NCBI GenBank assembly: GCA_963726575.1 | Contig: CAVSCR010000003.1 | Span: 226,518 to 290,517 of the forward strand | Direction of reading: 5' to 3' | DNA: 64,000 bases | From: an uncultured Actinomycetota bacterium | GTDB taxonomy: Bacteria > Actinomycetota > Actinomycetes > JAHEKZ01 | In this document: positions 1-64,000 of the stretch, piece after piece | Numbering within the stretch: position 1 is the first letter of the stretch | How the letters are laid out: every line of letters begins with the position of its first letter | Translations under genes and position numbers: made by a program | Notes under the pieces: generated by a model | The model's input: the letters and a program-made list of their open reading frames with translations, nothing else | Databases searched by the model: none | Told to the model about the DNA's origin: nothing

Positions 1-684
1 CGGCTCGTCGATCGGCAGGGTCCTGCGGCTGACCGGAGCCGCCGACCGCTCCGCGACCGTGCCAGTGACGACCGACTGGAGCGAGTCGAGCAGCACCAGG
101 AGACCGCGCCCCCCGGCGTCGACCACGCCAGCGCGCCGCAGGCTGGGGAGTTGCTCGGTCGTGCGCGCCAGTCCAACGGCCGCCTCGTGCGCCGCTGCGC
201 AGACCACTGCCTCGAGATCGTCAGTCGCGACTGTCTGCGCCCCTTGCGCAGCAGAACGCGCCACGCTCAGCACCGTTCCCTCCACCGGCTCCGCCACTGC
301 CGCGTATGCCTGGGTCGCGGCTGTCTCCAGGGCCCGGCGCACGGCATCGGCCCGGGCCAGCGGCTGCTCGCAGAGGACCTGCGCGGCGCCGTGCAACCAC
401 TGGCTCAAGATCACCCCCGAGTTCCCCCGAGCGCCGAGCAGCGCGCCGCGCGCCATCGCCTTCGCAGTGACGGCCAGATCCGCGCCTGCGGCTCCGGCTG
501 CGACCTCGGCGACGTCGACGGCGTCGACCACGGCCTCCATGGTCAGGAAGAGGTTCGTGCCGGTGTCACCGTCGGGCACCGGGAATACGTTGAGGGCGTC
601 GATCTCCTCCCGGGCAGCGCCGAGACCCGCCAGGCCCGTCCGGCACCACCGGCGCAGCAGGGCCGCGTCGAGCGCCTCGGTCAT
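1..684 (-). CDS. DAK2 domain fusion protein YloV (DhaL-like), partial: runs off window start
   Basis: Reverse-complement translation from ATG at 684 gives MTEALDAALLRRW...FPVPDGDTGTNLFLT... with the DAK2 motif DGDTGTN. Absent from the ORF track because it is truncated by the window edge. Supersedes the + strand shadow ORFs 59..727 and 151..798. Confidence 0.75.
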   Translation of the reverse strand, partial: MTEALDAALLRRWCRTGLAGLGAAREEIDALNVFPVPDGDTGTNLFLTMEAVVDAVDVAEVAAGAAGADLAVTAKAMARGALLGARGNSGVILSQWLHGAAQVLCEQPLARADAVRRALETAATQAYAAVAEPVEGTVLSVARSAAQGAQTVATDDLEAVVCAAAHEAAVGLARTTEQLPSLRRAGVVDAGGRGLLVLLDSLQSVVTGTVAERSAAPVSRRTLPIDEP

Positions 685-835
685 GGGGGCAGAGTATCCG
701 CCGACCCTGCGGACCCTCGGCCCCTGACCGAAGGGCTCGACGTCAGGCGATTTCACCGGGGCCCGCGGCCTCGGGTACCCTCAGGCGGTCCAATCTGATC
801 CACCTTGATCGACCTCTGACTGGGAGTGTTCACCC

Positions 836-1027
836 GTGGCTGCCACCTGCGATGTCTGCGGTAAAGGTCCGGGCTTCGGCAACAACATCTCCCACTCCCA
901 CCGCCGCACGCGCCGTCGGTTCAACCCGAACATCCAGACTGTGCGCACCACCGTGGGATCGACGCCGAAGAAGCTGAACGTGTGCACCTCGTGCCTGAAA
1001 GCGGGCAAGGTCACCCGCTCCGCCTGA
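836..1027 (+). CDS. rpmB: 50S ribosomal protein L28 (zinc-ribbon type)
   Basis: 63 aa with CxxC...CxxC (CDVCGKG...CTSC) and an [13 protein letters not shown] core. GTG start. Divergent from yloV as in other actinobacteria. Confidence 0.9.
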
Positions 1028-2089
1028 TCACGAGAAGTGCTCGTGGCCTGCGCGCCCGAGCAGTTCACGGCCCGACACCTCCACGTTGTGCCCATCACCG
1101 GACTGCTCACCGGCTTCCGCCACTTCGCCGATGACCCGAAACCCCTCGGGCGGTTGGGTCTGCGCCGCAAAGGTCGCCACGAGCGCGTGATCATCTCCCC
1201 CCGACAGGACCCAGTCCATGGCGTCGGCGCCGAAGGCCGAGGCGACCTCGAGCAACTGCGGGTCGGGTGACAAGCACTCGCCGTCGAGCACGATCGACAC
1301 TCCTGACGCGTCGGCGACGTGACCGAGATCGGCGAGCAGTCCGTCGCTGACGTCGACCATCGATGTTGCGCCGACGGCGGCCGCGGCGACGCCGGCCGCG
1401 TATGGGGGCTGAGGGCGCCGATGCGCGGCGACGACGGCCCGCGGACTCCCGAAGCCACGACGTAGAACCGTCAGGCCGGCTTGCGCCCAGCCCAGGCGCC
1501 CGCAGACCGCCACGACATCACCGGGGTGTGCGCCGGCTCGGGTGACCGGGCTCCGGCCCTCCAGGTCGCCCAGGGCAGTGACACAGATGCTCAAAGTCGG
1601 CGAGCGCACGACGTCGCCACCGACCACGGTGGCCCCGACCAAGAGGGCTTCGTCGCGCAGCCCGTCGGCCATGCGCAGGACGAACGCCAACGGCAGGTCC
1701 GGCGGAGTGCTGAGCCCCACGACCAGAGCTGTGGGACGGGCGCCCATCGCAGCCACGTCGGCCAGGCTGGCGGCGGCCGCCCGGTGTCCGATGTCGTCGG
1801 GCTCGGACCAGTCGCGCCGGAAATGAATACCGTCGACCAGGACGTCGGTGCTGATCACCGCCCGCGAGTCCGGCGCGGCCACCACAGCGGCGTCGTCTCC
1901 CGGCCCGACGAGCACGCCGTCTCCCGTGGGGAGGCGACTCCGGATCGCAGCGATCAGGGCGAACTCACCCACGTCGCCGACCGTGTCGCCGGGGCTGCCG
2001 GACACCCGGGACTTGCCCTCGGACCCGTGCGCGTCGATGATCGACTCCTTCCCGCTCCCCTGGAGGCAGGCCATGGTCACCGCGTACAT
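1028..2089 (-). CDS. thiL: thiamine-monophosphate kinase
   Basis: GEFALIAAIR, LVGPGDDAAV and DGIHF motifs typical of ThiL/AIR synthase-related. The track ORF extends to 2170; the likelier start is M28 (2089) or M33 (2074). Confidence 0.85.
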   Translation of the reverse strand: MYAVTMACLQGSGKESIIDAHGSEGKSRVSGSPGDTVGDVGEFALIAAIRSRLPTGDGVLVGPGDDAAVVAAPDSRAVISTDVLVDGIHFRRDWSEPDDIGHRAAAASLADVAAMGARPTALVVGLSTPPDLPLAFVLRMADGLRDEALLVGATVVGGDVVRSPTLSICVTALGDLEGRSPVTRAGAHPGDVVAVCGRLGWAQAGLTVLRRGFGSPRAVVAAHRRPQPPYAAGVAAAAVGATSMVDVSDGLLADLGHVADASGVSIVLDGECLSPDPQLLEVASAFGADAMDWVLSGGDDHALVATFAAQTQPPEGFRVIGEVAEAGEQSGDGHNVEVSGRELLGRAGHEHFS

Positions 2090-2306
2090 CCTGATCCAGA
2101 CCGAGGTCGGCAGGGCGGCCGAGGTGGCAAGCGCGATCGCCGCCATCCCCGGAGTCACCCAATCCGACAACCTGATCGGCGCCTACGACGTGATCGTGCG
2201 GGCCGAGGCCGACGACGACGACCAGCTGGGCAAATTCGTGGTGGCCAAGGTGCAGGCAGTGCCGGGCATCACGCGCACCCTCACCTGCCCGGTGATCCAC
2301 CTCTGA
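2073..2306 (+). CDS. small Lrp/AsnC ligand-binding-domain protein (77 aa)
   Basis: C-terminal 77 aa of track ORF 1848..2306 (MVTAYILIQTEVGRAAEVASAIAAIPGVTQSDNLIGAYDVIVRAEADDDDQLGKFVV...) matches the AsnC-type RAM domain. A GGAGG RBS precedes the ATG at 2073. The upstream part of the track ORF overlaps thiL antisense. Confidence 0.6.
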   Translation: MVTAYILIQTEVGRAAEVASAIAAIPGVTQSDNLIGAYDVIVRAEADDDDQLGKFVVAKVQAVPGITRTLTCPVIHL

Positions 2307-2761
2307 CCGCTGAGCGCCGTGCCGCGACCGCGGTCCTCGCAGTCGTGGCCGCTCTCACCTTCCTGCCGGGCTGTAGTGGCCCGCTGAAAGTGACGCCTCC
2401 GACTCCGGACCCAATTGCCTCAGCGACGTGCGCGAAGCTCGTGGCCGAGCTACCGTCCACCGTGGCGGGTCAGCCGAAGACACCACGGACTCCGGCGTCG
2501 TCGTTGACACAGGCCTGGGGGAACCCCGCGATCGTCGTCCGTTGCGGAGTGAGCGTGCCGGCCGCACTGCGCCCGGACAGCCAGTTGGTGACGGTGAACG
2601 GCGTCGACTGGCTGCCTGAGCAGACGGACGCCGGATACCGGTTCACGACTGTGGGCCGGCTCGCCAACATCGAGGCGACGGTCCCGGCGACCTATGCGCC
2701 GGAGGGCGACGCGCTGGTTGACCTGGCGGGCCCGATCCGCAGCCTGGATGGGAGGCGCTAG
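2303..2761 (+). CDS. DUF3515-like lipoprotein; no ATG/GTG/TTG start, candidate CTG start overlapping the upstream stop (CTGA)
   Basis: In-frame translation from 2303 reads LTAERRAATAVLAVVAALTFLPGCSG (RR n-region, hydrophobic core, lipobox Cys), then a conserved PDPIASATCAKLVAELP...VDWLPEQTDAGYRF body. The only canonical in-frame start is the GTG at 2345, which would truncate the signal peptide. Confidence 0.5.
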   Translation: MTAERRAATAVLAVVAALTFLPGCSGPLKVTPPTPDPIASATCAKLVAELPSTVAGQPKTPRTPASSLTQAWGNPAIVVRCGVSVPAALRPDSQLVTVNGVDWLPEQTDAGYRFTTVGRLANIEATVPATYAPEGDALVDLAGPIRSLDGRR

Positions 2762-2764
2762 GCA

Positions 2765-3880
2765 TCAGCGCAGGCCGCGGCGCTTGCGCAGGGCGCCCCT
2801 GATGAGTCGGTCGACCAGCGCGGGGTAGCTCACGCCCGAGGCCTGCCACATGCGCGGGAACATCGAGATCGGGGTGAATCCTGGGATCGTGTTGACCTCG
2901 TTGACGAGCACCCGACCCTCGTCGGTGACGAAGAAGTCGACCCGCGCGTAGTCCTCGCAGCCCAAGGCGTCGAAAGCGACGCACGCCCGCGCCCGCACCG
3001 CCTCGCTGATCTCCTCAGGAAGGTCGGCGGGCACGTCGAGCTCGGTGACGTCGTCGAGGTACTTGGCCTCGAAGTCGTAGAACTCGTGGTTGCCGCGCAC
3101 CTTGATCTCGGCACACATGCTGGCCTCGGGACCACGTGCGTCCAACCGCTCGAGGACACCGCATTCGATCTCGCGGCCGATGACGCCCGCCTCGACCACC
3201 ACCTTGGGGTCGTGCTCGCGCGCGACGAGCACGGCCGCTTCGAGGTGAGACCAGTCCTTGACCTTGGTGATCCCGACGCTGGAGCCGGCACGAGCGGGCT
3301 TGACGAACACCGGCAGCGTGAGCGACTGGCGCACGCGGGCGAGCGCGCCCGGGGCGTCGGAGGTCCACTCTCGGTCGCTGACCACCACATACGGGGACTG
3401 ATCCAGCCCGGCAGCCGCGAGCAGCGTCTTGGCCACGGCCTTGTCCATGGCGGCAGCACTGCCGAGGACTCCGCTGCCGACATAAGGGATGCCGGCCAAC
3501 TCCAGCAGCCCCTGAATCGTTCCGTCCTCACCGAAGGGACCGTGCAACAGCGGGAAGACGACGTCGACTTCGCCGAGGGTGCGCGGCACGTCCCCCGGAT
3601 CGGTCACCACCAGCGCGTGGTGGGTGGGGTCGCCGGCGAGCACCAGGGCCGCTCCCGCGTCGTCCACCGAAGGCAGCACTCCGCCACGGATCTGCAGCGC
3701 GTCCGGCTCGTCGGCTGCGAGGACCCAGCGACCTTCCCGGGAGATCCCGATGGGAACGACGTCGAACGTCGAGCGGTCGAGCGCGCGTAGGACGCTGCCG
3801 GCCGAGACACACGAGATCGCGTGCTCGGTGCTGCGTCCGCCGAACACCACCGCGACCCGCAGCCGTCGTTCCTCCGTCAC
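2765..3880 (-). CDS. ddl: D-alanine--D-alanine ligase
   Basis: Full-length ATP-grasp Ddl (VAVVFGGRSTEHAISC...GEDGTIQGLLELAGIPYVGSGVLGSAAAMDK...). Confidence 0.92.
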   Translation of the reverse strand: MTEERRLRVAVVFGGRSTEHAISCVSAGSVLRALDRSTFDVVPIGISREGRWVLAADEPDALQIRGGVLPSVDDAGAALVLAGDPTHHALVVTDPGDVPRTLGEVDVVFPLLHGPFGEDGTIQGLLELAGIPYVGSGVLGSAAAMDKAVAKTLLAAAGLDQSPYVVVSDREWTSDAPGALARVRQSLTLPVFVKPARAGSSVGITKVKDWSHLEAAVLVAREHDPKVVVEAGVIGREIECGVLERLDARGPEASMCAEIKVRGNHEFYDFEAKYLDDVTELDVPADLPEEISEAVRARACVAFDALGCEDYARVDFFVTDEGRVLVNEVNTIPGFTPISMFPRMWQASGVSYPALVDRLIRGALRKRRGLR

Positions 3881-3889
3881 CGCTCGACC

Positions 3890-4894
3890 CTAGCCACCGG
3901 TCCACTCCGGTTTGGCTTCCCTGGCCATGAGACGCACCACCATGTCGTGCGGCGCCAGACCCTCCTGAACGACCGCCGTGACGTGCTCGGTGATGGGCAG
4001 GTCGACGCCCAGACCGCGTCCGAGCGCGAGTACTGCGGCCGCCGACTTGACGCCCTCGGCGGTCTGCTCGGTGATCTGGACCACCTCAGCCACCGACATC
4101 CCGCGACCGAGGTTCTCACCGAACGTGCGGTTGCGCGACAGCGGCGACATGCACGTGGCCACGAGGTCACCGACCCCCGCCAGGCCCATGAACGTCCGCG
4201 GATCCGCCTTCATCGCCAGCCCCAGGCGCGTCATCTCGGCCAGACCTCGGGTGATGATCGCCGCCTGGCTGTTGTCACCGAACCCGAGCCCCTTGGTCAT
4301 GCCTGCGGCCAGGGCAATCACGTTCTTGACGACGCCGGCCACCTCCACCCCGACGACATCGGTGTTCGTGTAGGGCCGGAAGTACGGCGTCAGACACGCC
4401 GCCTGGATCCGTTGCGCGACCAGCTCGTCGTCGGCGGCCACAACGGTGGCGGCGGGTTGTCGTTTGGCGATCTCTCCGGCGAGGTTGGGTCCGGACACGA
4501 CGGCGACGCGGTCGGCTGAATCGACGATCAGCTGAGCCACGACCTGGCTCATGCGCAGTCCGCTGTCGCGCTCCAGGCCCTTCATCAAGCTGGCCAGGAG
4601 GGCGTCGCGCGGAACGTTCGCGCCCCACTGGGTCAGGTTCTCGCGCAGCGTCTGGGCGGGAACCGCAAGAACCACGAGCTCTGCATCGCCCACAGCGTCG
4701 GCTGCACGGGCTGTGGCCGACAACGTGACCGGGAGGTCGATCCCGGGGTGGAACCGCTGGTTGCGGTGCTCGGAGTTGACCAAGGCAACTGCGTCCGCGT
4801 CACGGCCCCACAAGACGACGTCGTTCCCCGCGTCGGCGAGCACCATGCCGAAGGCGGTGCCCCACGAGCCCATGCCCATGACTGCCGCGCGCAT
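3890..4894 (-). CDS. gpsA: NAD(P)H-dependent glycerol-3-phosphate dehydrogenase
   Basis: N-terminal Rossmann motif GMGSWGTAF, then VNSEHRNQRFHPGIDLP and a GpsA C-terminal domain. Confidence 0.92.
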   Translation of the reverse strand: MRAAVMGMGSWGTAFGMVLADAGNDVVLWGRDADAVALVNSEHRNQRFHPGIDLPVTLSATARAADAVGDAELVVLAVPAQTLRENLTQWGANVPRDALLASLMKGLERDSGLRMSQVVAQLIVDSADRVAVVSGPNLAGEIAKRQPAATVVAADDELVAQRIQAACLTPYFRPYTNTDVVGVEVAGVVKNVIALAAGMTKGLGFGDNSQAAIITRGLAEMTRLGLAMKADPRTFMGLAGVGDLVATCMSPLSRNRTFGENLGRGMSVAEVVQITEQTAEGVKSAAAVLALGRGLGVDLPITEHVTAVVQEGLAPHDMVVRLMAREAKPEWTGG

Positions 4895-5634
4895 CAGCGA
4901 CGCCGCTTGCCGTCGGGTCGCTCGTCGTGCCGAATCTGCCGGTGGTCGAACCGGTGGGACGGAGGCGGTTCGTCGCGGATCTTCGCCAGCAATGAGGTGA
5001 TCGCATCGATGATGCGCGTCGTTGCGTCGCGCAGCACCTCGGCAGTGATGGGGTGACCAGCCAGATCGTTGAGGTCAACCGGTGGGCCGGCGTGGACGTA
5101 CATCGTCTTGCGCGGCAGCAGGCGCAGGCGCTTGGCATACGGCCACAGCACCTCTTGGGGACCCCACTGGGCCACGGGGATCACCGGGCATCCCGTGGTC
5201 AGCGCGATCCGGGCGGCACCGGTCTTGCCGGTCATCGGCCACAGGTCGTCGTCGCGGGTCAGAGTCCCCTCGGGATAGATCACGACGCACTCGCCCGCAT
5301 CGACCGCGTCCACGGCATGCACGAACGCCTGGGCGGCGTCGCGAGTGGCTCGCTCGACCTTGATCTGGCCGGCGCCGGCCACGATCGAGCCGACGATGGG
5401 GACGTCGAAGATCTCGGCCTTGGCCAGGAAGCGAGGAGCCCGGCCCGCGTCGTTCACGAAATGAGCCATGGACAACGGATCGAAGTGGGAGATGTGATTC
5501 GTCGCGAGGACACAACCGCCGCTGCGAGGGATGTACTGCTGCCCCTGCCAGTCGCGCTTCGTGGTGACGGTCAACGTGGGGCGCAACAGGATCCGTGCCA
5601 CGCGATACGGCGCGCTCTCACGGTCGCTGGTCAC
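4894..5634 (-). CDS. lysophospholipid (1-acyl-sn-glycerol-3-phosphate) acyltransferase, PlsC family
   Basis: HX4D motif (NHISHFD) and PEGT motif (VIYPEGT). Confidence 0.8.
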   Translation of the reverse strand: MTSDRESAPYRVARILLRPTLTVTTKRDWQGQQYIPRSGGCVLATNHISHFDPLSMAHFVNDAGRAPRFLAKAEIFDVPIVGSIVAGAGQIKVERATRDAAQAFVHAVDAVDAGECVVIYPEGTLTRDDDLWPMTGKTGAARIALTTGCPVIPVAQWGPQEVLWPYAKRLRLLPRKTMYVHAGPPVDLNDLAGHPITAEVLRDATTRIIDAITSLLAKIRDEPPPSHRFDHRQIRHDERPDGKRRR

Positions 5635-5739
5635 GCCACTCCCCTCAGACTCCCCTGCGGTGCCACGGGTGGGTCAGTCTCGCCCTCGCCAGGGTAGGTG
5701 TCGAGCACGGCTCACCACGACGCGTGCGAGGATCGGCCG

Positions 5740-6589
5740 ATGCCTGACCAGGACGGGTGGAGCGTGGTGGTCCCCGTCAAGGGAGGGCCTCAGGCGAAAT
5801 CCCGACTGCGACTGGGTGATCCTCGAGCGGTTGCGGCTGGCCCGCGCCCTTGCCGAGGACACCATCGAGGTGGTTCGCAGCTGCCCCGCCGTCTCGACGA
5901 CGTGCGTGCTGACTCGTGATGATGCGACGGCGCACTGGATCGCCGACACGTGGCCGGACGTCGCCGTCGCCCGCGAGCAGCCCACGGAAGACCTCAACTC
6001 GGCCCTGGCTCGAGCCGTGAGTGACCAGCGAGCCGGACGGTTGGATGCGTCCGTGGCGGTGGTGACCGGCGACCTGCCGGCGTTGCGCAGCGATGACCTG
6101 ACCGACCTGATCCGGCTGGCGACTGCCGACGGCGGAGTGTGCCTCGTCCCGGACCGCTCCGAGCACGGGACGACGATCCTGCTGCTGCCCGCCGGAGCCT
6201 TGCTGGCGTTCCGTTTCGGGTGCGATTCGGCGGCCCGACACCGGGCCGGCGGGGCACGGATCGTCAGCGCCAGCGATGGGGCGCGCTGCGACGTCGACAC
6301 GCGCGACGACCTAGCGATGGCAGCGAGGATCGGGGTCGGGGCTCGGACGCGGGCAGCGCTGCGGGACCTCGCGGCTACCCTTCGGCAGGTGCAGGCAACC
6401 GTCCGGACCTTCGACGCGTTGACGAACCGGGGAAGCGTGCTGCTGGACGACGGCGTCGAGCTGCCTTTCGGCGAGGAAGCCTTCGCCAGCAGTGGTCTGC
6501 GGCTGCTGCGCCTGGGGCAACGGGTGCGGATCGCGACTGATCCCACGGGCCAGCGCGTGACGTCGCTGACCATCCTGACGCTGGCGTGA
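5740..6589 (+). pseudogene. fbiD: 2-phospho-L-lactate guanylyltransferase CofC/FbiD (F420 biosynthesis) with an apparent +1 frameshift near 5815-5825 (pseudogene or sequence error)
   Basis: The conserved N-terminus MPDQDGWSVVVPVKGGPQAKSRL is in track ORF 5698..5919 (frame 1). The rest of the protein (LERLRLARALAEDT...VVTGDLPALRSDDL...GGVCLVPDRSEHGTTILLL...) is in track ORF 5531..6589 (frame 2). The switch falls within ctgggtgatcctcgagcgg. Position downstream of gpsA matches Mtb Rv2983. Confidence 0.6.
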
Positions 6590-6706
6590 ACCCAACGCCC
6601 GCCGCGTCGACCGACTGACTCAGGATTTCCACAGGGCGGCCAAACCTTCCCCTGACGTGGGCGGACGGCTGACGCGGGGCGTAGTCGGAATGGCAGCATC
6701 GAACAC

Positions 6707-7969
6707 ATGTTCGACGCCGTTCCCGAGCCCGCTGCGGTCGCTCAGCTGCTGGCCACCGATCCCGATGAGCTACGCCACGACGAGCTCGTGGACTACCTGG
6801 CGGCGATCGAACGGCTGACGTCACACCTGGCAGCAAGAACGACCCGCCCGCTGGTGCGGCTCCTGGGGATGCACGACATTCCCGACGAGGCGTCGGCGTC
6901 TGGACATCCGCGCTCACATCTCGAACAGGGCGCTGTCTACGAGGAGGTACGGACCAGTCTTCGCCTGTCGGACACCGTCATGAGGTCACGGCTCGAGGTC
7001 GCCCGGGCGCTGTCCGGTGAGATGACGGCAACGGCCCAGGCGTTGAATGCCGGCCAGATCACAGCACTTCATGCACGGACCTTGGTCGAGGGCACCCGTG
7101 GCCTCAGCGGAGAGTCACTGCGTCGGGTAGAGCTGCTCGCGCTGGAACGTGGCCGCGACGGGTCGCTGGCGGACTTGCGGCGCGGACTGCGTAAGGGCAA
7201 CGCCGAGATCGACGCCGAGACACAGGCTCGCCGACACGACGCTGCGATGGCGGGTCGCGAAGTTCGTCGGTGGGCACTGGACGACGGGATGGCTGTGCTT
7301 CAGATCATCGCTAGCGCGATCGACGTCGACGCAGCGTATGGCGCCCTGACGGGCCTGGCCGGCCCGAACCGGTCGGATGATCCCCGTACCCTCAGCAACC
7401 GTCGGGTCGACGCGTTCGTCGACCTGTGCATGGCAGGCGTGGCCCCGGAAGGCGACCCTGGGTCAGCTCCACCGTCGCGACACCCTCCGGTTCAGGCGCA
7501 GATCGTCATCGACCTCACCACACTTCTGGGCCTGGATGACAAGGCGGCTTGCCTGCGCGGCCATGGCCCGATCGCTGCTGACGTGGCCCGCGTCTGGCTG
7601 CAAGACGCCACGACCTGGCGGCGTCTGGTCGTCGACCCGGTTGACGGTCATCTGCTCGACTTCGGCCCGCTGGTCCACGATCCACCGCCGCGGCTGGACC
7701 GTTTCGTGCGGGCTCGCGACCAGCGCTGCGTGTTTCCCGGCTGCAACCGGTCCGCCATCCGTGCCGACCTCGACCATCAGGTGCCGTTCCGCGCGGACGG
7801 CTCGGGCGGATCGACCTCGGCGGCAAATCTCGCCGCGCTGTGCCGACGACACCATCGACTGAAGACGCATGCCGGCTGGTCGTACGTGACCGAACCAGAC
7901 GGCTCGATCACCTGGACCAGTCCCAGCGGTCGAACTCAGAAGGTGCCGCGCCGACCCGCGCGCGAGTGA
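6707..7969 (+). CDS. DUF222 domain HNH endonuclease (mycobacterial 13E12-repeat family type)
   Basis: 420 aa with the DUF222 N-terminal region and a C-terminal HNH motif (CVFPGCNRSAIRADLDHQVPF...GGSTSAANLAALCRRHHRLKTHAGW). Confidence 0.8.
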   Translation: MFDAVPEPAAVAQLLATDPDELRHDELVDYLAAIERLTSHLAARTTRPLVRLLGMHDIPDEASASGHPRSHLEQGAVYEEVRTSLRLSDTVMRSRLEVARALSGEMTATAQALNAGQITALHARTLVEGTRGLSGESLRRVELLALERGRDGSLADLRRGLRKGNAEIDAETQARRHDAAMAGREVRRWALDDGMAVLQIIASAIDVDAAYGALTGLAGPNRSDDPRTLSNRRVDAFVDLCMAGVAPEGDPGSAPPSRHPPVQAQIVIDLTTLLGLDDKAACLRGHGPIAADVARVWLQDATTWRRLVVDPVDGHLLDFGPLVHDPPPRLDRFVRARDQRCVFPGCNRSAIRADLDHQVPFRADGSGGSTSAANLAALCRRHHRLKTHAGWSYVTEPDGSITWTSPSGRTQKVPRRPARE

Positions 7970-8054
7970 TCGGCAGCCGTCAGTCGTCACCCTCACACAC
8001 GCAGCGGCGGGCCGAGCCCTGGGGCCCGACCCGCCGATTGTCGGCGTGCGCGTT

Positions 8055-8561
8055 CTAGCGCTTACGCGCGGTCGCCTTCTTTGTGGTCGACTTGCGTGCG
8101 GTCGCCTTCTTGGCCGTGGCCCTCTTGGCCGTGGTCTTCTTCGCTGGCGCCTTGCGTGCTGTTGTCTTCTTGGCTGGCGCACGCTTGGCCGGAGCCTTCT
8201 TGGCGGAGGAGCGAGACGGAGCCGCCTTGGCCGCCCGAGTGGCCGCCGTACGAGCAGTTGACGCAGCCACCTTCGGAAGCTTCTTCGCGCCGCTGACCAC
8301 TGCCTTGAACTCCGCGCCGGCCTTGAACTTCGGGACGGACGTCTTCTTCACCTTCACGGTGGCACCAGTCTGCGGGTTGCGCGCCGTGCGAGCCGGACGG
8401 TCGACCTTCTCGAAGACGCCGAAGCCCGTGATGACGACGCGCTCGCCGGTCGCCACCTCACGCTTGATCACATCGATCACGGTGTCGAGAGCGTGCTGCG
8501 CCTGGCGGCGATTGCCATCGAACCGGTTCGAGAGAGTCTCGATCAACTCAGCCTTGTTCAC
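8055..8561 (-). CDS. hupB: HU/histone-like DNA-binding protein with Lys/Ala-rich C-terminal tail (mycobacterial HupB/MDP1 type)
   Basis: N-terminal HU fold (MNKAELIETL...RVVITGFGVFEKVDRPARTARNPQTGATV) followed by PAKK/TAKK/ARK repeats. GGGGAAG RBS then GTG start. Confidence 0.9.
   Translation of the reverse strand: MNKAELIETLSNRFDGNRRQAQHALDTVIDVIKREVATGERVVITGFGVFEKVDRPARTARNPQTGATVKVKKTSVPKFKAGAEFKAVVSGAKKLPKVAASTARTAATRAAKAAPSRSSAKKAPAKRAPAKKTTARKAPAKKTTAKRATAKKATARKSTTKKATARKR
8083..8290. repeat. imperfect ~30-bp tandem repeats encoding the basic PAKK/AKKA tail of HupB
   Basis: Direct repeats of gcggtcgccttcttggccgtgg-like units. A parallel + strand ORF (8083..8577) translates as low-complexity LAVAL repeats. 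Confidence 0.6.
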
Positions 8562-8702
8562 TGCTTCCCCTTGCTGAAAGGTTGTTGGCCGGGCGGTCTA
8601 CCCGGCGTCAGGTGCAACGCTAGGTAATCACACTGGCGTATACAACGACCAATTGGCCCGAAAACCCTTGTTTCGCAAGGACATTCGTCACACCCGCGAT
8701 GA

Positions 8703-9293
8703 TCAAGGAACAGTGGTCGGCAACCAGTCGGGGCGAACGTCTTCGAAATCGGCGATGTCGTCAGCGTGGCGCAGGGTCAGCCCGATGTCATCGAGGCCCT
8801 CGAGCAGCCGCCATCTCGAATAGGGGTCCAGGTCGAAAGAGACGGTCTGGTCGGCATAGGCGACCGTCTCCGTGGCGAGGTCAACGGTGATCTCCGTGTC
8901 AGGCGAAGCCTCTACGACAGCCCAGATCTGCTCCACGACCTCTTCCGGAAGCTGGACTGCTAGCAACCCGCCCTTGAGCGAGTTACTGCGGAAGATGTCG
9001 GCGAACCTCGGTGAGATCACGACCCTGAACCCATAGTCCTGAAGAGCCCAGACGGCGTGCTCGCGCGAGGAACCCGTCCCGAACTCCGGACCCGCCACCA
9101 GGACTGAGGCTCCGGCGAACTGTGGCTGATTGAGGGCAAACTCGGGATCGGCCCTCCATGCAGCGAACAACCCGTCCTCGAAGCCGCTGCGCGTGATCCG
9201 CTTCAGATACACGGCGGGGATGATCTGATCGGTGTCGACGTTGCTTCGGCGCAGCGGCACCGCACGACCCGTGTGAACCGTGAACTTGTCCAT
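8703..9293 (-). CDS. leuD: 3-isopropylmalate dehydratase small subunit
   Basis: [26 protein letters not shown]... is canonical LeuD. Start taken at M36 of the track ORF. Confidence 0.9.
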
Positions 9294-9303
9294 GGTCTTG
9301 TCC

Positions 9304-10713
9304 TCACGCCTGCGGTTCGAGGTCTGCCGGGCTCGCCAGGTGGCCCAGTACCGCCGTGGCCGCGGCAACAACCGGTGACACGAGATGCGTACGTCCACCC
9401 TTGCCCTGGCGCCCTTCGAAGTTCCGGTTGGACGTCGAGGCGCTGCGCTCCCCCGGCGCCAGCTGGTCCGGGTTCATGCCCAGGCACATCGAGCAACCGG
9501 CTTGCCGCCACTCCGCTCCGGCCATGGTGAAGATGTCGTTGAGACCTTCCGCCTCGGCCTGCAGCCGGACCCGCACGGACCCGGGGACCACTAGCGTGCG
9601 GACCCCCGCGGCCACGTGTCGTCCCGACAACACGGCCGCGGCCGCTCGAAGATCCTCGATCCGCCCGTTCGTGCACGAGCCCACGAAGACCGTATCGACC
9701 GGGATCTCGCGCAACGGGGTACCGGGCGTCAAATCCATGTACTGCAGGGCACGTTCGGCGGCCACCCGCTGGAGCGGATCCTCGAACGAAGCAGGGTCAG
9801 GCACCGAACTCGACAACGGCGCGCCCTGGCCCGGGTTAGTGCCCCACGTGACGAAGGGGCTGAGCGACGCAGCGTCGATGACAACCTCCGCATCGAATCG
9901 CGCGTCGTCGTCGGTGCCCAGTGAGCGCCAGTAGCTCACGGCAGTCTCCCAAGCATCGCCGGTAGGTGCGTGCGGCCGCCCGCGTAGGTAGTCGAGCGTG
10001 GTGTCGTCCGGTGCCACCATCCCCGCCCGGGCACCGGCTTCGATCGACATGTTGCAGACGGTCATGCGCGCCTCCATCGAGAGCGCCCGCACCGCCGCGC
10101 CGCGGTACTCCAGGACGTAGCCCTGGCCACCCCCGGTTCCGATCTGCGCGATCACGGCCAGGATCAGATCCTTGGCGCTCACGTCGGGCGGCAGCTGGCC
10201 TTCGACGGTGATCGCCATCGTCTTGAAGGGGGTCAGCGGCAGCGTCTGGGTCGCCAGCACGTGCTCGACCTCGCTGGTTCCGATCCCGAACGCCAGTGCA
10301 CCGAACGCCCCGTGCGTGGCGGTGTGGGAGTCACCGCAGACGACCGTCATCCCCGGCTGGGTCAATCCGAGCTGAGGACCCACGACGTGGACGATCCCCT
10401 GCTCGGCCGAACCCAACGGGTAGAGCGGTACGCCGAACTCGGCACAGTTCGCGCGCAGTGCCTCCACCTGGGCCCGAGAGACGGGGTCACTGATCGGCTG
10501 GTCGATGTCCGTCGTCGGGACGTTGTGATCCTCGGTCGCCAGCGTCAGGTCGGTCCGGTGTACGACCCGGCCGGCCGCGCGTAGCCCGTCGAACGCCTGC
10601 GGGCTCGTCACCTCGTGGACGAGGTGGAGGTCGATGTACAGAAGATCGGGCTCGCCTTCCGCCGCGCGCACGACGTGCGCGTCCCAGACCTTCTGCGCGA
10701 GGGTGCGTCCCAC
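9304..10713 (-). CDS. leuC: 3-isopropylmalate dehydratase large subunit
   Basis: [14 protein letters not shown]...[24 protein letters not shown] and aconitase-family Cys ligands. Probable GTG start at 10713 with a GGAGAGGAG RBS; the track ORF starts at 10749. Confidence 0.9.
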
Positions 10714-10771
10714 GGCGACTCCTCTCCACGACCAACTTGCATCTCGCATATCGAGACTGCAGTATCAACTC
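10714..10771. promoter_or_regulatory. short divergent leuC / IclR-regulator intergenic region (candidate LtbR-type operator and promoters)
   Basis: 58 bp separate the divergent starts. It contains ttgcatctcgcatatcgagactgcagtatcaa with short inverted-repeat elements. Confidence 0.3.
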
Positions 10772-11491
10772 ATGGACAACTCTAGCGGAGTGGGCGTTCT
10801 GGACAAGGCCGCCCTCGTCCTCGGCGCGCTCGAGGCCGGTCCCCAGAGCCTGGCGGGCCTCGTCCAGGCGACCGGCCTCGCCCGGCCCACCGCCCACCGA
10901 CTGGCCGTGGCGCTGGAGTTCCACCGCCTGGTCGCTCGTGACGTCCAGGGTCGCTTCGTGCTCGGTCCTCGGGTGGGCGAGCTGGCCGCAGCCGCCGGCG
11001 AAGACCGACTGCTCGCTGCCGCAGCCGCCGTTCTCGCCCAGCTGCGGGATCTGACCGGCGAGAGCACCCAGTTGTACCGGCGACAAGGCGATCAACGGGT
11101 GTGTGTGGCCGCGGCCGAACGCCTCTCCGGGCTGCGGGACACGGTGCCCATCGGCAGCGTGCTCACCATGCAAGCCGGCTCGGCGGCGCAGATCCTGTTG
11201 GCCTGGGAAGAGGCTGACCGCCTGCACCGCGGTCTTCGAGGTGCCGCCTTCTCTGCGGCGACCTTGGGCGGTGTCCGACGCCGGGGCTGGGCGCAAAGCG
11301 TTGGCGAGCGCGAACCCGGCGTGGCATCGGTGTCCGCACCGGTGCGCGGTCCGAGTGGACGCGTGGTGGCTGCAGTGTCCATTTCTGGTCCCATCGAGCG
11401 GCTCGGCCGCCAACCGGGGCGACAACACGCCGCCGCGGTCGTCGCCGCCTCGAACGCCCTCACCGAGGCGTTGAGGCGCGCGAAGAACTGA
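10772..11491 (+). CDS. IclR family transcriptional regulator (LtbR-like, divergent from leuCD)
   Basis: N-terminal wHTH (VGVLDKAALVLGALEAGPQSLAGLVQATGLARPTAHRLAVAL) plus an IclR effector domain. Start at M47 of the track ORF. Same arrangement as Mtb Rv2989. Confidence 0.85.
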   Translation: MDNSSGVGVLDKAALVLGALEAGPQSLAGLVQATGLARPTAHRLAVALEFHRLVARDVQGRFVLGPRVGELAAAAGEDRLLAAAAAVLAQLRDLTGESTQLYRRQGDQRVCVAAAERLSGLRDTVPIGSVLTMQAGSAAQILLAWEEADRLHRGLRGAAFSAATLGGVRRRGWAQSVGEREPGVASVSAPVRGPSGRVVAAVSISGPIERLGRQPGRQHAAAVVAASNALTEALRRAKN

Positions 11492-11504
11492 GACTCGCCT
11501 GGGT

Positions 11505-12130
11505 CTAGTGACCGCGCGCCATCCACTCCGGCAGGTGCGGCGCCTCGGCAGCCAGCGTCGTGGAGTCGCCGTGGCCGGTGTGCACGACGGTTGCGGGCGG
11601 CAACATATCGAACAGGCGCCCCACCGATTCGATGATGGTCGGGAAGTCCGAGAACGACCTCCCGGTGGCACCCGGCCCCCCGGCGAACAAGGTGTCGCCA
11701 CTGAAGACGACCCCTAGATCGGCGCTGTGGAAGCAACAGGACCCTGGGGAGTGGCCAGGGGTGTGAAGCACGCGCAGCTCGGCCCCGGCGGCCGGTACGA
11801 CGTCGCCATCCGTGACCAACACGTCGGGGTCCGTAGACCCGTGGGTGAGGCGCCACAGCGGCAGGTCGTCCGGATGCAGCCAGATCTGAGCCCCTGTTCG
11901 GTGGGCCAGCTCAGGCGCGACGCGGACATGGTCGTCGTGGGCGTGGGTGCAGACGATGGCTGTGAGCTGGCGGCCGGCGACTCCAGCAATGATCGCGTCG
12001 ACATCGTGCGGCGCGTCGATCACGATGCACTCGTCGTCGTCTCCGACGAGCCACACGTTGTTGTCGACCTCCCACGTGCCGCCGTCCAACGAGAACGTCC
12101 CGGACGTGATGAGCCGCTCGACCCGGGCGC
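11505..12130 (-). CDS. MBL-fold metallo-hydrolase (Rv2260-like), co-operonic with mscR; no canonical start codon, CTG overlapping the mscR stop (CTGA)
   Basis: HAHDDHV and HTPGHSPGS metal-binding motifs. The N-terminus RLITSGTFSLDGG aligns with MLITGFPAG of Rv2260. There is no in-frame ATG/GTG/TTG between the conserved N-terminus and 13100. The first in-frame TTG is about 30 codons downstream. Confidence 0.7.
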
Positions 12131-13213
12131 TCAGAAGACCACGACCGAGCGCAGCACCTCGCCGTGGTGCATCTGTTCGAACGCCGACTCGACACCCTCC
12201 AGGGCGATGGTGCCGGTCACGAACTTCTCCAGGGGTAGGCGGCCCTGGAGGTGCAGGTCGATCAGCATCGGGAAGTCGCGGCTGGGCAGACAGTCTCCGT
12301 ACCACGACGACTTGGTGCTGCCCCCTCGACCAAAGATGTCGAGCAACGGGGTCGTCCAGGTCATGTCCGGCGTGGGGACGCCGACGAGCACAGTGGTGCC
12401 GGCGAGGTCGCGGGCGTCGAAGGCCTGCTGAAAGACGGCCGGATGACCCACGGCATCGATCGTCACGTCGGCGCCGAACTCGGTGATCTGCTTGATGGCC
12501 GCGACCGGGTCGGTCTCTCGGGAGTTCACCGTGTGGGTGGCGCCGAACTGCTTGGCCCACTCCAACTTCTGGTCGTCGACGTCGACCGCGACAATCGTGA
12601 CGGCACCGGCCAACGAAGCGCCGAGGATCGCTGCGTCCCCGACGCCGCCGCAGCCGAAGACCGCCACTGTGTCGCCGCGGGTGACGCCTCCGGTGTTGAT
12701 CGCCGCGCCGAGTCCGGCCATCACCCCACATCCCAGCAGTCCCGCCACCTCGGGGCGCACGGCCGCGTCGACCTTGGTGCACTGGCCAGCAGCCACCAAC
12801 GTCTTCTCCGCGAAGGCGCCGATGCCCAGCGCGGGCGACAGCGCGGTGCCGTCGAGCAGCGTCATCTTCTGCTCGGCGTTGTGCGTTGCGAAGCAGTACC
12901 ACGGCCGCCCCCGACGACAGGCACGGCACTGGCCGCACACTGCTCGCCAGTTCAAGATCACGAAGTCGCCTTCGGCGATGTCGGTGACGCCGGAGCCCAC
13001 CACGCAGACGTTGCCCGCTGCCTCGTGCCCCAACAGGTAGGGGAACTCCTGGCCGATACCGCCTTCGCGGTAGTGAAGATCGGTGTGGCAGACGCCACAC
13101 GCCTGTACGTCGACGACGACCTCACCCGGCCCCGGGTCAGGAACCACGATCGTCTCCACGGTCACTGGTGCGCCTTGCGCCTGGGCGACCACGGCGCGGA
13201 CCTGGTACGGCAT
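12131..13213 (-). CDS. mscR: S-(hydroxymethyl)mycothiol dehydrogenase / class III alcohol dehydrogenase (MscR)
   Basis: Zn-ADH with [36 protein letters not shown] and [11 protein letters not shown]. Close to collinear with Mtb Rv2259 throughout. Confidence 0.88.
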
Positions 13214-13287
13214 GACGTCCTCCCTTGGGCCAGAGCGAAGGGCCCTCGCCGGCGCATCGCGCCAGGCGAAGACCCTTCGACAGAACG

Positions 13288-13360
13288 TAGCCCCGACCGG
13301 ATTCGAACCGGCGCTACCGCCTTGAGAGGGCGGCGTGCTAGGCCGCTACACAACGGGGCC
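13288..13360 (-). tRNA. tRNA-Glu (anticodon CTC)
   Basis: The reverse complement GGCCCCGTTGTGTAGCGGCCTAGCACGCCGCCCTCTCAAGGCGGTAGCGCCGGTTCGAATCCGGTCGGGGCTA folds as a cloverleaf. Anticodon loop CTCTCAA, T-loop TTCGAAT. Confidence 0.85.
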
Positions 13361-13402
13361 GTACACAGGTCGACCGCTCCATCTGGGGAGCGTTCGGATC
13401 CG

Positions 13403-13474
13403 CTGGGGTACCAGGACTCGAACCTAGACTAACGGAGCCAGAATCCGTCGGGCTGCCAATTACCCCATACCCCA
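13403..13474 (-). tRNA. tRNA-Gln (anticodon CTG)
   Basis: The reverse complement TGGGGTATGGGGTAATTGGCAGCCCGACGGATTCTGGCTCCGTTAGTCTAGGTTCGAGTCCTGGTACCCCAG has a 7-bp acceptor stem, anticodon loop TTCTGGC and T-loop TTCGAGT. Confidence 0.85.
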
Positions 13475-13530
13475 AGGGTGCCCGGAACAGGTCCAGTCGG
13501 CCCGCCGAGGATAGCGAATCGGCACCGTGA

Positions 13531-14247
13531 TCACCCAATCAGGTCGCCGGCGACCAGCGTGGCGAACTCCGCCAACGAGCGGACCACAGGCACGTCAGTT
13601 GGCACTCCGTTGGGGGGTCGGCGTCCGTAGGGGTCGGCCTCGGGCCGGTCCAGCCAGACGCCTCGCAGCCCGGCGTCACGTGCGCCGACCGCATCCACCT
13701 GGCAGCGATCTCCAACGTGCCACGTGCGACCGCTCGCAGCGCCGAGCGCCGCACACACCGAAGTGAAGGTCACCGGATCCGGCTTCGAAGCGCCGACGTC
13801 ATCGGTGCCGAGGGCAACGTCGAAGCAGTCGGCCAATCCAACCGAGCGCAGCTTGTGCCGCGTCAAGGCACCAGGGACGTTCGAGAACGCCGCCAACGGA
13901 TGGTCCGCCAGCGCCGCCAGCGTCGGTGCTACATCGTCGAACACCGACCACGAGGCCTCGAAGGCTCGTCGGTACCCGTCGAACCATGCGTCCGCGCTCA
14001 CGTCGTCGAAGGCATCGCCGGTGAAGTCGCGGACCCGGTGGCGCCGTTGTTCCTGGAACCCGACCTCTCCGGCCAGGTACCGCGCGAAGTGGTGTTCCTC
14101 GAGCGTGCGCCAGCGAACCCAGCCGTCATGATCGAGCTGCTCACCCAGCTGCGACAGATACAGCGTGAGCCCACTGAGTTGCGCACTGTCGTGATCAACG
14201 AGCGTGCCGTCGACGTCGAAGATCACGGCGTCGACCGATGAGCTCAC
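13531..14247 (-). CDS. HAD-superfamily hydrolase
   Basis: Motif I VIFDVDGTLVD, then later HAD motifs (SNVPGALTR...KPDP...GDRCQVDAVGAR). Confidence 0.75.
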   Translation of the reverse strand: MSSSVDAVIFDVDGTLVDHDSAQLSGLTLYLSQLGEQLDHDGWVRWRTLEEHHFARYLAGEVGFQEQRRHRVRDFTGDAFDDVSADAWFDGYRRAFEASWSVFDDVAPTLAALADHPLAAFSNVPGALTRHKLRSVGLADCFDVALGTDDVGASKPDPVTFTSVCAALGAASGRTWHVGDRCQVDAVGARDAGLRGVWLDRPEADPYGRRPPNGVPTDVPVVRSLAEFATLVAGDLIG

Positions 14248-14259
14248 CGACTTACGCCG

Positions 14260-15759
14260 TCACGCGTGCGCGGCGTTCAGCGCAGCGAGCAGGGCAGCAT
14301 CGAGACGCTCGAGGGTGCGTTCGCGGCCCAGTAGCTGCGCCGACTCGAACAACGGTGGCGAGATCCGGCGCCCGGTCACCGCCACCCGAACCGGGCCGAA
14401 CGCCAGCTTGGGCTTCAGCTCGAGCCCGTCCACCAGGGCGTGACGCAATGCCACCTCGATCTGCTCGGTGTCCCAGGACGTGTGGACGAGGGCATCGCGT
14501 GCCGCCTGGAGCACCGGCGCCGTCTCCGTCGTGATCAGTCGTGCGGCGTCATCGGGATCGATCGCGAACCGGTCGTCGGGCAGGAACAAGAAGTCGAGCA
14601 TCGGCACGGCTTGGGCGAGCGTCTCGATGCGCTCGTGGACCAGCGGTACCGCCCGCTCGAGCATCCCTCGTTGTTCCTGGCTCGGTGGGGCGTCAACAAG
14701 TCCGGCAGTGGCGAGGAACGGGATCAGTCGCTGAACGAGGTCGTCGGCGCCGATCGACCGGATCCAGTCGCCGTTGAGGGCCGTGCACTTCTTCAGGTCG
14801 AAGCGGGCTGGGCTGGGGTTGACCCTGCCGATGTCGAAGGCATCGGCCATCTGTTGCAACGAGAACCTGTCCTCGTCGTCGGACAGCGACCACCCGAGGA
14901 GTGCCAGGTAGTTGTTGACTCCTTCGGGCAGATAGCCGTTGTCCATGTACATCTGCAGGCTCGACTCGGGATCCCGTTTGGACAACTTCTTGTTGCCCTC
15001 GCCCATGACGTAGGGAAGATGACCGAACATCGGAACCGTGCCGTCGCCGACGCCGATCGCCCCAAAGGCCTCGTAGAGGGCCAGCTGACGTGGCGTCGAG
15101 GACAACAGATCCTCACCCCGCAGGACATGTGTGATTCGCATCAGTGCGTCGTCGACTGGGTTGGTCAGCGTGTACAGCGGGTCACCATTGGCCCGGACGA
15201 GCACGTAGTCGGGCACGTGCCCGGCGTTGAACGTGATCTCCCCGCGCACGAGGTCGGTCCATGTGAAGTCTCGTGCCGGCATCGCGAAACGCAGTGCCGG
15301 CGCTCGTCCCTCGGTGCGGTAGGCAGCCACCTGCTGCGCGCTCAGTTCTCGGCAGTGACCGTCGTATCCGGGGGTCCGCCCGGCTGCCATGGCCGCCTCG
15401 CGGCGTTCGTCGAGCTCGGCGGGCGTGCAGTAGCAGTCATACGCGGCCGCGGACTCCCTCAACCGAGCGGCCACGTCCGCGTAACGGTCCAAGCGCTCGG
15501 ACTGGCGGTAGGGGCCGTACGGACCTCCGACCTCCGGTCCCTCGTCCCACTCCAGCCCCAGCCACCGCAGCGCCTTGACGAGCGCGTCGTAGGACGCTTC
15601 GGAATCTCGCGCCGAGTCAGTGTCCTCGATGCGGAAGACGAACGTGCCCCCGGTGTGCCGCGCATATGCCCAGTTGAACAACGCCGTGCGCGCCATCCCG
15701 ACGTGGGGGTTGCCGGTCGGTGACGGGCAGAACCTGACGCGCACCCCGGAGCCGCTCAC
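14260..15759 (-). CDS. gltX: glutamate--tRNA ligase
   Basis: [40 protein letters not shown] (HIGH-class motif) and KLSKR (KMSKS). Adjacent to tRNA-Gln and tRNA-Glu as in mycobacteria. Confidence 0.93.
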
Positions 15760-16553
15760 GCGCCCTCCCCGTCGAGGCCGACGACCGGATTCGTGAGGGT
15801 CCCCACGCCACCGATCGACACGCTGACCTGCTGGCCGCCCCGGATCGGGCCGACACCGGCAGGGGTGCCGGTGAGGATGACATCACCGGGCAGCAACGTC
15901 ATCGCCTGCGACACGAAGGCCACCAACTCCGCCACCGGATGCACCATCTGTGACGTGTGACCGGACTGAACCACCCGACCGTCGAGGCGGGTCTCGATCG
16001 TGGTGTCGCGCACATCGACCCCCGTGACGATCCACGGCCCCAGTGGCGCAAACGAGTCGAAGCCCTTGGCGCGCGCCCATTGGCCGTCCGCCCGTTGCAG
16101 GTCGCGGGCCGTCACGTCGTTGGCACAGGTGTAGCCCAAGATCGCTTCGTCAGCGCGATCCACGGGCACCTCGCGCGCCAGCCGACCGATCACCACGGCC
16201 AGTTCGCCCTCGTACTCGACCTGCGCCGACTGCGGGGGCAAGACGATGGGGTCACCGTCTCCGACCACGGCGGTGGAGGGCTTGAGGAACATCACCGGAA
16301 CCTCCGGCGCCTGCCCGCCCATCTCGCGTGCGTGGTCCGCGTAGTTCTTGCCGATGCCGATCACCTTGCTCGGCAGGACCGGTGGCAGCACCCGCACCTG
16401 CGACAGCGGGATCGTCACCGACGTGCGTTCGAACGTGGCGAAGGGGTGCCCGTCGATCGCCGTGACGGTCAGCGACGCCAGGTCCTCGGGGTCACCCTCG
16501 ACCAGCCCATAGGCGATCTGGTCGGCCAAGGCGAAACGGACGATGCGCACGCG
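15756..16553 (-). CDS. fumarylacetoacetate hydrolase (FAH) family protein
   Basis: FAH-fold motifs ([17 protein letters not shown]...[11 protein letters not shown]...GTPAGVG). GTG start at 16553 with an AGGAG RBS; the track ORF extends further. Overlaps the gltX start by 4 nt. Confidence 0.8.
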
Positions 16554-16605
16554 GGGAACTCCTGGGGCGAGGGCGGCTGCGGGCAGCCAGGCTACCCACA
16601 GCCGA

Positions 16606-18213
16606 TCAGACCTGGTCGCGCCCGGCGCGCAACAGGCCATAGGTGATGGCGTCTTCGAGCGCGTTCCACGAGGCGGCGATGACGTTCTCGTGGACGCCCA
16701 CGGTGTCCCACTCACCCTGCCCGTCGCTGGTCTCGATCAGCACCCTGGTCACGGCGGCGGTCCCCTCACGTCCCTCCAGGATCCGCACCTTGTAGTCGGT
16801 GAGCTCCAGCTGCGCCAGCTCGGGAAAGGCCTGGGCAAGCGCAGAGCGCAATGCGTTGTCCAACGCGTTGACGGGACCGTTGCCCTCACCGGTGGCGATG
16901 ATCCGCTGGTCGAGGGCGTGAACCTTCACCGTCGCCTCGCTCATCACCTCGCCATCAGCTCGCTGCTCGACGATCGCGCGCCACGACTCCACCCGGAAGT
17001 GGCGCCGCCGCTCGCCCGCCACCGTGTCGCGCAGTAGCAGCTCGAACGATGCGTCGGCAGCCTCGAACGTGTAGCCGCGGGACTCGAGGTCCTTGACCCG
17101 CTCGACCAGCCGGCCCAGGGCAGCGCGGTCGTCGGACAGGTCGTAACCGAGCTCCTTTCCCTTCAGCTCGATCGACGCCCGACCCGCCATCTCGGTGACC
17201 AGCACGCGCATGTCGTTGCCGACGACCTCGGGGTCGAGATGGTTGTACAGGTCAGGCGACACCTTGATCGCACTGGCGTGCAGGCCAGCCTTGTGAGCGA
17301 ACGCCGAGACCCCGACGAAGGGCTGATGGGTGTCGGGCGCGATGTTGGCGATCTCGGCGAGCGCGTGACTCACTCGCACCATCTCGCGCAGCCGACCGGC
17401 TGGCAGAACCCTCAGATCGAGCTTGGTCTCCAGGTCACCGATGACTGCGAAGAGGTCTGCGTTGCCCGTCCGCTCGCCATACCCGTTGGCGGTGCACTGG
17501 ACGTGCGTAGCCCCAGCTTCCACAGCCGTGACGGTGTTCGCTACGGCACAGCCGGTGTCGTCCTGGCAGTGGATCCCCAACCGACCTTGCCCCTTGCGCT
17601 CGGCCACCTCCGACACGACTTCGTGGACGCGCATGGGAAGCATTCCGCCGTTGGTGTCGCAGAGCACGCAGACGTCGGCGCCGGCCTCCATCGCAACCGC
17701 GATCACCTGGAGCGCGTAGCTGCTGTCGTGGTGGTACCCGTCGAAGAAGTGCTCGAGGTCGAGGAATACCCGACGACCCTCGGTCACGAGGAGCGAGACG
17801 GTGTCCGCCACCATCGCGAGGTTCTCCTCCAACGTCGTGCGCAACGCCTGCGTCACGTGGCGCACGTCGGACTTTGCCACGAGGGTCACGACCGGTGTCT
17901 GCGCGTCGAGCAGGGCCCGCACCTGCGGATCCTGATCGACCTTCGTCCCCGGCTTGCGGGTGGCCCCGAAGGCCACGAGCTGCGCATGAGTCAGGGAGAG
18001 CTCCGCTCGGGCCCGCTCGAAGAACTCAGTGTCCTTGGGTAGTGCACCGGGCCACCCGCCCTCGATGAAGCCCACGCCCAGCTCGTCGAGGAGGCGCGCC
18101 ACCGCCAGCTTGTCGGGAACCGAGTACGTGATGCCCTCCCGTTGTGCCCCGTCGCGCAGCGTCGTGTCATAGACGTGGAACACGTCGTCGGGTGGGGCGA
18201 CAGGGGCGGTCAC
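16606..18213 (-). CDS. cimA: (R)-citramalate synthase (LeuA-related, CimA type)
   Basis: HVYDTTLRDGAQ, the GGWPGALPKD signature of the CimA/LeuA_rel clade, and a C-terminal regulatory domain. GGAGG RBS with GTG start at 18213. Confidence 0.8.
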   Translation of the reverse strand: MTAPVAPPDDVFHVYDTTLRDGAQREGITYSVPDKLAVARLLDELGVGFIEGGWPGALPKDTEFFERARAELSLTHAQLVAFGATRKPGTKVDQDPQVRALLDAQTPVVTLVAKSDVRHVTQALRTTLEENLAMVADTVSLLVTEGRRVFLDLEHFFDGYHHDSSYALQVIAVAMEAGADVCVLCDTNGGMLPMRVHEVVSEVAERKGQGRLGIHCQDDTGCAVANTVTAVEAGATHVQCTANGYGERTGNADLFAVIGDLETKLDLRVLPAGRLREMVRVSHALAEIANIAPDTHQPFVGVSAFAHKAGLHASAIKVSPDLYNHLDPEVVGNDMRVLVTEMAGRASIELKGKELGYDLSDDRAALGRLVERVKDLESRGYTFEAADASFELLLRDTVAGERRRHFRVESWRAIVEQRADGEVMSEATVKVHALDQRIIATGEGNGPVNALDNALRSALAQAFPELAQLELTDYKVRILEGREGTAAVTRVLIETSDGQGEWDTVGVHENVIAASWNALEDAITYGLLRAGRDQV

Positions 18214-18227
18214 GACTGCCTCCAGGA

Positions 18228-18312
18228 ATGAAAAGACCCCCCGCAGGAGCGAGAGGTCGGCGCGCCAGGCGAACTGCCTGACGCGCTATCCGATGATGAT
18301 CAGTGGGCGCAT
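18228..18312 (-). promoter_or_regulatory. putative Ile-responsive attenuator upstream of cimA: 8-codon leader ORF MRPLIIIG (about 18286..18312), an 11-bp GC hairpin, then a short stem plus U-run directly before the cimA RBS
   Basis: Minus-sense reads atg cgc cca ctg atc atc atc gga tag, then GCGCGTCAGGCagttcGCCTGGCGCGC, then gacctctcgctcctgcggggggtcttttc, then cattcctggaggcagtc GTG. Confidence 0.5.
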
Positions 18313-18353
18313 CACCGGCAGTCTGACACACCCCGGGCCGAGGGGGACACCGT

Positions 18354-19511
18354 CTACGGCGCTTCGATCACGTGCATCCACCCGTGCACGTCCGGCACAG
18401 TGCCGTGCTGCAACCCGAGCAAGTGCGCTCGCAGTCGGGTCGTCACCGGTCCTGGTGCGCCGTCACCGACGCGCCAGCCGCCGTGGCTGGCCTTGACTTC
18501 GCCCACCGGCGTGATGACTGCCGCCGTCCCGCACGCGAAGACCTCAGAGATCGAGCCGTCCTCGTTCCCGGCCCGCCAGTCGCTGACGTTGATCCGGCCC
18601 TCCTCCGCCGACATGCCGAGGTCCCGCGCCACGGTGAGGAGCGAGTCCCGCGTCACGCCGGGGAGAAGGGCGCCGGTCAGCGACGGAGTCACGAGGCGGG
18701 CGGCGTCGCCGGTGCCGTACACGAAGTACAGGTTCATGCCCCCCATCTCCTCGACCCATCGACGTTCCACGGCGTCCAACCACACCACCTGGTCGCAGCC
18801 CTGCTCGGCCGCCTGCGCCTGCGCGATGAGCGACGCGGCATAGTTCCCGGCACACTTCGCCTCGCCGGTGCCACCGGGAGCCGCCCGCACGTACTCCTCC
18901 GACAGCCAGACCGACACCGGCTTGACGCCGCCGCGGAAGTACGCGCCCGCCGGCGAGGCGATGAGCAGGAACAGGTAGGACGAAGCGGGTTTCACGCCGA
19001 GTCCCACCTCGGTCGAGATCATGAACGGTCGCAGGTAGAGGCTGTGCTCCTGGTCGGCCGGCACCCACGCCCGGTCCGCCCGCACCAGAGCCTCGATGGC
19101 GGCCACGAACAGACCTTCGGGTAGCTCCGGCATCGCAAGTCGCCTGGCTGATCGCTGGAAGCGCAGGGCGTTCATGTGCGGTCGGAACGTCGCGATGGAA
19201 CCGTCAGAGCGCCGGTAGGCCTTCAGCCCCTCGAAGATCTCCTGGCCGTAGTGCAGGGCCATCGTCGCCGGATCGAGCTCCAAGGGGCCGTAGGGGACGA
19301 GTTGGGCGTCGTGCCAACCGCGACCCTCCGTCCAGCCGATGGTCACCATGTGGTCGGTGAAGTACCTCCCGAAGCCTGGATCGGCCAGGATGGCCGCCCG
19401 CTCCGCATTCGACAGCGGCGACGAGGTCGGCTTCAGCGCGATCGTCTTGGCGGCTTCGGCCGGCGCCATGGACTGCTCTCCCATGGACGGACGGTACCCC
19501 GTGCCGCCCAC
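18354..19511 (-). CDS. ilvE: branched-chain-amino-acid aminotransferase
   Basis: Class IV aminotransferase fold ([30 protein letters not shown]...). Directly follows leuB. Confidence 0.92.
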
Positions 19512-20567
19512 TCAGCGCGGCCCGTCGACGACGCGCGCGGCCAGGGCGTCACCGATCTGTGTCGTGGAGCGTTGGACCGATCCGCGCGCCGCCAGGTCGG
19601 CCGAGACCGCCGCTTCGACGGCAGCCGCTGCCTCGGCGTGGCCGAGGTGGTCCAACAGCAACGCCACCGACAAGACGGTGGCGGTCGGGTCAGCGACCCC
19701 CTGTCCCGCGATGTCAGGTGCCGACCCATGCACCGGCTCGAACATGCTGGGATTGGTGCGGGTCATGTCCAGGTTGCCGCTTGCCGCACGTCCGATGCCG
19801 CCAGCGATGGCAGCGCCGATGTCAGTGATGACGTCGCCGAACAAGTTGTCGGTGACAACGACGTCGAACCGCTCCGGAGCAGTCACGAAGAACATGCTCG
19901 CCGCATCCACATGCTGATACTCGGTCTCGACCTCGGGGTACTCAGCGGACACCCGGACAAAGGTTCGCGTCCACAAACCGCCGGCGTGCGTCATCACGTT
20001 GTTCTTGTGCACCAGTGTCAGTTTGCGTCGTGGCCGATTGCTCGCACGGCGGAACGCATCACGAATCACCCGCTCACAGCCGAACGCCGTGTTCAGGCTC
20101 TCCTCGGTCGCGACCTCCTCGGGCGTGTCCCGACGCAGCACGCCGCCCGCGCCCGCGTAGGGACCTTCGGTTCCTTCGCGAACCACGACCATGTCGATGT
20201 CGGCCGGTCCCTTGCCGGCCAGCGGCGTCGACACGCCTGGGTAGAGCCGCACCGGACGCAGGTTCACGAAGTGGTCCAGTGCGAAGCGCAGCTTGAGCAG
20301 CAAACCTCGCTCGAGCACCCCGCTGGGCACGCTCGGATCGCCCACCGCACCCAGGAGGATCGCGTCGTGTTCGCGGATCTCCGACAGCACGGAGTCGGGC
20401 AGCGTCTCGCCGCTGGCGTGCCACCGTCGAGCTCCCAGGTCGTACTCGGTCGGCTCGAACGCCAGCCCGTAACGGTCGGCTACGGCGTCCAGGACCTTGC
20501 GGCCCTCGGCCACCACCTCAGGCCCGATGCCGTCGCCGCCGATCACGGCCAGCCGGTAGTCCGTCAT
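19512..20567 (-). CDS. leuB: 3-isopropylmalate dehydrogenase
   Basis: [19 protein letters not shown]...; isocitrate/isopropylmalate dehydrogenase family. Confidence 0.92.
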
Positions 20568-20641
20568 GGGGCCACAGCGTATTGGCGCATCTTGGCCTTC
20601 GAACGCTCTGCCCGCGGACTGAGACGGCAGCCAGGGAGCTC

Positions 20642-21883
20642 TCAGCGACCCGCACCGGAGGGGGTCGGTGAGCCGTCAGTCAGCGGCGTCGCAACGTCGT
20701 GGGCTGCGGTCCTGAAGGTCCAGGCGATCGAGGCGAGGAGGGTGAGGAGGAGCAAGATGTCGATGCTGCCGAGGAGGAACTGCGGCGGTGAGTTCCGGTA
20801 GGTGTGCACCACGAGCCACACCACCCGCCCCAGCAGCACGGCGCCGAGCGTGACCGCCAGCCACCGGATCTGCCAGTACCTCCGGTCGGTGCCCAGGCGT
20901 ACCGAGGCGACCAGCAGTGGCAGGATGAAGATCCAGTGGTGGATCCAGCTGACCGGTGAGATCGCAAGCATCCCAGCCATGGCGACCGCTTCGGCCAACC
21001 ATGGCCGGCGCCTCACGACGTTGTGGGCGGTCCACAGCACCATGGCGGCCACCAGCAGCGCGCAGCAGGACCAGAGCGCCTGGTCGTGGACCGGGTAGTG
21101 CTGCCAGCGCACGATCAGGCCGTTGATCGACTGGTTGCTGACATACCCCAACCCGAAGCGCGACAGATCGGAGACGTCCCCGAACCAGAAGTCGGCCGAC
21201 GCTGCCGGCATTGCCACGAACGCTGCCGCGGTGATCCCGAGGAACGTGGCGGCGGCCCAACGCGCGTCGCGGATCCGACGAACGGCCAGGAAGTACGCGA
21301 TCAGGAACAACGGCGTCAGCTTCAGCGCCGCAGCCACGCCGACCATCACCCCGCGAGGCAGGCGTGGCCAAGCCCCGCACAGATCCGCGAGCACGAGCAG
21401 GACGATCAACACATTGATCTGGCCGGTCCCAAGGCCAACACGCAGCGGGTCGGACACGGCGACGAGCACGAAGACCATCAAGCGCCAGGTCGGGTCGGCG
21501 GCGATTGCCGGGGAGGCATACCGGTCAAGCGTCAGCCGCACGACGAACCACAGTCCGACCAGGGAGGTGAGGGTCCATCCAAGTTGCGCCAACCCCTGCG
21601 GCACAGGGGAGAGCGGGAAGAACAGCAACGCCGAGACCGGCGGGTACGTGAAGGGGTACCCCGAGCCGGTCACCAGCCCGTTGTAGAGGTGATGACCACT
21701 CAGCGCCGCCGCGCCGCCGGCGCGGTAAACGGCAAGGTCCAGCTCATAGCCCTGCCACGCGTGCACCAGGTAGCCGGCACAGACCGCCGCAGCGCCCAGG
21801 ACCAGCAAGCCCCGGGCCGGCCGGCCCCAACCCCCGACCCACTCGGCCCGCACCGCACGCACCCTACGCCGGAGGCCGCGCAT
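20642..21883 (-). CDS. polytopic membrane protein, DUF2029/GT87-like glycosyltransferase (polyprenyl-phosphate-sugar dependent, PimE-like)
   Basis: 413 aa with about 10 predicted TM segments and no soluble domain. Sits between leuB and serA, which are adjacent in Mtb. Confidence 0.6.
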
Positions 21884-21913
21884 GGCGGCTTGTCGTCGGC
21901 ACGCGCGTGCCGA

Positions 21914-23497
21914 CTACAGGTCGATCGTTCGCCCGTCGTGGGCGCTGATCCCGGCAACGATCAGCTCGGTGACCTCCGCCGGAATCACGGAGTCCACGGT
22001 CAGGGCGATCAGGGCGTGTCCGCCGAGGGACGTGCGGCTCACCTGCATCCCGGCGATGTTGATGTCGTGCTCGCCGAGGATCCGACCGACGGTGCCGACC
22101 ACGCCGGGCTTGTCGTGGTAGCGAAAGAACGCGAGGTGGCTGGCCGGAGCGATGTCCACGTCGAACCCATCGATCTCCACGAGCTTCTCGACGTCCTTCG
22201 GCCCCGAAAGGGTCCCCGACACCGACACCTGTCGGCCGTCGGCCAACGCACCGCGAACGATGAGCAGGTTCCGGTGATCGGGACTGTCCCCGTCGACGAC
22301 GAGGTTGATCACCACACCACGCTCAGCGGCAAGCAGCGGCGCGTTCACGTAGGACACATGCTCGTCGACGATCCCGTCGAAGACGCCCTTCAGAGCGGCC
22401 AGCTCGAGCACCTTGACATCCGCAGCAGCGAGCTCGCCTCGCGCCTCCACGGTCAGCCCCTCAGGGGCGCCCCCGGCCAGCCCGGTGAAGACGGCGCCGA
22501 GCTTCTCGGCCAGTGCAATGAAGGGTCGGACGTCCTCCTCGATCACGCCACCCTCGACGTTGACCGCGTCGGGAACGAGCTCGCCCGAAAGCGCCAGCCG
22601 CACCGATCGGGCGACTGCGATGCCCGCCTTCTCCTGTGCCTCATCGGTGCTCGCTCCCAGGTGCGGCGTCGCCACGACGCGCTCCAGTGCGAACAGGGGC
22701 GAATCCGTGCAGGGCTCCTTGGCATACACGTCGACGCCGGCTCCCCACACGCGACCCGTCGAGATCGCCTCAGCCAGGGCTTGCTCGTCGACGATGCCAC
22801 CGCGGGCGGCATTCACGATGATCACCGTCGGCTTGACGAGCGACAGCTGTTCCTCGCCGATCAAGCCGACCGTCTCCGGCGTCTTGGGCAGGTGCACCGT
22901 GATGAAGTCGCTCTGTCGCAGCAACGTGTCCAGTGGGACGAGCGTCACCCCCATCTGGGCAGCGCGGGCCGGCTGCACATACGGGTCGTACGCGATCACA
23001 TTGGTACCGAACGCGAGTAGACGCTGTGCGGCCAGCTGTCCGATCCGGCCGAGGCCGACCACGCCGACCGTCTTCCCGTACACCTCGATGCCGGTGTACC
23101 GGGATCGCGCCCACTCTCCGCGCCGCAGGGCAGCGTCCGCTTGAGGGATGTTGCGTGCAGCGGCCAGCAACAAGGCCACAGCCAGCTCCGCCGCGCTGAC
23201 GATGTTCGAGGTCGGCGCATTCACGACCATCACGCCAGCCTGGGTGGCAGCTGCGACGTCGACGTTGTCCAGCCCCACGCCCGCACGGGCGACCACCCGC
23301 AGCTTCGACGCAGCAGCCAGCACGTCGGCGTCGACCCGAGTGGCGCTGCGCACGAGGATCGCGTCGACGTCGCGCACGCAGGCCAGCAGCTCGGCCCGAT
23401 CGGCACCGTTGCAGTGCCGCACCTCGAAGTCCGGCCCCAGGGCCTCGAGGGTGGCCGGCGACAGCTCCTCGGCGATGAGGACCACGGGTCGGGTCAC
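21914..23497 (-). CDS. serA: D-3-phosphoglycerate dehydrogenase (long form with ASB and ACT domains)
   Basis: 527 aa with the 2-hydroxyacid DH catalytic and NAD domains (GVVGLGRIGQLAAQRL) plus a C-terminal ACT domain. Confidence 0.93.
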   Translation of the reverse strand: MTRPVVLIAEELSPATLEALGPDFEVRHCNGADRAELLACVRDVDAILVRSATRVDADVLAAASKLRVVARAGVGLDNVDVAAATQAGVMVVNAPTSNIVSAAELAVALLLAAARNIPQADAALRRGEWARSRYTGIEVYGKTVGVVGLGRIGQLAAQRLLAFGTNVIAYDPYVQPARAAQMGVTLVPLDTLLRQSDFITVHLPKTPETVGLIGEEQLSLVKPTVIIVNAARGGIVDEQALAEAISTGRVWGAGVDVYAKEPCTDSPLFALERVVATPHLGASTDEAQEKAGIAVARSVRLALSGELVPDAVNVEGGVIEEDVRPFIALAEKLGAVFTGLAGGAPEGLTVEARGELAAADVKVLELAALKGVFDGIVDEHVSYVNAPLLAAERGVVINLVVDGDSPDHRNLLIVRGALADGRQVSVSGTLSGPKDVEKLVEIDGFDVDIAPASHLAFFRYHDKPGVVGTVGRILGEHDINIAGMQVSRTSLGGHALIALTVDSVIPAEVTELIVAGISAHDGRTIDL

Positions 23498-23730
23498 GGC
23501 GCGTCAACGTCCTTCGCAGTAGTGGAGCCGGCGATTCTACTGAGCAGGTGAGGACGTTCCTCGGCCGGCGGGTGCGTCGAGGAGATCTGCTTGGACACGG
23601 CCAGGCATCACGTCGTCGCCGTGCGTGATCACGGTCGACTGCGCGGGTGGGCTGGCCTGACCCGATGCCGAAGCACCCCCGGCCGTGGGGCACCCTTGGT
23701 CGCCAGACAAGGTCGGACAAGGGGTGGACG

Positions 23731-26700
23731 TTGCGTAGGAGTCGACGCGCGAGGGTGTCGGTCGCCCGTCGGCGCGCCCTCGCGGGACTCGCCGCCCTGG
23801 TCGTCGCCGCCTTCGTCGGTGGCCTGCTGCCGCTGACACCGTGGGCTCCCTCGTGGGTCGCGCCCGTGGCCGCGGCCGCCGGCCCGGCCATTCCAGGCAC
23901 CGTGTCCGATCGCCCCGACGACCACACCCTCAGCGCGGCCAACGGCGAGGTGCGCGCGCTGGCACAGGTCGGCAACCGCATCTATCTCGGCGGCACATTC
24001 ACCAAGGTCGGGCCCGCGCGGTTGGGCGCCGCTGGCGTTCTCCAGACGCGTCACCGCGCCTTCAGCGGGCACTTCCCTGATGTCTCCGGCGTGGTCTATG
24101 CGGCGGCGGCCGACGGTCACGGCGGTTGGTACCTCGGGGGAAGCTTCACCACGGTGGGCGGCGCGTCTCGAGCCAACCTCGCTCACGTCCTGGCCAACGG
24201 GCGGGTGGCGCGCTGGAGTCCGCACCCCAACGGCGCCGTCAGAGCGCTCACCCTGACCCGCAGCGGCGTCGTCGTCGGCGGCGACTTCACCACCATGTCG
24301 GGGCGGCCGGCCGGGCACCTGGTCAGCCTCGCGTTGCGCACCGGCCACATCCGGTGGGACGCCGCCCTGGACGACTCCGCCCTGAGTCTCGCCCTGAGCT
24401 CGGACCAGAGGACCGTCTACGTCGGAGGCGCGTTCACCCACGCACGCGTGACTGTGCGCCGCGGGCTCCTGGCGCTGAGCGCGCGATCGGGCCGGCTGGA
24501 CCGGCGGTTCCACCCGAGTGTGGACGGGCCCGTCCGGGCGCTTGCGGTCGACGGCAAGACCGTCTGGCTGGGCGGTGATTTCACCTCGGTGGCCGGTCGG
24601 CCGCATCGCCATCTCGCGGCCGTGACGACCTCGGGGACGCCGCGCCGGAGCCCGAGCACGGACGCAGCGGTGCTGGCGCTGGTCATCGACCGAGGTCACC
24701 ACCGGGTGTTCCTGGCAGGCAAGTTCGGCCGCGTGGCCGGCCTGAGGCGACCGCGCCTGGCAGCCGTGTCGACGACGACTGGCAAGCTGGGCCGGATCCA
24801 CCTGACCCACCCCAGCGGTGAAGTCCGCGCGCTGAGCATCAGTCACGGGAGCCTCATCCTGGCCGGGGACTTCCAGGACAGCCCGGTCAAGACGGCTCCC
24901 GGCGTGCTGGCGCAGATCCCGCTGAACTCCGCGGCAGTCCGGCATGCCGTCCCGTTCGAGGCAGCACCCGCCTCCATGAGTCGGCCCAGCCGGGACGGGG
25001 GCGGCGTCTACGCGCTGGCCACCGGGCTGTCGGGACGCGTTCTGGTGGGCGGCGACTTCTCCGACTACGGGCTGGTCACCCGACGGCACCTGGCGGCGTT
25101 CAACGCCGACACCGGGGCACTCGACCGTACGTTCCGTCCGCGCGTCGACGGTCCGATCTACACGCTGAAGTCCACACCCAGCGGCCAGGCGCTGTTCCTC
25201 GGCGGCGCGTTCCACACCGTCGACAGGTTGGCCCGCAAGAACCTGGCCCGCATCGGCTCGGTTCGTGGCGAACTCGACAAGGTCTTCCGGGCCGACACCA
25301 ACGCCTTCGTCAAGGACATGGCCGTGTCGAGCAACGGACGCCTGTACGTGGCAGGCCCGTTCGTCACGCTCGGCGGAGCGCCGGCTCGGCATCTCGCAGC
25401 GCTATCGGCCACCACCGGACACCTCCTGGGCGGCTTCACCATGCCGGTCACGAGGCCCACCAACGAAGTCAGCGACGGAGTCCGGGCCATCGCCTTGTCC
25501 CCGGATGAGCAGACCCTGGCAGTCGTCGGCAACTTCCGCCGCGTCGGTGGCATCGATCGACCGCTGGTGGCGCTGATCGATGTGGGGGTCACCCCGGCCA
25601 AGGTGCGCGCGTGGCGAACCACGTTGTATGACACGCCCTGCGCAGCTGGCCGGGTTGGTCGGATGCGCGACGTCGCCTTCTCACCAAATGGATCGCAGCT
25701 GTTCGTCGTGAGCGCCGGAACATACAACCCGCCTGCTTGTGACTCGGTCAATGCCTTCCCAGTCGTTCCCAACCATGCCGATGTGACACCACAGTGGACC
25801 GCGCGGATAGGCGACAGCATCGAGACCGTCATCGCAGCCCCGGGCACGGTGTACCTGGGCGGCCACTTCCGCGTCATCGACCGCACCACATGGACCGACC
25901 CTCGGTACCACCTCGCCGCGCTGGACTCCGCCACGGGTCGACCCCTCTCCTGGCAGCCGAACGCCAACGGGTTCCGGGGCGTGCGCGAGCTCGAGATGGG
26001 TCCCTCGGGGCTGTTGGTCGGTAGCGACGCGAAGGCGTTCGCCCAACTGCCCCACGGACGAGTCGCCGTGTTCGCGCCGGCCCCCCCGGGGCTGTCCGTG
26101 CGGGTGACCGGCAGCCGGGCCTGGGTACCACCGGCCGGCGCCTCCGTCACCTTCGACGTCACCTTGAGCAACACCTCTGGCGCCGCACTTGCCGTGAACG
26201 GCCTCACCGACAGCCACCTCGGCAACCTCGACGGAGTGGGGACCTGCGCCGTGCCGGCGACGATCATGGCCGGGTCGTCGTACGAGTGCCACTACGCCGC
26301 GATCGTCAGTGGCAAGGCGGGCAGCGGTGTCAAGCACACGGTCACCGCAAGCACCGGCGCGGCGACCGCCAGCGACACGGTCAAGACCACGATGGTCGCC
26401 CACGTCCCCACGGTCCGGCTCTCGGCGAGGACTGCCCCGATCCGGGTGCCGCGTGCCGGTGCGCGGATCCGGATCGGAGTGACGCTCACCAACGTCGACC
26501 CCGTCAGCTCGGTCGTCATCAAGACGCTCGCCTCGAACCGCTGGGGCGACCTCACCTCCACCTGCGGGTTCCCCAAGACCGTCGCGCCGAACGCCAGCGT
26601 CTGGTGCCGCCTCGACCCACGCGTCGGCGGCGCGCCCGGGACCTCTGTCCCCTTGCGGTTCAGCGCCACGGGGACGGTCGGCACCCACTCCTTCAGCGCC

Positions 26701-26733
26701 GCAGGTCAGGTGCGCGTGCGGGTGGCGGGGTAG
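23731..26733 (+). CDS. large secreted repeat protein: about 11 beta-propeller-type repeats (delta-60 / DUF5122-like, G-G-x-F-T-x-V-G-G-x-x-R-x-x-L-A) plus two C-terminal DUF11/Ig-like modules
   Basis: Track ORF 23647..26733. An RR-rich signal peptide (RRSRRARVSVARRRALAGLAALVVAAFVGG) follows the TTG at 23731 or GTG at 23755. Repeats recur every 45-50 aa (VYLGGTFTKVGPARLGAAGV, WYLGGSFTTVGGASRANLAHV, VWLGGDFTSVAGRPHRHLAAV, ...). The tail has two Cys-pair modules (VTFDVTLSNTSGAALAVNGLTD...CAVP...YEC and IGVTLTNVDPVSSVVIKTLAS...CGFP...WC). Confidence 0.75.
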   Translation: MRRSRRARVSVARRRALAGLAALVVAAFVGGLLPLTPWAPSWVAPVAAAAGPAIPGTVSDRPDDHTLSAANGEVRALAQVGNRIYLGGTFTKVGPARLGAAGVLQTRHRAFSGHFPDVSGVVYAAAADGHGGWYLGGSFTTVGGASRANLAHVLANGRVARWSPHPNGAVRALTLTRSGVVVGGDFTTMSGRPAGHLVSLALRTGHIRWDAALDDSALSLALSSDQRTVYVGGAFTHARVTVRRGLLALSARSGRLDRRFHPSVDGPVRALAVDGKTVWLGGDFTSVAGRPHRHLAAVTTSGTPRRSPSTDAAVLALVIDRGHHRVFLAGKFGRVAGLRRPRLAAVSTTTGKLGRIHLTHPSGEVRALSISHGSLILAGDFQDSPVKTAPGVLAQIPLNSAAVRHAVPFEAAPASMSRPSRDGGGVYALATGLSGRVLVGGDFSDYGLVTRRHLAAFNADTGALDRTFRPRVDGPIYTLKSTPSGQALFLGGAFHTVDRLARKNLARIGSVRGELDKVFRADTNAFVKDMAVSSNGRLYVAGPFVTLGGAPARHLAALSATTGHLLGGFTMPVTRPTNEVSDGVRAIALSPDEQTLAVVGNFRRVGGIDRPLVALIDVGVTPAKVRAWRTTLYDTPCAAGRVGRMRDVAFSPNGSQLFVVSAGTYNPPACDSVNAFPVVPNHADVTPQWTARIGDSIETVIAAPGTVYLGGHFRVIDRTTWTDPRYHLAALDSATGRPLSWQPNANGFRGVRELEMGPSGLLVGSDAKAFAQLPHGRVAVFAPAPPGLSVRVTGSRAWVPPAGASVTFDVTLSNTSGAALAVNGLTDSHLGNLDGVGTCAVPATIMAGSSYECHYAAIVSGKAGSGVKHTVTASTGAATASDTVKTTMVAHVPTVRLSARTAPIRVPRAGARIRIGVTLTNVDPVSSVVIKTLASNRWGDLTSTCGFPKTVAPNASVWCRLDPRVGGAPGTSVPLRFSATGTVGTHSFSAAGQVRVRVAG

Positions 26734-26748
26734 ACGCACCGCTCAGGG

Positions 26749-30127
<3,379 letters not shown>

Positions 30128-30151
30128 CGGGTTCCTTCTGTCGTCGGGCAC

Positions 30152-30189
30152 GAAAAAACCCCTCCGACCCGTTGGGTCCGTCGAGGGGC
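30152..30189 (-). terminator. GC-rich hairpin plus U6 (intrinsic terminator/attenuator) about 14 nt upstream of the ilvB RBS
   Basis: Minus-sense reads CCCCTCGACGGACCCaacGGGTCGGAGGGG TTTTTT cgtgcc; an inner perfect stem GACCC/GGGTC and an outer stem CCCCTC/GAGGGG. Confidence 0.55.
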
Positions 30190-30212
30190 AGCGCGCGGAT
30201 GGACGAATCGGC

Positions 30213-30254
30213 TCAGGCCGCGCGCCGTCCGATTACGAGGAGAAGCTTCCGCAC
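30213..30254 (-). promoter_or_regulatory. putative ilvBNC leader peptide [16 protein letters not shown] (GTG start), carrying a Leu-Leu-Leu-Val-Ile regulatory codon run
   Basis: Minus-sense reads gtg cgg aag ctt ctc ctc gta atc gga cgg cgc gcg gcc tga. It ends about 24 nt before the terminator hairpin. Style resembles the Streptomyces ilvB leader (MRTRILVLGKRVG). A perfect 16-bp palindrome GCCCGCTGCAGCGGGC lies just upstream. Confidence 0.5.
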
Positions 30255-30337
30255 CTCGCCAGGGTCCGCCCGCTGCAGCGGGCGCGTCAAGTTTGCGAGA
30301 CAGCCATCTCATGATGCGAGACCCACGGACGAACCGC

Positions 30338-32020
30338 CTAGTCGAGCACAGCTCCCTGAGCCGCCGAGCCGACCAGCCGTGCGTACTTGCCGAGCACACC
30401 GTGCGTATACCGCGGCTCCGGCGGCTTCCAGCCGACACGGCGCCGATCGAGCTCGCTCGGGTCGACCAGCAGGTCGAGGCTGCGAGCGGCCATGTCGAGG
30501 CGGATCCGGTCGCCGTCGGCCACGAGCGCGATCGGACCTCCGTGCGGCGCCTCGGGAGCGACGTGCCCGATGCAGAACCCGGCGGTAGCGCCGGAGAAGC
30601 GGCCGTCGGTCACGAGCATGACGTCCTTGCCGAGACCGGCACCCTTGATCGCGGCCGTGACGGCGAGCATCTCGCGCATTCCGGGGCCACCCATCGGGCC
30701 CTCGTACCGGATGATCACGGCGTCACCCTGCTCGATCTGCCCCGATGTCACCGCGGCCATCGCATCCACCTCGTCGTCGAACACGCGAGCCCGCCCCTCG
30801 AACATAGGCCGGTCGATGCTGGCCGCCTTGATCACCGCACCCTCTGGCGCCAGCGATCCCTTCAAGATCGCCAGGCCGCCGCTGCTGTGAATCGGCGCAC
30901 TGAGGGGGTGCACCACCACGCCATCGGGCGACGGCGGCGCCAGCTCGGCGAGGTTCTCCGCCAGAGTTCGACCGGTCACGGTGAGTACGTCACCGTGCAG
31001 CAGACCCGCGCCGAGCAGCTCGGCCATCACCATGGGGACACCCCCGACGCGGTCGATGTCGTTCATCACGAACCTGCCGAACGGCTTGACGTCGGCGAGG
31101 TGTGGCGTTCGGTCGCCGATGCCGTTGAAGTCGTCGATGCTCAGCTCGACGCGCGCTTCGTGGGCGATGGCCAAGAGGTGAAGCACCGCGTTCGTCGATC
31201 CGCCGAGCGCCATCGTCACGGCGATCGCGTTCTCGAACGCCTCGCGCGTCAGGATGTCTCGTGTCGTGATCCCACGACGCAGCAGCTCCACCAGGGCCTC
31301 ACCGGAGCGGAAGGCGAACTCGTCGCGGCGTTTGTCGACCGCCGGCGGGGCGGCACTCCCAGGAAGCGACATTCCCAGCGCTTCGCCGATGCTGGCCATG
31401 GTGTTGGCGGTGAACATGCCACCGCAGGCACCCTCACCCGGACACGCATTGCGCTCGATCTCGTCGAGCTCACCTCTGGTGATCCGGCCGAGCGCGCACG
31501 CACCCACCCCTTCGAAGACGTCCTGGATGGTGACGTCACGCCCGGCCACGCGTCCGGGAAGGATCGACCCTGCGTACACGAACACGCTGGCCACGTCGAG
31601 CCGGGCGGCGGCCATGAGCATGCCGGGGAGCGACTTGTCGCAGCCCGCGAACGTCACCATGCCGTCGAGTCGTTCGGCGTGCATCACGGTCTCAACCGAG
31701 TCGGCGATCACCTCGCGGCTGACTAGCGAGGCCCGCATGCCCTCGTGGCCCATCGAGATCCCGTCTGAGACCGAGATCGTGTTGAACTCCATCGGGAACC
31801 CGCCGGCGGCGAAGACTCCCTCCTTCGCCTTCACCGCGAGCCGCTTCAGCGACAGGTTGCACGGCGTGATCTCGTTCCAGGACGACGCGATCCCGACCTG
31901 TGGCTTGTCCCAGTCATCGTCGGTCATCCCCACCGCGCGCAGCATCGCGCGCTGCGGGGCTCGTTCCATGCCTTCGGTGACGTCCTTGCTGCGCGGCTTG
32001 AGATCCGGGCGCTCTGTCAT
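30338..32020 (-). CDS. ilvD: dihydroxy-acid dehydratase
   Basis: 560-aa IlvD/EDD family with Fe-S Cys ligands ([18 protein letters not shown]). Confidence 0.93.
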
Positions 32021-32036
32021 GATTCCAACGTACGGG

Positions 32037-32771
32037 TCATGACTCCAGCGTACGGGTGGCGATCACGTCGACCACGCGATGCCCTCGTGCCAGCCCGCGC
32101 AGCTCGAACCTCGTCGCGGGACGAGACCTCGGGCGTGGCGCGTAGCCGCCATGCGGGTTCTCCAACAGTGGCTCGGCGTCGATCACCGACACCATCTGTT
32201 CGCCGTAGGCCTCCCAGTCCGTGGCGCAGTGCAGGAATCCGCCGGGTCGGATCCGCGAGGCCAACAACGTCACGAACGCGGGCTGCACCAGACGGCGTTT
32301 GCGATGTCGGGACTTCGGCCAGGGGTCTGGGAAGAAGATGCGAACGCCGGTGAGGGTGTCGGGCGCCAGCATCGTGTCGACGACCTCCACAGCGTCGCCC
32401 TGCATGACGCGCACGTTGGTCAGGTGTCGGCGACCCGTGTGATCCAGCAGCTGACCCACCCCTGGCGTGTGGACGTCGATGGCCAGCACGTTCGTCGCCG
32501 GGTCGTCGGCCGCCATCGCCGCGGTGGCGTCCCCCATGCCGAATCCGATCTCGAGCACCACAGCGTGGTCGTTGCCGAACACCAGGGGCAGGTCCAGCGG
32601 CTCGTGGTCGACGGGAAGCAACCAGCAGTCCCGGTACCTGGCCAACGCGGAGGCCTGCGTCGGGGTGACCCGGTTGCGCCGCGCGTGGAAGGTCCGGATC
32701 CGATCGGTGGTCACGGGGTTCGAGCCTAGGTCGGACTTCGGGGTGCCTACGCCACGTCCCGGCTCAGCCAC
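32037..32771 (-). CDS. trmB: tRNA (guanine-N7)-methyltransferase
   Basis: [16 protein letters not shown] (SAM-binding) and [19 protein letters not shown], the TrmB signature. Confidence 0.88.
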
Positions 32772-33057
32772 CAGCCACCGACGGCACCACCAGCAGCTCG
32801 GCCCCGTCTGCTACGGGGGTCTGCTCGCCGCCGGTGCCTCGGATGTCGGCGCCGTCCACGTAGAGGTTCACGAAGCGCCGGACCTGTCCGCTTTCGTCCC
32901 TCAGCCGACGCTCGACGCCCGGTCGCTGCCGCGCCAACGCGTCGAGTACGTCGCCCACGGTTGCCGGTCGCGCGGACTCCTCCAGCGCCACCTCGAACCG
33001 ACCGCGGCCGGTGCCGCCGGAGAGGGCCGCCGGCACGTCGACCGTGACCAACGTCAC
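32764..33057 (-). CDS. MoaD/ThiS-family ubiquitin-like small protein ending in Gly-Gly
   Basis: C-terminal 97 aa of track ORF 32764..33735 (VTLVTVDVPAAL...[37 protein letters not shown]). The GTG start at 33057 overlaps the TGA of the upstream gene (GTGA). The stop overlaps the trmB start. Confidence 0.6.
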   Translation of the reverse strand: MTLVTVDVPAALSGGTGRGRFEVALEESARPATVGDVLDALARQRPGVERRLRDESGQVRRFVNLYVDGADIRGTGGEQTPVADGAELLVVPSVAGG

Positions 33058-34184
33058 GAGACCGCGACCCCCGGTGCGTCCGGGAGGACGGTGGCCCTGA
33101 CGCACAAGACGTCGGGGAAGTGCTCGGCCACCCGACCCCACGTGGAACCGGCGTCGGTGCTGGCCCAGACCTCCCCCGAGCGGGTGCCGAAGTAGACGCC
33201 GAGCCGATCGGGGTCCTCCAGGCCGCCGACCCCGTCCACCGCGAGCGCGTCGCGCAGGACGACGCTGTAGAAGCCCTCGTCCGGGAGCCCGGTGCCCGAG
33301 GCACTCCAGGACTGGCCGGCGTCGTCGGTGCGGTAGACGCGGGCGCGGTACTCCGGCGGCATGCGATGGGCATCGGCCTGGAGCGGGAACAAGAAGGCCG
33401 TGCCTGCCCGGTAGGGATGTGCCACGAGACCGAACCCGAAGTCGGCCGGCAGCCCCGCGGTGGCCAGAGCCCAGGTGCTGCCGTCGTCGTGACTCGTGAA
33501 CACGCCGCCGTGGTTCTGCAGGTACAACCGTGTCGGGTCGGCACTGTCCCGCGTCACCTTGTGCACGCACTGTCCGTACTCCGGGTAGCGGTCCGGCTGG
33601 AAGCGAGCCTCGATGCCCGCGTTCGACGGCGCCCAGGATTCGCCACCGTCGGAAGACCGGTAGACCCCGCCGGTGGAGATGCCGACCAACACCTCGTCGG
33701 GATCCGTCGGATGGGGAAGCACTGTGTGCAGGCACAGGCCGCCGAACCCCGGCTGCCAGGTGGCGCGGTGCGGATGGTCCCAGAGGCCGCGCACCAGCTC
33801 GAAGCTCTCACCACCGTCATGGGACCGGAACAGCGCGGCGGGCTCGACGCCAGCCCACACCTCGCCGGGCCGATCCAGTGGACCTGGCTGCAGCTGCCAG
33901 ACCTGCGCGACGGCCGCCTCCGCATCGGAGGGGAACCGCAGTGCGGCGCGCTCCTCCTCGACCCATGTGACGCCGAGGTCGTCGGAGTGCATGACCACCG
34001 GCCCCCAGTGCTCATGCCGTCCGCCCATCAGAACGCGAAGCGGAGCCTGGCGGGCGTCGAGGCCGATCGCCGCCACCCGGGCCATGACGGCATGCGGACC
34101 ACTCCACGACCAGGTCCTTCGATCCTCGCTGGTGGCGAGAAACAGCCCCTTGTCGGTACCGACCGCGAGAAGCACGACAGCCAC
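33054..34184 (-). CDS. BNR/Asp-box repeat beta-propeller protein (sialidase / Ycf48-like fold)
   Basis: Six S-x-D-x-G-x-T/S-W boxes (SDDLGVTW, SHDGGESF, SSDGGESWA, SHDDGSTWA, TDDAGQSWS, STDAGSTWG). Confidence 0.75.
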   Translation of the reverse strand: MAVVLLAVGTDKGLFLATSEDRRTWSWSGPHAVMARVAAIGLDARQAPLRVLMGGRHEHWGPVVMHSDDLGVTWVEEERAALRFPSDAEAAVAQVWQLQPGPLDRPGEVWAGVEPAALFRSHDGGESFELVRGLWDHPHRATWQPGFGGLCLHTVLPHPTDPDEVLVGISTGGVYRSSDGGESWAPSNAGIEARFQPDRYPEYGQCVHKVTRDSADPTRLYLQNHGGVFTSHDDGSTWALATAGLPADFGFGLVAHPYRAGTAFLFPLQADAHRMPPEYRARVYRTDDAGQSWSASGTGLPDEGFYSVVLRDALAVDGVGGLEDPDRLGVYFGTRSGEVWASTDAGSTWGRVAEHFPDVLCVRATVLPDAPGVAVS

Positions 34185-34198
34185 TGCACACCTCCGAC

Positions 34199-35125
34199 TC
34201 AGTCCAACGCGACGAGCGACGACCCGGCGACGACGTTGGCCAGCGGTTGACCGCTGGCGAGCCGGGCGAGTTGTTCACTGACCAGCCGAGCAGCCCGGGG
34301 GCGGTACGCAGAGGTGTTGCCTCCGACGTGCGGACTGATCAGGAGGTTGGGAGCCTGCCACAACGGATGGCCCTCGGGGAGGGGCTCGGGGTCGGTCACG
34401 TCGAGCGCCGCGCAGAGCCGACCAGCCTGGAGCTCCGCCAGCAAGGCCTGAGTGTCGACCACCGGTCCTCGTGCGACGTTGACCAGCAGGGCGCCGTCAG
34501 GCATCGCGCCCAGGAAGCCGGCGTCGACCAGCCCCCGGGTGTCAGCGGTCAGCGGCACCGCGAGGATCACCACGTCGGCCCGAGGCAACAGCGCGGGCAG
34601 CTCCTCGACGCCATGCACGCCGGCGCGTGCCTGGCTGGCCACGGCGGTCACCGAGACCTCGAAGGGCGCCAGCCGCTGTCCGATGGCCTGCCCGACCGAT
34701 CCCCAGCCGACCACGAGCACGGTCCGGTCGGCCAGGGAGCACCGGAACTGGTGGTCCCAGCGCCCCGCGGCCTGGGCGCGGACGAAGTCCGGCAGACCAC
34801 GCAGCGAAGCCAAGAGCAGGCCCACGGCGAGCTCCGACGTGCTGGCGTCGTGAACGCCGGCGGCGTTGCACAGCGTGATCCCGGGCGGGAGAACGGCGAA
34901 CACGTGATCGACGCCCGCGGTCAACGTCTGCACCACACGCAGGCCCGGCAGCTCAGCGATCACGTCGATCGTCGAAGCGTCGCCCAGGTAGTCCGGCACG
35001 TAGAAGCCCACGCGGTCGCGGCCAGCGGGCATCGTCAGGCCGGCGCGCCACACCCGGACCTCGAACTGAGGCGGCACCGCGATGTCGGTGGCCCAGTCGT
35101 CGTACGGCAGCCAGATCAGGGTCAT
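34199..35125 (-). CDS. D-isomer-specific 2-hydroxyacid dehydrogenase family protein
   Basis: NAD-binding motif VVGWGSVGQAIGQRL and a catalytic R/E/H arrangement. Start taken at M11 (MTLIWLPYDD). Confidence 0.8.
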   Translation of the reverse strand: MTLIWLPYDDWATDIAVPPQFEVRVWRAGLTMPAGRDRVGFYVPDYLGDASTIDVIAELPGLRVVQTLTAGVDHVFAVLPPGITLCNAAGVHDASTSELAVGLLLASLRGLPDFVRAQAAGRWDHQFRCSLADRTVLVVGWGSVGQAIGQRLAPFEVSVTAVASQARAGVHGVEELPALLPRADVVILAVPLTADTRGLVDAGFLGAMPDGALLVNVARGPVVDTQALLAELQAGRLCAALDVTDPEPLPEGHPLWQAPNLLISPHVGGNTSAYRPRAARLVSEQLARLASGQPLANVVAGSSLVALD

Positions 35126-35210
35126 CCCGCTGACCGTAGCGACGGCGCTCCACACCCGTTCGGGCGACCGCCATTTCAGATCGCCCTGACCCCGCGCCGA
35201 TACCTAAGAG

Positions 35211-36041
35211 ATGTTTCTGTCCACGTCCCGCGTCCGTGCTGCGGCTCTGGCCGCCTGCGCCGTGACGGTCGCGTTCGGTGGCGCGGCAACCGCCTCAGCC
35301 GGCGCGATGCCTGCGGCCCCGTCGCGAACCACTGCCGCCACCCGGGTCATCACCTTGGGGCAGACCTACGACATCCAGTTCGCCGGACGGCTGGACCGGA
35401 CGGTCCCCGCTGACGTCTTCGAGGTGGACGGCGTCGACACCCCGAAGTCCGTGGTCACGGACCTTCACAAGCGCGGCAAGATCGTCGCCTGCTACATCTC
35501 GGCCGGCTCGTGGGAGAACTACCGTCCCGACGCCGGGAAGTTCCCCCAACGCGTCCTGGGACGCACCCTCGCCGGCTGGCCGGACGAGCGTTGGCTGGAC
35601 ATCCGCAAGGTGCACGTTCTGATGCCGTTGATGAAGGCACGCATGGACGTGTGCGTGCGAAAGGGATTCGACGCGATCGAGTTCGACAACGTCGACGGGC
35701 AGTCCAACCCGACCGGCTTCCCACTGACGCGTGCCGAGCAGGTCCGCTATGACCGCGACCTCGCCCGCGCCGCGCACGCGCGCGGGCTACAACCGGGGTT
35801 GAAGAACGCGCCCGAGCTGATCCCCCAGCTGGTCAACTCCTTCGACTGGGCGCTGAACGAGCAGTGCGTGCAGTACTCCGAGTGCAAGCCGTACGAGGCA
35901 TTCATCAAGCAGAACAAGGCCGTGTTCGTACTCGAGTACAACGTGAGCGTCAAGAAGATGTGTGCAGTGACCCAACCGCTCGGGCTCTACGCACAGAAGA
36001 AGCGGCTGTCGCTCAATGCCTGGCGAGCCACCTGCCCCTGA
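35211..36041 (+). CDS. secreted glycoside hydrolase family 114 (endo-alpha-1,4-polygalactosaminidase-like)
   Basis: Signal peptide, then the GH114 hallmark CYISAGSWENYRPD and a TIM-barrel-like body (WLDIRKVHVLMPL...GFDAIEFDNVDG). Confidence 0.75.
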   Translation: MFLSTSRVRAAALAACAVTVAFGGAATASAGAMPAAPSRTTAATRVITLGQTYDIQFAGRLDRTVPADVFEVDGVDTPKSVVTDLHKRGKIVACYISAGSWENYRPDAGKFPQRVLGRTLAGWPDERWLDIRKVHVLMPLMKARMDVCVRKGFDAIEFDNVDGQSNPTGFPLTRAEQVRYDRDLARAAHARGLQPGLKNAPELIPQLVNSFDWALNEQCVQYSECKPYEAFIKQNKAVFVLEYNVSVKKMCAVTQPLGLYAQKKRLSLNAWRATCP

Positions 36042-36044
36042 CTG

Positions 36045-36449
36045 CTACCGCGAGTCACTCCTCCGGGCGGGCGCGCCCACCGGTTGCTCGGCGATCAGGC
36101 AGAACTGGTTGCCCTCCGGGTCGGACATCACCCGCCAGTTGAACCCGTACTCGGAGATGTCGCCGTCGGGCACGGTCCCGCCGCCGAAAGCCTGGACGCG
36201 TTGCGTTGCTTGCTGCAGATCGTCCACGACTAGGTCAACGTGCAACCGGTTCTTGCCCGGCGTGGGCCGTGCCACCCGGTGCAACGAAAGGGACGGGCCG
36301 CCGTCCACCGGCGTCAGGTTCACGTAGTGCGGCGGTTCTCCGTAAGTGACCTGTACGTCCGTACCCAGCAGCGCCGCCCAGAACTGTCCCAACCGCTGCG
36401 GGTCGACGCAGTCGATCTGGACGTAACCGAGCCGACCGACGCCGGTCAC
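36045..36449 (-). CDS. VOC (glyoxalase/bleomycin-resistance/dioxygenase) family protein
   Basis: C-terminal 134 aa of track ORF 36045..36854 ([29 protein letters not shown]...). The GTG start at 36449 overlaps the gatB stop (GTGA). The upstream part of the track ORF lies antisense within gatB. Confidence 0.7.
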
Positions 36450-37960
36450 GTCGTTGCCGTTCCCGCCCGCTCCAGCACGAGCTCGCGCACGCGAGCGGCG
36501 TCGGCCTGACCCTTCGTGGCCTTCATGACGGCACCAACCACCGCGCCGGCCACCTGAACCTTGCCCGCGCGCAACTTCTGCGCCACGTCGGGCTGAGCTG
36601 CAAGCGCCTCGTCGATCGCCGACAGCAGGGCTGAGTCGTCCGACACCACGGCCAGGCCCCGCGAGGCGACCACGGCATCGGGATCGCCGTACCCGTCGAC
36701 AACCGCCTCGATCACCTGGCGGGCGAGCTTGTCGTTGAGCGCACCCTCGCCGACCAGCGCGACGACGCGCGCCACCTGCGCAGGCGTGATCGCGAGCTCG
36801 GCGAGGTCCACCGTCTTCTCGTTCGCCAGTCGGGCCAGCTCCCCCATCCACCACTTGCGCGCCGAGTCGGCGTCAGCGCCGGCTTCGACGGTGGCTTCGA
36901 CGAGCTCCACCCCGCCGGCATTGGCCAGTGACTGCATGTCGTGGTCCGACGCGCCCCACAGCTCCTGCAGCCGGCGCCGACGCTGAGCGGGCGGTTCCGG
37001 CAGGGTCTCGCGCAGGCGTTCCACCAGGTCGGCCGCCGGAGCGACCGGGGTCAGATCGGGTTCGGGGAAGTAGCGGTAGTCCTCGGCTTCTTCCTTGCTA
37101 CGCCCAGACGTGGTGCTGCCGTCGGTCTCCATGAAGTGCCGCGTCTCCTGCACCACCTTCGCCCCGGTGCGGAGCACCGCGGCCTGGCGCTGGATCTCGT
37201 AGCGCACGGCCCGTTCCACTGACCGCAGCGAGTTGACGTTCTTCGTCTCGGTGCGCGTTCCCAACGTGGTCGATCCCTTGGGCTTCAACGACACGTTGGC
37301 GTCGACGCGCAACGAGCCTTGGTGCATGTGGGCGTCCGAGACGCCAAGAGCGACGATGAGGTCGCGCAGCTCGCCGGCGTAGGCCCGAGCCACGGTCGGT
37401 GCGATGACGCCCGGCACCTCGATCGTCTTGGTCACGATCTCGATCAGCGGAACGCCAGCACGGTTGTAGTCGATGAGGGAGTAGTCGGCACCATGGATGC
37501 GTCCCGTCGCACTTCCGACGTGGGTGTTCTTGCCGGTGTCCTCCTCCATATGAGCCCGTTCGATCCTGACTCGGACCGTCTGCGGACCGTCGTCGGTGGG
37601 CACCTCGACATCGAGATAGCCGTCGAAGGCGATCGGCTCGTCGTACTGCGACGTCTGGAAGTCCTTGGGCATGTCCGGGTAGAAGTAGTTCTTGCGGGCG
37701 AAGCGCGACCATGGCGCGATGGAACAGTTCAACGCCAACCCGATGCGGATGGCCGACTCCACCGCCTTCTCGTTCACGACAGGGAGTGAACCGGGCAGGC
37801 CCAGACACACCGGGCACACCTGGGTGTTGGGCTCGGCGCCGAACGCAGTAGGGCATCCGCAGAACATCTTCGACGCGGTGTTCAGCTCGACGTGGACCTC
37901 GAGCCCCATGACGGGGTCGAACTGCGCGATCGCGTCGTCGAACGGCACGAGGTCGGTCAT
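36446..37960 (-). CDS. gatB: Asp-tRNA(Asn)/Glu-tRNA(Gln) amidotransferase subunit B
   Basis: [21 protein letters not shown]...; full-length GatB. Confidence 0.95.
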
Positions 37961-39486
37961 CGCGCCCCACCGCCCGATCCGACTCCGAGCAGCTCTGGCG
38001 CGGATTGCAGCAACGGGCCGGCCCAGCGTTCGTGCAGCACGCGTTCCACGGCCGCTCCTACCCGATAGACGCGCTCGTCGGCCTGAACCGGCGCCATGAT
38101 CTGCAGGCCGACGGGCAAGCCGTCGTCGCCGAGTCCGGCTGGCAGGCTCATGGCCGGCCCTCCGTACAGGCTCGACGGCAACGTCGCGAGGTCAGCCTTG
38201 TACATCGCCACCGGGTCGTCAGCACGCTCGCCGATGCGGAAGGCCACAGTTGGAGTGGTCGGCGAGATGAGCACATCAGCCGATGCATAGGCGGCTTCGA
38301 AGTCGCGCCGGATCAAGGTGCGGACCTTCTGGGCCTGACCGTAGTAGGCGTCGTAGTAGCCAGCTGACAAGGCATAGGTGCCGAGCATGATGCGGCGCTT
38401 GACCTCGTCTCCGAACCCGGCTGCGCGTGTCTTGGCCATGACTTGTTCCACGCCGGCGTCGCCGTCGTCGCCGACCCGGAGCCCATACCGCATCCCGTCG
38501 AACCGGGCCAGGTTGCTCGAACACTCACTCGGCGCGATCAGGTAGTACGCCGCCAGGCCGTATTCGAAGTGCGGGCAGTCGACGGTGACGATCTCTGCCC
38601 CGAGATCGGCCAGCAACGAGACCATCTCGGTGAACCGCGCCTGTACACCGGGCTGATAGCCGTCGCCCTGCAACTGCGCCACGACGCCGATCCGCAGTCC
38701 GCTGATGTCACCGAGCTCACCACGTGCGGCGGCCACCACCGGAGGCAACGGCGCATCGATCGAGGTGGCATCCATCGGGTCGTGACCCCCGATCGTCGCG
38801 TGCAGCAGGGCCGCGTCGAGCACCGTGCGGGCGAACGGGCCGGCTTGGTCGAGTGAGGAGGAGAACGCCACGATGCCGTAGCGCGAGACACCGCCGTAGG
38901 TGGGCTTCACCCCGACGATGCCGGTGACAGCGGCCGGTTGTCGGATCGAGCCGCCGGTGTCGGTGCCGATCGCCAGCGGCGCCTGGTACGCAGCGACCGC
39001 AGCGCTCGACCCGCCAGAGGACCCACCAGGGATCCGGTCCAATGCCCACGGGTTGTGCGTGGGCCCGTAGGCAGAATTCTCGGTGGACGAGCCCATGGCG
39101 AACTCGTCCATGTTGGTCTTGCCGAGGATCACCACGCCCGCCTCGCGCAGCCGCGTGGTGACGGTCGCGTCGTAGGGCGGGATCCACCCCTGCAGAATGC
39201 GTGAGCCGCAGGTCGTGGGGATCCCCCGCGTCGTGAACACGTCCTTCAGGGCCAACGGGACACCGGCCAACGGGCCGAGCGGCTCGCCGTTGGCCAGCTG
39301 GACGTCGACCGCGCGAGCAGCGGCGAGCGCTCCCTCGCGGTCGACGTGCAAGAACGCGTGCAGCGACTCGTCGGTGGCCTCGATCCGTTCCAGGTGAGCG
39401 AGTGCGACCTCCTCCGCCGAGGCCGAACCGCCGGCCACCATCTGTGCCAGCTCGGCGGCGGTGGCCCTGGTCAGGTCGCCGCTCAC
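37957..39486 (-). CDS. gatA: Asp-tRNA(Asn)/Glu-tRNA(Gln) amidotransferase subunit A
   Basis: Amidase-signature [12 protein letters not shown]. Start and stop overlap gatC and gatB. Confidence 0.95.
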
Positions 39487-39794
39487 TGCTCCTCCTCGTC
39501 GAGGATGCGCGGCACGCGGAACCGACCGTCTTCGGTCGCCGGTGCCGCAGCGAGCGCATCGGCCTGGGCCAGCGATGGCCGCACGACGTCAGCCCTCGTG
39601 ACGTTGACGACCGGTACGGCGTGGGTGGTGGGCGGCACGTCAGCCGCTGCCACCTCTGCGACGCGGGCGACCGCCGACAAGATGACGTCGAGCTGCCCCC
39701 CGAGGTGGTCGAGCTCGGCATCCCCGAGATCGAGCCGGGACAGCCGCGCGAGGTGGGCGACTTGGTCGCGGGAGAGCGCAGGCATGGCGCTCAT
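39483..39794 (-). CDS. gatC: Asp-tRNA(Asn)/Glu-tRNA(Gln) amidotransferase subunit C
   Basis: 103 aa ([36 protein letters not shown]...). Confidence 0.9.
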
Positions 39795-39806
39795 CCTAGG
39801 GAGCCG

Positions 39807-41111
39807 TCACGGCCCCGCTTCCTGGCGTGGTCGCATCGTCGACGCCGTCTCAGGTGACCAGACTCGGATGCCGCCGCCTTCGGCCTTGGCCAGGAACATC
39901 GCCTGGTCGGCCCGGTGGATCGCCTCGTCGACCGACAGCGGCTCGGTTCGCGTGACCGTCACCAGGCCGACGCTCGCGCCGATCGGCAACGCAGCCTGGC
40001 CGAAGGGGACCACGCGCGACACCGATCGCACGATGCGTTCGGCGACGTCGACCGCATCGTGGGGATCTGGCCGGTCGGTGAGCAGCACGGCGAACTCGTC
40101 GCCTCCGTAGCGCGCCACGAGGTCGTCGCCGCGAACACTCGAGGCGATGCGCTCGGCCGTGGTACGCAGCACGGCATCACCGGCGAGGTGGCCATACCGG
40201 TCGTTGACGGCCTTGAAGCCGTCCATGTCAAGGACGAGAACGGCCACGGACTGGCGCCGCTGGATCGCCTCGGCCAGTCGGGCGAAGAACAGCCTGCGGT
40301 TCGCGACCCCGGTCAACGGGTCGTGCAACGCCTCGTGGTTGGCCGAGCGCGACAGGTCGTAGGTGCGCGAGAACAACAGCAGCGGCAGCAACAAGAGAAC
40401 CGGATAGACCGAGCCGGCCGCGGCGAGTACGACCACGACGAGAGCCAGCGTGTCGGCCAGCAGGTCGGCGACCAGATACCACCGCACGTTGGCGCTGAAG
40501 TCCTGGGCGAATGTCGGGCCCTCGGGGTCGGCCGCCAGCGCCACCAAGGTGTCGTTGACGACGAAGTGCGCCACCCACGTGGCGACCACCCAGCCAATGT
40601 CGTTCCACACGGGCAACTGCCCTTGGCCCATGGGAGCGCCGCCGAGCGCCATCATCACGGCGCCGGCTGCGCCCATGGACACGACGAACTGCGCGACGTT
40701 GAAGGCGACCTTCCAGCCTTCCTTCCCCTGGAAGACTGTTCCCAGGCCCCAGCTCACCGCGGTCACCACGATCGCGGGAGCCGGTCCCCACAGGTACAGC
40801 GCCGCGAACGCGAACGACTGGCCAAGGTGGATGGTCGTGGGCTGGGGGTACTGCAACACGGTGAGCGGACGCAGCTCGAAGAGCACCGCGCCGAGGAGGA
40901 TCAAGAAGAACGCTGGCGTCACGTCGTGCCAGCCTGCCCAGGTGATGGCGCGCACGAGCAGCACCGCAGCGGTCACCCAGACCGCGACCACGGTGACGCT
41001 GAACACGGAAACCCGACGCATCGACGCCGCAAACCCCCGCGGCACCTCAAGCGTCTGTCCCGGCTGACGAACAGCCGGTCCCACCATCGTCTTACCCCCC
41101 TGCCCCTTCAT
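39807..41111 (-). CDS. membrane-anchored diguanylate cyclase (polytopic N-terminal sensor domain plus GGDEF)
   Basis: About 6 TM segments (WKVAFNVAQFVVSMGAAGAVM...), then RYGGDEFAVLL and an intact I-site-like RxxD. The true start may be M9 or M31. Confidence 0.85.
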   Translation of the reverse strand: MKGQGGKTMVGPAVRQPGQTLEVPRGFAASMRRVSVFSVTVVAVWVTAAVLLVRAITWAGWHDVTPAFFLILLGAVLFELRPLTVLQYPQPTTIHLGQSFAFAALYLWGPAPAIVVTAVSWGLGTVFQGKEGWKVAFNVAQFVVSMGAAGAVMMALGGAPMGQGQLPVWNDIGWVVATWVAHFVVNDTLVALAADPEGPTFAQDFSANVRWYLVADLLADTLALVVVVLAAAGSVYPVLLLLPLLLFSRTYDLSRSANHEALHDPLTGVANRRLFFARLAEAIQRRQSVAVLVLDMDGFKAVNDRYGHLAGDAVLRTTAERIASSVRGDDLVARYGGDEFAVLLTDRPDPHDAVDVAERIVRSVSRVVPFGQAALPIGASVGLVTVTRTEPLSVDEAIHRADQAMFLAKAEGGGIRVWSPETASTMRPRQEAGP

Positions 41112-41138
41112 GTGTGCGCCCGCCCACTCACGGGATTC

Positions 41139-43265
41139 CTACCAACCCCCGGCCGTTCCTTGAACCAGACGCAGCGAGCGATGCCGTGACGGATGCCGCA
41201 GCAGCCACCGCGTGGCCTGCTGGGCGTCCATCGGCCGGCTGATGAACCAGCCCTGCGCCACGTCGCAGCCGAGCTCGCGCAGGCGGTCCCACACCGCCTC
41301 GTCCTCGACCCCTTCGGCCACGGCGATCATTCCGAGGCCGTGGCTGAGCTCGACGATCGAACGGACGATCGTGAAGTCGGCGGGGTCGTTCGTCAGCCGT
41401 CCGACGAACGTCCGGTCGATCTTCAGCTCGTCCACGGGCAGGTGCTTCAGCCACTTCAGCGACGACTCACCGGTCCCGAAGTCGTCCAGCGAGATGTGCA
41501 CCCCGAGGCGACGCAGCTCCGACAAGGTGGGCGTCACCGGTGCAGCGTCCTTGGTGAGCACCCGCTCGGTGATCTCGAGCACGAGCGCGGCCGCCGGCAG
41601 GTCGTACAGCTCCAGGGAGCGGGCCACCGTCTGCTGCAGCTCGGGACCCTGCAGGTCGCGCATGGACACGTTGACCGCGACCGAGATGTCGAGTCCGGCC
41701 GCGCGCCACTGCGCCACCTGCGCCAAGGCGGTCTCGACGACGAAGGACGTCAAGGTGCCCATCAGCCCGGAGTGCTCGGCGATCGGGATGAACTCGTCGG
41801 GCATGATCAGGCCACGCGTGGGGTGTCGCCAGCGAACCAGTGCCTCGACGCCGGTCACGTCCGACGTGGCCAGCGACAGCTTGGGTTGGTAGTGCAGCTC
41901 CAGCTCGCCGCCCTCGAGCGCCGTGCGGAGCCCACCCAGCAGGGCCAGGCGGTTGGCCGAGTTCGGATCGCGGTCGGCGGCGTAGATCTCGACCCCGGTG
42001 CGACTGTCCTTGGCGAGGTACATGGCGACGTCGGCTCGCTGCAGCAGCTGTTCGCCGTCGACGCCGTGCTCGGGGAACATCGCGACGCCGATGCTGGCTT
42101 CCAGCTCGAACAGCAGTCCCTCGAGGTGGAACGGCGTCACCAGAGCAGCGCGGACCCGGTGCGCCACCTCCACCGCGGCCTGGTCATCGCGGATCGGCGC
42201 CAGCATGAGGGCGAACTCGTCACCGCCAAGGCGAGCGACCAGGTCACCGGGTCGCAACGCCGACTGGATCCGGCTACCGGCCAGCTGCAGCAGCCGGTCC
42301 CCGACGTGATGGCCGAGGGTGTCGTTGACCTCCTTGAACCGGTCGAGGTCGAGCAGGCACAGCGCGGCACGGTAGCCGTCGCGGCTGCAGTCGTCGAGGG
42401 CGTCGCCGAGCCGTGCCAACAAGTACTTGCGGTTCGGCAGCTGGGTCAACGTGTCGTGCAGCGACGCATGTTCCTTCTCGCGCGAGATCGACGCCGTCTT
42501 GCGCACCGCGATGAGCGGCAGGATCCACAGCGGCAGGTACAGCGGCTCGGCGGCCGAGAACACGACCAGTGGCGACAGAGCCAACACCGCCATCGTGGTC
42601 AGGAAGTAGTACCAGAAGTCATCGAAGAAGTCCTGGACGAACGTGCGTCCCACGTCATCGGACAAGGTGGCGACCAACACGTCGTTGGTGACGAAGAACG
42701 CCAGCCAGCCGAGCACGATCCAGATCAGTGACGAGGCAACGAGCGCGCCCGGCTGCTCCAAGGACGCCTGGTGGCCGGCGAGCTCCATGACGGCGGCCGC
42801 TGCCGCCAGGCTCAACGTGTACTGACCGACGTTGAAGAACCACTTCCACACCGGCTTGCGACGGCGGGCCTCGGAGATCAGCGTGCCCACGGCAAGCAAG
42901 GTGATGGCAGGCCAGGGCCCGTACAGGTACAGCACGGCGAACACGAATGCGTGCGACGTGACGACCCCTTGCGGGTCGGAGCTGCCCGCAGCGATGACCG
43001 GCCACAGCTCGCCGAGGATGACCAGCGCGGCCAGACCCCAGAAGGCCTTGGCATCGCTGGGCGGGGTGTGCGCAAGAGCGGAGACGGTCTGGGCCAGCGC
43101 GAAGACGACCAGGAGCCCGCCCGCCCACACCGAGAGGTTCCAGAAGAACGCGAACCCCGACGGTCGGACCAGCGATGGTCGACGCGATGACGCGGCCACG
43201 GCCCTCCCCAAAGCGCCTCGGCAGGTCTTTCCCCCTGACGCTACAAAGAGTAGCCCCGTAAGCAC
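41139..43265 (-). CDS. membrane-anchored GGDEF-EAL protein (diguanylate cyclase / c-di-GMP phosphodiesterase), paralogous N-terminal membrane domain
   Basis: The N-terminal TM domain is homologous to the upstream gene (WKWFFNVGQYTLSLAAAAAVM). It has RLGGDEFALML (GGDEF) and EALVRW...DDFGTG...ELKIDRTFV (EAL). Confidence 0.85.
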   Translation of the reverse strand: MLTGLLFVASGGKTCRGALGRAVAASSRRPSLVRPSGFAFFWNLSVWAGGLLVVFALAQTVSALAHTPPSDAKAFWGLAALVILGELWPVIAAGSSDPQGVVTSHAFVFAVLYLYGPWPAITLLAVGTLISEARRRKPVWKWFFNVGQYTLSLAAAAAVMELAGHQASLEQPGALVASSLIWIVLGWLAFFVTNDVLVATLSDDVGRTFVQDFFDDFWYYFLTTMAVLALSPLVVFSAAEPLYLPLWILPLIAVRKTASISREKEHASLHDTLTQLPNRKYLLARLGDALDDCSRDGYRAALCLLDLDRFKEVNDTLGHHVGDRLLQLAGSRIQSALRPGDLVARLGGDEFALMLAPIRDDQAAVEVAHRVRAALVTPFHLEGLLFELEASIGVAMFPEHGVDGEQLLQRADVAMYLAKDSRTGVEIYAADRDPNSANRLALLGGLRTALEGGELELHYQPKLSLATSDVTGVEALVRWRHPTRGLIMPDEFIPIAEHSGLMGTLTSFVVETALAQVAQWRAAGLDISVAVNVSMRDLQGPELQQTVARSLELYDLPAAALVLEITERVLTKDAAPVTPTLSELRRLGVHISLDDFGTGESSLKWLKHLPVDELKIDRTFVGRLTNDPADFTIVRSIVELSHGLGMIAVAEGVEDEAVWDRLRELGCDVAQGWFISRPMDAQQATRWLLRHPSRHRSLRLVQGTAGGW

Positions 43266-43343
43266 TGTCGGTCATCGCTCGATCGGCCTAAACCGGCATC
43301 CTCGCGACGTTTCACCCCTTCAGCCGATTCATAGCCGAACTTT

Positions 43344-46569
<3,226 letters not shown>

Positions 46570-46573
<4 letters not shown>

Positions 46574-47244
46574 GACTGGGTCCGGACGAGCTGCGTGCGG
46601 ATCAGGTGGGCGTACAACTGTCCGCCGCGCGTGGACAGGTGGTAGCCGTCGGGGGCGAACACTCCCGGGTGGTGGCCCGCGAACGCGCGCCAGGGCACCA
46701 ACGAGACGTTGGGATAGCGCCGCGCGCAGGTCTGGATGACGTGGTTGTCCGCTGAGGTCCACGAACGGGGGACCCGCACCGTCACCAGCAGGAGCTGGCG
46801 CGCTGATCCCAGTGACTGGTGCAGCTCACGGCAGGCGTAGCCGGGGAACTGTCCGTTCGTGCCGAGCCCGACGACGACGGTACCGGGAAGGCGACCGGTG
46901 CGTGCCAGATGCCGGACGACCCTGAGTCCGGCGTACACCTGACGGCTCTCCACGGCGTCGACCCGACCCGGCAGATGACGCAGCCACGGTCGCGCGCCGA
47001 GCATCACCGAGTCGCCCAGGAACAGCGTGCCGGGCAGACGTGCGGGCGTGGCTCGCGGCCCGGCGACAGGGGGCACTGGCGTGAGACCGGTCGTACCGGC
47101 GTCCGACGCGACGCGTGGAACACCCGCGGACAGGACCGACATCACCGGCGTTGCCCGCCTCGCCCCGTCGTCCGACCCCACCGCTGCGGCCAGGAAGGCT
47201 GCTGCGGCCAGCGCCACCGTCGCCAACGCCGCTCCCCGCTTCAT
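46570..47244 (-). CDS. SGNH/GDSL hydrolase family protein with N-terminal signal peptide
   Basis: Signal peptide MKRGAALATVALAAAAFLAAAVG, then the GDS motif LFLGDSVMLG. Confidence 0.6.
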
Positions 47245-47259
47245 GACGTGTGCGCCTCG

Positions 47260-48336
47260 CTAGCCCGCGGTCGCGGTGATGGTGGCCGCACCGATCACAC
47301 GGGTGGCGTCGTACATCACCAGGGTCTGACCTGGCGCCACCCCGGACATGCGGTCGTCCGGCTGCACGGTGATCGCCTCGTCGCCCGGGTACGCCGTCGC
47401 CAGAAGGCGTGCGCCGTGAGCCCGCACCTGTACGTGGCAGCGAAACGAGTCCGTCATCGGCTCGGCACCGCTCCACCGCAGCGCCTGCGCGTACACCGTC
47501 GCGATCTGCAGCGCATCCCTGGGGCCGACGGTGACTGTGCCGCTCACCGGCTCGATCGCGAGGACGTAGCGCGCCCGCCCGTCGCCACCCGGCGCGGTGA
47601 GAGCCAGCCCTTTGCGCTGCCCGACCGTGTAGGCGTAGGCGCCATCGTGACCGCCGAGGTCGACGCCGTCGACGTCGACGATCCGACCTGCGCGGCGTCC
47701 CAAGCGAGCCCGCAGGTATCCCTGGGTGTCGCCGTCGGTGACGAAGCACAGGTCATAGCTGTCCGGCTTGTCTGCCACGAGCAGGCCACGCGCTGCCGCC
47801 TCCCGACGCACGTCGGACTTCACGGACTCACCGAGAGGGAACAGGGAGTGTTCCAGCTGGGTCTGCGACAGGCCACCGAGCACGTAAGACTGGTCCTTCG
47901 ACTCGTCCACTGCGCGGTGCAGCTCACGTCCTGCGACGCCCTCGACGATCCTCGCGTAGTGACCGGTGCAAACGGCGTCGAAGCCGAGCGAGAGTCCGCG
48001 CTCCAGCACTGCAGAGAACTTGATCCGCTCGTTGCAGCGGATGCACGGGTTGGGCGTGCGCCCCGCCTCGTACTCGTCGACGAAGTCGTCGATCACTTCT
48101 GCGTGGAACTGGTCGGACAGATCCCAGACGTAGAACGGGATTCCGAGGATGTCGGCGGTGCGTCGGGCATCACGGGAGTCTTCCAACGTGCAGCATCCGC
48201 GCGCGCCGTTGCGGTACGACTCCGGCGTCTTGCTCAACGCAAGGTGGATACCCACCACATCGTGGCCCGCGGCCGTTGCGCGAGCCGCTGCAACCGAGGA
48301 GTCGACGCCGCCGGACAGTGCGGCCAGCACCCTCAC
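47260..48336 (-). CDS. mnmA: tRNA 2-thiouridine(34) synthase
   Basis: PP-loop [10 protein letters not shown] and catalytic Cys; canonical MnmA/TrmU. Confidence 0.92.
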
Positions 48337-49514
48337 AGTGATCGCCCTCGGGCTTCCCGTGCCCGCGCGACCGCTCCTGGCAGTGCCTCGACGAGTGCGT
48401 CGACGTCGGCCTTGGTCGACGTGTGGCCCACCGAGAACCGCAACGACGACCGCGCGACGTCGATGTCAGCGCCGAGGGCGAGCAGCACGTGGCTCGGCTG
48501 GGCCACCCCTGCTGAGCAGGCCGAACCGGTCGAGCACTCGATGCCCTGGGCGTCCAGCAGCATCAGCAGGTCATCGCCCTCGCAGCCGGGGAAGGAGAAG
48601 TGCGCGTTTCCGGGGAGCCGGTGACCGGGCTCGAGCACCGGGTCGCCGTTCAGCACCGCCTCGGGCGTCACCTCCAGCACCCGGGCGATGAGGTCGTCGC
48701 GGACCTGCGCCAGCTCTGCCTGCCGGGCGAGGATGTCGGCCGTCACCACCTCGGCTGCCGCAGCCATCGCCGCGATTCCCGGCACGTCGAGGGTCCCCGA
48801 GCGCACCTCACGTTCTTGGCCACCACCGTGCAGCACCGGTACGGGCGCGACACCACGACGGAGCAGGAGCAGACCGACCGAGGGTGGCCCGCCGAACTTG
48901 TGCCCCGACAAGGTCAACGCGGTGGCCGGAAGGGATCCGAAGTCGACCGGGAGCTGTCCGGCGGCCTGGACGGCGTCGGTGTGGAACGGCACGCCGTGCT
49001 CGTCGGCGATGGCGGCCAGCTCGGCCACCGGCTGCACCGTGCCGATCTCGTTGTTGGCCATCATCACCGACACCACCGCCACCGACTCGGCGTCGTGCGC
49101 AAGCAACGACTCCAGCTCGTGCTGGTCCACCCGGCCAACGTCGTCGACCCCGAGCTCGACCACCTCAGCACCTTCGTGCTCCGCCAGCCACAGCACCGGC
49201 TCGAGCAGCGCATGGTGCTCGATGGCGCTGACGATCACCCGCCGACATCTCGCGTCGGCCGCCCGGCGCGACCAGAACAACCCCTTCAAGGCCAGGTTGT
49301 CCGACTCGGTACCGCTCGCGGTGAACACGACCTCGCTCGGCCGCGCGCCGAAGGCCAGAGCCACCGTCTCGCGCGACTCCTCGACGACTCTTCGGGCCCG
49401 ACGCCCCGACGTGTGCAACGAGGATGCATTGCCCACCTCGACGAGCTCGCGCGTGAGCGCCGCGACTGCCTCGGGCAGCATCGGAGTGGTGGCGGCGTGG
49501 TCGAAGTACACCAT
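48333..49514 (-). CDS. cysteine desulfurase (IscS/NifS family)
   Basis: PLP-dependent class V aminotransferase fold ([20 protein letters not shown]...SGTLDVPGI). Overlaps the mnmA start. Confidence 0.9.
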
Positions 49515-49529
49515 CGTGAGGCGCGTGCC

Positions 49530-50678
49530 CTACTGCTTCGCCAACGGCCCGTACTCGCGTTCCAGAGCACGCAGGAACAGCGAGGCGGGAAGGGCCGAAC
49601 CGTCATAGGACCAATGGAGGCCATCGCTTTGGCGCGCGTCGATCCGCTTGCCGTGGTAGGCCTCGCTGCGCGAGTAGCGCCCGCGGTCGGACGTGCCGTT
49701 GAACAGGTCGACCCAGCGGGCGCCCGGTATCGCGGCCGCCGCCTGGGCTCCCGCCGCATTGATCGAGGCGAAGATGCGCTGGTAGTTGCTCGACGGGGAC
49801 GTCGGTGGGCCGCCGTAGTAGACGCGGTCGACTCCGCCATGGAGGAACGTCTGCATCACCACTGCGATGCGGCGGGCGTACTCGCGCTGCCACGCCGGCG
49901 TTGCCCAGGCCAACGTCGCCCCGTCGTGCTTCATGTCCCACCCGTCGTTGGCACCCATCACGACCATGACCACGTCGGGGTGCAGGTCTGACACCAGGTT
50001 CTGCGCGGCTACCTGCCAGTTGAACGATCCGGGGGTGGTGAGCCCCGTCCCGTTGAACCCCTTGACGGTCACGTGCACCTTCGGACCGGCCAGGTTCGCC
50101 AGCTGGTCTCCTGGGTACGTCGCGAGGGAGTCACCGGTGACGAGCACCCTGAGGGGATGGCTGGTGGTGGGTGGGTGGATCTTGGTGATGCCCCCCACGT
50201 CCTGCGGGTACAGCGGCGGCGGCTGCTGGTGGGGGTGTCGACTCCTACCCGAGGCGCTGGCCGACGGGACCGCATGTGGGGTATTGAGGATGGAGTCGCT
50301 GCCGTTCTCCAGCGCGGTGTTGGCGGCGACGTAGGACTGGTGGCCCAGCGCAGCGTCAAGAGCCGAGCGTGGTGCCGTGAGTCCGACCGTGTGCGCGAAG
50401 GAGTTCACCGGCCCGGCGAGCGCGAGAACCACCGTGCGGGTGACGCCGGGGTCCATGCCCTCGCCCTTGCGCAGCACCGACTCGGAGTTGAGCAACCACG
50501 CGACCGCGAGCGCGAGGAAGACAGTGGCGATCGCCTGGCCGGCCGGGACTCGGCTGGCTCGCGTGTGCGCCGCTGGATGCTCGACCTCGTCGATCCAGCG
50601 GCGCTCGGGAGACGCCTGGTCGGACGTCTGCGTCGACGTTTCGGCCGGCATCTGGGTCGCACTCATGGGTGACTGCAT
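49530..50678 (-). CDS. membrane-anchored SGNH/GDSL-type hydrolase or acyltransferase (DltD/AlgX/PatB-like partner of the MBOAT protein)
   Basis: N-terminal TM anchor (AIATVFLALAVAWLL), then VLVTGDSLATYPGD (GDS block) and a later DGxHW block (QSDGLHWSYDG). Confidence 0.6.
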   Translation of the reverse strand: MQSPMSATQMPAETSTQTSDQASPERRWIDEVEHPAAHTRASRVPAGQAIATVFLALAVAWLLNSESVLRKGEGMDPGVTRTVVLALAGPVNSFAHTVGLTAPRSALDAALGHQSYVAANTALENGSDSILNTPHAVPSASASGRSRHPHQQPPPLYPQDVGGITKIHPPTTSHPLRVLVTGDSLATYPGDQLANLAGPKVHVTVKGFNGTGLTTPGSFNWQVAAQNLVSDLHPDVVMVVMGANDGWDMKHDGATLAWATPAWQREYARRIAVVMQTFLHGGVDRVYYGGPPTSPSSNYQRIFASINAAGAQAAAAIPGARWVDLFNGTSDRGRYSRSEAYHGKRIDARQSDGLHWSYDGSALPASLFLRALEREYGPLAKQ

Positions 50679-50720
50679 CCTAGGTGAACCCGCCGATGAT
50701 CTTGGACCCGCTCGGCCGCC

Positions 50721-52241
50721 TCAGAACCGGAAGTAGAGGAACGGTGCGACGCCTTGCTCGGGCAGGATCGCGTCGATCAGGACGAGCACGACTGCGAACA
50801 GCAGGCCCTGCGCCCACCAGGGCAACCGGGAGACCCGAATCTCGATCTCGGCCCACATCCGTGGCGGGATGAACTGGGTGCTCAAGCCGGCGACGATGGC
50901 AGCCGCAACCGGCAGCGTCACCAGCGGCGCCGGTCCGAAGTCACCGATCCGACTCAGCAGCTGGACGGCGACGGCGAAGGTCGGTGACCGGAAGAAGACC
51001 CAGGCGAACGTGACGAAGGCAAACGTGAGGATGACCGCGAGGGCCTTGGGCAGCCCTCCGGCGACTCGGCGTTCGACGACCGCCTGCGCCCCCGTTCGCT
51101 CGCGGTAGGCCTCCTGCGCAGGGTCGAGCCCGACGGGCACGGCCGCGACGTCGACGGTCTCGCGCAGGACCGGAGCGCGTCGTTGGCGCATCTGGTTGAC
51201 CCATCGCTCGACCGAGAGGCCGACTCCGTGCAGACCGCCCCAGACGACGAACGTCAACGATGCACCGTGCCACAGCCCGCCGAGCAGCATGGTCGCGAAG
51301 AGGTTCACGTAGGTGCGGACACCGCCTCGGCGGTTGCCACCCAACGGGACATACAAGTAGTCACGGAGCCAGCGCGACAACGACATGTGCCAGTGGCGCC
51401 AGAACATCTGCAGGCTCGATGCCGCGTAGGGGCGGTCGAAGTTCTGCGGGAACCGGAAGCCGAGCAGCAGGGCGAGTCCGATCGCGATGTCGGTGTAGGC
51501 CGAGAAGTCGCAGTAGATCTGCACCGAGTACCCGATGAACGCCGCGATCACTTCGGGTCCGCTGTGCAGATCTGGCGTGCCCCACACCGGATCGACGAGC
51601 TGGGTTCCGATGTAGTCGGCCAGCACGATCTTCTTGAACAAGCCGCCAGCAATCAGGAACAGCGCGGGCGTCATCGGCACGGCACGCGGATCGTGTCGCA
51701 GCTGCAGCTGCGGGATGAACTCGCGCGGCCGCACGATCGGACCGGCCACGAGGTGGGGGAAGAACGACTGGAACACGGCGAAGTCGAGGAAGCCCACCGG
51801 CGCGAAGTCCCCGCGGAAGGTGTCGACCACGTAGGCGATCCCCTGGAACGTGTAGAACGAGATGCCGATCGGCAACACGATCATCAACAACGGAAGCGGC
51901 GCACCCAGCTGGACCTTGCCGAGGGCCTCGTCGATCTGGTGGGCGAAGAAGTTGAAGTACTTGAACCAGCCGAGCAGACCGAGATCGATGCTCACCGCCG
52001 CGATGAGCCACGCGCGTCTGGCGCGCGAGCTCGTTGACTTGCTCACTTGGACTGCGCCCACCTGGTTCACGACCGTGACGGTCGCCAGCAGGATCGTCAG
52101 CCAGGGATCTGCGTAGCCGTAGAAGAAGTACGACGCAGCGAGGATGAACCACTTCCACGCGCGCTGGTGCGGCAGCAGCAACCAGTTGACGGCGAGTACC
52201 ACCGCGAAGAACGCGGCGAACTCGATGGTGGGAAACAGCAC
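50721..52241 (-). CDS. MBOAT family membrane-bound O-acyltransferase (AlgI/DltB/PatA-like)
   Basis: 506 aa polytopic protein with the conserved MBOAT His (FWRHWHMSLSRWLRDYLYVPLGGNRRG). Confidence 0.85.
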   Translation of the reverse strand: MLFPTIEFAAFFAVVLAVNWLLLPHQRAWKWFILAASYFFYGYADPWLTILLATVTVVNQVGAVQVSKSTSSRARRAWLIAAVSIDLGLLGWFKYFNFFAHQIDEALGKVQLGAPLPLLMIVLPIGISFYTFQGIAYVVDTFRGDFAPVGFLDFAVFQSFFPHLVAGPIVRPREFIPQLQLRHDPRAVPMTPALFLIAGGLFKKIVLADYIGTQLVDPVWGTPDLHSGPEVIAAFIGYSVQIYCDFSAYTDIAIGLALLLGFRFPQNFDRPYAASSLQMFWRHWHMSLSRWLRDYLYVPLGGNRRGGVRTYVNLFATMLLGGLWHGASLTFVVWGGLHGVGLSVERWVNQMRQRRAPVLRETVDVAAVPVGLDPAQEAYRERTGAQAVVERRVAGGLPKALAVILTFAFVTFAWVFFRSPTFAVAVQLLSRIGDFGPAPLVTLPVAAAIVAGLSTQFIPPRMWAEIEIRVSRLPWWAQGLLFAVVLVLIDAILPEQGVAPFLYFRF

Positions 52242-52254
52242 GGGCGGAGGTGGT

Positions 52255-53217
52255 TCAGCCCTTGCGCTTCTTGACCTCTTCGGTCAGCTGGGGCAGCACG
52301 ACGTGGAGGTCGCCCACCACGCCGAAGTCGACCAGCTCGAAGATCGGCGCCTCGGGGTCCTTGTTGACGGCCACGATCGTCTTTGACGTCTGCATGCCGG
52401 CGCGGTGCTGGATGGCCCCGGAGATCCCATTGGCCATGTACAGCTGCGGCGACACCGTCTTGCCGGTCTGCCCGACCTGGAACTGGTGGGGGTACCAGCC
52501 CGCGTCCGTCGCGGCGCGCGAGGCACCGACGGCCGCACCGAGACTGTCCGCCAACGCCTCGACGACTCCGAAGCCCTCTGGGGAGCCGACTCCGCGACCC
52601 CCGGACACCACGATCGCCGCTTCGGTGAGCTCGGGACGACCAGCGCGCTCCTCGGCCACGCGGTCGGTGATCCGAGCGCCACGGTCGGCGTCACTGAGCT
52701 GCACCGACAGATCCACCCGAGTCGCGGCTGCCGGGCTCGCAACGGGCGGCGTCGAGTTCGGGCGCACCGTGATGACCGGCGTCCCATGAGTGACGGTGGA
52801 CTGCACGAGAGTCGATCCGCCGAAGACCGATTGCTGGGTCGCGATGGTGGTGGAGTCGCCGGTGACGTCGACGGCGTCGGTGATGAGGCCGGAGCCGATT
52901 CGCACCGCGAGGCGCCCGGCGACCTCCTTGCCGTCCGCGCTCGAGGGGATCAGCACCGCCGCCGCCGAGGCCTGCTCCACCGCAGCAGCGAGTGCGCCGA
53001 CGGCGGGCGTCGTCAAGCAGTCAGCGGCGTCGGGGAGCTCGGCGACGTACACCTTCGTGGCACCGTGCTCGGCCAGGCCGGCCTTCGCCTGGTCCGCGCC
53101 GGACCCCACGAACACCGCCGCCGGCTCCCCGATCCGCGCGGCCAGCGTGAGCAGTTCGTAGGTGACCTTCTTGACGTCGCCGTCAACGTGGTCGACCAGA
53201 ACCAGAACCTCAGCCAT
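52255..53217 (-). CDS. etfA: electron transfer flavoprotein subunit alpha
   Basis: 320 aa EtfA/FixB with a C-terminal FAD-binding region (GISGAIQHRAGMQTSKTIVAVNKD). Confidence 0.92.
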   Translation of the reverse strand: MAEVLVLVDHVDGDVKKVTYELLTLAARIGEPAAVFVGSGADQAKAGLAEHGATKVYVAELPDAADCLTTPAVGALAAAVEQASAAAVLIPSSADGKEVAGRLAVRIGSGLITDAVDVTGDSTTIATQQSVFGGSTLVQSTVTHGTPVITVRPNSTPPVASPAAATRVDLSVQLSDADRGARITDRVAEERAGRPELTEAAIVVSGGRGVGSPEGFGVVEALADSLGAAVGASRAATDAGWYPHQFQVGQTGKTVSPQLYMANGISGAIQHRAGMQTSKTIVAVNKDPEAPIFELVDFGVVGDLHVVLPQLTEEVKKRKG

Positions 53218-53249
53218 GGTGGTGTCTTTCTCCTCAGACGAACAACTGG

Positions 53250-54050
53250 TCAGATGAACTTCTGGCCGGCGAGGAAGTCGGCGAGCTTCACGCCGCCGTC
53301 GCCCTCGTCCTTCACGATGGTTCCGGCCTGCCGTGGCGGCCGCGAGGCGAAGGACGTGACAGCGCTCCAGGCGCCGGCCAGCCCGACATCGTCGGCGCTC
53401 AGGCCGAGGTCAGCCAGCGTCAGCGTCTCGACCGGCTTCTTCTTCGCCGCCATGATGCCCTTGAACGACGGGTAGCGCGGCTCGTTGATCTTCTCGACGA
53501 CGCTGACGATCGCGGGGGTACTCGCTTCCACCGTGTCGTAGCCGTAGTCGGTCTGACGTTGGATGCGCACGGTCGAACCATCGAGCTCGACCTTGCCGGC
53601 AAACGTGAGCTGGGGGCGTCCGAGGCGCTCCGCGACCATCGCGGGAACCACCGACATGCGCGCGTCGGTTGACTCCGAGCCGAAGATCACCAGGTCGGGG
53701 CCGATCCGTTCGATCGCCTTGCTCAACACCAACGAGGTGCCGAGCGCATCAGTTCCGTGCAAGGCATCGTCCTGCACGTGGACTGCCGCGTCGGCGCCCA
53801 TGGACAACGCCTTGCGGATCGACTCGGTGGCCTTCTCGGGCCCCATCGTGAGCACCGTGACGGTCACTGCATCGGAGCCACCGAGGCGCTCTTGGATCTG
53901 CAGCGCCTCTTCGACGCCGAACTCGTCGAGCTCGTTCACGACGGCCTCGGCGGCACCGCGGTCGAGGGTGTTGTCGGCAGGGTCGAGCTTCTTCTCGGCC
54001 CATGAGTCGGGGACCTGCTTGACACAGACGACGATGTTCAACGCACTCAT
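53250..54050 (-). CDS. etfB: electron transfer flavoprotein subunit beta
   Basis: MSALNIVVCVKQVPD...; start taken at M27 of the track ORF. Confidence 0.9.
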   Translation of the reverse strand: MSALNIVVCVKQVPDSWAEKKLDPADNTLDRGAAEAVVNELDEFGVEEALQIQERLGGSDAVTVTVLTMGPEKATESIRKALSMGADAAVHVQDDALHGTDALGTSLVLSKAIERIGPDLVIFGSESTDARMSVVPAMVAERLGRPQLTFAGKVELDGSTVRIQRQTDYGYDTVEASTPAIVSVVEKINEPRYPSFKGIMAAKKKPVETLTLADLGLSADDVGLAGAWSAVTSFASRPPRQAGTIVKDEGDGGVKLADFLAGQKFI

Positions 54051-54233
54051 GGCGGCGCTGCCGACCTCCTCGCGCGCGGCAGCGACCGGCCGTCGCCGGG
54101 CAACCGCAGATTGGATCCAACCGCACAAACTAGCCGGGCGCCCCGAGCGCGCGCGACCTGGGGTGGGCCGCGACGCCCCTCCCCCACCCGTTGATCTTGG
54201 ACTTCACGTGGGGGTTGATCATGACGACGGCAT

Positions 54234-54758
54234 CTACTCCTTGATCGACACCGTGTCCTCGTCAGTGACGTCCGCCAGCGTCGCCCGCAACGCGGTCACT
54301 GCGTCGTCGGCGGACAGCAGGATCGCGACGCCATGGGCACCTGCGCCCAGCGTCACCGTCCGACCGAGCAGGCGCTCGTCGGCGATCGTCGGTAGTGGCG
54401 TGGCCGACCCGAAGGGCGTGATGGTGCCTCGCTCGTAGCCGGTCACGTGCAGCGCCGTGGCGGCATCCGGCATCGACAGCCGACTGACCCCCAGCAACGC
54501 CCGCAGCTTGGGCCACGCAATCGACCGATCGCCGGGTACCAGCACGAAGAGGAAGTCATCTTCGGCACGACGTACGACGATCGTCTTGATGACGTCGGCC
54601 GGCTCGACGCCGCGCGCCTGCGCCGCCTCGGCCAGGCTGGCGACGGGGCCGTGTCGCACGACGCTGTACCTGATCGCAGACGCCTCGAGGGCGCCCAGCG
54701 CCCGCTGCTCGCCCGACGCCTCGGCCATCTGGGCAGCGTACGGCGACGTTACGGCCAC
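54234..54758 (-). CDS. YbaK/ProX-type aminoacyl-tRNA deacylase domain protein
   Basis: 174 aa with the YbaK fold signature (...VIKTIVVRRAEDDFLFVLVPGDRSIAWPKLRALLG...ITPFG). Confidence 0.7.
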   Translation of the reverse strand: MAVTSPYAAQMAEASGEQRALGALEASAIRYSVVRHGPVASLAEAAQARGVEPADVIKTIVVRRAEDDFLFVLVPGDRSIAWPKLRALLGVSRLSMPDAATALHVTGYERGTITPFGSATPLPTIADERLLGRTVTLGAGAHGVAILLSADDAVTALRATLADVTDEDTVSIKE

Positions 54759-54778
54759 CGGAATGAGACGCTAACGAC

Positions 54779-55300
54779 ATGGAAAGCGAAACGCTGCGCC
54801 AGGTTCAGGCTCCCCTGAAGCAGCTCTACCGCGACGACCCTGCTGCTGCACTCGTGACCCTGAACGCGCAGGGGCGACTCGGGGAGGGAGTGACCTGCTC
54901 GGTCGAGACCGGCCAGGCCCTCGTGGCCGCGGGCCTGCATCCGGCGACTGGCGGCGACGGCCTGTCGGCATGCTCCGGCGACTTGCTGCTCGAGGCGCTG
55001 GTCGCCTGCGCAGGCGTCACGCTGCTCGCGGTGGCGACGTCCTTGGGACTCGACGTCGTCGACGGCACCGTGTCGGCGCAGGGGGATCTCGACTTCCGCG
55101 GCACGCTCGCAGTGGACCGGGAGACTCCCGTCGGATTCCTGGCCATCCGGCTGCAGTTCGACCTCGTCGGTTCGCTGAGCGAGGACGAACAGGCGACGCT
55201 GCTGCGGCTCACCGAGCGCTACTGCGTCGTCTGGCAGACGTTGAGCCGTTCCCCCGACCTGACCAGCTCACTCTCCGTAGCCGAACCGCCCGTCGCCTGA
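54779..55300 (+). CDS. OsmC/Ohr family peroxiredoxin-like protein
   Basis: 173 aa with two conserved Cys (CSGDLLLEALVACAG). Confidence 0.85.
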   Translation: MESETLRQVQAPLKQLYRDDPAAALVTLNAQGRLGEGVTCSVETGQALVAAGLHPATGGDGLSACSGDLLLEALVACAGVTLLAVATSLGLDVVDGTVSAQGDLDFRGTLAVDRETPVGFLAIRLQFDLVGSLSEDEQATLLRLTERYCVVWQTLSRSPDLTSSLSVAEPPVA

Positions 55301-55466
55301 GCACCTCGAGCACAGGGGGGCGACCTCGCCGACTACCCGGCGTGACGGGCGGGAAGAGACCGCTTGCGCGGCCTCAATGGATCATGATCGCCGGTCGATC
55401 CCCTCGGGAAGAAAGTGGATCCGACCCACTTGGGGAGGGCCGGGCCGCGCCACGCTGGGGTGATCG

Positions 55467-57602
55467 ATGTCGGTCAAGCTTCGGGTGCCCGCCCTCGTCG
55501 TCGGGGGCGCCTTGCTGGCTGCCTCTGGAACCCTCGCCTGGTTCAACGGCCACTTCGCCGACCAACGCCACGCCGAGCAGGACCAGGTGCTGACCACGGC
55601 TGCCGAACAGGGGGCGGTGCTCACCTCGCAGCGCTTCGAGCGCGCGGTCTCGGCCGACCTTCAACTGGCCGCGACGCCAGCATTTCGCCGGTTCTACCTC
55701 GCGCCGGGAACTCGGATGCAAAAGATCGACCGCAACATCCAGCAGATCCGGGATGCGAACGCCGAGATGGCGTACGTCGAGAACCTCTTCCCTGGAGCCG
55801 TAAGCGAGGCCTGCTTCATCGACATCACGAACGCACACGAGAACGGTCGGGTCGTGCAAGGCAAGATCGCACCGGCGAAAGACCTGTCACCGGATGAGTC
55901 CGGGAACCCCTTCTACAAGCCGACGCAGGCCGAACCACGCGGCACCGTCTTCCAGTCCAAGCCGTACCTGTCCATGGACACCAACGAGTGGGTCATCGGC
56001 AACGCGACCAACATCTACGTCCACGGCCACAAGCAGGCGCTGGTGCACTTCGAGATCAGCGTGGACAGCATCCGCACCGAAGCGCTGCTCCCGGCCTCGG
56101 ACTCCACGTTGCGCGTCGTCGACGCCGACACAGGCGCAGTCGTGATCGACACTCGCTACCAGCAGCCGAACGGCGGGACGCTCGGACGCCCCAGCGACAA
56201 CACCTTCACGTCACTGCCCGCCACCTGGCATGGCAGCGGCGTGTCAGACGTCGACGGTCAGCGCGTTGCCTACACGCCGATGAAGCCTTCGACCACCCTG
56301 CCGGCGGACAACGTCAACCACTGGTACATCGTGGCCAGTGCACCCGTCGTCGCCTCCGGCGCCGGTGCCGCGATCACCCCGCTGGTTCTGCTCCTGTTCG
56401 CACTCGGACTGCCGCTGTTCGTCTACGGTCTGGTCTCCTGGATCGTCGCGCGACGTCATCGCTCGCACTTCCAGGCGCGCACTGCAGCCGAACGCGACCT
56501 GTTCGACTCCCGGCTGGAGGATCTCACCGTGGCGCTGGACCGCGCGGCGGCCGGTGACCTCTCCGTGCAGCTGGCGGTTGACCTCGGTGACGAGCGGATG
56601 ACGTCGTTGGCCCGGTCCTTCGACCACACGCTGTCGCGTCTTCGGCTGCTCGTCGAACAGGCCCAGGAGAACGGTTTGCGTCTCGCCCATGCCGCCACGG
56701 AGCTGCAGGCGAACGCGACGCAGCAGGCGATGTCGGCACAGGAGCAGGCCGCGACCGTCACCCAGACCACCTCGACCATCCAAGAACTTGCTGCAACGGC
56801 CGCTCAGATCGCCGACTCGTCGGGCTCGGTCGCGGCGGCGGCGCAGCAGACCCTGCAGCTGACCAACGACGGCCTGGCCGCGGTGGCTGACTCCGCCGAA
56901 GCCATGCAACGGATCGGCGACCGCGTCGAGTTCATCGCCTCCAGCTCACTCGGCCTGGGCGAGAAGGTGTCCGAGATCGGACGGATCCTGGAGTTCATCG
57001 ACGACCTGTCGGGACAGACCAACCTGCTGGCGCTCAACGCGGCGATCGAAGCCGCCCGCGCCGGTGAGCACGGGCGTGGGTTTGCCGTGGTCGCCGGCGA
57101 AGTGCGTCACCTGGCCGAACGAGCCCAGCAGTCAACCGCACAGATCCAGGCTCTGGTCAACGAGATCCAGGCCCATGCGCAGGCGACGGTCGGGGCGACC
57201 GAGGAGGGATCGCGGGAAGCGGCCCGCGGCACCGGCGTTGCCCAGCGTGCCACCGACGCACTCGGGCGGATCGCAGCGATGGTGGACGAGACCACCGACG
57301 CCGCCGCTGAGATCTCCGTGGCCACGAAGCAGCAGCAGTCGGCGTCGACCCAGATCGTCACCGCCATGTCCGACGTCGCGGAGGTGTCGCGCCAGTTCGC
57401 CACCGGCGCCACCGACGCGGCAAAGGCGTCGGAGGATCTGGCGGGGCTGGCGGCGCAGGTGCACACCTCGATCGCCGAGTTCGCCACCGACGCCCACCGG
57501 TCCGCCACTAGCTCGACGGGACCTGTCGTCGCGCCCGCCTGGCAGCCGTCCGCCGATGACGAGCTCCCCACGGACGACCTGGAGCCAGCTCCTTCACGGT
57601 GA
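55467..57602 (+). CDS. methyl-accepting chemotaxis protein with periplasmic Cache-like sensor domain
   Basis: TM1, about 270 aa periplasmic domain, TM2, HAMP, and an MCP signalling domain with the highly conserved [34 protein letters not shown]. Confidence 0.85.
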
Positions 57603-59549
57603 CGCAGTCGCCGTCGCCGTCGACACGCCGATCCGGTCCAGCGACGGCTCGGCGAAGGCTTGATCGAGAGAGAAGGTCGTGACGTGACGTCCAGCAAGAC
57701 GTACTACGTCTTGGACATCCAAGGGGATCACAGCGACGAGCTGTGAGACGAGCACCTGATCCAGGCGAGCCCAGCACATCGGCGCCTGGGGTCCGACGGC
57801 GGCGGCGCACCTGGCGATGTCGTCGTTGACGCTGGGTAGCTTCTGGGGTGGATAGCCGAGCTTCACCAGCTCTCGTGACGGCGCCCCCAACAGGTCGCCG
57901 GTCCCGATGGAATCCGGGTAACGGAAAGGCACGAACATCGCGCCGGCGTCCGGGTAGTCGGTGAACCAGCCGTACACGCAGAGGGGCACGTGCTGCGTGA
58001 TGTCGAAGCAGGACGCGTCCGCCGAGACCTTTGCCGTGATGCCGAGACGAGCCAGCGCGTTCACCAGGGGCCGCGCCTGCGCCCGACTCTGGCTCATGGG
58101 TTCCCCGCCACCCGTGCCCGGCCACATCAAAGCCAGAGGCCCGCAAGCCGGGCCAGCACAGAGGCCACGCGAGTCGCCGTAGCGGGAAAGGCGCATCTGC
58201 GTGCGGGCCGCCGCCAGGTTTCCACTCGATGCTTGCCCGCCCAACCCGCGCCAGGCACCGAGCAGCGAGTTGTCCATGGGGTCAGGAACGAAATGTGTCG
58301 TTGGGGTCTTCTGCGACACCGGCGTGCCACCGGCTCCTCGCGCCGCGGCCGCACGGTCCAGCAGCAGCGCCAGCGCACGACGGACATGAACGTCGTCGAA
58401 CGGGGGCATCGCCAGGTTGAACGTGAGGAACTCGTTGCCGTTCGTGGGGACCCGCGTGACGCTGTTCTGGAGGTCGAGTCGCGCAAACTGATTCACGACG
58501 TGGGGCGGTGGGTTCTCTCCCATGACCGTGTCGAGGTCGCCCGAGAGCAGGGCCGGGTACGGATTCTGGTCGGCGTACGAGACGACGATCCGGTCCGGTA
58601 GCGCCAACCGGTTCGAATCGGTGCTGGGCGCCCACGAGGGGTTGCGGACCAGCGTCACCTGTCCGGTTTGGTCGAACCACCAGGCCGGCTTCAGGCCGCT
58701 GGCAGGGCTCTGTCCGGATGCGGGGGCGCTGTAGTCGATCGTGTCGGCGCCTTCGATCATGTAGGGCCCGGTTGCGGACAGGAACGGCCCGTAGCCCAGC
58801 GATGCGGGTTTCGCGCCCGGCGAGCCGCCGGCTCTGGCGTTGACGTAGTCGTTGATGGGTCCGCCGTCGTGGCCGGTTGCCACCCCCAGCAGCGCATCGG
58901 GACGCGTCGGGCTGGGTGGGATCGGCGACGCCAGCGGCTCGGCGAGCAGGAACAGGATCGATCGGTCGGGCCTGGTCTCCCTGATCTGCACCGTGTAGGG
59001 GTCCGGGGTCGTGACGCCGGAGATCGAGTCGGTCCCGCCCGACAGGAACTCCTGGTAGCCCTCGATCAACGGGAGGTAGGAGGCGCCGGGTCCTCCGTGG
59101 TTTCCAGCGGAGTCCTCCGTTCCCCGCGCGGTGCGGTCCAGCCCCCGGACAAAGTCAGGCGCCGTCACCTCGACGTTCTGCAGCGGCGGCGCGTAATGGA
59201 TCCCGTGCTTGAGGTGGAAGGTCCAGGTGCGGCCGTCGGCGGACACAGTCGGCGGCCCGCTCGCCAGATCCGGCACCGGCTGTGTGCCGGTGAAGCCAGG
59301 GGTGCCGGGGAAGGTCATGAGGGTGCGCGTCAGGCAACATCTGAGCAGCTCCAGCTCCGGAGCCGTGAACGCCATCTGGGGGTCCAAGCCAAAGTACATC
59401 GGTGTCGCCGTCGCGACCCGCAACGTGCCGCCGGCACCGGAAGGCAGCGAGTCCGACGGCGACGAAGACGACGGCCCGGCACACCCGACGAGCAACAACG
59501 CAAGGACAGTCGCCGCGCCGGTGGCCGTTCGCAGAGCGTGTCCCGTCAT
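57594..59549 (-). CDS. orphan ABC-type solute-binding lipoprotein, family 5 (peptide/nickel/opine class); paralog 1
   Basis: Lipobox LLLVGC, then [18 protein letters not shown], typical of the SBP_bac_5 N-terminus; 651 aa. About 70% identical over long stretches to the gene at 61225..63168. No permease or ATPase genes are adjacent. Confidence 0.85.
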
Positions 59550-59556
59550 GGCGACG

Positions 59557-61224
59557 TCAAGGCCCGCTGGTCCCGACGGCCACCCACACGGTGCCGTCGC
59601 TGGTTCGGCTCAAAGCGACGGGCAGGCCACCAACTGGCAGCGTGGCCATGACGGACCCGTCGCTCGGATCGAGCGCCACGACGGTCTGGGACACAGTGCA
59701 GGCGATCCAGATCCGGTCGGCGAGCGCGGCCACGGCACCTGGGCCGTCGCACGCGCTGCCGAGGTCGAGATTCAACACGGGGGCACCCATCGCTGACAGA
59801 TGGTTCACGGCATCTGTCGAGTCGCTGACCACCCAGACGGAACCGTCGGGGGCCACACTCAGCGCGGTGGGCACGTTGGTGCCGAGCCGAAACGGGTGGG
59901 GGTGGCCACGGCCGTCCGCGGACACCTTGTACACCTCGGGCAGGCGCCCGGCGGCCACCCACACGGTGCCGTCGGCGGCCATGTCGAGGGCGACGGGGCC
60001 GGAGCCGTCGGGCAACTTGACGTGGGTAGTGGCGCGGGTGGTGGTGTCGTAGCGCACCAGCACCGACTCCGGCGGGTTGGCCACCCACACGGTGTCGGCG
60101 TTGGCGGCGACCGGATAGCTGTCGCTGGGCACCTCGAACGGGGCTTGAGCCAAGCCGCTCTGGGCCGACGTCACTACCCGAAGCCGGTCACCTGGCGCTG
60201 AGCCGAATCCGAACGACACCCACAACGTGCCGCCCGAGAGAGCCAGACCGGTCGGCCCGCTCGCAGTGCCGAGCGTGTGCGCCACCTCGCCGGTGTCGGT
60301 GTCGAGCTGGCTGAGGTTGTTGTTGCTGACGTCGCCCAACCACACGGTCGATCCCTCTGCGACCAGGACACTCGGGACCACCCCGGAGGACAGTGGATCT
60401 GACGTCGCAAAGACCTGTGTACCGGGGTCGATCCTGGCCACGGAGTTCGCTGGCGGCTCTGCTTGCGCCGAGCGGGTCGTGACCACCACAACCGCTGCCC
60501 CGGCGACGAGAACCACGCCGGCTGCCGCCGCCGCGATCGGCCATCGGCGACGACCGCCGGACTCCACCTCTACGGCCTCGCGTCGGGCTCGCGCCTCGTC
60601 GTCCCCCAACGGAAGCGGTCGCGGCAAGCCATCGACGGCCGTGACGGCGAAGACCCGCCAGGTTCCTTCGACGCCCTTGAGCTGATGCTGTCCCCGGTCG
60701 TCCAGCTCGAAGCCGCCGCCGCGGGTGAGCTCCGCCGCCGTGCTCGAGATCAGAACCTCGCCGGCATCTGCCAACGACATGATCCGCGAGCCGACGACGA
60801 CCGTGATCCCGCCGAGCTTCTTGCCGATCCGCTCGCACTCGCCGAAGTGCACGCCGGCTCGCAGCCCCAGTCCGAGCTCGCGCACGGCGTCGGCAGCGGC
60901 GCAGGCGCACGAGATGGCAGAGGCGGGCTCCCGGAAGCTGGCGAAGAAGCCGTCGCCGGCGGTGTCGAGCTCGCGCCCACCGAACCGCTTCAGCTCACGA
61001 CGCACGGCGGCATGGTGCTGGTTGACCAGGGCCTTCCAGCGCCGGTCCCCCAGCTCTTCGGCGATCGTCGTGGAGGAGACCAGGTCCGTGAACAGCACGG
61101 CACTGAGCACACGCTCCGACGGGGCGGCCACCGCGCCAGTCTGATCACCCCGGCCCGCCGCGTAAAGCGACATTGCACAACTGATGGGCAGCGCAGTCTG
61201 GTCGTCGCTAGGGCAGCTGGCCAT
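59557..61224 (-). CDS. class III adenylate/guanylate cyclase with unusual topology: N-terminal cytoplasmic cyclase domain, single TM, C-terminal extracellular Vgb/NHL-like beta-propeller
   Basis: Cyclase homology domain motifs VLFTDLVSST, DTAGDGFFASF and AGVHFGE. TM WPIAAAAAGVVLVAGAAVVVV. Six to seven blades such as SGPTGLALSGGTLWVSF and SGPVALDMAADGTVWVAAG. The ATG at 61224 abuts the TAG of the upstream SBP gene; the alternative start is M18 (61173). Confidence 0.8.
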   Translation of the reverse strand: MASCPSDDQTALPISCAMSLYAAGRGDQTGAVAAPSERVLSAVLFTDLVSSTTIAEELGDRRWKALVNQHHAAVRRELKRFGGRELDTAGDGFFASFREPASAISCACAAADAVRELGLGLRAGVHFGECERIGKKLGGITVVVGSRIMSLADAGEVLISSTAAELTRGGGFELDDRGQHQLKGVEGTWRVFAVTAVDGLPRPLPLGDDEARARREAVEVESGGRRRWPIAAAAAGVVLVAGAAVVVVTTRSAQAEPPANSVARIDPGTQVFATSDPLSSGVVPSVLVAEGSTVWLGDVSNNNLSQLDTDTGEVAHTLGTASGPTGLALSGGTLWVSFGFGSAPGDRLRVVTSAQSGLAQAPFEVPSDSYPVAANADTVWVANPPESVLVRYDTTTRATTHVKLPDGSGPVALDMAADGTVWVAAGRLPEVYKVSADGRGHPHPFRLGTNVPTALSVAPDGSVWVVSDSTDAVNHLSAMGAPVLNLDLGSACDGPGAVAALADRIWIACTVSQTVVALDPSDGSVMATLPVGGLPVALSRTSDGTVWVAVGTSGP

Positions 61225-63168
61225 CTAGGGAGACGACGTGCTCACCGCCAGGCGGTCCAGGGAGGGCTCGGTGAACGCCTGGTCCATCGAGAACGCCGTA
61301 ACATTGGGGCCGGCCAGCCGGATGACGTCTAGCGTGTCGAGGGGGATGACGGCGACATACTGCGACACGACGACCTGGTCGAGGCGGGCCCAACACAGCG
61401 GGGCCTGCGGACCCACCGCAGCCTGACATCGTGCGAAGGAGGCGTTGATGCTGGGCAACCGTTGCCTGCGGTAACCCCGCTTCGCGAGCTCGTCGGGCGG
61501 AGTGCCCATCATGCCACCAAACAAGGCCGATTCCGGGTAGTGGAAGTACACCAGCATCGCGTCCGGGGCTGGGTAGTCGGGACCCCAGCCGGTGACACAG
61601 AGCTGGATCCGCTGAGTGGGGCGGGTGCAATCGGCCTTCTTGGTCACCCTCCCGGTGATGCCCAACTGCGCAAGGGTCGCGACCAGCGGGCGCGCTTGGG
61701 CTCGACGCAGCGACAACGGTTCATGTCCTAATTCGCCGCTGGGCCACATGATCGGGAACGGACCACAGGCCGGCCCGGAGCATCGCCCCTGTGGATCGCC
61801 GTAGCGCGACATCCGCATCTGCGCCCTTGCCAGGGCAAGCCGACCGGTGGCGGCGGCGCCGCCCAGCGCATCCCAGCTGGTGAGGAAGGAGTTCTCCAGG
61901 GGATCGGGCACGAAGTGTGTGGCAGGGCTGGTCTGCGAAGGAGGCCACTCGATCATGCCCCGCGCCACTGCCGGCCGATTCAGCAAGATGGCGAGCGCGC
62001 GTCGCACGTGGATGTCGTCGAAGGGTGGCAGGGCCAAGTTGAACAGGACGAACCGGGTGGCGTTCAGCGAGACTCGAAACGCCCGGCTCTGCAGCCCCAA
62101 CCGGTCGTAGCGGCTGATGACCTGAGGCGGTGGGTTGTCGCCCATCACGGTGTCGAGAGCGCCGGAAGCCAGCGCAGCGTAAGAAGCCAGGGCAGCGGAA
62201 GGCCTCGAACCCGAGAAGGACAAGACGATTCGGTCCGGCAGCGCGGGTCGGTTCGGATCCGTGCTGGCCCTCCACGACGGGTTGCGCACCAGTGTGACGC
62301 CGCCGACTTGGTTATTCGACCAGGCGAGCCGCAATCCGCTCGGTGGGACCTGCTGCGACGGTGCCGCCGAGTAGTCGATCTGGTCGGCCCCCTCGAACAT
62401 GTAGGGGCCGGTCGCAGCGAGGTACGGCCCGTATCCGATCGAGGTCGGCGGTGCCAGGTCGACCCCGTGTCCCGTCGCCACCCCCAGCGGGGCAGCCGGG
62501 TCGGTCGGGCTGGGGGGGATCGGGGCCGAGAAGGGCTCGGCGAACAAGGACCTGATCGACTGGTCGGGACGAACCTCGCGGACCTGCAAGGTGTATCGGT
62601 CTGGGGTGGTGACCCCGGAGATCGAGTCGGTCGCACCTGCCAGGAACTCCTGGTAGCCCTCGATCCTGGTCAGGTACAGCGCGCCCATTGAAGGCGGATC
62701 TCCGCGGGCGGTGGTGGTCCCCTTTGCGGAACGCATGAGCGCACGAACGAAGTCGGGCGCGGTCACTTCGACGTTCTGCAGCGGTGGCGCGTAGTGGATC
62801 CCGTGGCGCAGATGAAAGGTCCAGGTGCGACCGTCCGTTGACACCATGGGAGGGGCGTCGGCCAGGTCGGGCACCGGTTGGGTACCGGCGAAACCCGACA
62901 GTCCCGGGAATGCCATCAGCGTGCGGACCAGACAGCAGCGCAACACCTCCAGCTCGATCGGGTCCCAGGTCGTCTGCGGGTCGAAGCCGTTGAACATGGG
63001 CGCCAACATTGCGGCGCGCACGGTTCCGCCTGACGCCACCTGTCCGACCGACGCGGACGAGGCTGACGGCCGGCTGCCCGAATGGCTCGAGCATCCGCCC
63101 AGCACCACGACAGACACGACCAGCGCCACGACCGCAGGTCGCACAGGTACGCGGCGGCGGCGAATCAT
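61225..63168 (-). CDS. orphan ABC-type solute-binding lipoprotein, family 5; paralog 2
   Basis: Lipobox VVLGGC and GGTVRAAMLAPMFNGFDP. Shares long near-identical blocks with paralog 1 (TWTFHL[KR][26 protein letters not shown][TV]RTLM). 647 aa. Confidence 0.85.
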   Translation of the reverse strand: MIRRRRVPVRPAVVALVVSVVVLGGCSSHSGSRPSASSASVGQVASGGTVRAAMLAPMFNGFDPQTTWDPIELEVLRCCLVRTLMAFPGLSGFAGTQPVPDLADAPPMVSTDGRTWTFHLRHGIHYAPPLQNVEVTAPDFVRALMRSAKGTTTARGDPPSMGALYLTRIEGYQEFLAGATDSISGVTTPDRYTLQVREVRPDQSIRSLFAEPFSAPIPPSPTDPAAPLGVATGHGVDLAPPTSIGYGPYLAATGPYMFEGADQIDYSAAPSQQVPPSGLRLAWSNNQVGGVTLVRNPSWRASTDPNRPALPDRIVLSFSGSRPSAALASYAALASGALDTVMGDNPPPQVISRYDRLGLQSRAFRVSLNATRFVLFNLALPPFDDIHVRRALAILLNRPAVARGMIEWPPSQTSPATHFVPDPLENSFLTSWDALGGAAATGRLALARAQMRMSRYGDPQGRCSGPACGPFPIMWPSGELGHEPLSLRRAQARPLVATLAQLGITGRVTKKADCTRPTQRIQLCVTGWGPDYPAPDAMLVYFHYPESALFGGMMGTPPDELAKRGYRRQRLPSINASFARCQAAVGPQAPLCWARLDQVVVSQYVAVIPLDTLDVIRLAGPNVTAFSMDQAFTEPSLDRLAVSTSSP

Positions 63169-63318
63169 CTGCTGTCAGATCCGACCATGGCGCCAGTGTG
63201 ATCAACCGCGGCGCCCGCGTATAGAGCGAGTCGGCACAGGTACCCGGCCGGGACGTCCGACCCTGGCGCGGTCTCACTCCCCGTCGCACGCTTGAAGCAG
63301 ACGCCGAGGAGGTGGGCC

Positions 63319-63903
63319 ATGCACACGCTGATCGTGTACGAGTCGATGTACGGAAACACCCACGAGATCGCCGACCACATCGCCGACGGGCTCCGGCCGC
63401 ACGGCGAGGTCCATGTGGTCCCGGTCGCCGATGCCACACCCGATCAGGTGACCTGGGCCGACCTGGTGGTCGTCGGCGGCCCGACGCACGCGCACTCGAT
63501 GACCTCGACGAACTCCCGCAAAGGCGCGGCCGACGCCGTCGCCAAGCCCAGCAACACGCTGACCCTCGACCCGAATGCCGACGGCCCGGGACTGCGCAAC
63601 TGGTTCAGCACCATTCCCACCGGCACCAAGAAGCGGGCGGCGGCGTTCGACACCCGCATCGACATGGCTGCGGTGCTCACCGGTCGCGCCTCGCGAGGGA
63701 TCAAGAGCCGGCTGGCCAAGCACGGCTACACCATGGTCGCCGACGCCGAGAGCTTCCTGGTGGACAAGCACTCTCACCTGGTGGCGGGCGAGGCGGAGCG
63801 CGCGCAGAAGTGGGGCTCGCACCTGGCGCAGTCCTACGAGTGGCCACCGGTCAAGGACGAGCCTGGCTTCCACGAAGGTCTTGGACGCACACCCTGCCCC
63901 TGA
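63319..63903 (+). CDS. flavodoxin-like fold protein
   Basis: MHTLIVYESMYGNTHEIADHIADGL... (flavodoxin FMN-binding N-terminus). Start taken at M10 of the track ORF. Confidence 0.65.
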   Translation: MHTLIVYESMYGNTHEIADHIADGLRPHGEVHVVPVADATPDQVTWADLVVVGGPTHAHSMTSTNSRKGAADAVAKPSNTLTLDPNADGPGLRNWFSTIPTGTKKRAAAFDTRIDMAAVLTGRASRGIKSRLAKHGYTMVADAESFLVDKHSHLVAGEAERAQKWGSHLAQSYEWPPVKDEPGFHEGLGRTPCP

Positions 63904-64000
63904 CGAGTAGCGTGCGGCGACGTGGACTCTCGCTTGCGCGCGATCTGTGACCTGTCGCTCCCGCTGATGCGTGAGGGCGCCGGTCGTCACGAATACGACG

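What the first reader, a model, noticed from the sequence alone, without database searches (positions are those of the whole stretch)
18228..18312. Isoleucine-codon leader peptide and hairpins upstream of citramalate synthase: candidate Ile attenuator
In the 140-bp gap between ilvE and cimA, the coding strand carries an 8-codon ORF atg cgc cca ctg atc atc atc gga tag (MRPLIIIG). A perfect 11-bp GC hairpin follows immediately (GCGCGTCAGGC-agttc-GCCTGGCGCGC, one G-U pair). Next comes a shorter stem plus U-run (gacctc...ggggtc tttt) ending 6 nt before the cimA GGAGG RBS. CimA commits pyruvate plus acetyl-CoA to the threonine-independent route to 2-ketobutyrate and isoleucine. Three consecutive Ile codons in a leader are exactly what ribosome-mediated attenuation by Ile-tRNA charging would use. 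I am not aware that this has been described for cimA in actinobacteria.
Basis: seen in the sequence. Interest (0 to 1): 0.6.

Follow-up and report, generated by a model that had tools for sequence, protein, structure and literature searches.

The report
Isoleucine-sensing leader upstream of citramalate synthase
A tiny upstream reading frame with three isoleucine codons, followed by two hairpins and a terminator, sits before the citramalate synthase gene here and in most actinomycetes sampled; it most likely switches the isoleucine-specific pathway on when charged isoleucine tRNA runs short.

Summary

- **What is there:** an 8-codon ORF (MRPLIIIG), an 11-bp GC hairpin (P1) and a 10-bp terminator with a U-run fill the ilvE–cimA gap.
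- **Conservation:** a covariance model built from this architecture finds one full-length copy just upstream of cimA in 75 of 80 species (Streptomyces, Kitasatospora, Nonomuraea, Micromonospora, Geodermatophilaceae, uncultured lineages). It is there whether or not ilvE is the upstream neighbour.
- **Structure:** both helices show compensatory changes.
- **Peptide:** only the Ile run is conserved. 49 of 55 distinct leaders have at least two consecutive Ile. The Ile codons are mostly ATT, which is rare in the adjacent cimA genes.
- **Paralogue:** the same model hits the ilvB leader in this window ([13 protein letters not shown]) and ilvB leaders elsewhere. Those carry Leu/Val/Ile runs and never Ile-Ile. 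ilvB leaders with this layout (leaderless uORF, BCAA codon run, terminator) have been shown to attenuate in Mycobacterium tuberculosis and Corynebacterium glutamicum.
- **Unresolved:** I found no conserved antiterminator pairing. P1 abuts the terminator with no gap, so how stalling prevents termination is inferred.
- **Prior description:** none found in Rfam 15 or in the searchable literature.

Verdict: a new member of a known kind.

The parts
18320..18328 (-). Extended -10-like box TG-T-CAGACT of the leader promoter. It lies 7 nt before the ATG, which implies a leaderless or 1-nt-leader transcript.
   Evidence: One search gives the sequence. One search shows TGTGnCAGACT conserved about 6 nt before the leader start codon in most loci. 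The consensus promoter scan found nothing here, so this rests on conservation only.
18286..18312 (-). Leader ORF ATG CGC CCA CTG ATC ATC ATC GGA TAG (MRPLIIIG*). An alternative in-frame GTG start lies at 18315.
   Evidence: The closest relative L081 has MRALIIIG*.
18292..18300 (-). Three consecutive Ile codons (ATC x3), the proposed sensor.
   Evidence: the only ATHATHATH in the window; an Ile run is present in 49 of 55 distinct cimA leaders.
18260..18286 (-). Hairpin P1 (11 bp, loop AGTTC). Its base GCGCG/CGCGC is invariant in the family. Its 5' base is the G of the leader stop codon.
   Evidence: 94.5% of cells paired, 5 invariant pairs and 5 pairs with compensatory changes.
18231..18258 (-). 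Intrinsic terminator T: a 10-bp stem with a pyrimidine-only 5' arm and a purine-only 3' arm, loop TCCT, then TTTT. It is 1 nt from P1.
   Evidence: terminator scan; 95.4% of cells paired, 5 pairs with compensatory changes.
18219..18223 (-). GGAGG ribosome-binding site of cimA.
16606..18213 (-). cimA, citramalate synthase, the regulated gene.
   Evidence: TIGR00977 equivalog, 635 bits against a cut-off of 450..
18354..19511 (-). ilvE, the upstream neighbour. Its transcripts also run into T.
   Evidence: One search shows the element follows cimA, not ilvE, in other genomes.
30153..30254 (-). Paralogous ilvB leader: GTG..TGA ([13 protein letters not shown], 30254..30213), a GGCGCGCGG/CCGCGCGCT hairpin, then a terminator and T6, upstream of ilvB (30151..28382).
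   Evidence: One search gives the sequence; the cimA-leader model hits it full length, 28.1 bits, E = 5e-6. One search gives the fold.

Best explanation
This is a ribosome-mediated transcription attenuator that makes cimA expression respond to the supply of charged tRNA-Ile. It is a paralogue of the actinobacterial ilvBNC leader whose regulatory codons have been narrowed to isoleucine.

**Proposed sequence of events**
1. Transcription starts at, or one base before, the ATG (inferred from the conserved TGnCAGACT box).
2. A 70S ribosome translates MRPLIIIG.
3. The first Ile codon lies 11-15 nt before the base of hairpin P1. A ribosome waiting for Ile-tRNA therefore parks flush against an intact P1.
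4. If Ile-tRNA is plentiful, the ribosome runs on to the stop codon. The stop always lies at or inside the 5' arm of P1, so the ribosome unzips the invariant GCGCG base. The terminator next door then forms and transcription stops 21 nt before cimA.
5. If the ribosome is held at the Ile codons, P1 stays closed and termination is reduced, so cimA is transcribed.

**Shown:** the anatomy, its conservation, covariation in both helices, the geometry, the codon specificity and the homology to ilvB leaders.

**Inferred:** that translation occurs, that Ile starvation raises read-through, and above all how a closed P1 opposes the terminator. The two helices share no bases. They abut with no gap. My working idea is that a closed P1 acts as the antiterminator equivalent by steric or stacking competition at that junction. 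A parked ribosome, P1 and the terminator base inside RNA polymerase cannot all be accommodated. This corresponds to the adjacent antiterminator and terminator hairpins proposed for C. glutamicum ilvBNC.
For: 1. **Conservation with cimA.** Model R1 gives one full-length hit on the cimA strand, ending at most about 260 nt before cimA, in 75 of 80 species. There is no other hit in 514 kb at E < 0.01. ilvE is adjacent in some loci, distant or absent in others.
2. **Covariation.** P1 is 94.5% paired and T 95.4% paired. Each has 5 pairs with compensatory changes. No shuffle reaches the observed score, and slid controls give 34-54% paired.
3. **The peptide is conserved only at the Ile run.** N-termini vary. 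Some Streptomyces have a 1-nt frameshift that gives IIGSSAPVRSDR* instead of IIGSRRAGPQ* on the same RNA sequence.
4. **Codon specificity.** The hydrophobic run in cimA leaders holds I 112, L 25, V 9, and 49 of 55 distinct peptides have II. In ilvB leaders it holds V 50, L 44, I 19, and 0 of 29 have II. Fisher p is about 1e-22, though the sequences are not phylogenetically independent. Both types occur in this window.
5. **Rare codons.** ATT accounts for 112 of 152 leader Ile codons, against 37 of 1314 in the adjacent cimA genes.
6. **Geometry.** The first Ile nucleotide to the P1 base is 11-15 nt in 73 of 74 elements. The P1-T gap is 0 nt in 71 of 74. The stop codon lies -2 to +44 nt from the P1 base in all.
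7. **Homology to ilvB leaders.** The model hits the window's ilvB leader at 28.1 bits. It also hits upstream of ilvB in most of the closer metagenomic ilvB loci searched.
8. **Experiments on ilvB leaders with this layout.**
   - M. tuberculosis ilvB1: the uORF is translated, a terminated transcript of about 120 nt is seen, and changing LVVI to AAAA abolishes induction (PMC13236596).
   - C. glutamicum: terminator mutations raise expression 7-8-fold, and the model has adjacent antiterminator and terminator hairpins (PMC11857589).
   - Corynebacterium: the ilvB-II motif (PMC10272879).
9. **No room for a second promoter.** Only 21 nt lie between the U-run and the cimA start, so cimA here must be transcribed through T.
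Against: - **No antiterminator pairing.** None that excludes the terminator exists. With the ribosome masked at the first Ile, at the last Ile or at the stop, the minimum-energy fold keeps T in all 12 representatives. The same holds in 9 ilvB leaders. Before the 3' arm is made, the 5' arm of T stays largely unpaired. The commonest alternative helix is a 4-bp CGCG:CGCG.
- **Thermodynamics predicts a constitutive terminator**, so regulated read-through needs a steric or kinetic effect that I cannot test.
- **A negative result in the family.** Mutating the putative regulatory codons of the S. coelicolor ilvB leader was reported to have no effect (Craster 1999, as cited in PMC1262725).
- **Some leaders are weak sensors.** Several Streptomyces cimA leaders have a single Ile (MIMG, MITG).
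- **The element is dispensable.** It is absent from 5 of 80 loci and from a relative with 90% identical CimA, where ilvE and cimA are 1 nt apart.
- **No data on this locus.** There is no transcript, ribosome-profiling or reporter data for any cimA leader.
Confidence: 0.72

Rival explanations
1. The RNA element is a real cis-regulator of cimA, but translation of the Ile codons is not the sensor. A protein, a small molecule or general RNA polymerase kinetics sets read-through of the terminator. The small ORF is an inherited relic of the ilvB-type leader.
For: - No antiterminator pairing was found.
- Codon mutations in the S. coelicolor ilvB leader reportedly had no effect (PMC1262725).
- Some leaders have only one Ile.
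- A conserved palindrome TCTCG-N5-TGAGA upstream of many cimA and ilvB leaders points to an additional, protein-based control.
Against: - A relic would not keep an Ile-only run across orders while its ilvB paralogue keeps Leu/Val/Ile.
- A relic would not keep rare ATT codons at 74% against 3% in the cimA genes.
- A relic would not hold the Ile codons 11-15 nt from P1.
- The P1 loop varies greatly in length and sequence, since P1 spans 25-95 nt. That is unlike a ligand pocket.
- There is no Rfam match.
- Changing LVVI to AAAA abolishes regulation of the M. tuberculosis ilvB1 leader.
Confidence: 0.14
2. The control acts on translation of cimA rather than on transcription. The hairpins mask or unmask the GGAGG site depending on leader translation.
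For: - In this window the U-run ends only 7 nt before GGAGG.
- The pyrimidine-rich 5' arm of T (CCTCTC) could pair with a Shine-Dalgarno sequence.
- Translation-level control by leader ORFs is known in actinobacteria: the LEU element (PMC1262725) and the cysteine leaders mentioned in PMC13236596.
Against: - The distance from the U-run to cimA varies from about 10 to 263 nt among loci, and the intervening sequence is not conserved outside Streptomyces.
- The conserved unit ends with a canonical stem plus U-run in every lineage.
- In the predicted fold of the window the SD is not paired with the element's arms.
Confidence: 0.05
3. The hairpin plus U-run is simply the terminator of the leuB-ilvE transcript, and the 8-codon ORF is a chance ORF.
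For: - The element begins 41 nt after the ilvE stop.
- ATHATHATH alone is not statistically significant in 64 kb.
- On a read-through transcript from ilvE the predicted fold pairs CCGGUGAUG with CAUCAUCGG and hides the leader start. T probably does also end ilvE transcripts.
Against: - The whole unit, with its own -10 box, is kept upstream of cimA where the upstream gene is leuB (L025, L078), where it is a divergent lipase-like gene (L084), and where ilvE is far away or absent within 2.5 kb.
- 75 of 80 loci have the element.
- The ORF frame and the Ile run are conserved.
Confidence: 0.03
4. The small ORF encodes a functional micropeptide, or the terminated transcript is a small RNA with its own trans-acting role.
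For: - It is a short stable transcript with its own promoter and terminator.
- Both leaders give weak sub-threshold matches to a family filed in Rfam as an sRNA, Atu_C8.
Against: - Peptide length runs from 8 to 18 residues, and only Ile-Ile is shared.
- Frameshifted C-termini occur on an unchanged RNA sequence.
- The element is always in cis, in the same orientation, directly before cimA.
Confidence: 0.03

Closest known systems
Actinobacterial ilvBNC leader (ilvL): Streptomyces ilvL (MRTRILVLGKRVG*, PMC8079986; Seliverstov 2005, PMC1262725), M. tuberculosis ilvB1 uORF 'LVVI' (PMC13236596), and the copy in this window ([13 protein letters not shown])
   Same: - Start codon about 6 nt after the -10 box, so probably leaderless.
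- A short ORF in which a run of regulatory codons is followed by Gly and Arg-Arg-Ala, encoded by GCGCGC.
- A GC hairpin whose 5' arm holds or directly follows the stop codon.
- A terminator with a CCUC-type 5' arm and a GAGG-type 3' arm set flush against that hairpin, then a U-run.
- The cimA-leader model recognises ilvB leaders full length.
- Rare codons are also used in the ilvB leaders (GUA, CUU).
   Different: - The regulatory run is Ile-Ile(-Ile) instead of Leu/Val/Ile mixtures.
- It controls cimA, the Ile-only branch, not the shared BCAA enzymes.
- The model scores separate the two groups: 39-93 bits for cimA leaders (all but L006 at or above 50) against 13-41 bits for ilvB leaders.
- The window's version is cut to 8 codons, with the stop at the P1 base.
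Corynebacterium ilvB-II motif / C. glutamicum ilvBNC three-hairpin attenuator (PMC10272879, PMC11857589)
   Same: - Leaderless uORF rich in BCAA codons.
- A hairpin next to a terminator.
- The logic that a ribosome paused at control codons lets the upstream hairpin persist, while a ribosome that runs on lets the terminator form.
- The antiterminator and terminator are neighbours rather than widely overlapping.
   Different: - In C. glutamicum the two hairpins share a GCC trinucleotide. Here they share no base (gap 0 nt).
- There the uORF spans most of the first stem.
- Sequence homology to the Corynebacterium motif was not tested here, because no Corynebacterium sequence was available.
Classical enterobacterial leader-peptide attenuators (trp, his, leu, ilvGMEDA, ilvBN)
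   Same: A short leader ORF with a run of cognate codons, often rare ones, an intrinsic terminator before the first structural gene, and coupling of transcription and translation.
   Different: - Those have an SD-led leader ORF and four segments with an explicit 2:3 antiterminator that shares bases with the 3:4 terminator.
- Here the transcript appears leaderless and no such pairing exists.
Rfam RF02502 Atu_C8 (Rhizobiales 'sRNA')
   Same: - Both the cimA and ilvB leaders give their only weak Rfam match to it (20 and 17.9 bits).
- Its consensus starts AugaUUaUucUuGUggUg, followed by a GCGC hairpin and a terminator. It looks like an Ile/Leu/Val leader of the same layout.
   Different: The scores are far below the gathering score of 50, so this is not a member. 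The reading of Atu_C8 as a BCAA leader is my own, taken from the printed consensus.

Membership tests
Ribosome-mediated leader-peptide transcription attenuator | A short ORF with start and stop just upstream of the regulated biosynthetic gene, conserved as an ORF. | tested here: met
   An in-frame start 12-21 nt (once 42 nt) before the Ile run and a stop at or inside P1 are seen in the loci with the element.
Ribosome-mediated leader-peptide transcription attenuator | A run of codons for the end-product amino acid. | tested here: met
   Three Ile codons here. 49 of 55 distinct leaders have at least two consecutive Ile. The paralogous ilvB leaders have none. Rare ATT is enriched.
Ribosome-mediated leader-peptide transcription attenuator | An intrinsic terminator between the leader ORF and the gene. 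| tested here: met
   Terminator scan. Covariation in T. A U-run is present in all elements.
Ribosome-mediated leader-peptide transcription attenuator | An antiterminator structure mutually exclusive with the terminator, favoured when the ribosome stalls. | tested here: not met
   Masked folds keep T in every state. No conserved helix involves the T arms beyond 4 bp. P1 abuts T but shares no base. This lowers the claim of a classical four-segment attenuator. It does not lower the claim that the element works like the ilvB leaders.
Ribosome-mediated leader-peptide transcription attenuator | The leader is translated, and read-through responds to charged tRNA. | not testable with these tools
   Shown only for ilvB leaders of this type in M. 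tuberculosis and Corynebacterium (PMC13236596, PMC11857589, PMC10272879).
Actinobacterial ilvB-type (ilvL) leader family | Shared sequence and structure: regulatory codons, GCGCGC-based hairpin, flush CCUC/GAGG terminator. | tested here: met
   The model built from cimA leaders only hits the window's ilvB leader full length (28.1 bits, E = 5e-6). It also hits upstream of ilvB in about 30 of 51 metagenomic loci.
Actinobacterial ilvB-type (ilvL) leader family | Leaderless transcript, with the transcription start at the start codon. | tested here: inconclusive
   TGTGnCAGACT lies about 6 nt before the start codon in most loci; in the window it lies 7 nt before the ATG. There is no transcript data, and the sigma-70 consensus scan found no promoter.
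Any Rfam 15 family | A score at or above the family's gathering threshold. | tested here: not met
   only tRNAs pass in the window. The best match at the element is Atu_C8 at 20 bits, against a threshold of 50.

The most novel reading that the evidence does not exclude
The cimA and ilvB leaders of these actinomycetes form a class of attenuator that needs no antiterminator pairing. Hairpin P1 would act as a clamp. Its 5' base sits at the entrance of a ribosome parked on the regulatory codons, and its 3' base sits flush against the terminator. The terminator stem then cannot close down to its base without forcing the ribosome and RNA polymerase into the same space. Termination would be relieved sterically, and only when a ribosome is parked. 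A ribosome that runs on unzips P1 and restores termination.

This would explain several conserved features: the invariant GCGCG base, the 0-nt P1-T junction, the 11-15-nt spacing from the first Ile codon to P1, and the freely variable P1 loop.
Probability: 0.15. Interest if true: 0.8.

Novelty: new member of a known kind. Interest (0 to 1): 0.5.

Why it matters
- **Pathway logic.** Citramalate synthase is the committed step of the threonine-independent route to isoleucine. The known control I am aware of is feedback inhibition of the enzyme. A conserved Ile-only leader would give the pathway its own gene-level control, separate from the Leu/Val/Ile control of ilvBNC in the same genomes.
- **Breadth.** The element is present in Streptomyces and many other antibiotic producers. 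Yet it is missing from Rfam and from published lists of actinobacterial attenuators: the 2005 comparative survey and the 2021 S. lividans reannotation, which lists 8 leaders.
- **A natural experiment.** The ilvB and cimA pair have the same scaffold but different codons. That is useful for dissecting how these antiterminator-poor actinobacterial attenuators work, a point the literature still calls unclear.
- **Application.** It offers a compact Ile-responsive part for engineering.

Tried and rejected
1. **Classical 2:3 antiterminator.** I folded 12 cimA and 9 ilvB leaders with the ribosome masked at the first regulatory codon, the last regulatory codon and the stop. T persisted every time. Folding transcripts cut before the 3' arm of T leaves the 5' arm largely unpaired. 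An unbiased count of helices of at least 4 bp between any upstream segment and the T arms over 41 non-redundant elements gave nothing better than CGCG:CGCG, in 28 of 41. Rejected.
2. **Extending P1 into the base of T, as in C. glutamicum.** Inspection of the flanks shows only a possible GG:CC across a 3x3 or 6x3 internal loop, with no covariation. Not supported.
3. **A hairpin P0 with the Ile codons in its loop.** It appears in single-sequence folds but is only 57% paired on the alignment. Not supported as conserved.
4. **Pairing of the leader 5' end with the T loop (GUGC:GCAC, AUGC:GCAU).** This does not covary with the start codon across Streptomyces. Rejected by inspection.
5. **Rfam.** No family matches.
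6. **A third model hit at window 8016..8080 (+), 16 bits.** It lies between convergent genes and looks like an ordinary terminator hairpin. Chance.
7. **Looking up the contig of the window's own CimA (P0001).** Not on record.
8. **Literature searches linking citramalate synthase, cimA or SCO5529 to a leader peptide or attenuation.** Nothing relevant.

Full report
**Observation.** On the minus strand the window carries leuB (20567..19512), ilvE (19511..18354), a 140-nt gap, and cimA (18213..16606). A fumarylacetoacetate-hydrolase-family gene and gltX follow. The cimA product matches the citramalate synthase equivalog TIGR00977 at 635 bits, against a cut-off of 450.

- ATG(18312) CGC CCA CTG ATC ATC ATC GGA TAG.
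- An 11-bp hairpin P1 (18286..18260) with one G-U pair.
- One C, then a 10-bp stem (18258..18235), TTTT (18234..18231), GGAGG (18223..18219) and the cimA GTG (18213).

Minor corrections are these. The terminator stem is 10 bp, not 6. The U-run ends 7 nt before GGAGG. An in-frame GTG lies just before the ATG.

By itself the Ile triplet is not significant. It is the only ATHATHATH in 64 kb, but 26 of 100 shuffles have one. The region does fold better than all 200 shuffles, z = -3.96, and the stem plus U-run is picked up by the terminator scan.

**Conservation.** I fetched 80 cimA loci, each from a different species. Reading the upstream regions showed the same unit almost everywhere. The unit has four parts:
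- a TGTGnCAGACT box;
- about 6 nt later, an ATG or GTG that opens a mini-ORF with two to four Ile codons;
- a hairpin with a GCGCG/CGCGC base and a loop of any length;
- directly after it, a stem with a pyrimidine-only 5' arm and a purine-only 3' arm, followed by a U-run.

A covariance model (R1) built from 22 short-loop examples finds the following:
- The window element, at 74.8 bits.
- One full-length hit on the cimA strand just upstream of cimA in 75 of 80 loci, at 39-93 bits.
- No other hit in 514 kb at E < 0.01.

The carriers include Streptomyces, Kitasatospora, Nonomuraea, Planotetraspora, Acrocarpospora, Spirillospora, Micromonospora, Asanoa, Symbioplanes, Geodermatophilaceae, Sporichthyaceae, Jatrophihabitans and uncultured freshwater and soil actinomycetes.

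The element follows cimA, not ilvE. ilvE is adjacent in some loci, far upstream or absent in many, and replaced by leuB or a divergent gene in others.

Close relatives of the window organism show both retention and loss. Retained leaders are MRALIIIG* (95% CimA identity), MSVPLIIA* and MSSFLIIR*. One relative with 90% CimA identity has lost the element and has ilvE and cimA 1 nt apart.

**Structure.** On the alignment, P1 is paired in 94.5% of cells. It has five invariant G-C pairs at the base and five pairs with compensatory changes. The terminator T is paired in 95.4% of cells, also with five compensatory pairs. No shuffle reaches the observed covariation score, and sliding the partners drops pairing to 34-54%. 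A small hairpin around the Ile codons that appears in single folds is not conserved (57% paired).

**What is conserved in the ORF.** Only the Ile run is conserved.
- N-termini differ between lineages.
- Peptide length ranges from 8 to 18 residues.
- The stop codon can sit just before P1 or up to 44 nt inside it.
- A group of Streptomyces has a one-base frameshift that changes the C-terminus (IIGSSAPVRSDR* instead of IIGSRRAGPQ*) while the RNA sequence stays the same. Downstream of the Ile codons, then, selection acts on the RNA and not on the peptide.
- The Ile codons are ATT in 112 of 152 cases, whereas the adjacent cimA genes use ATT in 37 of 1314 Ile codons. Use of a rare codon is what a stalling sensor would favour.

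**A paralogue with different codons.** The window also has a leader upstream of ilvB. It encodes [13 protein letters not shown], followed by a GGCGCGCGG/CCGCGCGCT hairpin and a CCCCUC/GAGGGG terminator with T6.
- R1 was built from cimA leaders only, yet it hits this ilvB leader full length at 28.1 bits, E = 5e-6.
- It also hits upstream of ilvB in about 30 of 51 metagenomic ilvB loci, at 13-41 bits.
- Those ilvB leaders carry LVVI, ILVL or LVVV runs. The counts are V 50, L 44, I 19, and none of 29 has Ile-Ile.
- The cimA leaders have I 112, L 25, V 9, and 49 of 55 distinct peptides have Ile-Ile.

The same scaffold therefore carries the codons of all three branched-chain amino acids before the shared enzymes, and isoleucine codons before the isoleucine-only enzyme. 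This is the strongest argument that the codons are read as a signal.

**What is known about the family.**
- Candidate ilvB leaders with terminators were noted in Corynebacterium, Mycobacterium and Streptomyces in 2005. The authors remarked that parts of a classical attenuator are missing, and that codon mutations in S. coelicolor had no effect (PMC1262725).
- The S. lividans reannotation lists eight leaderless leader peptides, including ilvL (MRTRILVLGKRVG*), but none for cimA (PMC8079986).
- In M. tuberculosis the ilvB1 uORF with LVVI is translated, and a terminated transcript of about 120 nt is seen. Changing LVVI to AAAA abolishes induction. The proposed logic is that a stalled ribosome allows the antiterminator, while a ribosome at the stop codon masks it (PMC13236596).
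- In C. glutamicum, mutations in the terminator raise expression 7-8-fold. The model has an antiterminator hairpin directly next to the terminator, sharing three bases (PMC11857589). See also the ilvB-II motif (PMC10272879).
- Searches for citramalate synthase, cimA or SCO5529 together with leader peptide or attenuation found nothing relevant. Rfam 15 has no matching family.

**Mechanism.** The geometry is tightly kept.
- The first nucleotide of the first Ile codon lies 11-15 nt before the 5' base of P1 in 73 of 74 elements.
- P1 and T are separated by 0 nt in 71 of 74.
- The stop codon lies between -2 and +44 nt from the P1 base in all.

From established knowledge, not tested here, a ribosome covers about 12-13 nt beyond the first base of the A-site codon. 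A ribosome waiting at the Ile codons would then sit flush against a closed P1. One or two codons further on, it must begin to unzip the invariant GCGCG base. At the stop codon it has opened the 5' arm.

So a closed P1 marks starvation and an open P1 marks plenty. That is the logic proposed for M. tuberculosis and C. glutamicum.

What I could not find is the pairing that would make a closed P1 exclude the terminator.
- Masked folds keep T in every state.
- The 5' arm of T is largely unpaired before its partner is made.
- A systematic search for shared alternative helices gives only a 4-bp CGCG:CGCG.

The step from "P1 closed" to "less termination" is therefore inference. The flush junction suggests steric or stacking competition. 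The 5' end of P1 leads into the ribosome, the 3' end of T leads into the polymerase, and in a stacked arrangement they meet at the same point. This is stated as a hypothesis, with experiments that would separate it from the alternatives.

In this window T must be read through for cimA to be expressed, since only 21 nt separate the U-run from the start codon. T probably also ends leuB-ilvE transcripts. On such read-through RNA the leader start is predicted to be paired.

**Verdict.** The interpretation as an isoleucine attenuator of cimA is supported by conservation, covariation, codon specificity and homology to ilvB leaders with experimental support. It is not shown experimentally. It is a new member of a known kind, apparently undescribed and widespread. 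There is an open mechanistic question that it shares with the ilvB leaders.

Noticed in passing
window 30153..30254 (-): A BCAA leader upstream of ilvB: GTG CGG AAG CTT CTC CTC GTA ATC GGA CGG CGC GCG GCC TGA ([13 protein letters not shown]), then a GC hairpin and a terminator with T6. It is a paralogue of the cimA leader and is not in Rfam.
   Followed up: yes
window 30306..30322 (-); also about 54-70 nt upstream of the leader in L034, L048, L057, L023, L071, L072, L076, L092, L094, L127 and others: A palindrome GTCTCGCATCATGAGAT (TCTCG-N5-TGAGA) lies upstream of the ilvB leader promoter, with a second half-copy (CTGTCTCGCAAAC) next to it. The same motif sits at a fixed distance upstream of 11 of 75 cimA leaders and 5 of 29 ilvB leaders by a strict pattern. 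Most Streptomyces keep the right half (CGCATCCTGAGAC). It is a candidate site for a transcription factor shared by ilvB and cimA promoters. It is absent upstream of the window's cimA leader.
   Followed up: partly
L007-L064 (Streptomyces loci), between the terminator and cimA: Streptomyces have an extra 110-260 nt between the U-run and cimA. It contains a conserved block (for example GCGCGAGGGATCATTGGGGGACGGTGGAGCCGGTCATTCCGGTA, or GCGCGCGATGATGGGGGCAGTGGA). This could be a second promoter or a further RNA element.
   Followed up: no
L039, L049, L052, L062, L063, L075 (ATG ATT ATG GGC) and L037 (ATG ATT ACC): Some Streptomyces cimA leaders keep a single Ile codon (always the rare ATT) flanked by Met or Thr. 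They may be weaker sensors.
   Followed up: partly
L082, L083 (CimA 90% identical to the window's); L001, L033: The leader and terminator are absent, and ilvE and cimA are nearly fused (TAG-G-GTG in L082/L083). This looks like lineage-specific loss, with cimA joined to the ilvE transcript.
   Followed up: partly
Rfam RF02502 Atu_C8 consensus as printed: The consensus of this Rhizobiales 'sRNA' begins AugaUUaUucUuGUggUg (Met-Ile-Ile-Leu-Val-Val), followed by a GCGC hairpin and a terminator. It may itself be a BCAA leader-peptide attenuator filed as an sRNA.
   Followed up: no
window 8016..8080 (+): A GC hairpin (GCGCGTTCTAGCGCTTACGCGC) lies between convergent genes. The gene on the minus strand (8561..8055) has a repetitive alanine/lysine-rich look. 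The weak hit of the leader model here (16 bits) is probably an ordinary terminator.
   Followed up: partly
window 13288..13474 (-): Two tRNA genes lie downstream of gltX (Rfam tRNA, 59 and 57.8 bits).
   Followed up: no

Follow-up and report, generated by a model that had tools for sequence, protein, structure and literature searches.

A DUF5122-type double-propeller protein encoded between serA and ilvC in an uncultured Actinomycetota bacterium, a candidate exported binding or scaffold protein

The gene at positions 23731-26733 (+ strand) of the window, the whole 64,000-nucleotide stretch of DNA analysed here, encodes a protein of 1000 residues. On balance this protein is probably exported and acts in the cell envelope in binding or as a scaffold, without enzymatic activity. 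Structure prediction, which the sequence-only reading of this DNA had proposed as a check, gave a confident AlphaFold (AF2) model (pLDDT 88.5, pTM 0.84). In the model 14 blades are arranged as two rigid seven-bladed propellers, followed by two Ig-like beta-sandwiches.

The gene and its place between serA and ilvC

An ORF scan gave a single unbroken ORF at 23647..26733 on the + strand, with the stop codon ending at 26733. A split of the ORF by sequence error had been named as a risk; the ORF is uninterrupted, and full-length orthologues exist. Three start codons had been considered in the sequence-only reading (TTG 23731, GTG 23755 and GTG 23647), and the uncertainty was settled in favour of TTG 23731, which is the best candidate and would give the product of 1000 aa. 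At the homologous position the orthologues start with GTG, ATG and GTG, and a GAGGGG/AAGGGG Shine-Dalgarno sequence 6-10 nt before the start is kept in five loci (the window, L001, L002, L004 and L087). In the window, the Shine-Dalgarno-like AAGGGG at 23719-23724 and the preferred start codon at 23731-23733 together span 23719..23733 (+). The upstream GTG 23647 was rejected, as the extension is not conserved as protein and contains in-frame stops in L001 and L002. The NCBI annotation of the gene (P0001, 992 aa) starts at GTG 23755, which was judged less likely than TTG 23731 from the orthologue starts and the Shine-Dalgarno sequence.

The gene is real, intact and under purifying selection, with a dN/dS of about 0.27 (0.26-0.28, versus 0.05-0.09 for serA and ilvC). 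Long shadow ORFs arise in high-GC DNA, and several opposite-strand ORFs of more than 350 aa overlap the propeller gene, as might be cited in favour of an ORF that is decaying or spurious, a by-product of high G+C content. Such an origin is next to impossible and is already refuted by the full-length orthologues, the confident AF2 fold, the dN/dS and the GC3 signature. This signature is confined to the frame of the propeller gene, and the antisense ORFs either fail the filter or are third-position shadows.

The gene lies between serA (21914-23497, - strand) and ilvC (26749-27786, - strand), the position given for it in the sequence-only reading, and is the sole + strand gene within a long - strand run. 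Its stop codon is 15 bp from ilvC at a convergent end, where no unusual RNA structure was found (z = -0.17). With serA it shares a divergent intergenic region of 233 bp (23498..23730, not assigned to a strand), the presumed promoter site, in which the window has conserved blocks in common with L001 and L002. No Rfam family was found in this 5' intergenic region, and neither a sigma-70 consensus promoter nor an intrinsic terminator was found around the gene. The same region contains, at 23624, a perfect palindrome of 10 bp, CGTGATCACG, which was rejected as an operator because it is not conserved in L001, L002, L004, L005 and L087, and because copies with one mismatch are common in the window. 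The source organism is known from metagenome assemblies alone.

Lineage-specific acquisition of the gene, as suggested earlier, proved to be an overstatement. Codon usage is native, and orthologues occupy the same serA-X-ilvC slot in the same orientation at six related loci, with protein identities of 43-88% and including 43%-identical forms of 1530 aa. Native codon usage, together with same-slot orthologues beside a SerA that is 71% identical, indicates that the gene is old in the clade. It is highly improbable that an adhesin gene was recently acquired by horizontal transfer and inserted into the conserved amino-acid biosynthesis cluster, although the lone + strand orientation fits an insertion and the propeller gene is evolving far more rapidly than the genes beside it (88% identity versus 96% for SerA at L001; 43% versus 71% at L004). 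In other actinobacteria, as far as is known, the space from serA to ilvC is either empty or filled by other genes, which also counts for a transfer. However, both GC and GC3 (0.87 in the ORF frame) are indistinguishable from those of the neighbouring genes, no mobile-element genes or repeats adjoin the propeller gene, and position and orientation are identical at all six loci. The "recent" part of a horizontal-transfer reading is already largely refuted.

Some orthologues, such as P0007 and P0010 in MAGs of uncultured Actinomycetota, are long forms of about 1530 aa. These share with the window protein the signal peptide, the 7 + 7 propellers and both Ig-like modules. They are 37-44% identical over 90-96% of the query, and several of them are found in the serA-X-ilvC slot. 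In addition they carry about 530 aa at the C-terminus, made up of a domain of about 200 aa without a Pfam match and a six-bladed NHL/TEN_NHL propeller; NHL repeats (PF01436/PF25021) are absent from the window protein. The long forms are acidic (pI 4.7-7.0, about 5), whereas the window protein has a pI of 11.2 and a net charge of +49. Such extreme positive charge is unique to the short-form clade (pI about 11, net charge about +40 to +49), and the soluble neighbours have a pI of about 5. The short forms make up one monophyletic clade, which lies nested within the long forms. From these comparisons the window form appears to be derived, C-terminally shortened and charge-reversed, and truncation and charge reversal would be the lineage-specific part of its history.

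Two propellers and two Ig-like modules

An HMM seeded on eight "GG.F" segments found four further blades unaided (E 4.7e-6 to 0.006). One iteration raised the total to 12 repeats, all at E <= 3e-11; they are about 47 aa long and begin at intervals of 46-61 residues. The earlier estimate of about 11 repeats at a spacing of 45-50 aa was essentially right but slightly low in count, since there are 12 repeats in the sequence and 14 blades in the AF2 model; two of the 14 are degenerate in sequence and 12 are clear. The earlier consensus agrees with the one obtained here, hydrophobic-Y/W-L-G-G-x-F-T-x-V-G-G-x-x-R-x-x-L-A. Propeller 1 (residues 68-400; 23932..24930, +) consists of seven DUF5122-type blades. 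Propeller 2 (residues 424-785; 25000..26085, +) has seven blades by HMM and AF2, five of them DUF5122-type, together with the divergent blades 12 and 14.

The blades had been described as delta-60/DUF5122-like, and the second name held while the first did not. The whole-protein score for PF17164 (DUF5122) was 36.1 bits (E 7.6e-9), above the gathering threshold of 27, and the orthologue P0007 reached 62.8 bits in five stretches. For TIGR02608 (delta-60) the score was 10.8 bits (E 0.34) against a cutoff of 76.5, with no stretch passing. PF12768 (Rax2 C-terminal propeller) also scored above threshold, with 40.9 bits versus 28.8 in two stretches. Rax2 is a yeast membrane protein, but the match spans only model positions 35-132 of 254 and therefore reflects repeat-level similarity, not orthology to yeast Rax2. 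A PDB sequence search with the window protein gave no match at E <= 1. With the propeller-2 profile no PDB match was significant; the top one was hydrazine synthase beta (E 0.059), through a "SPDG..LYV" blade motif only. The full orthologue profile matched only NHL domains, which the window protein lacks.

Two C-terminal modules of about 100 aa with one Cys pair each had been predicted, and both were found. Module 1 (residues 786-890; 26086..26400, +), a DUF7507/CLIPPER_2-like beta-sandwich in the AF2 model (pLDDT about 91), carries the pair C839/C853. Module 2 (residues 891-1000; 26401..26733, +), likewise delimited by AF2, carries C945/C959 and is followed by the stop codon, with no anchor signal. 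The modules are about 105-110 aa long, and all four cysteines (1000-aa numbering) are invariant or nearly so in the orthologues. Of the earlier DUF11/Ig-like description, the Ig-like part was upheld by the AF2 sandwiches and by Foldseek, which matched the modules to tandem FnIII/Ig domains and module 1 to the tandem sandwiches of RbmA and transglutaminase. The DUF11/TIGR01451 part found no match in the window protein: no Pfam family, including PF01345 (DUF11), was found at E <= 10 when each module was scanned alone, and TIGR01451 gave no match at E <= 10. PF01345 was touched by only 2 of 16 orthologues (E about 0.0065). PF24346 (DUF7507/CLIPPER_2) was matched by 12 of the 16 aligned orthologues (best E 4.7e-8), and the window protein itself scored 14.4 bits (E 0.04), below the threshold of 27 bits. 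By transitivity via the orthologues, the modules are likely to be homologous to DUF7507/CLIPPER_2. A PDB search with the C-terminal profile gave no match.

CLIPPER (DUF11) and CLIPPER_2 (DUF7507) are Ig-like domains with an isopeptide bond that build the stalks of fibrillar adhesins (bioRxiv 10.1101/2025.04.25.650565; PDB 9IFR). The triad of first-strand Lys, catalytic Asp and Asn/Asp partner was sought in both modules, at positions set by spacing analogy to 9IFR and not by structural superposition. At the candidate isopeptide position of module 1, which is Lys in most long-form orthologues (VRK), the window protein carries Val (VRV), and D45 and D100 are kept. No isopeptide bond is therefore expected in module 1, and in module 2 both the Lys and the Asp are lacking (LTS).

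Export and putative function

The N-terminus (residues 1-50; 23731..23880, +) has the features of an export signal or signal-anchor, namely an Arg-rich n-region, a hydrophobic core of 20 residues, a Pro-rich spacer and a candidate AAA/G cleavage site, in agreement with the RR-rich signal peptide reported earlier. The most hydrophobic 19-mer starts at residue 17, and residues 1-55 are modelled with a pLDDT below 50. A motif scan also agreed with the earlier statement that no LPXTG or C-terminal anchor is evident: there is no L[PA]xT[GAS] motif anywhere in the protein, and the C-terminus (...GQVRVRVAG) is not hydrophobic and has no hydrophobic tail.

The N-terminus could also be that of a Tat-exported, membrane-anchored (type II), receptor-like protein, whose uncleaved N-terminal helix would tether the propellers while they sense an external cue. 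The RRR-A-L-A motif gives a near-threshold match to TIGR01409 (Tat; 13.5 bits, E 0.069, versus a cutoff of 16.7), and an unusually long spacer, of about 15 residues, separates the hydrophobic core from the first AxA-like site. Yet the twin-arginine motif is not kept in P0004 or in the long-form orthologues, the latter having short, classical AxA Sec signal peptides, and the conservation of the Cys pairs points to a protein that folds once exported. The cytoplasmic part would be only about 14 residues long and without a signalling domain. Reg_prop repeats and Y_Y_Y fused to a histidine kinase form the periplasmic sensor of hybrid two-component systems, an architectural analogy only; Pfam gave no match to PF07494 (Reg_prop) or Y_Y_Y in the window protein, nor a cytoplasmic signalling domain. 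The Tat-exported, receptor-like reading is very unlikely.

The exported binding or scaffold protein would leave by the Sec route, with folding and oxidation outside the membrane. It could be retained at the surface by an uncleaved N-terminal anchor or by electrostatic attraction to anionic wall polymers, the latter as judged from net charge alone. The Ig-like modules would act as spacers, and the conserved polar face of propeller 2 would bind a putative ligand, for which a glycan or another polyanionic polymer is the most plausible candidate. A putative adhesin-like role is plausible. The ancestor would have been an acidic protein of about 1530 aa with an NHL propeller, of which the window form would be a shortened, cationic derivative.

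Propeller 2 is the best-conserved part of the protein, and the best Pfam stretches for Rax2 and DUF5122 are located there. Its top-conserved 15-mers contain GDFSDYG, GRVGxMRDV, PACDSVNAF and GGHFR, and its invariant polar residues are numerous (D, S, Y, K, R, W, H and E). Blade 12 carries a Cys pair, C637/C670 (25639..25740, +), that probably forms a disulfide, as suggested by its conservation: among 30 orthologues C637 is invariant and C670 at least 90% conserved, and both are invariant in alignment A4. A catalytic or metal site could explain the many invariant polar residues (D, S, D, Y, K, R, D, E, H) equally well. All-propeller enzymes include the GH74 double propellers, lactonases and lyases, and the window protein might be a secreted enzyme in which the polar cluster of propeller 2 (GDFSDYG, MRD, PACDSxN, GDxIE, GHFR, HGR) is the active or metal site, with a polymer or small molecule outside the cell as its target. 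The many invariant charged and aromatic residues of propeller 2, where those of propeller 1 are structural, are consistent with such an enzyme, as is the additional NHL/SGL-like propeller of the long forms, named "sugar lactone lactonase YvrE" by one source. This NHL part is missing from the window protein, however, and the propellers that its fold matched are generic scaffolding ones. Neither sequence nor profile searches of Pfam, NCBIfam and the PDB matched any enzyme family, and the earlier remark that no enzymatic domain is recognisable thus stood. An enzyme is unlikely, though deserving of some weight.

A bolder and distinctly less likely proposal is that the short-form clade is a neofunctionalised version of a conserved actinobacterial surface protein. 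Having lost the NHL propeller, it would have had its charge reversed over the whole protein (about -20 before, about +40 now) and would have become a polycationic, wall-bound or polyanion-binding protein, with teichoic-acid-like polymers, eDNA or humic/clay surfaces as partners. Co-regulation with amino-acid biosynthesis may be part of this proposal, because the gene has long been fixed divergently to serA.

Significance and comparison with known systems

For a specialist nothing here is surprising. The family to which the modules belong is a very large one in bacterial surface proteins, which makes this an ordinary find with a few lineage-specific twists. The gain is in annotation: the preferred start codon is fixed, the architecture is defined (7 + 7 blades and two CLIPPER_2-like sandwiches predicted to lack an isopeptide bond), and the gene is shown to have long occupied the serA-ilvC gap in an uncultured soil Actinomycetota clade and to be no recent insertion. 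DUF5122 double propellers are among the commonest unexplained modules of bacterial surface proteins. We know of no DUF5122/Rax2 propeller protein with an established function, and a literature search for DUF5122 gave incidental mention only. The compact orthologous group, the confident model, the conserved polar face of propeller 2 and the natural acidic and basic variants make this protein a reasonable entry point to the ligand of the module.

The repeat type is shared with the DUF5122 (PF17164)/Rax2 (PF12768) proteins, which number in the thousands and include many large surface proteins. At the 50% level 26,621 clusters match the window protein, and among them giant proteins with many repeats contain the same propeller and Ig modules. 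More distant relatives have these modules fused to T9SS sorting, FlgD-Ig, fn3 or chitobiase-C-type domains, as is typical of surface proteins; most DUF5122/Rax2 relatives add such sorting or anchor domains, whereas the window protein is without them. The secreted seven-bladed propeller YncE of E. coli (PDB 3VGZ) differs in having a single propeller and no Ig modules, and has no sequence similarity to the window protein. The CLIPPER/CLIPPER_2 domains share the Ig-like beta-sandwich fold class, and the spacing of CLIPPER K715, D748 and N806 is close to that of K10, D45 and D100 in module 1 of the orthologues. In contrast to CLIPPER stalks, the window protein has only two copies, not a long stalk, and each module has a Cys pair instead of the isopeptide residues. 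At 8-12% identity, and with other blade families and numbers, the top Foldseek matches (the archaeal S-layer protein 1L0Q, integrin alpha ectodomains and SorCS2 6FG9) offer an architectural analogy, not membership: they are extracellular propeller + Ig/PKD architectures with a ligand-binding propeller head on beta-sandwich "legs", an overall design like that of the window protein.

Gene structure and the serA-ilvC slot

The gene for the secreted double-propeller protein lies in a single, uninterrupted reading frame (23647..26733, + strand) between serA (21914-23497, - strand) and ilvC (26749-27786, - strand), and its stop codon is now only 15 bp from ilvC. Comparative evidence favours TTG 23731, giving a protein of 1000 aa, as the probable start. 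The starts of the close short-form orthologues P0002, P0003 and P0004 are homologous to this codon (GTG, ATG and GTG, respectively), a Shine-Dalgarno-like GAGGGG/AAGGGG motif is found 6-10 nt 5' of the start in the window and in the related loci L001, L002, L004 and L087, and the frame opened by the upstream GTG 23647 has no protein-level conservation and contains stop codons in both L001 and L002. The database copy of the protein, P0001 (992 aa, 100% identical), is annotated with GTG 23755 as its start. Residue numbers refer to the 1000-aa form throughout.

Compared to the L001 and L002 orthologues, dN/dS was 0.26-0.28, against 0.05-0.09 for serA and ilvC; the gene is under purifying selection, looser than that on its two neighbours. 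A word-indexed search scored 1020 homologues at E <= 1e-3. An exhaustive search returned 26,621 representative clusters at E <= 1e-3, of which 5,907 also passed E <= 1e-30. Because of the dN/dS values and these large homologue counts the gene is regarded as real, and a spurious ORF is unlikely. Large antisense ORFs over the gene failed the codon-position test or were third-position shadows. A perfect 10 bp palindrome, CGTGATCACG (23624-23633), in the divergent intergenic region next to serA is probably due to chance; it is not kept in the related loci, and copies with one mismatch are common across the window.

The sequence-only reading had suggested a lineage-specific acquisition. This was overstated, as the same order and orientation recur in L001 (orthologue 88% identical), L002 (63%) and L003, and also in L004, L005 and L087, whose orthologues run to about 1530 aa and share only 42-44% identity. 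Since SerA itself is only about 71% identical in the latter three, the gene is an old resident of this slot within a clade. Recent horizontal acquisition is unlikely; G+C is flat throughout the region, and the GC3 of the gene (0.87) is at the level of the neighbouring genes. Farther orthologues (P0025, P0019 and those of L006-L011) are located outside the slot. All named sources of orthologues are uncultured Actinomycetota MAGs.

leuB and a glycosyltransferase gene lie beyond serA, and ilvN and ilvB beyond ilvC. The glycosyltransferase, a GT87-family membrane protein (PF09594, 1.1e-45; 20642-21883, - strand), occupies the space between leuB and serA in the window as well as in L001, L002 and L003, and is absent there in L004 and L005. 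In L087 (2913-6065) two 509-aa PQQ-like propeller genes take its place. Both gaps beside serA thus appear variable, as slots in which genes for envelope or exported proteins are found.

Elsewhere in the window, a 376-aa BNR/Asp-box, Sortilin-Vps10-like propeller protein (33054-34184, - strand) adjoins ThiS-like and methyltransferase genes and is conserved in this position in L001. Two SBP_bac_5 solute-binding-protein genes (57594-59549 and 61225-63168, - strand) flank the gene (59557-61224, - strand) for a 555-aa protein in which an adenylate/guanylate cyclase catalytic domain is fused to a Vgb_lyase-like propeller; the group (57594-63168) is possibly a ligand-sensing cyclase module. A 711-aa methyl-accepting chemotaxis protein (55467-57602, + strand; MCPsignal, 7e-40), encoded within a housekeeping region otherwise actinobacterial-looking, suggests a motile or chemotactic lineage. 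Across the whole window, two adjacent tRNA genes (13288-13474, - strand) were the only gathering-level Rfam matches.

Export signal and domain architecture

The N-terminus consists of MRRSRRARVSVARRR, ALAGLAALVVAAFVGGLLPL, a Pro-rich spacer and AAA|G, a candidate cleavage site. The Tat model scored 13.5 bits, just below the cutoff of 16.7. The twin arginine is not conserved among orthologues, and a Tat-anchored receptor is unlikely. Long-form orthologues carry short classical Sec peptides with an AxA end, and we infer that the window protein is exported by Sec. Three conserved Cys pairs (637/670, 839/853 and 945/959) are consistent with oxidative folding outside the cell. Neither an LPXTG-like motif nor a hydrophobic C-terminal tail was found in the window protein.

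An HMM built from eight 'GG.F' segments independently picked up four more blades, giving 12 repeats of about 47 aa after one iteration, with the consensus given by the sequence-only reading. AlphaFold2, supplied with a 30-sequence orthologue alignment, gave a model (mean pLDDT 88.5, pTM 0.84) with a disordered signal or anchor (residues 1-55), two seven-bladed propellers (residues 68-400 and 424-785) and two beta-sandwich modules (residues 786-890 and 891-1000). Blades 12 and 14 are divergent in sequence. Foldseek matches included the propeller plus Ig/PKD ectodomains in SorCS2, integrin alpha and the archaeal S-layer protein 1L0Q. The protein passed the Pfam cutoffs for DUF5122 (36.1 bits, cutoff 27) and the Rax2 propeller (40.9 bits, cutoff 28.8); the suggested delta-60 membership failed (TIGR02608, 10.8 bits, cutoff 76.5).

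The C-terminal 218 residues, modelled separately, reached a pLDDT of 91 and resembled tandem FnIII/Ig-like pairs, namely RbmA and transglutaminase C-terminal barrels. The modules had been read as DUF11- or Ig-like; scanned alone they matched neither Pfam nor TIGR01451. Among 16 aligned orthologues, 12 matched DUF7507 (best 4.7e-8) and two DUF11; the window protein reached DUF7507 with an E of only 0.04. DUF7507, renamed CLIPPER_2, is a relative of DUF11/CLIPPER, a CnaA-like Ig domain from the stalks of fibrillar adhesins, with a Lys-Asn isopeptide bond whose formation an Asp catalyses (bioRxiv 10.1101/2025.04.25.650565). In most long forms module 1 has a Lys (VRK), an invariant Asp (LTD) and another invariant Asp about 90 residues on, a CLIPPER-like spacing. 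However, this Lys is Val or Leu in the window protein and its close relatives, and module 2 has neither Lys nor Asp, so both modules are predicted to be CLIPPER_2-like folds without the isopeptide bond. An invariant Cys pair is found in each module in its place. The window protein is a genuine propeller protein of the DUF5122/Rax2 type and carries CLIPPER_2-like modules.

Truncation and charge reversal

The protein is an orthologue within a small actinobacterial family, in which a longer, acidic form is the usual one. Unlike the window protein, long forms have an extra region of about 200 aa (P0007 residues ~1005-1215; L004 ~11010-11650), which has no Pfam match and follows the second Ig-like module, and then a six-bladed NHL/TEN_NHL propeller. 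In a neighbour-joining tree (no bootstrap) the four short forms were one clade nested among the long forms, which implies that a single C-terminal truncation would have produced them. The L003 orthologue, P0005, is not usable as evidence of a shorter form because its contig (ENA contig_73987) appears to have many indel errors; nearly every gene, with serA, ilvC, ilvB, ilvD and P0005 among them, is broken into fragments, and P0005 ends in what reads as frameshifted nonsense.

The window protein has a pI of 11.2 and a net charge of +49, a strong basicity that the sequence-only reading did not mention and that is a trait of the short-form clade (P0002, P0003 and P0004, pI 10.1-11.0). The positive charge is spread over both propellers and the Ig modules, except in propeller 2 of P0003, which is nearly neutral (net -2). 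Since all long forms have a pI of 4.7-7.0 and the soluble neighbours within the window about 5, the reversal is specific to this protein. In L085 (12953-20632), glycosyltransferase (Alg14/Glyco_tran_28_C-like, GT2) and sulfotransferase genes are clustered behind the non-syntenic long form P0025 and share its strand; in that genome the arrangement may point to a connection with a sulfated surface glycan.

Proposed role

Propeller 2 is the best-conserved part of the protein, with numerous invariant polar and aromatic residues and the top motifs GDFSDYG, GRVGxMRDV, PACDSVNAF and GGHFR; in propeller 1 nearly all invariant positions are Gly, Phe or Pro. The functional site is thus probably in propeller 2. 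The main alternative, an enzyme with this polar cluster as its site, fits the conservation, but no enzyme family or solved relative was found by sequence or profile (Pfam, NCBIfam, PDB), and we consider it rather improbable. An exported binding or scaffold protein is the best-supported reading. The double propeller would offer a conserved face for binding and the two Ig-like domains would serve as spacers; either an uncleaved N-terminal helix or the positive charge of the protein may keep it on the envelope. Such a protein is no departure from the known kinds of bacterial surface protein, a kind itself functionally uncharacterised; its sole unusual traits are the lineage-specific truncation and the charge reversal.

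Follow-up and report, generated by a model that had tools for sequence, protein, structure and literature searches.

The ilvD–ilvB locus

In the window, by which we mean the whole stretch of 64,000 nucleotides (nts) analyzed here, the spacer between ilvD and ilvB harbors a compact element on the coding strand. It extends from a short leader open reading frame (ORF) to a U-run, at 30254–30153 (−), and is situated directly upstream of the ilvB ATG at 30127. The identities of ilvD, ilvB, ilvN, and ilvC all lie above the NCBIfam cutoffs, and among GTDB representatives the closest IlvB is 79% identical. The spacer is framed by the following features:

30338–32020, minus strand: ilvD, dihydroxy-acid dehydratase, the gene upstream (NCBIfam PRK00911; 865 bits, cutoff 644)
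30132–30139, minus strand: ilvB ribosome-binding site (RBS) AGAAGGAA, read from the sequence
28382–30127, minus strand: ilvB, acetolactate synthase large subunit (NCBIfam PRK07789; 1110 bits, cutoff 881)

The ATG at 30127 is a better ilvB start than the upstream GTG, as an earlier note on this DNA had proposed: it is preceded by the RBS, its MTE N-terminus is also found in locus L009, and the GTG belongs to a conserved post-terminator motif. That GTG (30151–30149) had been placed inside the U-run and actually lies 1 nt past it, and the ilvD–ilvB spacer, given as 186 nts, measures 210 nts when the ATG start is used. The U6 tract ends 25 nts from this ATG.

A conserved leader ORF

The most 5′ transcribed component would be a short ORF whose codons spell out the presumptive amino acid signal.

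30213–30254, minus strand: leader ORF (ilvL-type) of 13 codons, from GTG 30254–30252 to TGA 30215–30213 (sequence; homologous ORFs)

Five consecutive codons for the BCAAs leucine, valine, and isoleucine, CTT CTC CTC GTA ATC, occupy 30245–30231 and encode LLLVI. The arrangement described in the earlier note, a 13-codon Leu/Val/Ile ORF with a hairpin and U6 upstream of ilvB, is present in full in the minus-strand sequence. When the spacer is shuffled, five or more consecutive I/L/V codons within a closed ORF arise in 0.26% of cases, and a whole-window scan for the combination of such an ORF with a downstream G-rich stretch and T4 returned this site and only one other. Homologous leader ORFs occur in 57 other loci, where substitutions remain within I/L/V; the aligned leaders include MRTRILVLGKRVG, ..LLVVIGRRVGA, ..ELLVIGRRVVA, and MALLLVLPRRAA. 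The likeness to the Streptomyces leader MRTRILVLGKRVG that had been suggested before is one of homology, which extends to mycobacterial and Rhodococcus leaders.

A related leader, MRPLIIIG, bearing Ile codons only, is found upstream of citramalate synthase (cimA) and is conserved in metagenomes; a search of the literature returned no paper describing it.

Promoter and predicted leaderless start

Immediately ahead of the GTG lie the elements of a putative leader promoter:

30285–30290, minus strand: −35 hexamer TTGACG (conserved promoter geometry)
30267–30284, minus strand: perfect 18-bp palindrome CGCCCGCTGCAGCGGGCG, making up the whole −35/−10 spacer (repeat search; promoter position)
30261–30266, minus strand: −10 hexamer GACCCT, with A at position 2 and T at position 6, 6 nts ahead of the GTG (conserved geometry)

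The −10 hexamer is weak and departs from consensus, and it is the geometry that is conserved: a TTGAC-like hexamer, 17–18 nts, nAnnnT, and 6–8 nts to an in-frame start codon recur in 54 of 58 leader-bearing loci. A generic promoter scan gave no match, and a simple terminator scan missed the terminator hairpin described below, whose internal loop is responsible. These blanks stem from the non-consensus −10 and the internal loop in the terminator stem; they mark a limit of the scans and are not evidence of absence.

Transcription most likely starts on the leader GTG itself, predicting a leaderless mRNA. The leader ORF has no usable Shine–Dalgarno sequence, its GAGG abutting the GTG at zero spacing, and Streptomyces lividans ilvL is transcribed leaderless according to 5′-end RNA-seq (PMC8079986). 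A longer ORF from TTG 30290 (MTRPLQ...) was dismissed, as its TTG is the −35 hexamer itself.

The predicted start also bears on the palindrome, which had been described as 16 bp long and as a possible pause hairpin or protein site. It is a perfect 18-mer, CGCCCGCTG/CAGCGGGCG, at 30284–30267. Because it fills the −35/−10 spacer, upstream of the predicted transcription start, it would not be transcribed and so cannot be a pause hairpin. A role as an operator was rejected as well: the window holds two perfect 18-bp palindromes against 0.83 expected, a number compatible with chance, and in most other loci the −35/−10 spacer is not palindromic.

Hairpin A and the abutting terminator

Downstream of the codon run, two helices follow one another with hardly a nucleotide to spare:

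30218–30227, minus strand: hairpin A 5′ arm CGGCGCGCGG (repeat search; RNAalifold; covariation)
30189–30198, minus strand: hairpin A 3′ arm CCGCGCGCTG (repeat search; RNAalifold; covariation)
30159–30188, minus strand: terminator hairpin CCCCTCGACGGACCC-aac-GGGTCGGAGGGG (folding; repeat search; conserved CCCTC...GAGGG core)
30153–30158, minus strand: U6 tract, followed by a conserved CGTGCC motif (sequence; alignment)

The 5′ arm of hairpin A coincides with the final codons of the leader ORF and is followed 2 nts later by the stop codon, and the last base of the 3′ arm is the first base of the terminator hairpin. Hairpin A folds at −20.3 kcal/mol, with a loop of 19 nts. The terminator hairpin begins 24 nts past the stop codon and consists of a lower stem, CCCCTC/GAGGGG, and an upper stem, GACCC/GGGTC, folding at −17 kcal/mol including a flanking G-U pair. 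Together with the U6 tract, it constitutes a predicted Rho-independent terminator, located downstream of the leader ORF and upstream of ilvB. Hairpin A had been overlooked in the earlier note, as had the leaderless promoter and the NdgR/LtbR-type operator described below.

Single-sequence folding energies are unexceptional for DNA of 69% G+C (z −1.3 to −1.9) and were not used as evidence; the significance of the structure therefore rests on comparison with other loci. RNAalifold recovers hairpin A on an unrefined MAFFT alignment, in which its covariation reaches 0.337 against 0.146 for shuffled alignments (none of 500 shuffles attained 0.337) and at most 0.094 for slid partners. In a 62-sequence model alignment, 93% of the hairpin A cells pair and 7 of its 10 pairs change on both sides; the whole structure, hairpin A plus terminator, scores 0.354 there, against 0.166 shuffled. 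Spacing is constrained as well: 43 of 58 loci have 5 nts between the end of the BCAA run and the GCGCG core of hairpin A; in 42 of 57, the stop codon begins 0–7 nts past the 5′ arm; and in 57 of 58, hairpin A and the terminator lie −2 to +2 nts apart. Both the core of hairpin A (GCGCG/CGCGC) and the base of the terminator (CCCTC/GAGGG) have a sequence that is nearly invariant phylum-wide.

Such conservation, exceeding what base pairing demands, might suggest that hairpin A with its GCGCG core is a ligand- or protein-binding RNA, for example a ppGpp riboswitch or a regulator site, beside which the ORF is incidental; ppGpp riboswitches do precede some ilvB genes in other phyla (PMC10272879). We consider this very improbable. 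Hairpin A is a plain helix whose loop varies from 5 to 49 nts and in sequence across loci, leaving no conserved pocket, and the invariant CGC-G is also an in-frame Arg-(Val/Ala), and hence under a double constraint. The Corynebacterium homologue is unchanged by ppGpp in in-line probing (PMC10272879). A search of 29000–31500 against Rfam 15 returned no relevant family at E up to 10, only chance-level matches to unrelated sRNAs, and at the gathering thresholds the whole window yielded 2 tRNAs only.

A phylum-wide family that follows ilvB

A set of 24 other actinobacterial ilvB leaders, the window excluded, served to build a covariance model, R1. It matches the window at 30153–30242 (−) with 62.3 bits (E 1.7e-13), over model positions 1–90 of 90. 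Among 80 other actinobacterial loci, chosen as the nearest and not including Corynebacterium, it finds one match upstream of ilvB in 61, and the window's score falls in the middle of their range. By its sequence, the element is clearly an ordinary, well-preserved member of a phylum-wide actinobacterial family of ilvB leader-peptide attenuators; the identity put forward in the earlier note is thus borne out by the 62 bits against a window-free model and by the flanking ilvD, ilvB, ilvN, and ilvC.

The genomic distribution speaks to a simpler explanation, in which the hairpin and U6 merely terminate ilvD transcription and an independent ilvB promoter lies downstream. The hairpin is on the same strand as ilvD, 150 nts downstream of its stop codon, such that ilvD read-through would meet it. 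However, the interval between the U-run and the ilvB ATG is only 25 nts long and yielded no promoter-like site; the conserved promoter lies instead upstream of the leader ORF. Moreover, ~35 loci without ilvD upstream carry this ORF, hairpin A, and terminator ahead of ilvB, whereas Microbacteriaceae in which ilvD directly abuts ilvB have no such hairpin. As judged from this distribution, the element tracks ilvB, not ilvD. The ilvD-terminator reading, which the earlier note had named as a possible refutation, is contradicted by these comparative data and we regard it as highly unlikely.

A putative IclR-type operator

Upstream of the −35 hexamer lies a second palindromic element, this one conserved:

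30306–30322, minus strand: 17-bp operator palindrome GTCTCGCATCATGAGAT, a putative NdgR/LtbR/AreB-type IclR site (exact match to GTCYCR-N5-YGRGAY)
30296–30301, minus strand: third half-site GTCTCG, 4 nts past the palindrome and 5 nts ahead of the −35

The palindrome is located at about −68 to −52 from the predicted transcription start. Matches with at most two mismatches occur in 34 of 55 ilvB leader promoters, compared with 1.2% of control windows, and the operator lies 15 nts from the −35 in 28 loci; the position of the third half-site is occupied by GTCCCA in Streptomyces loci. The same type of 17-mer recurs in the window at 10741–10757, in the common intergenic region between leuC and an IclR regulator gene (10772–11488) that is divergent from leuCD.

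In S. coelicolor, NdgR binds the ilvB, ilvD, leuB, and ndgR–leuC promoters, with a ChIP-seq peak over the ilvB promoter, and the ChIP motif TCCCACCCACTTGAC spans the third half-site and the −35 (PMC4340878). The assignment to NdgR/LtbR/AreB, the leucine/BCAA regulators of Streptomyces and Corynebacterium, is one of likeness and applies to the putative operator only: the 15-bp motif published from ChIP, GTCCAC-N3-xGGAC, differs from the 17-bp GTCYCR-N5-YGRGAC with its third half-site in the window. The leader promoter is probably modulated by an IclR-type (NdgR/LtbR-like) regulator acting from the operator at 30322–30296. Mycobacterial loci keep the leader and have no operator.

Relation to known attenuators

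Mycobacterium tuberculosis ilvB1NC likewise has a short ORF upstream, in which a BCAA run (LVVI there, LLLVI here) is followed by G-R-R-(V/A). This ilvB1 uORF reportedly also appears in work by D'Halluin from 2023. The ilvB1 leader gives rise to a terminated transcript of ~120 nts and its uORF is translated (Eckartt et al., 2026, PMC13236596). Chlorflavonin induction is lost when LVVI is replaced by AAAA, and in the accompanying model a hairpin at the 3′ end of the ORF, called the antiterminator, is masked by the ribosome at the stop codon and is followed by a Rho-independent terminator (PMC13236596). Mycobacterial leaders (e.g., MKSRLLVVIGRRVGA, L054) can be aligned with the window, and the covariance model that finds the window scores them too. 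The window differs from M. tuberculosis in coming from a different, uncultured lineage and in having ilvD directly upstream, as well as in its operator, the IclR-type site being absent from mycobacterial loci. In Mycolicibacterium, hairpin A reaches 3–4 bp into the terminator, whereas the window has an overlap of 1 nt and a weak GG:CC extension.

The Streptomyces ilvL peptide, upstream of ilvBNC or ilvBHC, also has 13 residues, with the same pattern I/L-L-V-I/L-G-x-R-V/A (Seliverstov, 2005, PMC1262725; Droste, 2021, PMC8079986). It shares with the window the GCGCG hairpin, the CCCCTCG...CGAGGGG terminator, T6, and the operator/−35 arrangement; it is leaderless, where the leaderless start in the window is a prediction. 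Its dimensions are larger: the hairpin A loop is 33–49 nts, compared to 19 in the window, and the terminator lies 130–250 nts from ilvB, compared to 25.

The Corynebacterium ilvB-II motif comprises two hairpins and a uORF, is repressed in rich medium, and shows no ppGpp response (Narunsky, 2023, PMC10272879). As in the window, the uORF is rich in I/L/V and ends in ..RR.., and in the alignment a GGCGC...AAGCGCC pairing is fused to a GCCCTCG...CGAGGGC terminator, which is followed by UUGUUG. Here too (C. glutamicum), translation of the leader peptide does without an RBS; the C. glutamicum ilvBNC attenuator was reportedly described by Morbach in 2000. The ilvB-II motif differs in having an extra outer pairing, P1 (CGAC/GUCG), which encloses the BCAA codons, and in a 3-nt overlap between hairpin A and terminator.

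The enterobacterial ilvBN and ilvGMEDA leaders follow the same logic, in that translation of leader BCAA codons decides whether a Rho-independent terminator forms. In Escherichia coli, the leaders have a 5′ UTR and a Shine–Dalgarno sequence, their peptides are longer and contain far more regulatory codons, and their extensively overlapping 1:2, 2:3, and 3:4 hairpins are thermodynamically exclusive. None of these features hold in the window, whose element has neither sequence homology to the enterobacterial leaders nor a match to an Rfam leader family.

How the switch might work

The reading we favor, with a probability of about 0.8, is that the ilvD–ilvB spacer of this uncultured high-G+C actinomycete contains a transcription attenuator of ilvBNC with its own promoter and operator. 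Transcription would start on the G of GTG 30254, or at most one base away, from the promoter TTGACG-18 nts-GACCCT-6 nts, and the 5′ end of the resulting leaderless mRNA would be translated directly into the 13-residue peptide. With charged Leu, Val, and Ile tRNAs available, the ribosome would reach the TGA and enclose the 5′ arm of hairpin A, blocking that hairpin; the terminator hairpin and U6 would then stop RNA polymerase 25 nts short of ilvB. When BCAA-tRNA is scarce, the ribosome would stall on CUU CUC CUC GUA AUC, with its leading edge just short of hairpin A, which begins 3 nts past the run, its GCGCG core following 5 nts past it. Hairpin A could then form and hinder the lowest base pairs of the abutting terminator, leading to read-through into ilvBNC. 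Speaking against this step, a ribosome stalled at the last two codons (GUA and AUC) would already cover part of the hairpin. We infer that hairpin A is the antiterminator, since it is the only conserved structure available and its position fits that of the antiterminator in the M. tuberculosis model.

The energetics of this last step are less straightforward. Equilibrium folding with the ribosome-covered bases masked gave a median terminator core probability of 0.96 across 57 loci in both the free and the stalled state, and in the stalled state the core fell below 0.5 in only 5 of the 57. In the window, the core probability is 0.68–0.70 free and stalled, and 1.0 once the ribosome has reached the stop codon. 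The overlap between hairpin A and the terminator there amounts to 1 nt and a weak 2-bp extension, and the two are predicted to coexist: the combination of hairpin A with the complete terminator comes to −34.7 kcal/mol, and extending hairpin A while truncating the terminator would be 6.7 kcal/mol less favorable. Structure prediction of alternative pairings, which the earlier note had called for, did not yield an antiterminator that overlaps the terminator extensively, either in the window or in most relatives. Since the terminator core stays formed and coexistence is favored, the needed mutual exclusivity is unexplained by nearest-neighbor thermodynamics. Of the earlier proposal of classical attenuation, then, attenuation gains support from the codon-dependent induction of the M. 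tuberculosis homologue (PMC13236596), while the label "classical" does not fit two hairpins that coexist in folding.

Several further pairings were considered and rejected. The leader codons CUUCUCC can pair with GGAGGGG in the 3′ arm of the terminator, as a "1:4" antiterminator or 5′-arm mimic, and do so in the minimum-energy fold of the free window RNA; the pairing is also possible in Streptomyces. As a conserved feature it was ruled out, for, read by eye, Mycobacterium retains only 4 bp and acI lineages with GUG GUG AUU keep the same terminator; it would also confer the wrong regulatory sign, because a stalled ribosome would cover the segment. An extension of hairpin A into the terminator base via the Gly codon (GG:CC) is contiguous only in Mycolicibacterium, being weak or interrupted by loops in the window, Streptomyces, and Actinomadura and absent in Nocardioides and Pseudonocardiales. 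Finally, a pseudoknot between the hairpin A loop and the 5′ arm of the terminator would have only 4 complementary bases, by inspection of the window. Candidate ways in which hairpin A could block a terminator that it barely overlaps are competition for the 1–4 nts at the junction and steric exclusion by a helix attached directly to the terminator 5′ arm.

That folding predicts no structure able to remove the terminator would follow naturally if the terminator were constitutive and partial, a mere "dimmer," with BCAA control exerted at the promoter through the NdgR/LtbR-type regulator and the ORF serving only to load ribosomes or to stabilize the leaderless RNA. The conserved operator at a fixed distance from the −35 and the presence of NdgR on the S. 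coelicolor ilvB promoter in vivo (PMC4340878) are congruent with such an arrangement, as are codon substitutions in the S. coelicolor ilvB leader that reportedly had no regulatory effect (Craster, 1999, as cited in PMC1262725) and so count against the reading favored here. On the other hand, the I/L/V run is kept phylum-wide by within-class substitutions, which points to selection on codon identity, and the related leader before cimA, an Ile-pathway gene, has Ile codons only. Replacement of LVVI by AAAA abolishes the M. tuberculosis response (PMC13236596), and mycobacterial loci dispense with the operator while keeping the leader. Control at the promoter alone is therefore an unlikely account, less remote than either the ilvD terminator or the binding RNA.

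One might tentatively go further and regard the actinobacterial ilvB-type attenuator as an "abutting-hairpin" device, in which ribosome position switches termination with neither alternative pairing nor a shared arm; we think this rather less probable than not. Helix A, 0–2 nts upstream of the first terminator pair, would block the last terminator pairs in the RNA exit channel or, alternatively, would bring the stalled ribosome, parked at its base, against the polymerase. Such a device, if true, would explain the fixed 5-nt distance between codon run and hairpin, the fixed 0–2 nt distance between the hairpins, the failure of thermodynamic models to predict exclusivity, and the reuse of the module with Ile-only codons before citramalate synthase.

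Implications

The element itself is not surprising. For the window, the analysis fixes the annotation of the ilvB start at ATG 30127, adds an unannotated 13-codon leader gene, and assigns to ilvBNC a putative promoter and operator separate from ilvD. For the family, one compact module, consisting of a BCAA-codon ORF predicted to be leaderless, a GCGCG hairpin, and an abutting CCCTC/GAGGG terminator, extends from Streptomyces and Mycobacterium to the freshwater acI lineages. The exclusivity of antiterminator and terminator that published models assume is not reproduced by standard folding, which turns it into a testable mechanistic question. That question has medical relevance, as the fitness of rifampicin-resistant M. 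tuberculosis is influenced by attenuation at ilvB1.

The ilvBNC leader and its relatives

Counted to the ilvB ATG at 30127, the ilvD-ilvB spacer spans 210 nt, not the 186 bp previously given. Read on the minus strand, it holds the 13-codon leader ORF, the hairpin and the T6 tract as the earlier note described them, flanked by ilvD, ilvB, ilvN and ilvC, each of which scores above its curated NCBIfam cutoff. The features, as read from the sequence and from its comparison with relatives, are as follows.

Features of the ilvD-ilvB spacer
30340-30338, minus: ilvD stop codon, TAG
30322-30306, minus: putative operator GTCTCGCATCATGAGAT, just 5′ of the -35 region
30301-30296, minus: third half-site GTCTCG, 4 nt past the operator palindrome and 5 nt before TTGACG
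30290-30285, minus: -35 element TTGACG, in the shared promoter geometry
30284-30267, minus: perfect 18-mer palindrome, exactly the -35/-10 spacer
30266-30261, minus: -10 element GACCCT, 18 nt after the -35 and 6 nt before GTG
30254-30213, minus: leader ORF, GTG CGG AAG CTT CTC CTC GTA ATC GGA CGG CGC GCG GCC TGA
30227-30218, minus: hairpin A 5′ arm, C GGC GCG CGG, the last leader codons, pairing with the 3′ arm
30198-30189, minus: hairpin A 3′ arm, CCGCGCGCTG, pairing with the 5′ arm
30188-30159, minus: terminator hairpin CCCCTCGACGGACCC-aac-GGGTCGGAGGGG, 24 nt past the leader ORF
30158-30153, minus: T6, directly after the terminator hairpin
3′ of T6, minus: CGTGCC, then the ilvB RBS AGAAGGAA, then ATG 30127

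The leader ORF is unusual by chance expectation: a closed ORF with at least five consecutive Ile, Leu or Val codons arises in 0.26% of spacer shuffles, and the 64 kb contain just two places where such an ORF is followed by a G-rich stretch and a T-run. Judged from the single sequence, the spacer hairpins are unexceptional for DNA of 69% G+C (folding z -1.3 to -1.9), and a generic terminator scan did not pick up the terminator hairpin (-17 kcal/mol, closing G-U pair included) because its stem is interrupted. Right after the U-run lies a (G/C)(T/G/A)TG(C)C motif (30147-30152), kept in most ilvB and cimA leaders as GTTGCA, GTTGCC, CGTGCC or CATGxC, with UUGUUG as its Corynebacterium counterpart; it may serve as a terminator element beyond the U-run or be the remnant of a start codon. 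The alternative GTG start once placed inside the U-run, at 30151, lies just past it.

A scan with the IlvB protein, limited to one genome per species, yielded the 80 nearest actinobacterial loci. The best IlvB identity among the scanned genomes was 79%, and the organism is thus without a close representative; its nearest relatives are uncultured Actinomycetota MAGs, Nanopelagicales, Nocardioides and Actinomadura. Most of the 80 upstream regions share one layout: a short ORF, a helix between ORF and terminator (hairpin A) with a GCGCG/CGCGC core, and a CCCTCG...CGAGGG terminator followed by T5-7. The leader ORFs end in ...(I/L)(L)V(I/L/V) G/P x R (V/A) x stop, as in Streptomyces (MRTRILVLGKRVG), Mycobacterium (MKSRLLVVIGRRVGA), Rhodococcus (MNQNELLVIGRRVVA), Janibacter (MALLLVLPRRAA) and Actinomadura (..ILVVLGRRAG). 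In the aligned leaders, residue swaps within the branched-chain run stay among Ile, Leu and Val although the codons differ, a signature of codon-class selection. A covariance model built from 24 ilvB loci, with the window excluded, matches the window at full length (30153-30242, minus; 62.3 bits, E 1.7e-13) and finds exactly one match upstream of ilvB in 61/80 loci; a search of the window against Rfam gave no matching family for the element. The earlier identification as an ilvBNC leader-peptide attenuator is right in essentials: the element is an ordinary new example of a kind of attenuator that is already known and has recently been validated. Nine Microbacteriaceae loci (L060, L063, L065, L066, L070, L072, L073, L075 and L079) have a short ilvD-ilvB spacer, and inspection found in it neither a leader ORF nor the two hairpins, A and terminator; the attenuator appears to have been lost from, or never present in, this family.

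Promoter, predicted leaderless start and putative operator

When the window and the 57 other leader-bearing loci are lined up on the start codon of the leader, 54 of the 58 show a common geometry: a TTGAC-like -35, 17-18 nt, an nAnnnT -10, 6-8 nt and the start codon. This geometry puts the predicted transcription start on the start codon itself, and the leader ORF of the window is therefore predicted to be leaderless; a GAGG touches its GTG, too near to be usable as a Shine-Dalgarno sequence. The homologous ilvL of S. lividans is leaderless by 5′-end RNA-seq (PMC8079986).

The promoter also bears on two points of the earlier note. The palindrome, described as 16 bp, is real, though it is a perfect 18-mer; since it is the exact -35/-10 spacer, it exists only as DNA and cannot act as a pause hairpin. 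The corresponding spacer of most relatives is not palindromic, and the window contains two perfect 18-bp palindromes against 0.83 expected from shuffling; this one is taken as chance, or at most as a lineage-specific protein site. The second point, the refuting condition that the hairpin serves only as the ilvD terminator while ilvB has an independent promoter downstream, is contradicted by the predicted dedicated promoter that precedes the terminator. The whole module also stands ahead of ilvB in about 35 loci where the upstream gene is not ilvD, and it is missing in Microbacteriaceae, where ilvD directly adjoins ilvB.

Upstream of the -35, GTCYCR-N5-YGRGAC with at most two mismatches occurs in 34/55 leader promoters versus 1.2% of control windows, usually exactly 15 nt from the -35; among the 55 scanned, the mycobacterial promoters were without a match at this threshold. 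Elsewhere in the window the pattern is matched exactly only once, at 10741-10757, in the 52-bp interval between leuC and a divergent IclR-family gene (10772-11488; HTH_IclR and IclR_C domains), which sits where the IclR-family regulator genes ndgR, ltbR and areB sit. For NdgR of S. coelicolor, binding to the ilvB promoter is documented both in vitro and by ChIP-seq (PMC4340878). The 17-bp operator differs from the published 15-bp NdgR ChIP motif, TCCCACCCACTTGAC, which in Streptomyces loci corresponds to the third half-site together with the -35 (PMC4340878). Because the operator recurs at the promoter and by the leuC-linked IclR gene, and because NdgR binds in S. coelicolor, the ilvB leader promoter is probably also under NdgR-type control, which for ilvB is known biology.

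Hairpin A and the proposed mechanism of antitermination

Hairpin A, overlooked in the earlier note, is a candidate antiterminator. Its 10-bp helix (-20.3 kcal/mol) is recovered by RNAalifold on an unrefined MAFFT alignment, where its covariation is 0.337 versus 0.146 for shuffled partners (0/500 shuffles reach 0.337); sliding the partners gives no more than 0.094. In the 62-sequence model alignment it is 93% paired, 7/10 pairs vary on both sides, and hairpin A plus terminator score 0.354 as a whole structure versus 0.166 shuffled. Its placement is fixed: the GCGCG core lies 5 nt past the end of the branched-chain run in 43/58 loci, the leader stop codon starts 0-7 nt past the 5′ arm in 42/57, and the 3′ arm ends within -2 to +2 nt of the first terminator base in 57/58. 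In the window, the two hairpins have one base in common, G at 30189.

The element most likely works as in the model tested for the M. tuberculosis ilvB1 leader. A ribosome at TGA would hold the hairpin A 5′ arm, leaving only the terminator to form; one stalled on CUU CUC CUC (GUA AUC) would halt just before hairpin A, which could then form and permit read-through. In M. tuberculosis, the uORF is translated, a terminated transcript of ~120 nt is abundant, changing LVVI to AAAA keeps expression low and abolishes induction by an acetolactate synthase inhibitor, and the antiterminator is modelled as masked by a ribosome at the stop codon (PMC13236596).

The weak point of this reading is the way in which hairpin A would stop the terminator. 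The alternative pairings, whose folding had been proposed as a check, were evaluated by partition functions with ribosome-covered bases masked, the ribosome being placed at every codon. Hairpin A and the terminator are predicted to coexist: the terminator core still forms in nearly all ribosome states, with a median probability of 0.96 across free and stalled states (57 loci), and falls below 0.5 upon stalling in only 5/57. In the window it rises from 0.68-0.70, for the free RNA and early stalling, to 1.0 with the ribosome at the stop codon, a predicted shift in the right direction but small; hairpin A with the full terminator is computed at -34.7 kcal/mol, versus -28.0 kcal/mol when hairpin A is extended and the terminator truncated. 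Since the terminator is predicted to persist beside hairpin A, this is not a classical shared-arm attenuator; in the ilvB leader family the two hairpins abut instead of overlapping. Antitermination could then have either of two physical bases: a kinetically decisive competition for 1-4 junction nucleotides or, as we infer here, steric hindrance, in which a helix attached directly to the terminator 5′ arm would impede closing of the lowest terminator pairs. The Corynebacterium ilvB-II motif likewise fuses a GGCGC...AAGCGCC helix to GCCCTCG...CGAGGGC; it mediates repression in rich medium and shows no ppGpp response (PMC10272879). As a further caution, leader codon substitutions in S. coelicolor were reportedly without effect (Craster 1999, as cited in PMC1262725). 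New relative to the earlier description are the candidate antiterminator, the promoter with its predicted leaderless start, the operator, and the absence of a role for the palindrome.

An Ile-only leader upstream of cimA

The branched-chain gene supercluster (minus strand, 16606-32020) runs from ilvD, ilvB, ilvN and ilvC onward to ilvE and cimA. Elsewhere the window carries leuC, a probable leuD and the gene for the IclR regulator (8703-11491), as well as two tRNA genes (13288-13474). Between ilvE and cimA, the ilvB-derived model has a second match (18231-18303, minus; 22.4 bits, E 0.0013).

Features of the downstream supercluster
25681-26739 and 23629-25392, minus: ORFs without a match in the NCBIfam search
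23497-21914, minus: serA
21883-20642, minus: mannosyltransferase-like gene
20567-19512, minus: leuB, between the mannosyltransferase-like gene and ilvE
19511-18354, minus: ilvE
18231-18315, minus: putative second, Ile-only leader-peptide attenuator
18312-18286, minus: cimA leader ORF, ATG CGC CCA CTG ATC ATC ATC GGA TAG (MRPLIIIG, three ATC codons)
18286-18260, minus: GCGCG hairpin GCGCGTCAGGC / GCCTGGCGCGC, with the 5-nt spacing of the ilvB leader
18258-18235, minus: abutting hairpin GACCTCTCGC-tcct-GCGGGGGGTC, then T4
3′ of T4, minus: RBS and cimA start codon GTG
18213-16606, minus: cimA, citramalate synthase (TIGR00977, 635 bits versus a cutoff of 450)

A metagenome scan with CimA gave 70 loci with enough upstream sequence, 39 of which carry an Ile-run leader and terminator (40/71 with the window's own locus). 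The leaders comprise 32 distinct peptides, such as MLSSIIIT, MHDLVIIT and MTNAVVIIG. In nearly all of them the stop codon is TAG with CGCG immediately after it, and every leader is preceded by a -10-like hexamer at a distance of 5-8 nt. The ilvB-derived model picks up 25/26 leader-bearing cimA loci tested and 0/7 controls in which ilvE adjoins cimA. On freshwater acI-type contigs, ilvE is joined to cimA by a TAATG overlap, without an Ile leader. Some of the metagenomic loci also have the same operator-type palindrome 5′ of their cimA leader promoter, at about 1010-1030 in both L096 (GTCCCAGCATGTGAGAC) and L139 (GTCCCAACATGCGGGAC); ahead of the cimA leader in the window itself, inspection found no clear operator copy. 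The literature searched yielded no description of an Ile-only cimA leader. The cimA leader appears to be an Ile-specific copy of the ilvB module that would control the pyruvate route to isoleucine, and it may be the more novel item of the window.

Follow-up and report, generated by a model that had tools for sequence, protein, structure and literature searches.

A putative c-di-GMP synthesis and breakdown gene pair at the rmdB locus between ligA and gatCAB in an uncultured actinomycete

The minus strand of a 64,000 nt stretch of DNA from an uncultured actinomycete (the window) carries two predicted c-di-GMP genes between the DNA ligase gene ligA and gatCAB. Their position raises the question of whether they are an insertion into a housekeeping gene row, how they are related to each other, and whether their products could act together. 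The gene order is ligA, D2 (a 708-aa membrane GGDEF-EAL protein), D1 (a 404–434-aa membrane GGDEF protein) and then gatCAB. The coordinates are given in Table 1. The reading favored here, to which a probability of roughly 0.6 is assigned, is that D2 is the phosphodiesterase RmdB at its ancestral site and that D1 is an old cyclase paralogue, the two constituting a probably co-expressed membrane pair that makes and breaks c-di-GMP.

Table 1. Features of the ligA–gatCAB region, by position in the window
Feature	Coordinates	Strand	Basis
ligA (NAD-dependent DNA ligase), upstream neighbor	43344..45611	(-)	NCBIfam NF005932, E 2e-236
D2, MASE9-like/GGDEF/EAL, 708 aa	41139..43265	(-)	ORF and translation, Pfam
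D2 membrane sensor domain, residues about 36-265, divergent MASE9	42471..43160	(-)	hhalign via relatives
D2 GGDEF domain, residues 269-422	42000..42461	(-)	Pfam, E 5.9e-45
D2 EAL domain, residues 446-678	41232..41930	(-)	Pfam, E 8.7e-74
D1, MASE9-like/GGDEF, 434-aa ORF	39807..41111	(-)	ORF and translation, Pfam
D1 membrane sensor domain, ORF residues 31-256, divergent MASE9, predicted ECF S-component-like fold	40344..41021	(-)	
D1 GGDEF domain, ORF residues 261-412, GGDEF motif and RGDD I-site	39876..40331	(-)	Pfam PF00990, E 4.6e-42
gatC, downstream neighbor	39483-39794	(-)	NCBIfam equivalog
gatA, downstream neighbor	37957-39486	(-)	NCBIfam equivalog
gatB, downstream neighbor	36446-37960	(-)	NCBIfam equivalog
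Terminator-like hairpin after gatB	36291..36306	(-)	Consensus scan only

The gene row and the identity of D2

The original prediction described tandem GGDEF and GGDEF-EAL membrane genes inserted between gatCAB and ligA. The tandem itself is as described: both ORFs are present with the named genes on either side. ligA is separated from D2 by 78 nt, and the D1 stop is 12 nt from the start of gatC. D1, D2 and gatCAB have the same orientation. The gaps that separate them measure 12–117 nt and contain no terminator-like site, so these genes are probably co-transcribed and co-expressed, although D1 or gatC may also have an internal promoter of its own. A consensus scan, which is a weak tool, found no minus-strand terminator-like sites between 45026 and 36309. 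The first such site below 45026 is the one after gatB, and the whole row from ligA to gatB may thus represent a single transcription unit. Rfam and tRNA scans of the D1/D2 region gave no matches; the sole matches are two tRNAs at 13.3–13.5 kb.

The translation of D2 displays GGDEF and RxxD (RPGD) motifs in the GGDEF domain and the motifs EALVR, NVS, EITE, DDFGTG, KID, EGVE and QG in the EAL domain. Direct reading thus agrees with the prediction that catalytic motifs are intact, i.e., GGDEF in both proteins and EALVRW, DDFGTG and ELKIDRTF in D2. Loop 6 of the EAL domain reads DDFGTGESSL, where Glu replaces the usual Tyr. A comparison with orthologues shows that this substitution is common only to the closest relatives of D2. 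The GGDEF motif of Streptomyces RmdB is dispensable, and intact motifs are therefore no proof of activity.

In Streptomyces, SCO5494 is LigA (PMC3610822) and SCO5495 is rmdB, which encodes a 6TM-GGDEF-EAL protein (PMC7911125). RmdB has also been described as having eight TM helices followed by GGDEF and EAL domains (TM 28-232, GGDEF 258-421, EAL 426-670) and as a phosphodiesterase in vivo (PMC13232838). It is a key phosphodiesterase in the control of Streptomyces sporulation. D2 has this architecture, with a polytopic membrane domain, GGDEF, EAL and about 700 aa, and it has ligA as its neighbor. The order ligA-[TM-GGDEF-EAL]-gatC is found in about 30 actinomycete genomes, including Nonomuraea, Actinomadura, Microbispora, Nocardiopsis, Frankiales and other MAGs. 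Over 648 aa, D2 shares 50% identity with the NCBI-named RmdB of Actinomadura viridis, and it is 62–75% identical to the orthologues of related lineages. Its dN/dS is 0.037, and that of gatA is 0.095. D2 is most likely a positional orthologue of RmdB, judged by synteny, architecture and source annotation rather than by comparison with the Streptomyces RmdB sequence.

The term "inserted" consequently does not apply to D2, which occupies the rmdB position; only D1 is an addition. For annotation, actinomycetes normally have a c-di-GMP gene, rmdB, between ligA and gatCAB, and its presence there should not be read as an insertion. Since D2 is a widely conserved gene in its usual place and only D1 is extra, the finding is in large part an ordinary one.

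D1 as a paralogue of D2

D1 and D2 align over 353 residues, including the membrane part, with 37% identity (E 1e-58). The membrane parts alone are 37% identical over 182 aa (E 4e-26, composition-corrected), and profile-profile comparison gives a probability of 99.9%. This similarity is far beyond chance. A homologous polytopic N-terminal domain in both proteins had been proposed from the motifs WKVAFNVAQF and WKWFFNVGQY; both motifs are present on direct reading, and the homology is upheld.

The age of the relationship is a separate matter. Homologue sets were assembled by exhaustive profile search and alignment queries. D1 is 34–37% identical to D2, as compared with the 62–75% between D2 and orthologues of related lineages, and it forms a clade of its own with about 10 clusters, all metagenomic. 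All D1-clade members for which there is genomic context are in a D1/D2 tandem (six further loci, L081–L086, or seven with the window), the nearest loci being the metagenomic L082 and L083. The tandem is kept across a range of D2 identities from 96% down to 64%. These comparisons point to an old origin of the D1 paralogue, which is confined to a single lineage of uncultured Actinomycetes. The proposed local duplication therefore stands as far as paralogy is concerned, but a recent duplication is rejected by the low identity and the separate clade. D1 may have arisen from a duplicated whole gene that then lost EAL, or from the joining of the membrane module to another GGDEF domain. In a tree of GGDEF domains alone, with a comparison set pre-selected for similarity to D1, D1 is not nested in the RmdB-type GGDEFs. 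The long-term retention of a cyclase paralogue beside rmdB in this lineage would represent a natural linked module for synthesis and degradation.

A stronger form of this pairing builds on the original prediction of an opposing or hetero-oligomeric pair: the duplication would have produced an obligate hetero-oligomeric cyclase/phosphodiesterase pair, with both sensors answering one membrane signal. The homology of the two sensor domains is consistent with this, as are the strict adjacency in 7/7 loci that have D1 and the two-hybrid assays in which several diguanylate cyclases interact with Streptomyces RmdB as a hub (PMC13232838). However, with only about 35% identity between them, the two sensor domains could respond to different signals, and D1 has lost a near-invariant Pro of the family LALSP motif. 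The paralogues also predate a lineage split across which RmdB proteins share 64% identity, and the two genes differ in constraint, with a dN/dS of 0.15 for D1 against 0.037 for D2. An obligate complex with a common signal is considered unlikely on this evidence.

The D1 ORF is 434 aa from the first ATG, but comparison with relatives points to Met31, at 41021, as the probable start, which gives 404 aa. The active-site stretch reads RYGGDEF, and an RxxD inhibitory site is found five residues ahead of the GGDEF motif (RGDD-LVARY-GGDEF). The RxxD site is kept in 6/6 aligned D1-clade members. GGDEF is conserved in the aligned clade with one exception, P0005, where it is SGDEF. D1 is under purifying selection, with a dN/dS of 0.15 in comparison with L082 and of 0.08 for the GGDEF domain. 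A pseudogene or decaying copy is rejected on the basis of this value for D1 and an ORF that is intact in seven loci. D1 keeps a MASE9-type sensor and a GGDEF domain with an I-site and has no EAL domain; it is thus most likely a product-inhibited diguanylate cyclase.

D1 could instead be a regulator or receptor that is not a cyclase, e.g., one that binds c-di-GMP at RxxD or modulates RmdB or another partner via its GGDEF domain. There is a precedent in the non-catalytic role of the RmdB GGDEF domain, which binds sigma-WhiG (PMC13232838), and the SGDEF variant and the weaker constraint on D1 relative to D2 are in keeping with such a role. Nevertheless, the GGDEF motif, the RxxD site and the invariant residues of the GGDEF family are kept clade-wide, and within D1 the strongest constraint falls on the GGDEF domain, all of which makes this explanation quite improbable and leaves the cyclase assignment preferred. 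It is very improbable that D1 is an independent cyclase which occupies a gap between conserved housekeeping genes, with no functional meaning in the adjacency: ligA and gatCAB have no known c-di-GMP link and unrelated genes do occupy the rmdB-gatC gap elsewhere (0.6–4.3 kb in L004, L008, L020 and L030), but D1 is paralogous to the adjoining gene and the tandem is present in every D1-clade member with context, at D2 identities from 96% to 64%.

Family and predicted fold of the membrane domain

The membrane domains of D1 and D2 give no match to the Pfam MASE9 model (PF20972, gathering score 24.3 bits), even at E<=10. Their relatives form a bridge to this family. P0153, which is 83% identical to D1, scores 12.6 bits; at 30.1 and 29.4 bits, P0155 and P0156 are above the gathering score. 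In an alignment of 39 N-terminal sequences of the family, 20 members match MASE9 at E<=1, with a best E of 3e-8. Comparison by hhalign with relatives that are positive for Pfam MASE9 gives 100% (E 4.8e-46) for the D2 clade and 99.5% for the D1 clade. Residues F69, F106, N107 and N155 are near-invariant in the family alignment, and E48 is a further conserved membrane residue. On the strength of these intermediates and profile-profile matches, the module is placed in MASE9 as a divergent branch.

The membrane domain of D1 and D2, which had been termed an uncharacterised membrane sensor module, can now be given the name of a Pfam family. MASE9 was defined by Galperin and Chou 2021/2022 (bioRxiv 10.1101/2021.11.05.467447). 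Its founding member is T. maritima TM1467 and the sole studied member is S. venezuelae HdgA. According to the family description, eight segments are predicted to lie in the membrane, of which two are too short for a full crossing, and certain aromatic and Asn/Ser positions are conserved. The original prediction had named a match to a well-characterised family as evidence against it; MASE9 has no known ligand and so counts as such a family in name only.

AlphaFold models show eight helical segments, two or three of which are short. The helices listed from the model lie at 6-26, 29-33, 36-50, 67-78, 80-97, 102-125, 139-162, 171-202 and 205-232. The model of D1 has a pLDDT of 93.4. The six TM segments originally counted in each protein are replaced by eight, which is in line with the counts described for MASE9 and RmdB. 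The six-helix core of the membrane-domain model superposes on solved ECF S-components. A profile search of PDB sequences gave nothing at E<=10, and Pfam 5TMR-LYT does not match the D1 and D2 membrane domains. From the models, the MASE9-type domain is predicted to adopt the ECF S-component fold, with its six helices, and to carry additional helical segments.

Such a fold, with the last helix running directly into GGDEF, fits a sensor that takes up a small ligand inside the membrane and passes the change down the helix to the GGDEF domain. Tentatively, the MASE9-type domain of RmdB and D1 might be an ECF S-component-fold "transceptor" that binds a vitamin-like or lipid-soluble ligand in an intramembrane pocket, and the D1/D2 tandem might be a pair of receptors with diverged ligand specificities and opposite c-di-GMP outputs. 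This is a possibility at less than even odds. The transmembrane region of Streptomyces RmdB has so far been linked only to protein stability. If the transceptor reading is true, RmdB would take its input from a nutrient or a cofactor. The predicted fold provides a concrete and testable idea of the type of signal for RmdB-type sensors.

A proposed make-and-break pair and its likeness to known systems

In the favored reading, D2 would be a membrane-anchored c-di-GMP phosphodiesterase consisting of a MASE9-type sensor, GGDEF and EAL, at a position between ligA and gatCAB that is probably ancestral in actinomycetes. D1 would make c-di-GMP and would be inhibited by its product through the I-site. 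When co-expressed, the two proteins would form a membrane-located pair for the synthesis and breakdown of c-di-GMP, with the activity of each enzyme set by its own MASE9 domain through putative ligand sensing. Any physical contact between D1 and D2 would be additional to this scheme.

Three known systems can be compared with the pair. The predicted fold of the membrane domain is like that of the ECF S-components RibU, ThiT, BioY, FolT and CbiM, but sequence similarity is undetectable, and the domain is not put forward as a transporter subunit. A further group of receptors with the S-component fold, of the 5TMR-LYT type, includes BtsS and YpdA (Partipilo and Slotboom 2024), and MASE9 and RmdB are not named there. 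With respect to MASE9, both domains are below the Pfam threshold, and the plain MASE9-GGDEF architecture of D1 is missing from the list in the original description of the family. The apparent likenesses are the eight helical segments, some of them short, the conserved aromatic and Asn positions, an overlap of the D1/D2 family with the Pfam model, and fusion to c-di-GMP outputs (GGDEF-EAL, HD-GYP and GAF-GGDEF).

The closest comparison is with RmdB (SCO5495 / vnz25525). D2 differs in that its host is an uncultured actinomycete that is not a Streptomyces, in the Tyr-to-Glu change in loop 6, and in being followed by the paralogue D1, which is absent at this locus in the other actinomycete genomes examined. 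In D2 as in RmdB, some 240 aa of membrane domain precede the GGDEF and EAL domains, and the whole protein is about 700 aa long. Both adjoin ligA, the EAL motifs of D2 are intact, and homologues of D2 carry the name RmdB at NCBI.

Gene order and domains of D1 and D2

The genes ligA, D2, D1, gatC, gatA and gatB form a compact row in the same direction on the minus strand (see table). D2 encodes the larger membrane protein (GGDEF-EAL) and D1 the smaller (GGDEF). The intergenic spacing is 78 nt between ligA and D2, 27 nt between D2 and D1, and 12 nt between D1 and gatC. Comparison with P0153, a 404-aa relative, suggests that D1 starts at Met31, which would give a D2/D1 spacing of 117 nt. A terminator-like hairpin follows gatB, and a search of the minus strand from 45026 down to it found no other. 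On this weak evidence, D1 and D2 probably share a transcript with gatCAB.

Features of the ligA-gatCAB region and other genes in the window
Feature	Position	Strand	Description
tRNA-Glu(CTC), tRNA-Gln(CTG)	13287–13474	-	adjacent; sole RNA genes detected in the window
GH114	35211–36041	+	glycoside hydrolase (E 4e-73), just past gatB
Hairpin	36306–36291	-	terminator-like
gatB	36446–37960	-	amidotransferase subunit B
gatA	37957–39486	-	amidotransferase subunit A
gatC	39483–39794	-	amidotransferase subunit C
D1	39807–41111	-	434-aa ORF
D2	41139–43265	-	708-aa ORF
D2 EAL domain	41232–41930		
ligA	43344–45611	-	NAD-dependent DNA ligase
403-aa ORF	45551–46762	-	directly upstream of ligA; weak Meth_synt_2-like Pfam match (E 1.7e-5)
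MBOAT O-acyltransferase and DUF459/SGNH protein pair	49530–50678 and 50721–52241	-	upstream of iscS-mnmA

Polysaccharide-related genes are present on both sides of the D1/D2 locus, and the MBOAT/DUF459 pair recurs in L081, a homologous locus. A tie between these genes and c-di-GMP control of exopolysaccharide is possible. The 403-aa ORF is kept in position in most related actinomycete loci.

Pfam analysis reveals a GGDEF domain in D1 (E 4.6e-42), and a GGDEF (E 5.9e-45) and an EAL domain (E 8.7e-74) in D2. By direct reading, the sequences are RGDD-LVARY-GGDEF in D1 and RPGD-LVARL-GGDEF in D2, each with an RxxD site at the canonical distance ahead of GGDEF. The EAL domain displays the motifs EALVR, NVS, EITE, DDFGTG, KID, EGVE and QG. 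Its loop 6 is DDFGTGESSL; the Glu position is occupied by Tyr or Trp in the majority of orthologues, and in the orthologue comparison this Glu is confined to D2 of the window and its nearest relatives, L082 and L084. D1 and D2 are 37% identical over 353 aa from the membrane region into the GGDEF domain (E 1e-58), and 37% over 182 aa when only the membrane regions are compared (E 4e-26). This alignment confirms the original prediction of two tandem paralogous genes with a homologous membrane region.

The membrane module and its predicted structure

The N-terminal ~250 residues of D1 and D2 have no Pfam match, even at E<=10. With both membrane domains as query, an exhaustive profile search yielded 1037 clusters at E<=1e-3, of which 380 remain at E<=1e-10. 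Almost all are ~410 aa (GGDEF) or ~690 aa (GGDEF-EAL) long; rarer outputs are HD-GYP (P0148) and histidine kinase (P0158). Some members, namely P0155 (30.1 bits) and P0156 (29.4 bits), exceed the Pfam MASE9 gathering cut-off of 24.3. MASE9 is matched at E<=1 by 20 of the 39 aligned family members (best 3e-8), and a precomputed PF20972 (MASE9) match exists for several of the GGDEF-EAL homologues. In profile-profile comparisons with the MASE9-positive members, the D1 clade scored 99.5% (E 3.8e-23) and the D2 clade 100% (E 4.8e-46). By these sequence comparisons, the module is therefore assigned to MASE9 as a divergent form, with the window copies too distant for the current Pfam model to detect. 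The module had been considered uncharacterised, which holds for its function, but it was already catalogued. In Galperin and Chou's definition, MASE9 is a promiscuous membrane sensor domain of 8 segments, fused to HD-GYP, HD-GYP-GAF-GGDEF or GGDEF-EAL outputs; S. venezuelae HdgA is the sole member studied, and the ligand was proposed to be bound within the membrane (bioRxiv 10.1101/2021.11.05.467447).

AlphaFold modeling of D1 (pLDDT 93.4, pTM 0.83) agrees with a model of the isolated membrane domain (pLDDT 91.1, pTM 0.88). The sensor model has helices at 6–26, 29–33, 36–50, 67–78, 80–97, 102–125, 139–162, 171–202 and 205–232, the final one running on toward the GGDEF domain, and a short beta-hairpin at 53–64. 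On the basis of a model rather than a solved structure, the MASE9/RmdB sensor is predicted to have an S-component-like fold. Among membrane receptors, this fold has been reported for 5TMR-LYT histidine kinases, and also for MreD, and the 5TMR domain is said to have GGDEF and EAL among its fused outputs; MASE9 and RmdB are absent from that study (Partipilo and Slotboom 2024, PMC11109136). The predicted fold fits the within-membrane ligand proposal of Galperin and Chou and suggests a small-molecule ligand. It is the most useful by-product of the analysis in that it makes the input of RmdB/MASE9 enzymes testable.

Age, constraint and origin of D1

A neighbour-joining tree of the membrane domain plus GGDEF groups D1 with P0153, P0166, P0003, P0154, P0167, P0005, P0021, P0168 and P0169, apart from all RmdB-like proteins (30–38% identity to D1). 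This clade represents about ten clusters in a database of 5.8 billion, all from metagenomes or MAGs with no label beyond 'Actinomycetes bacterium'. Beyond it, scores fall from E 1e-115 to 1e-84, where RmdB-like proteins start. The order ligA-[GGDEF-EAL]-[D1]-gatC is found in every clade member with readable context (L081–L086). In the five cleanly assembled loci, amino acid identities to the window for D2 and D1, respectively, are 96% and 84% (L082), 75% and 66% (L084), 67% and 57% (L085), 66% and 56% (L081), and 64% and 46% (L086). In two MAGs, L001 and L002 (D2 63% and 62%), the space from the EAL gene to gatC is too small for D1. These comparisons imply that the tandem is older than a considerable radiation, and was lost in, or is younger than, the L001/L002 neighbours. 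D1, an old paralogue restricted to one lineage, has stayed in tandem with rmdB.

The sixth locus, L083 (ENA ERZ25039488 contig_73500), has ~94–98% amino acid identity to the window in intact stretches and frameshifts throughout ligA, D2, D1, gatA and gatB. The pattern suggests errors of long-read assembly, not genuine pseudogenes.

With L082 as reference, dN/dS is 0.15 for whole D1 (membrane domain 0.16, GGDEF domain 0.08), 0.095 for gatA, 0.117 for gatC and 0.037 for the cytosolic part of D2. This cytosolic part shares 96% identity with its L082 counterpart (1–1398), compared with 86–88% for gatA and gatC. D1 is therefore a functional gene under ordinary constraint, and the neighbouring RmdB-like enzyme is unusually constrained, more so than gatA and gatC (0.037 versus ~0.1). 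The D1 clade keeps GGDEF and RxxD, with a single SGDEF variant.

D1 may have originated by duplication of the whole gene followed by loss of EAL, or a duplicated sensor may have been fused onto another GGDEF. The homology of D1 to D2 is unbroken across the linker helix into GGDEF. In a GGDEF-only tree, whose comparison set is biased towards D1, D1 is not among the RmdB-type domains.

D2, RmdB and the proposed working of the pair

The GGDEF-EAL gene had been interpreted as an insertion between gatCAB and ligA, which does not hold. When one genome was scanned for each species, ~30 loci proved to have a complete D2 homologue, with its membrane domain, between ligA and gatC, e.g., in Nonomuraea, Actinomadura, Microbispora, Microtetraspora, Actinocorallia and Nocardiopsis. 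Further examples among these loci come from Frankiales, Mycobacteriales and Streptosporangiaceae MAGs. In Streptomyces coelicolor, rmdB (SCO5495, described as 6TM-GGDEF-EAL; PMC7911125) comes directly after LigA (SCO5494; PMC3610822).

A 2026 study gives RmdB eight predicted TM helices (28–232), a GGDEF (258–421) and an EAL domain (426–670), and describes it as a global c-di-GMP sink whose GGDEF domain binds sigma-WhiG and as an interaction hub contacted by several diguanylate cyclases in two-hybrid assays (PMC13232838). D2 has the same domain layout and shares 50% identity across 648 residues with the NCBI-named RmdB of Actinomadura viridis. Together with the ligA neighbourhood, this leads D2 to be read as a positional orthologue of RmdB, compared with the Streptomyces protein by locus and layout, not sequence.

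In the proposed working of the pair, c-di-GMP would be degraded at the membrane by D2 and made by D1, with D1 limited by product inhibition at the I-site. Each protein would be gated by its own MASE9 domain via the helix that joins it to GGDEF. This overall picture, co-transcription included, is given a probability of about 0.6. Different or subfunctionalised inputs appear more likely than one shared signal because the sensor domains are only ~35% identical. D1 and D2 could plausibly be coupled physically, since RmdB is reported to contact cyclases.

Six Streptosporangiales loci (L012, L015, L023–L026) have an unrelated second GGDEF or GGDEF-EAL gene, without a MASE9-like domain, 5–8 kb downstream of gatC. 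It may be a counterpart of cdgC, since S. coelicolor cdgC (SCO5511) stands 16 locus tags beyond rmdB (PMC7911125).

Known biology accounts for most of the D1/D2 finding: rmdB at a conserved locus, with a sensor of the MASE9 type. What is new is the lineage-specific predicted cyclase paralogue in tandem with rmdB.
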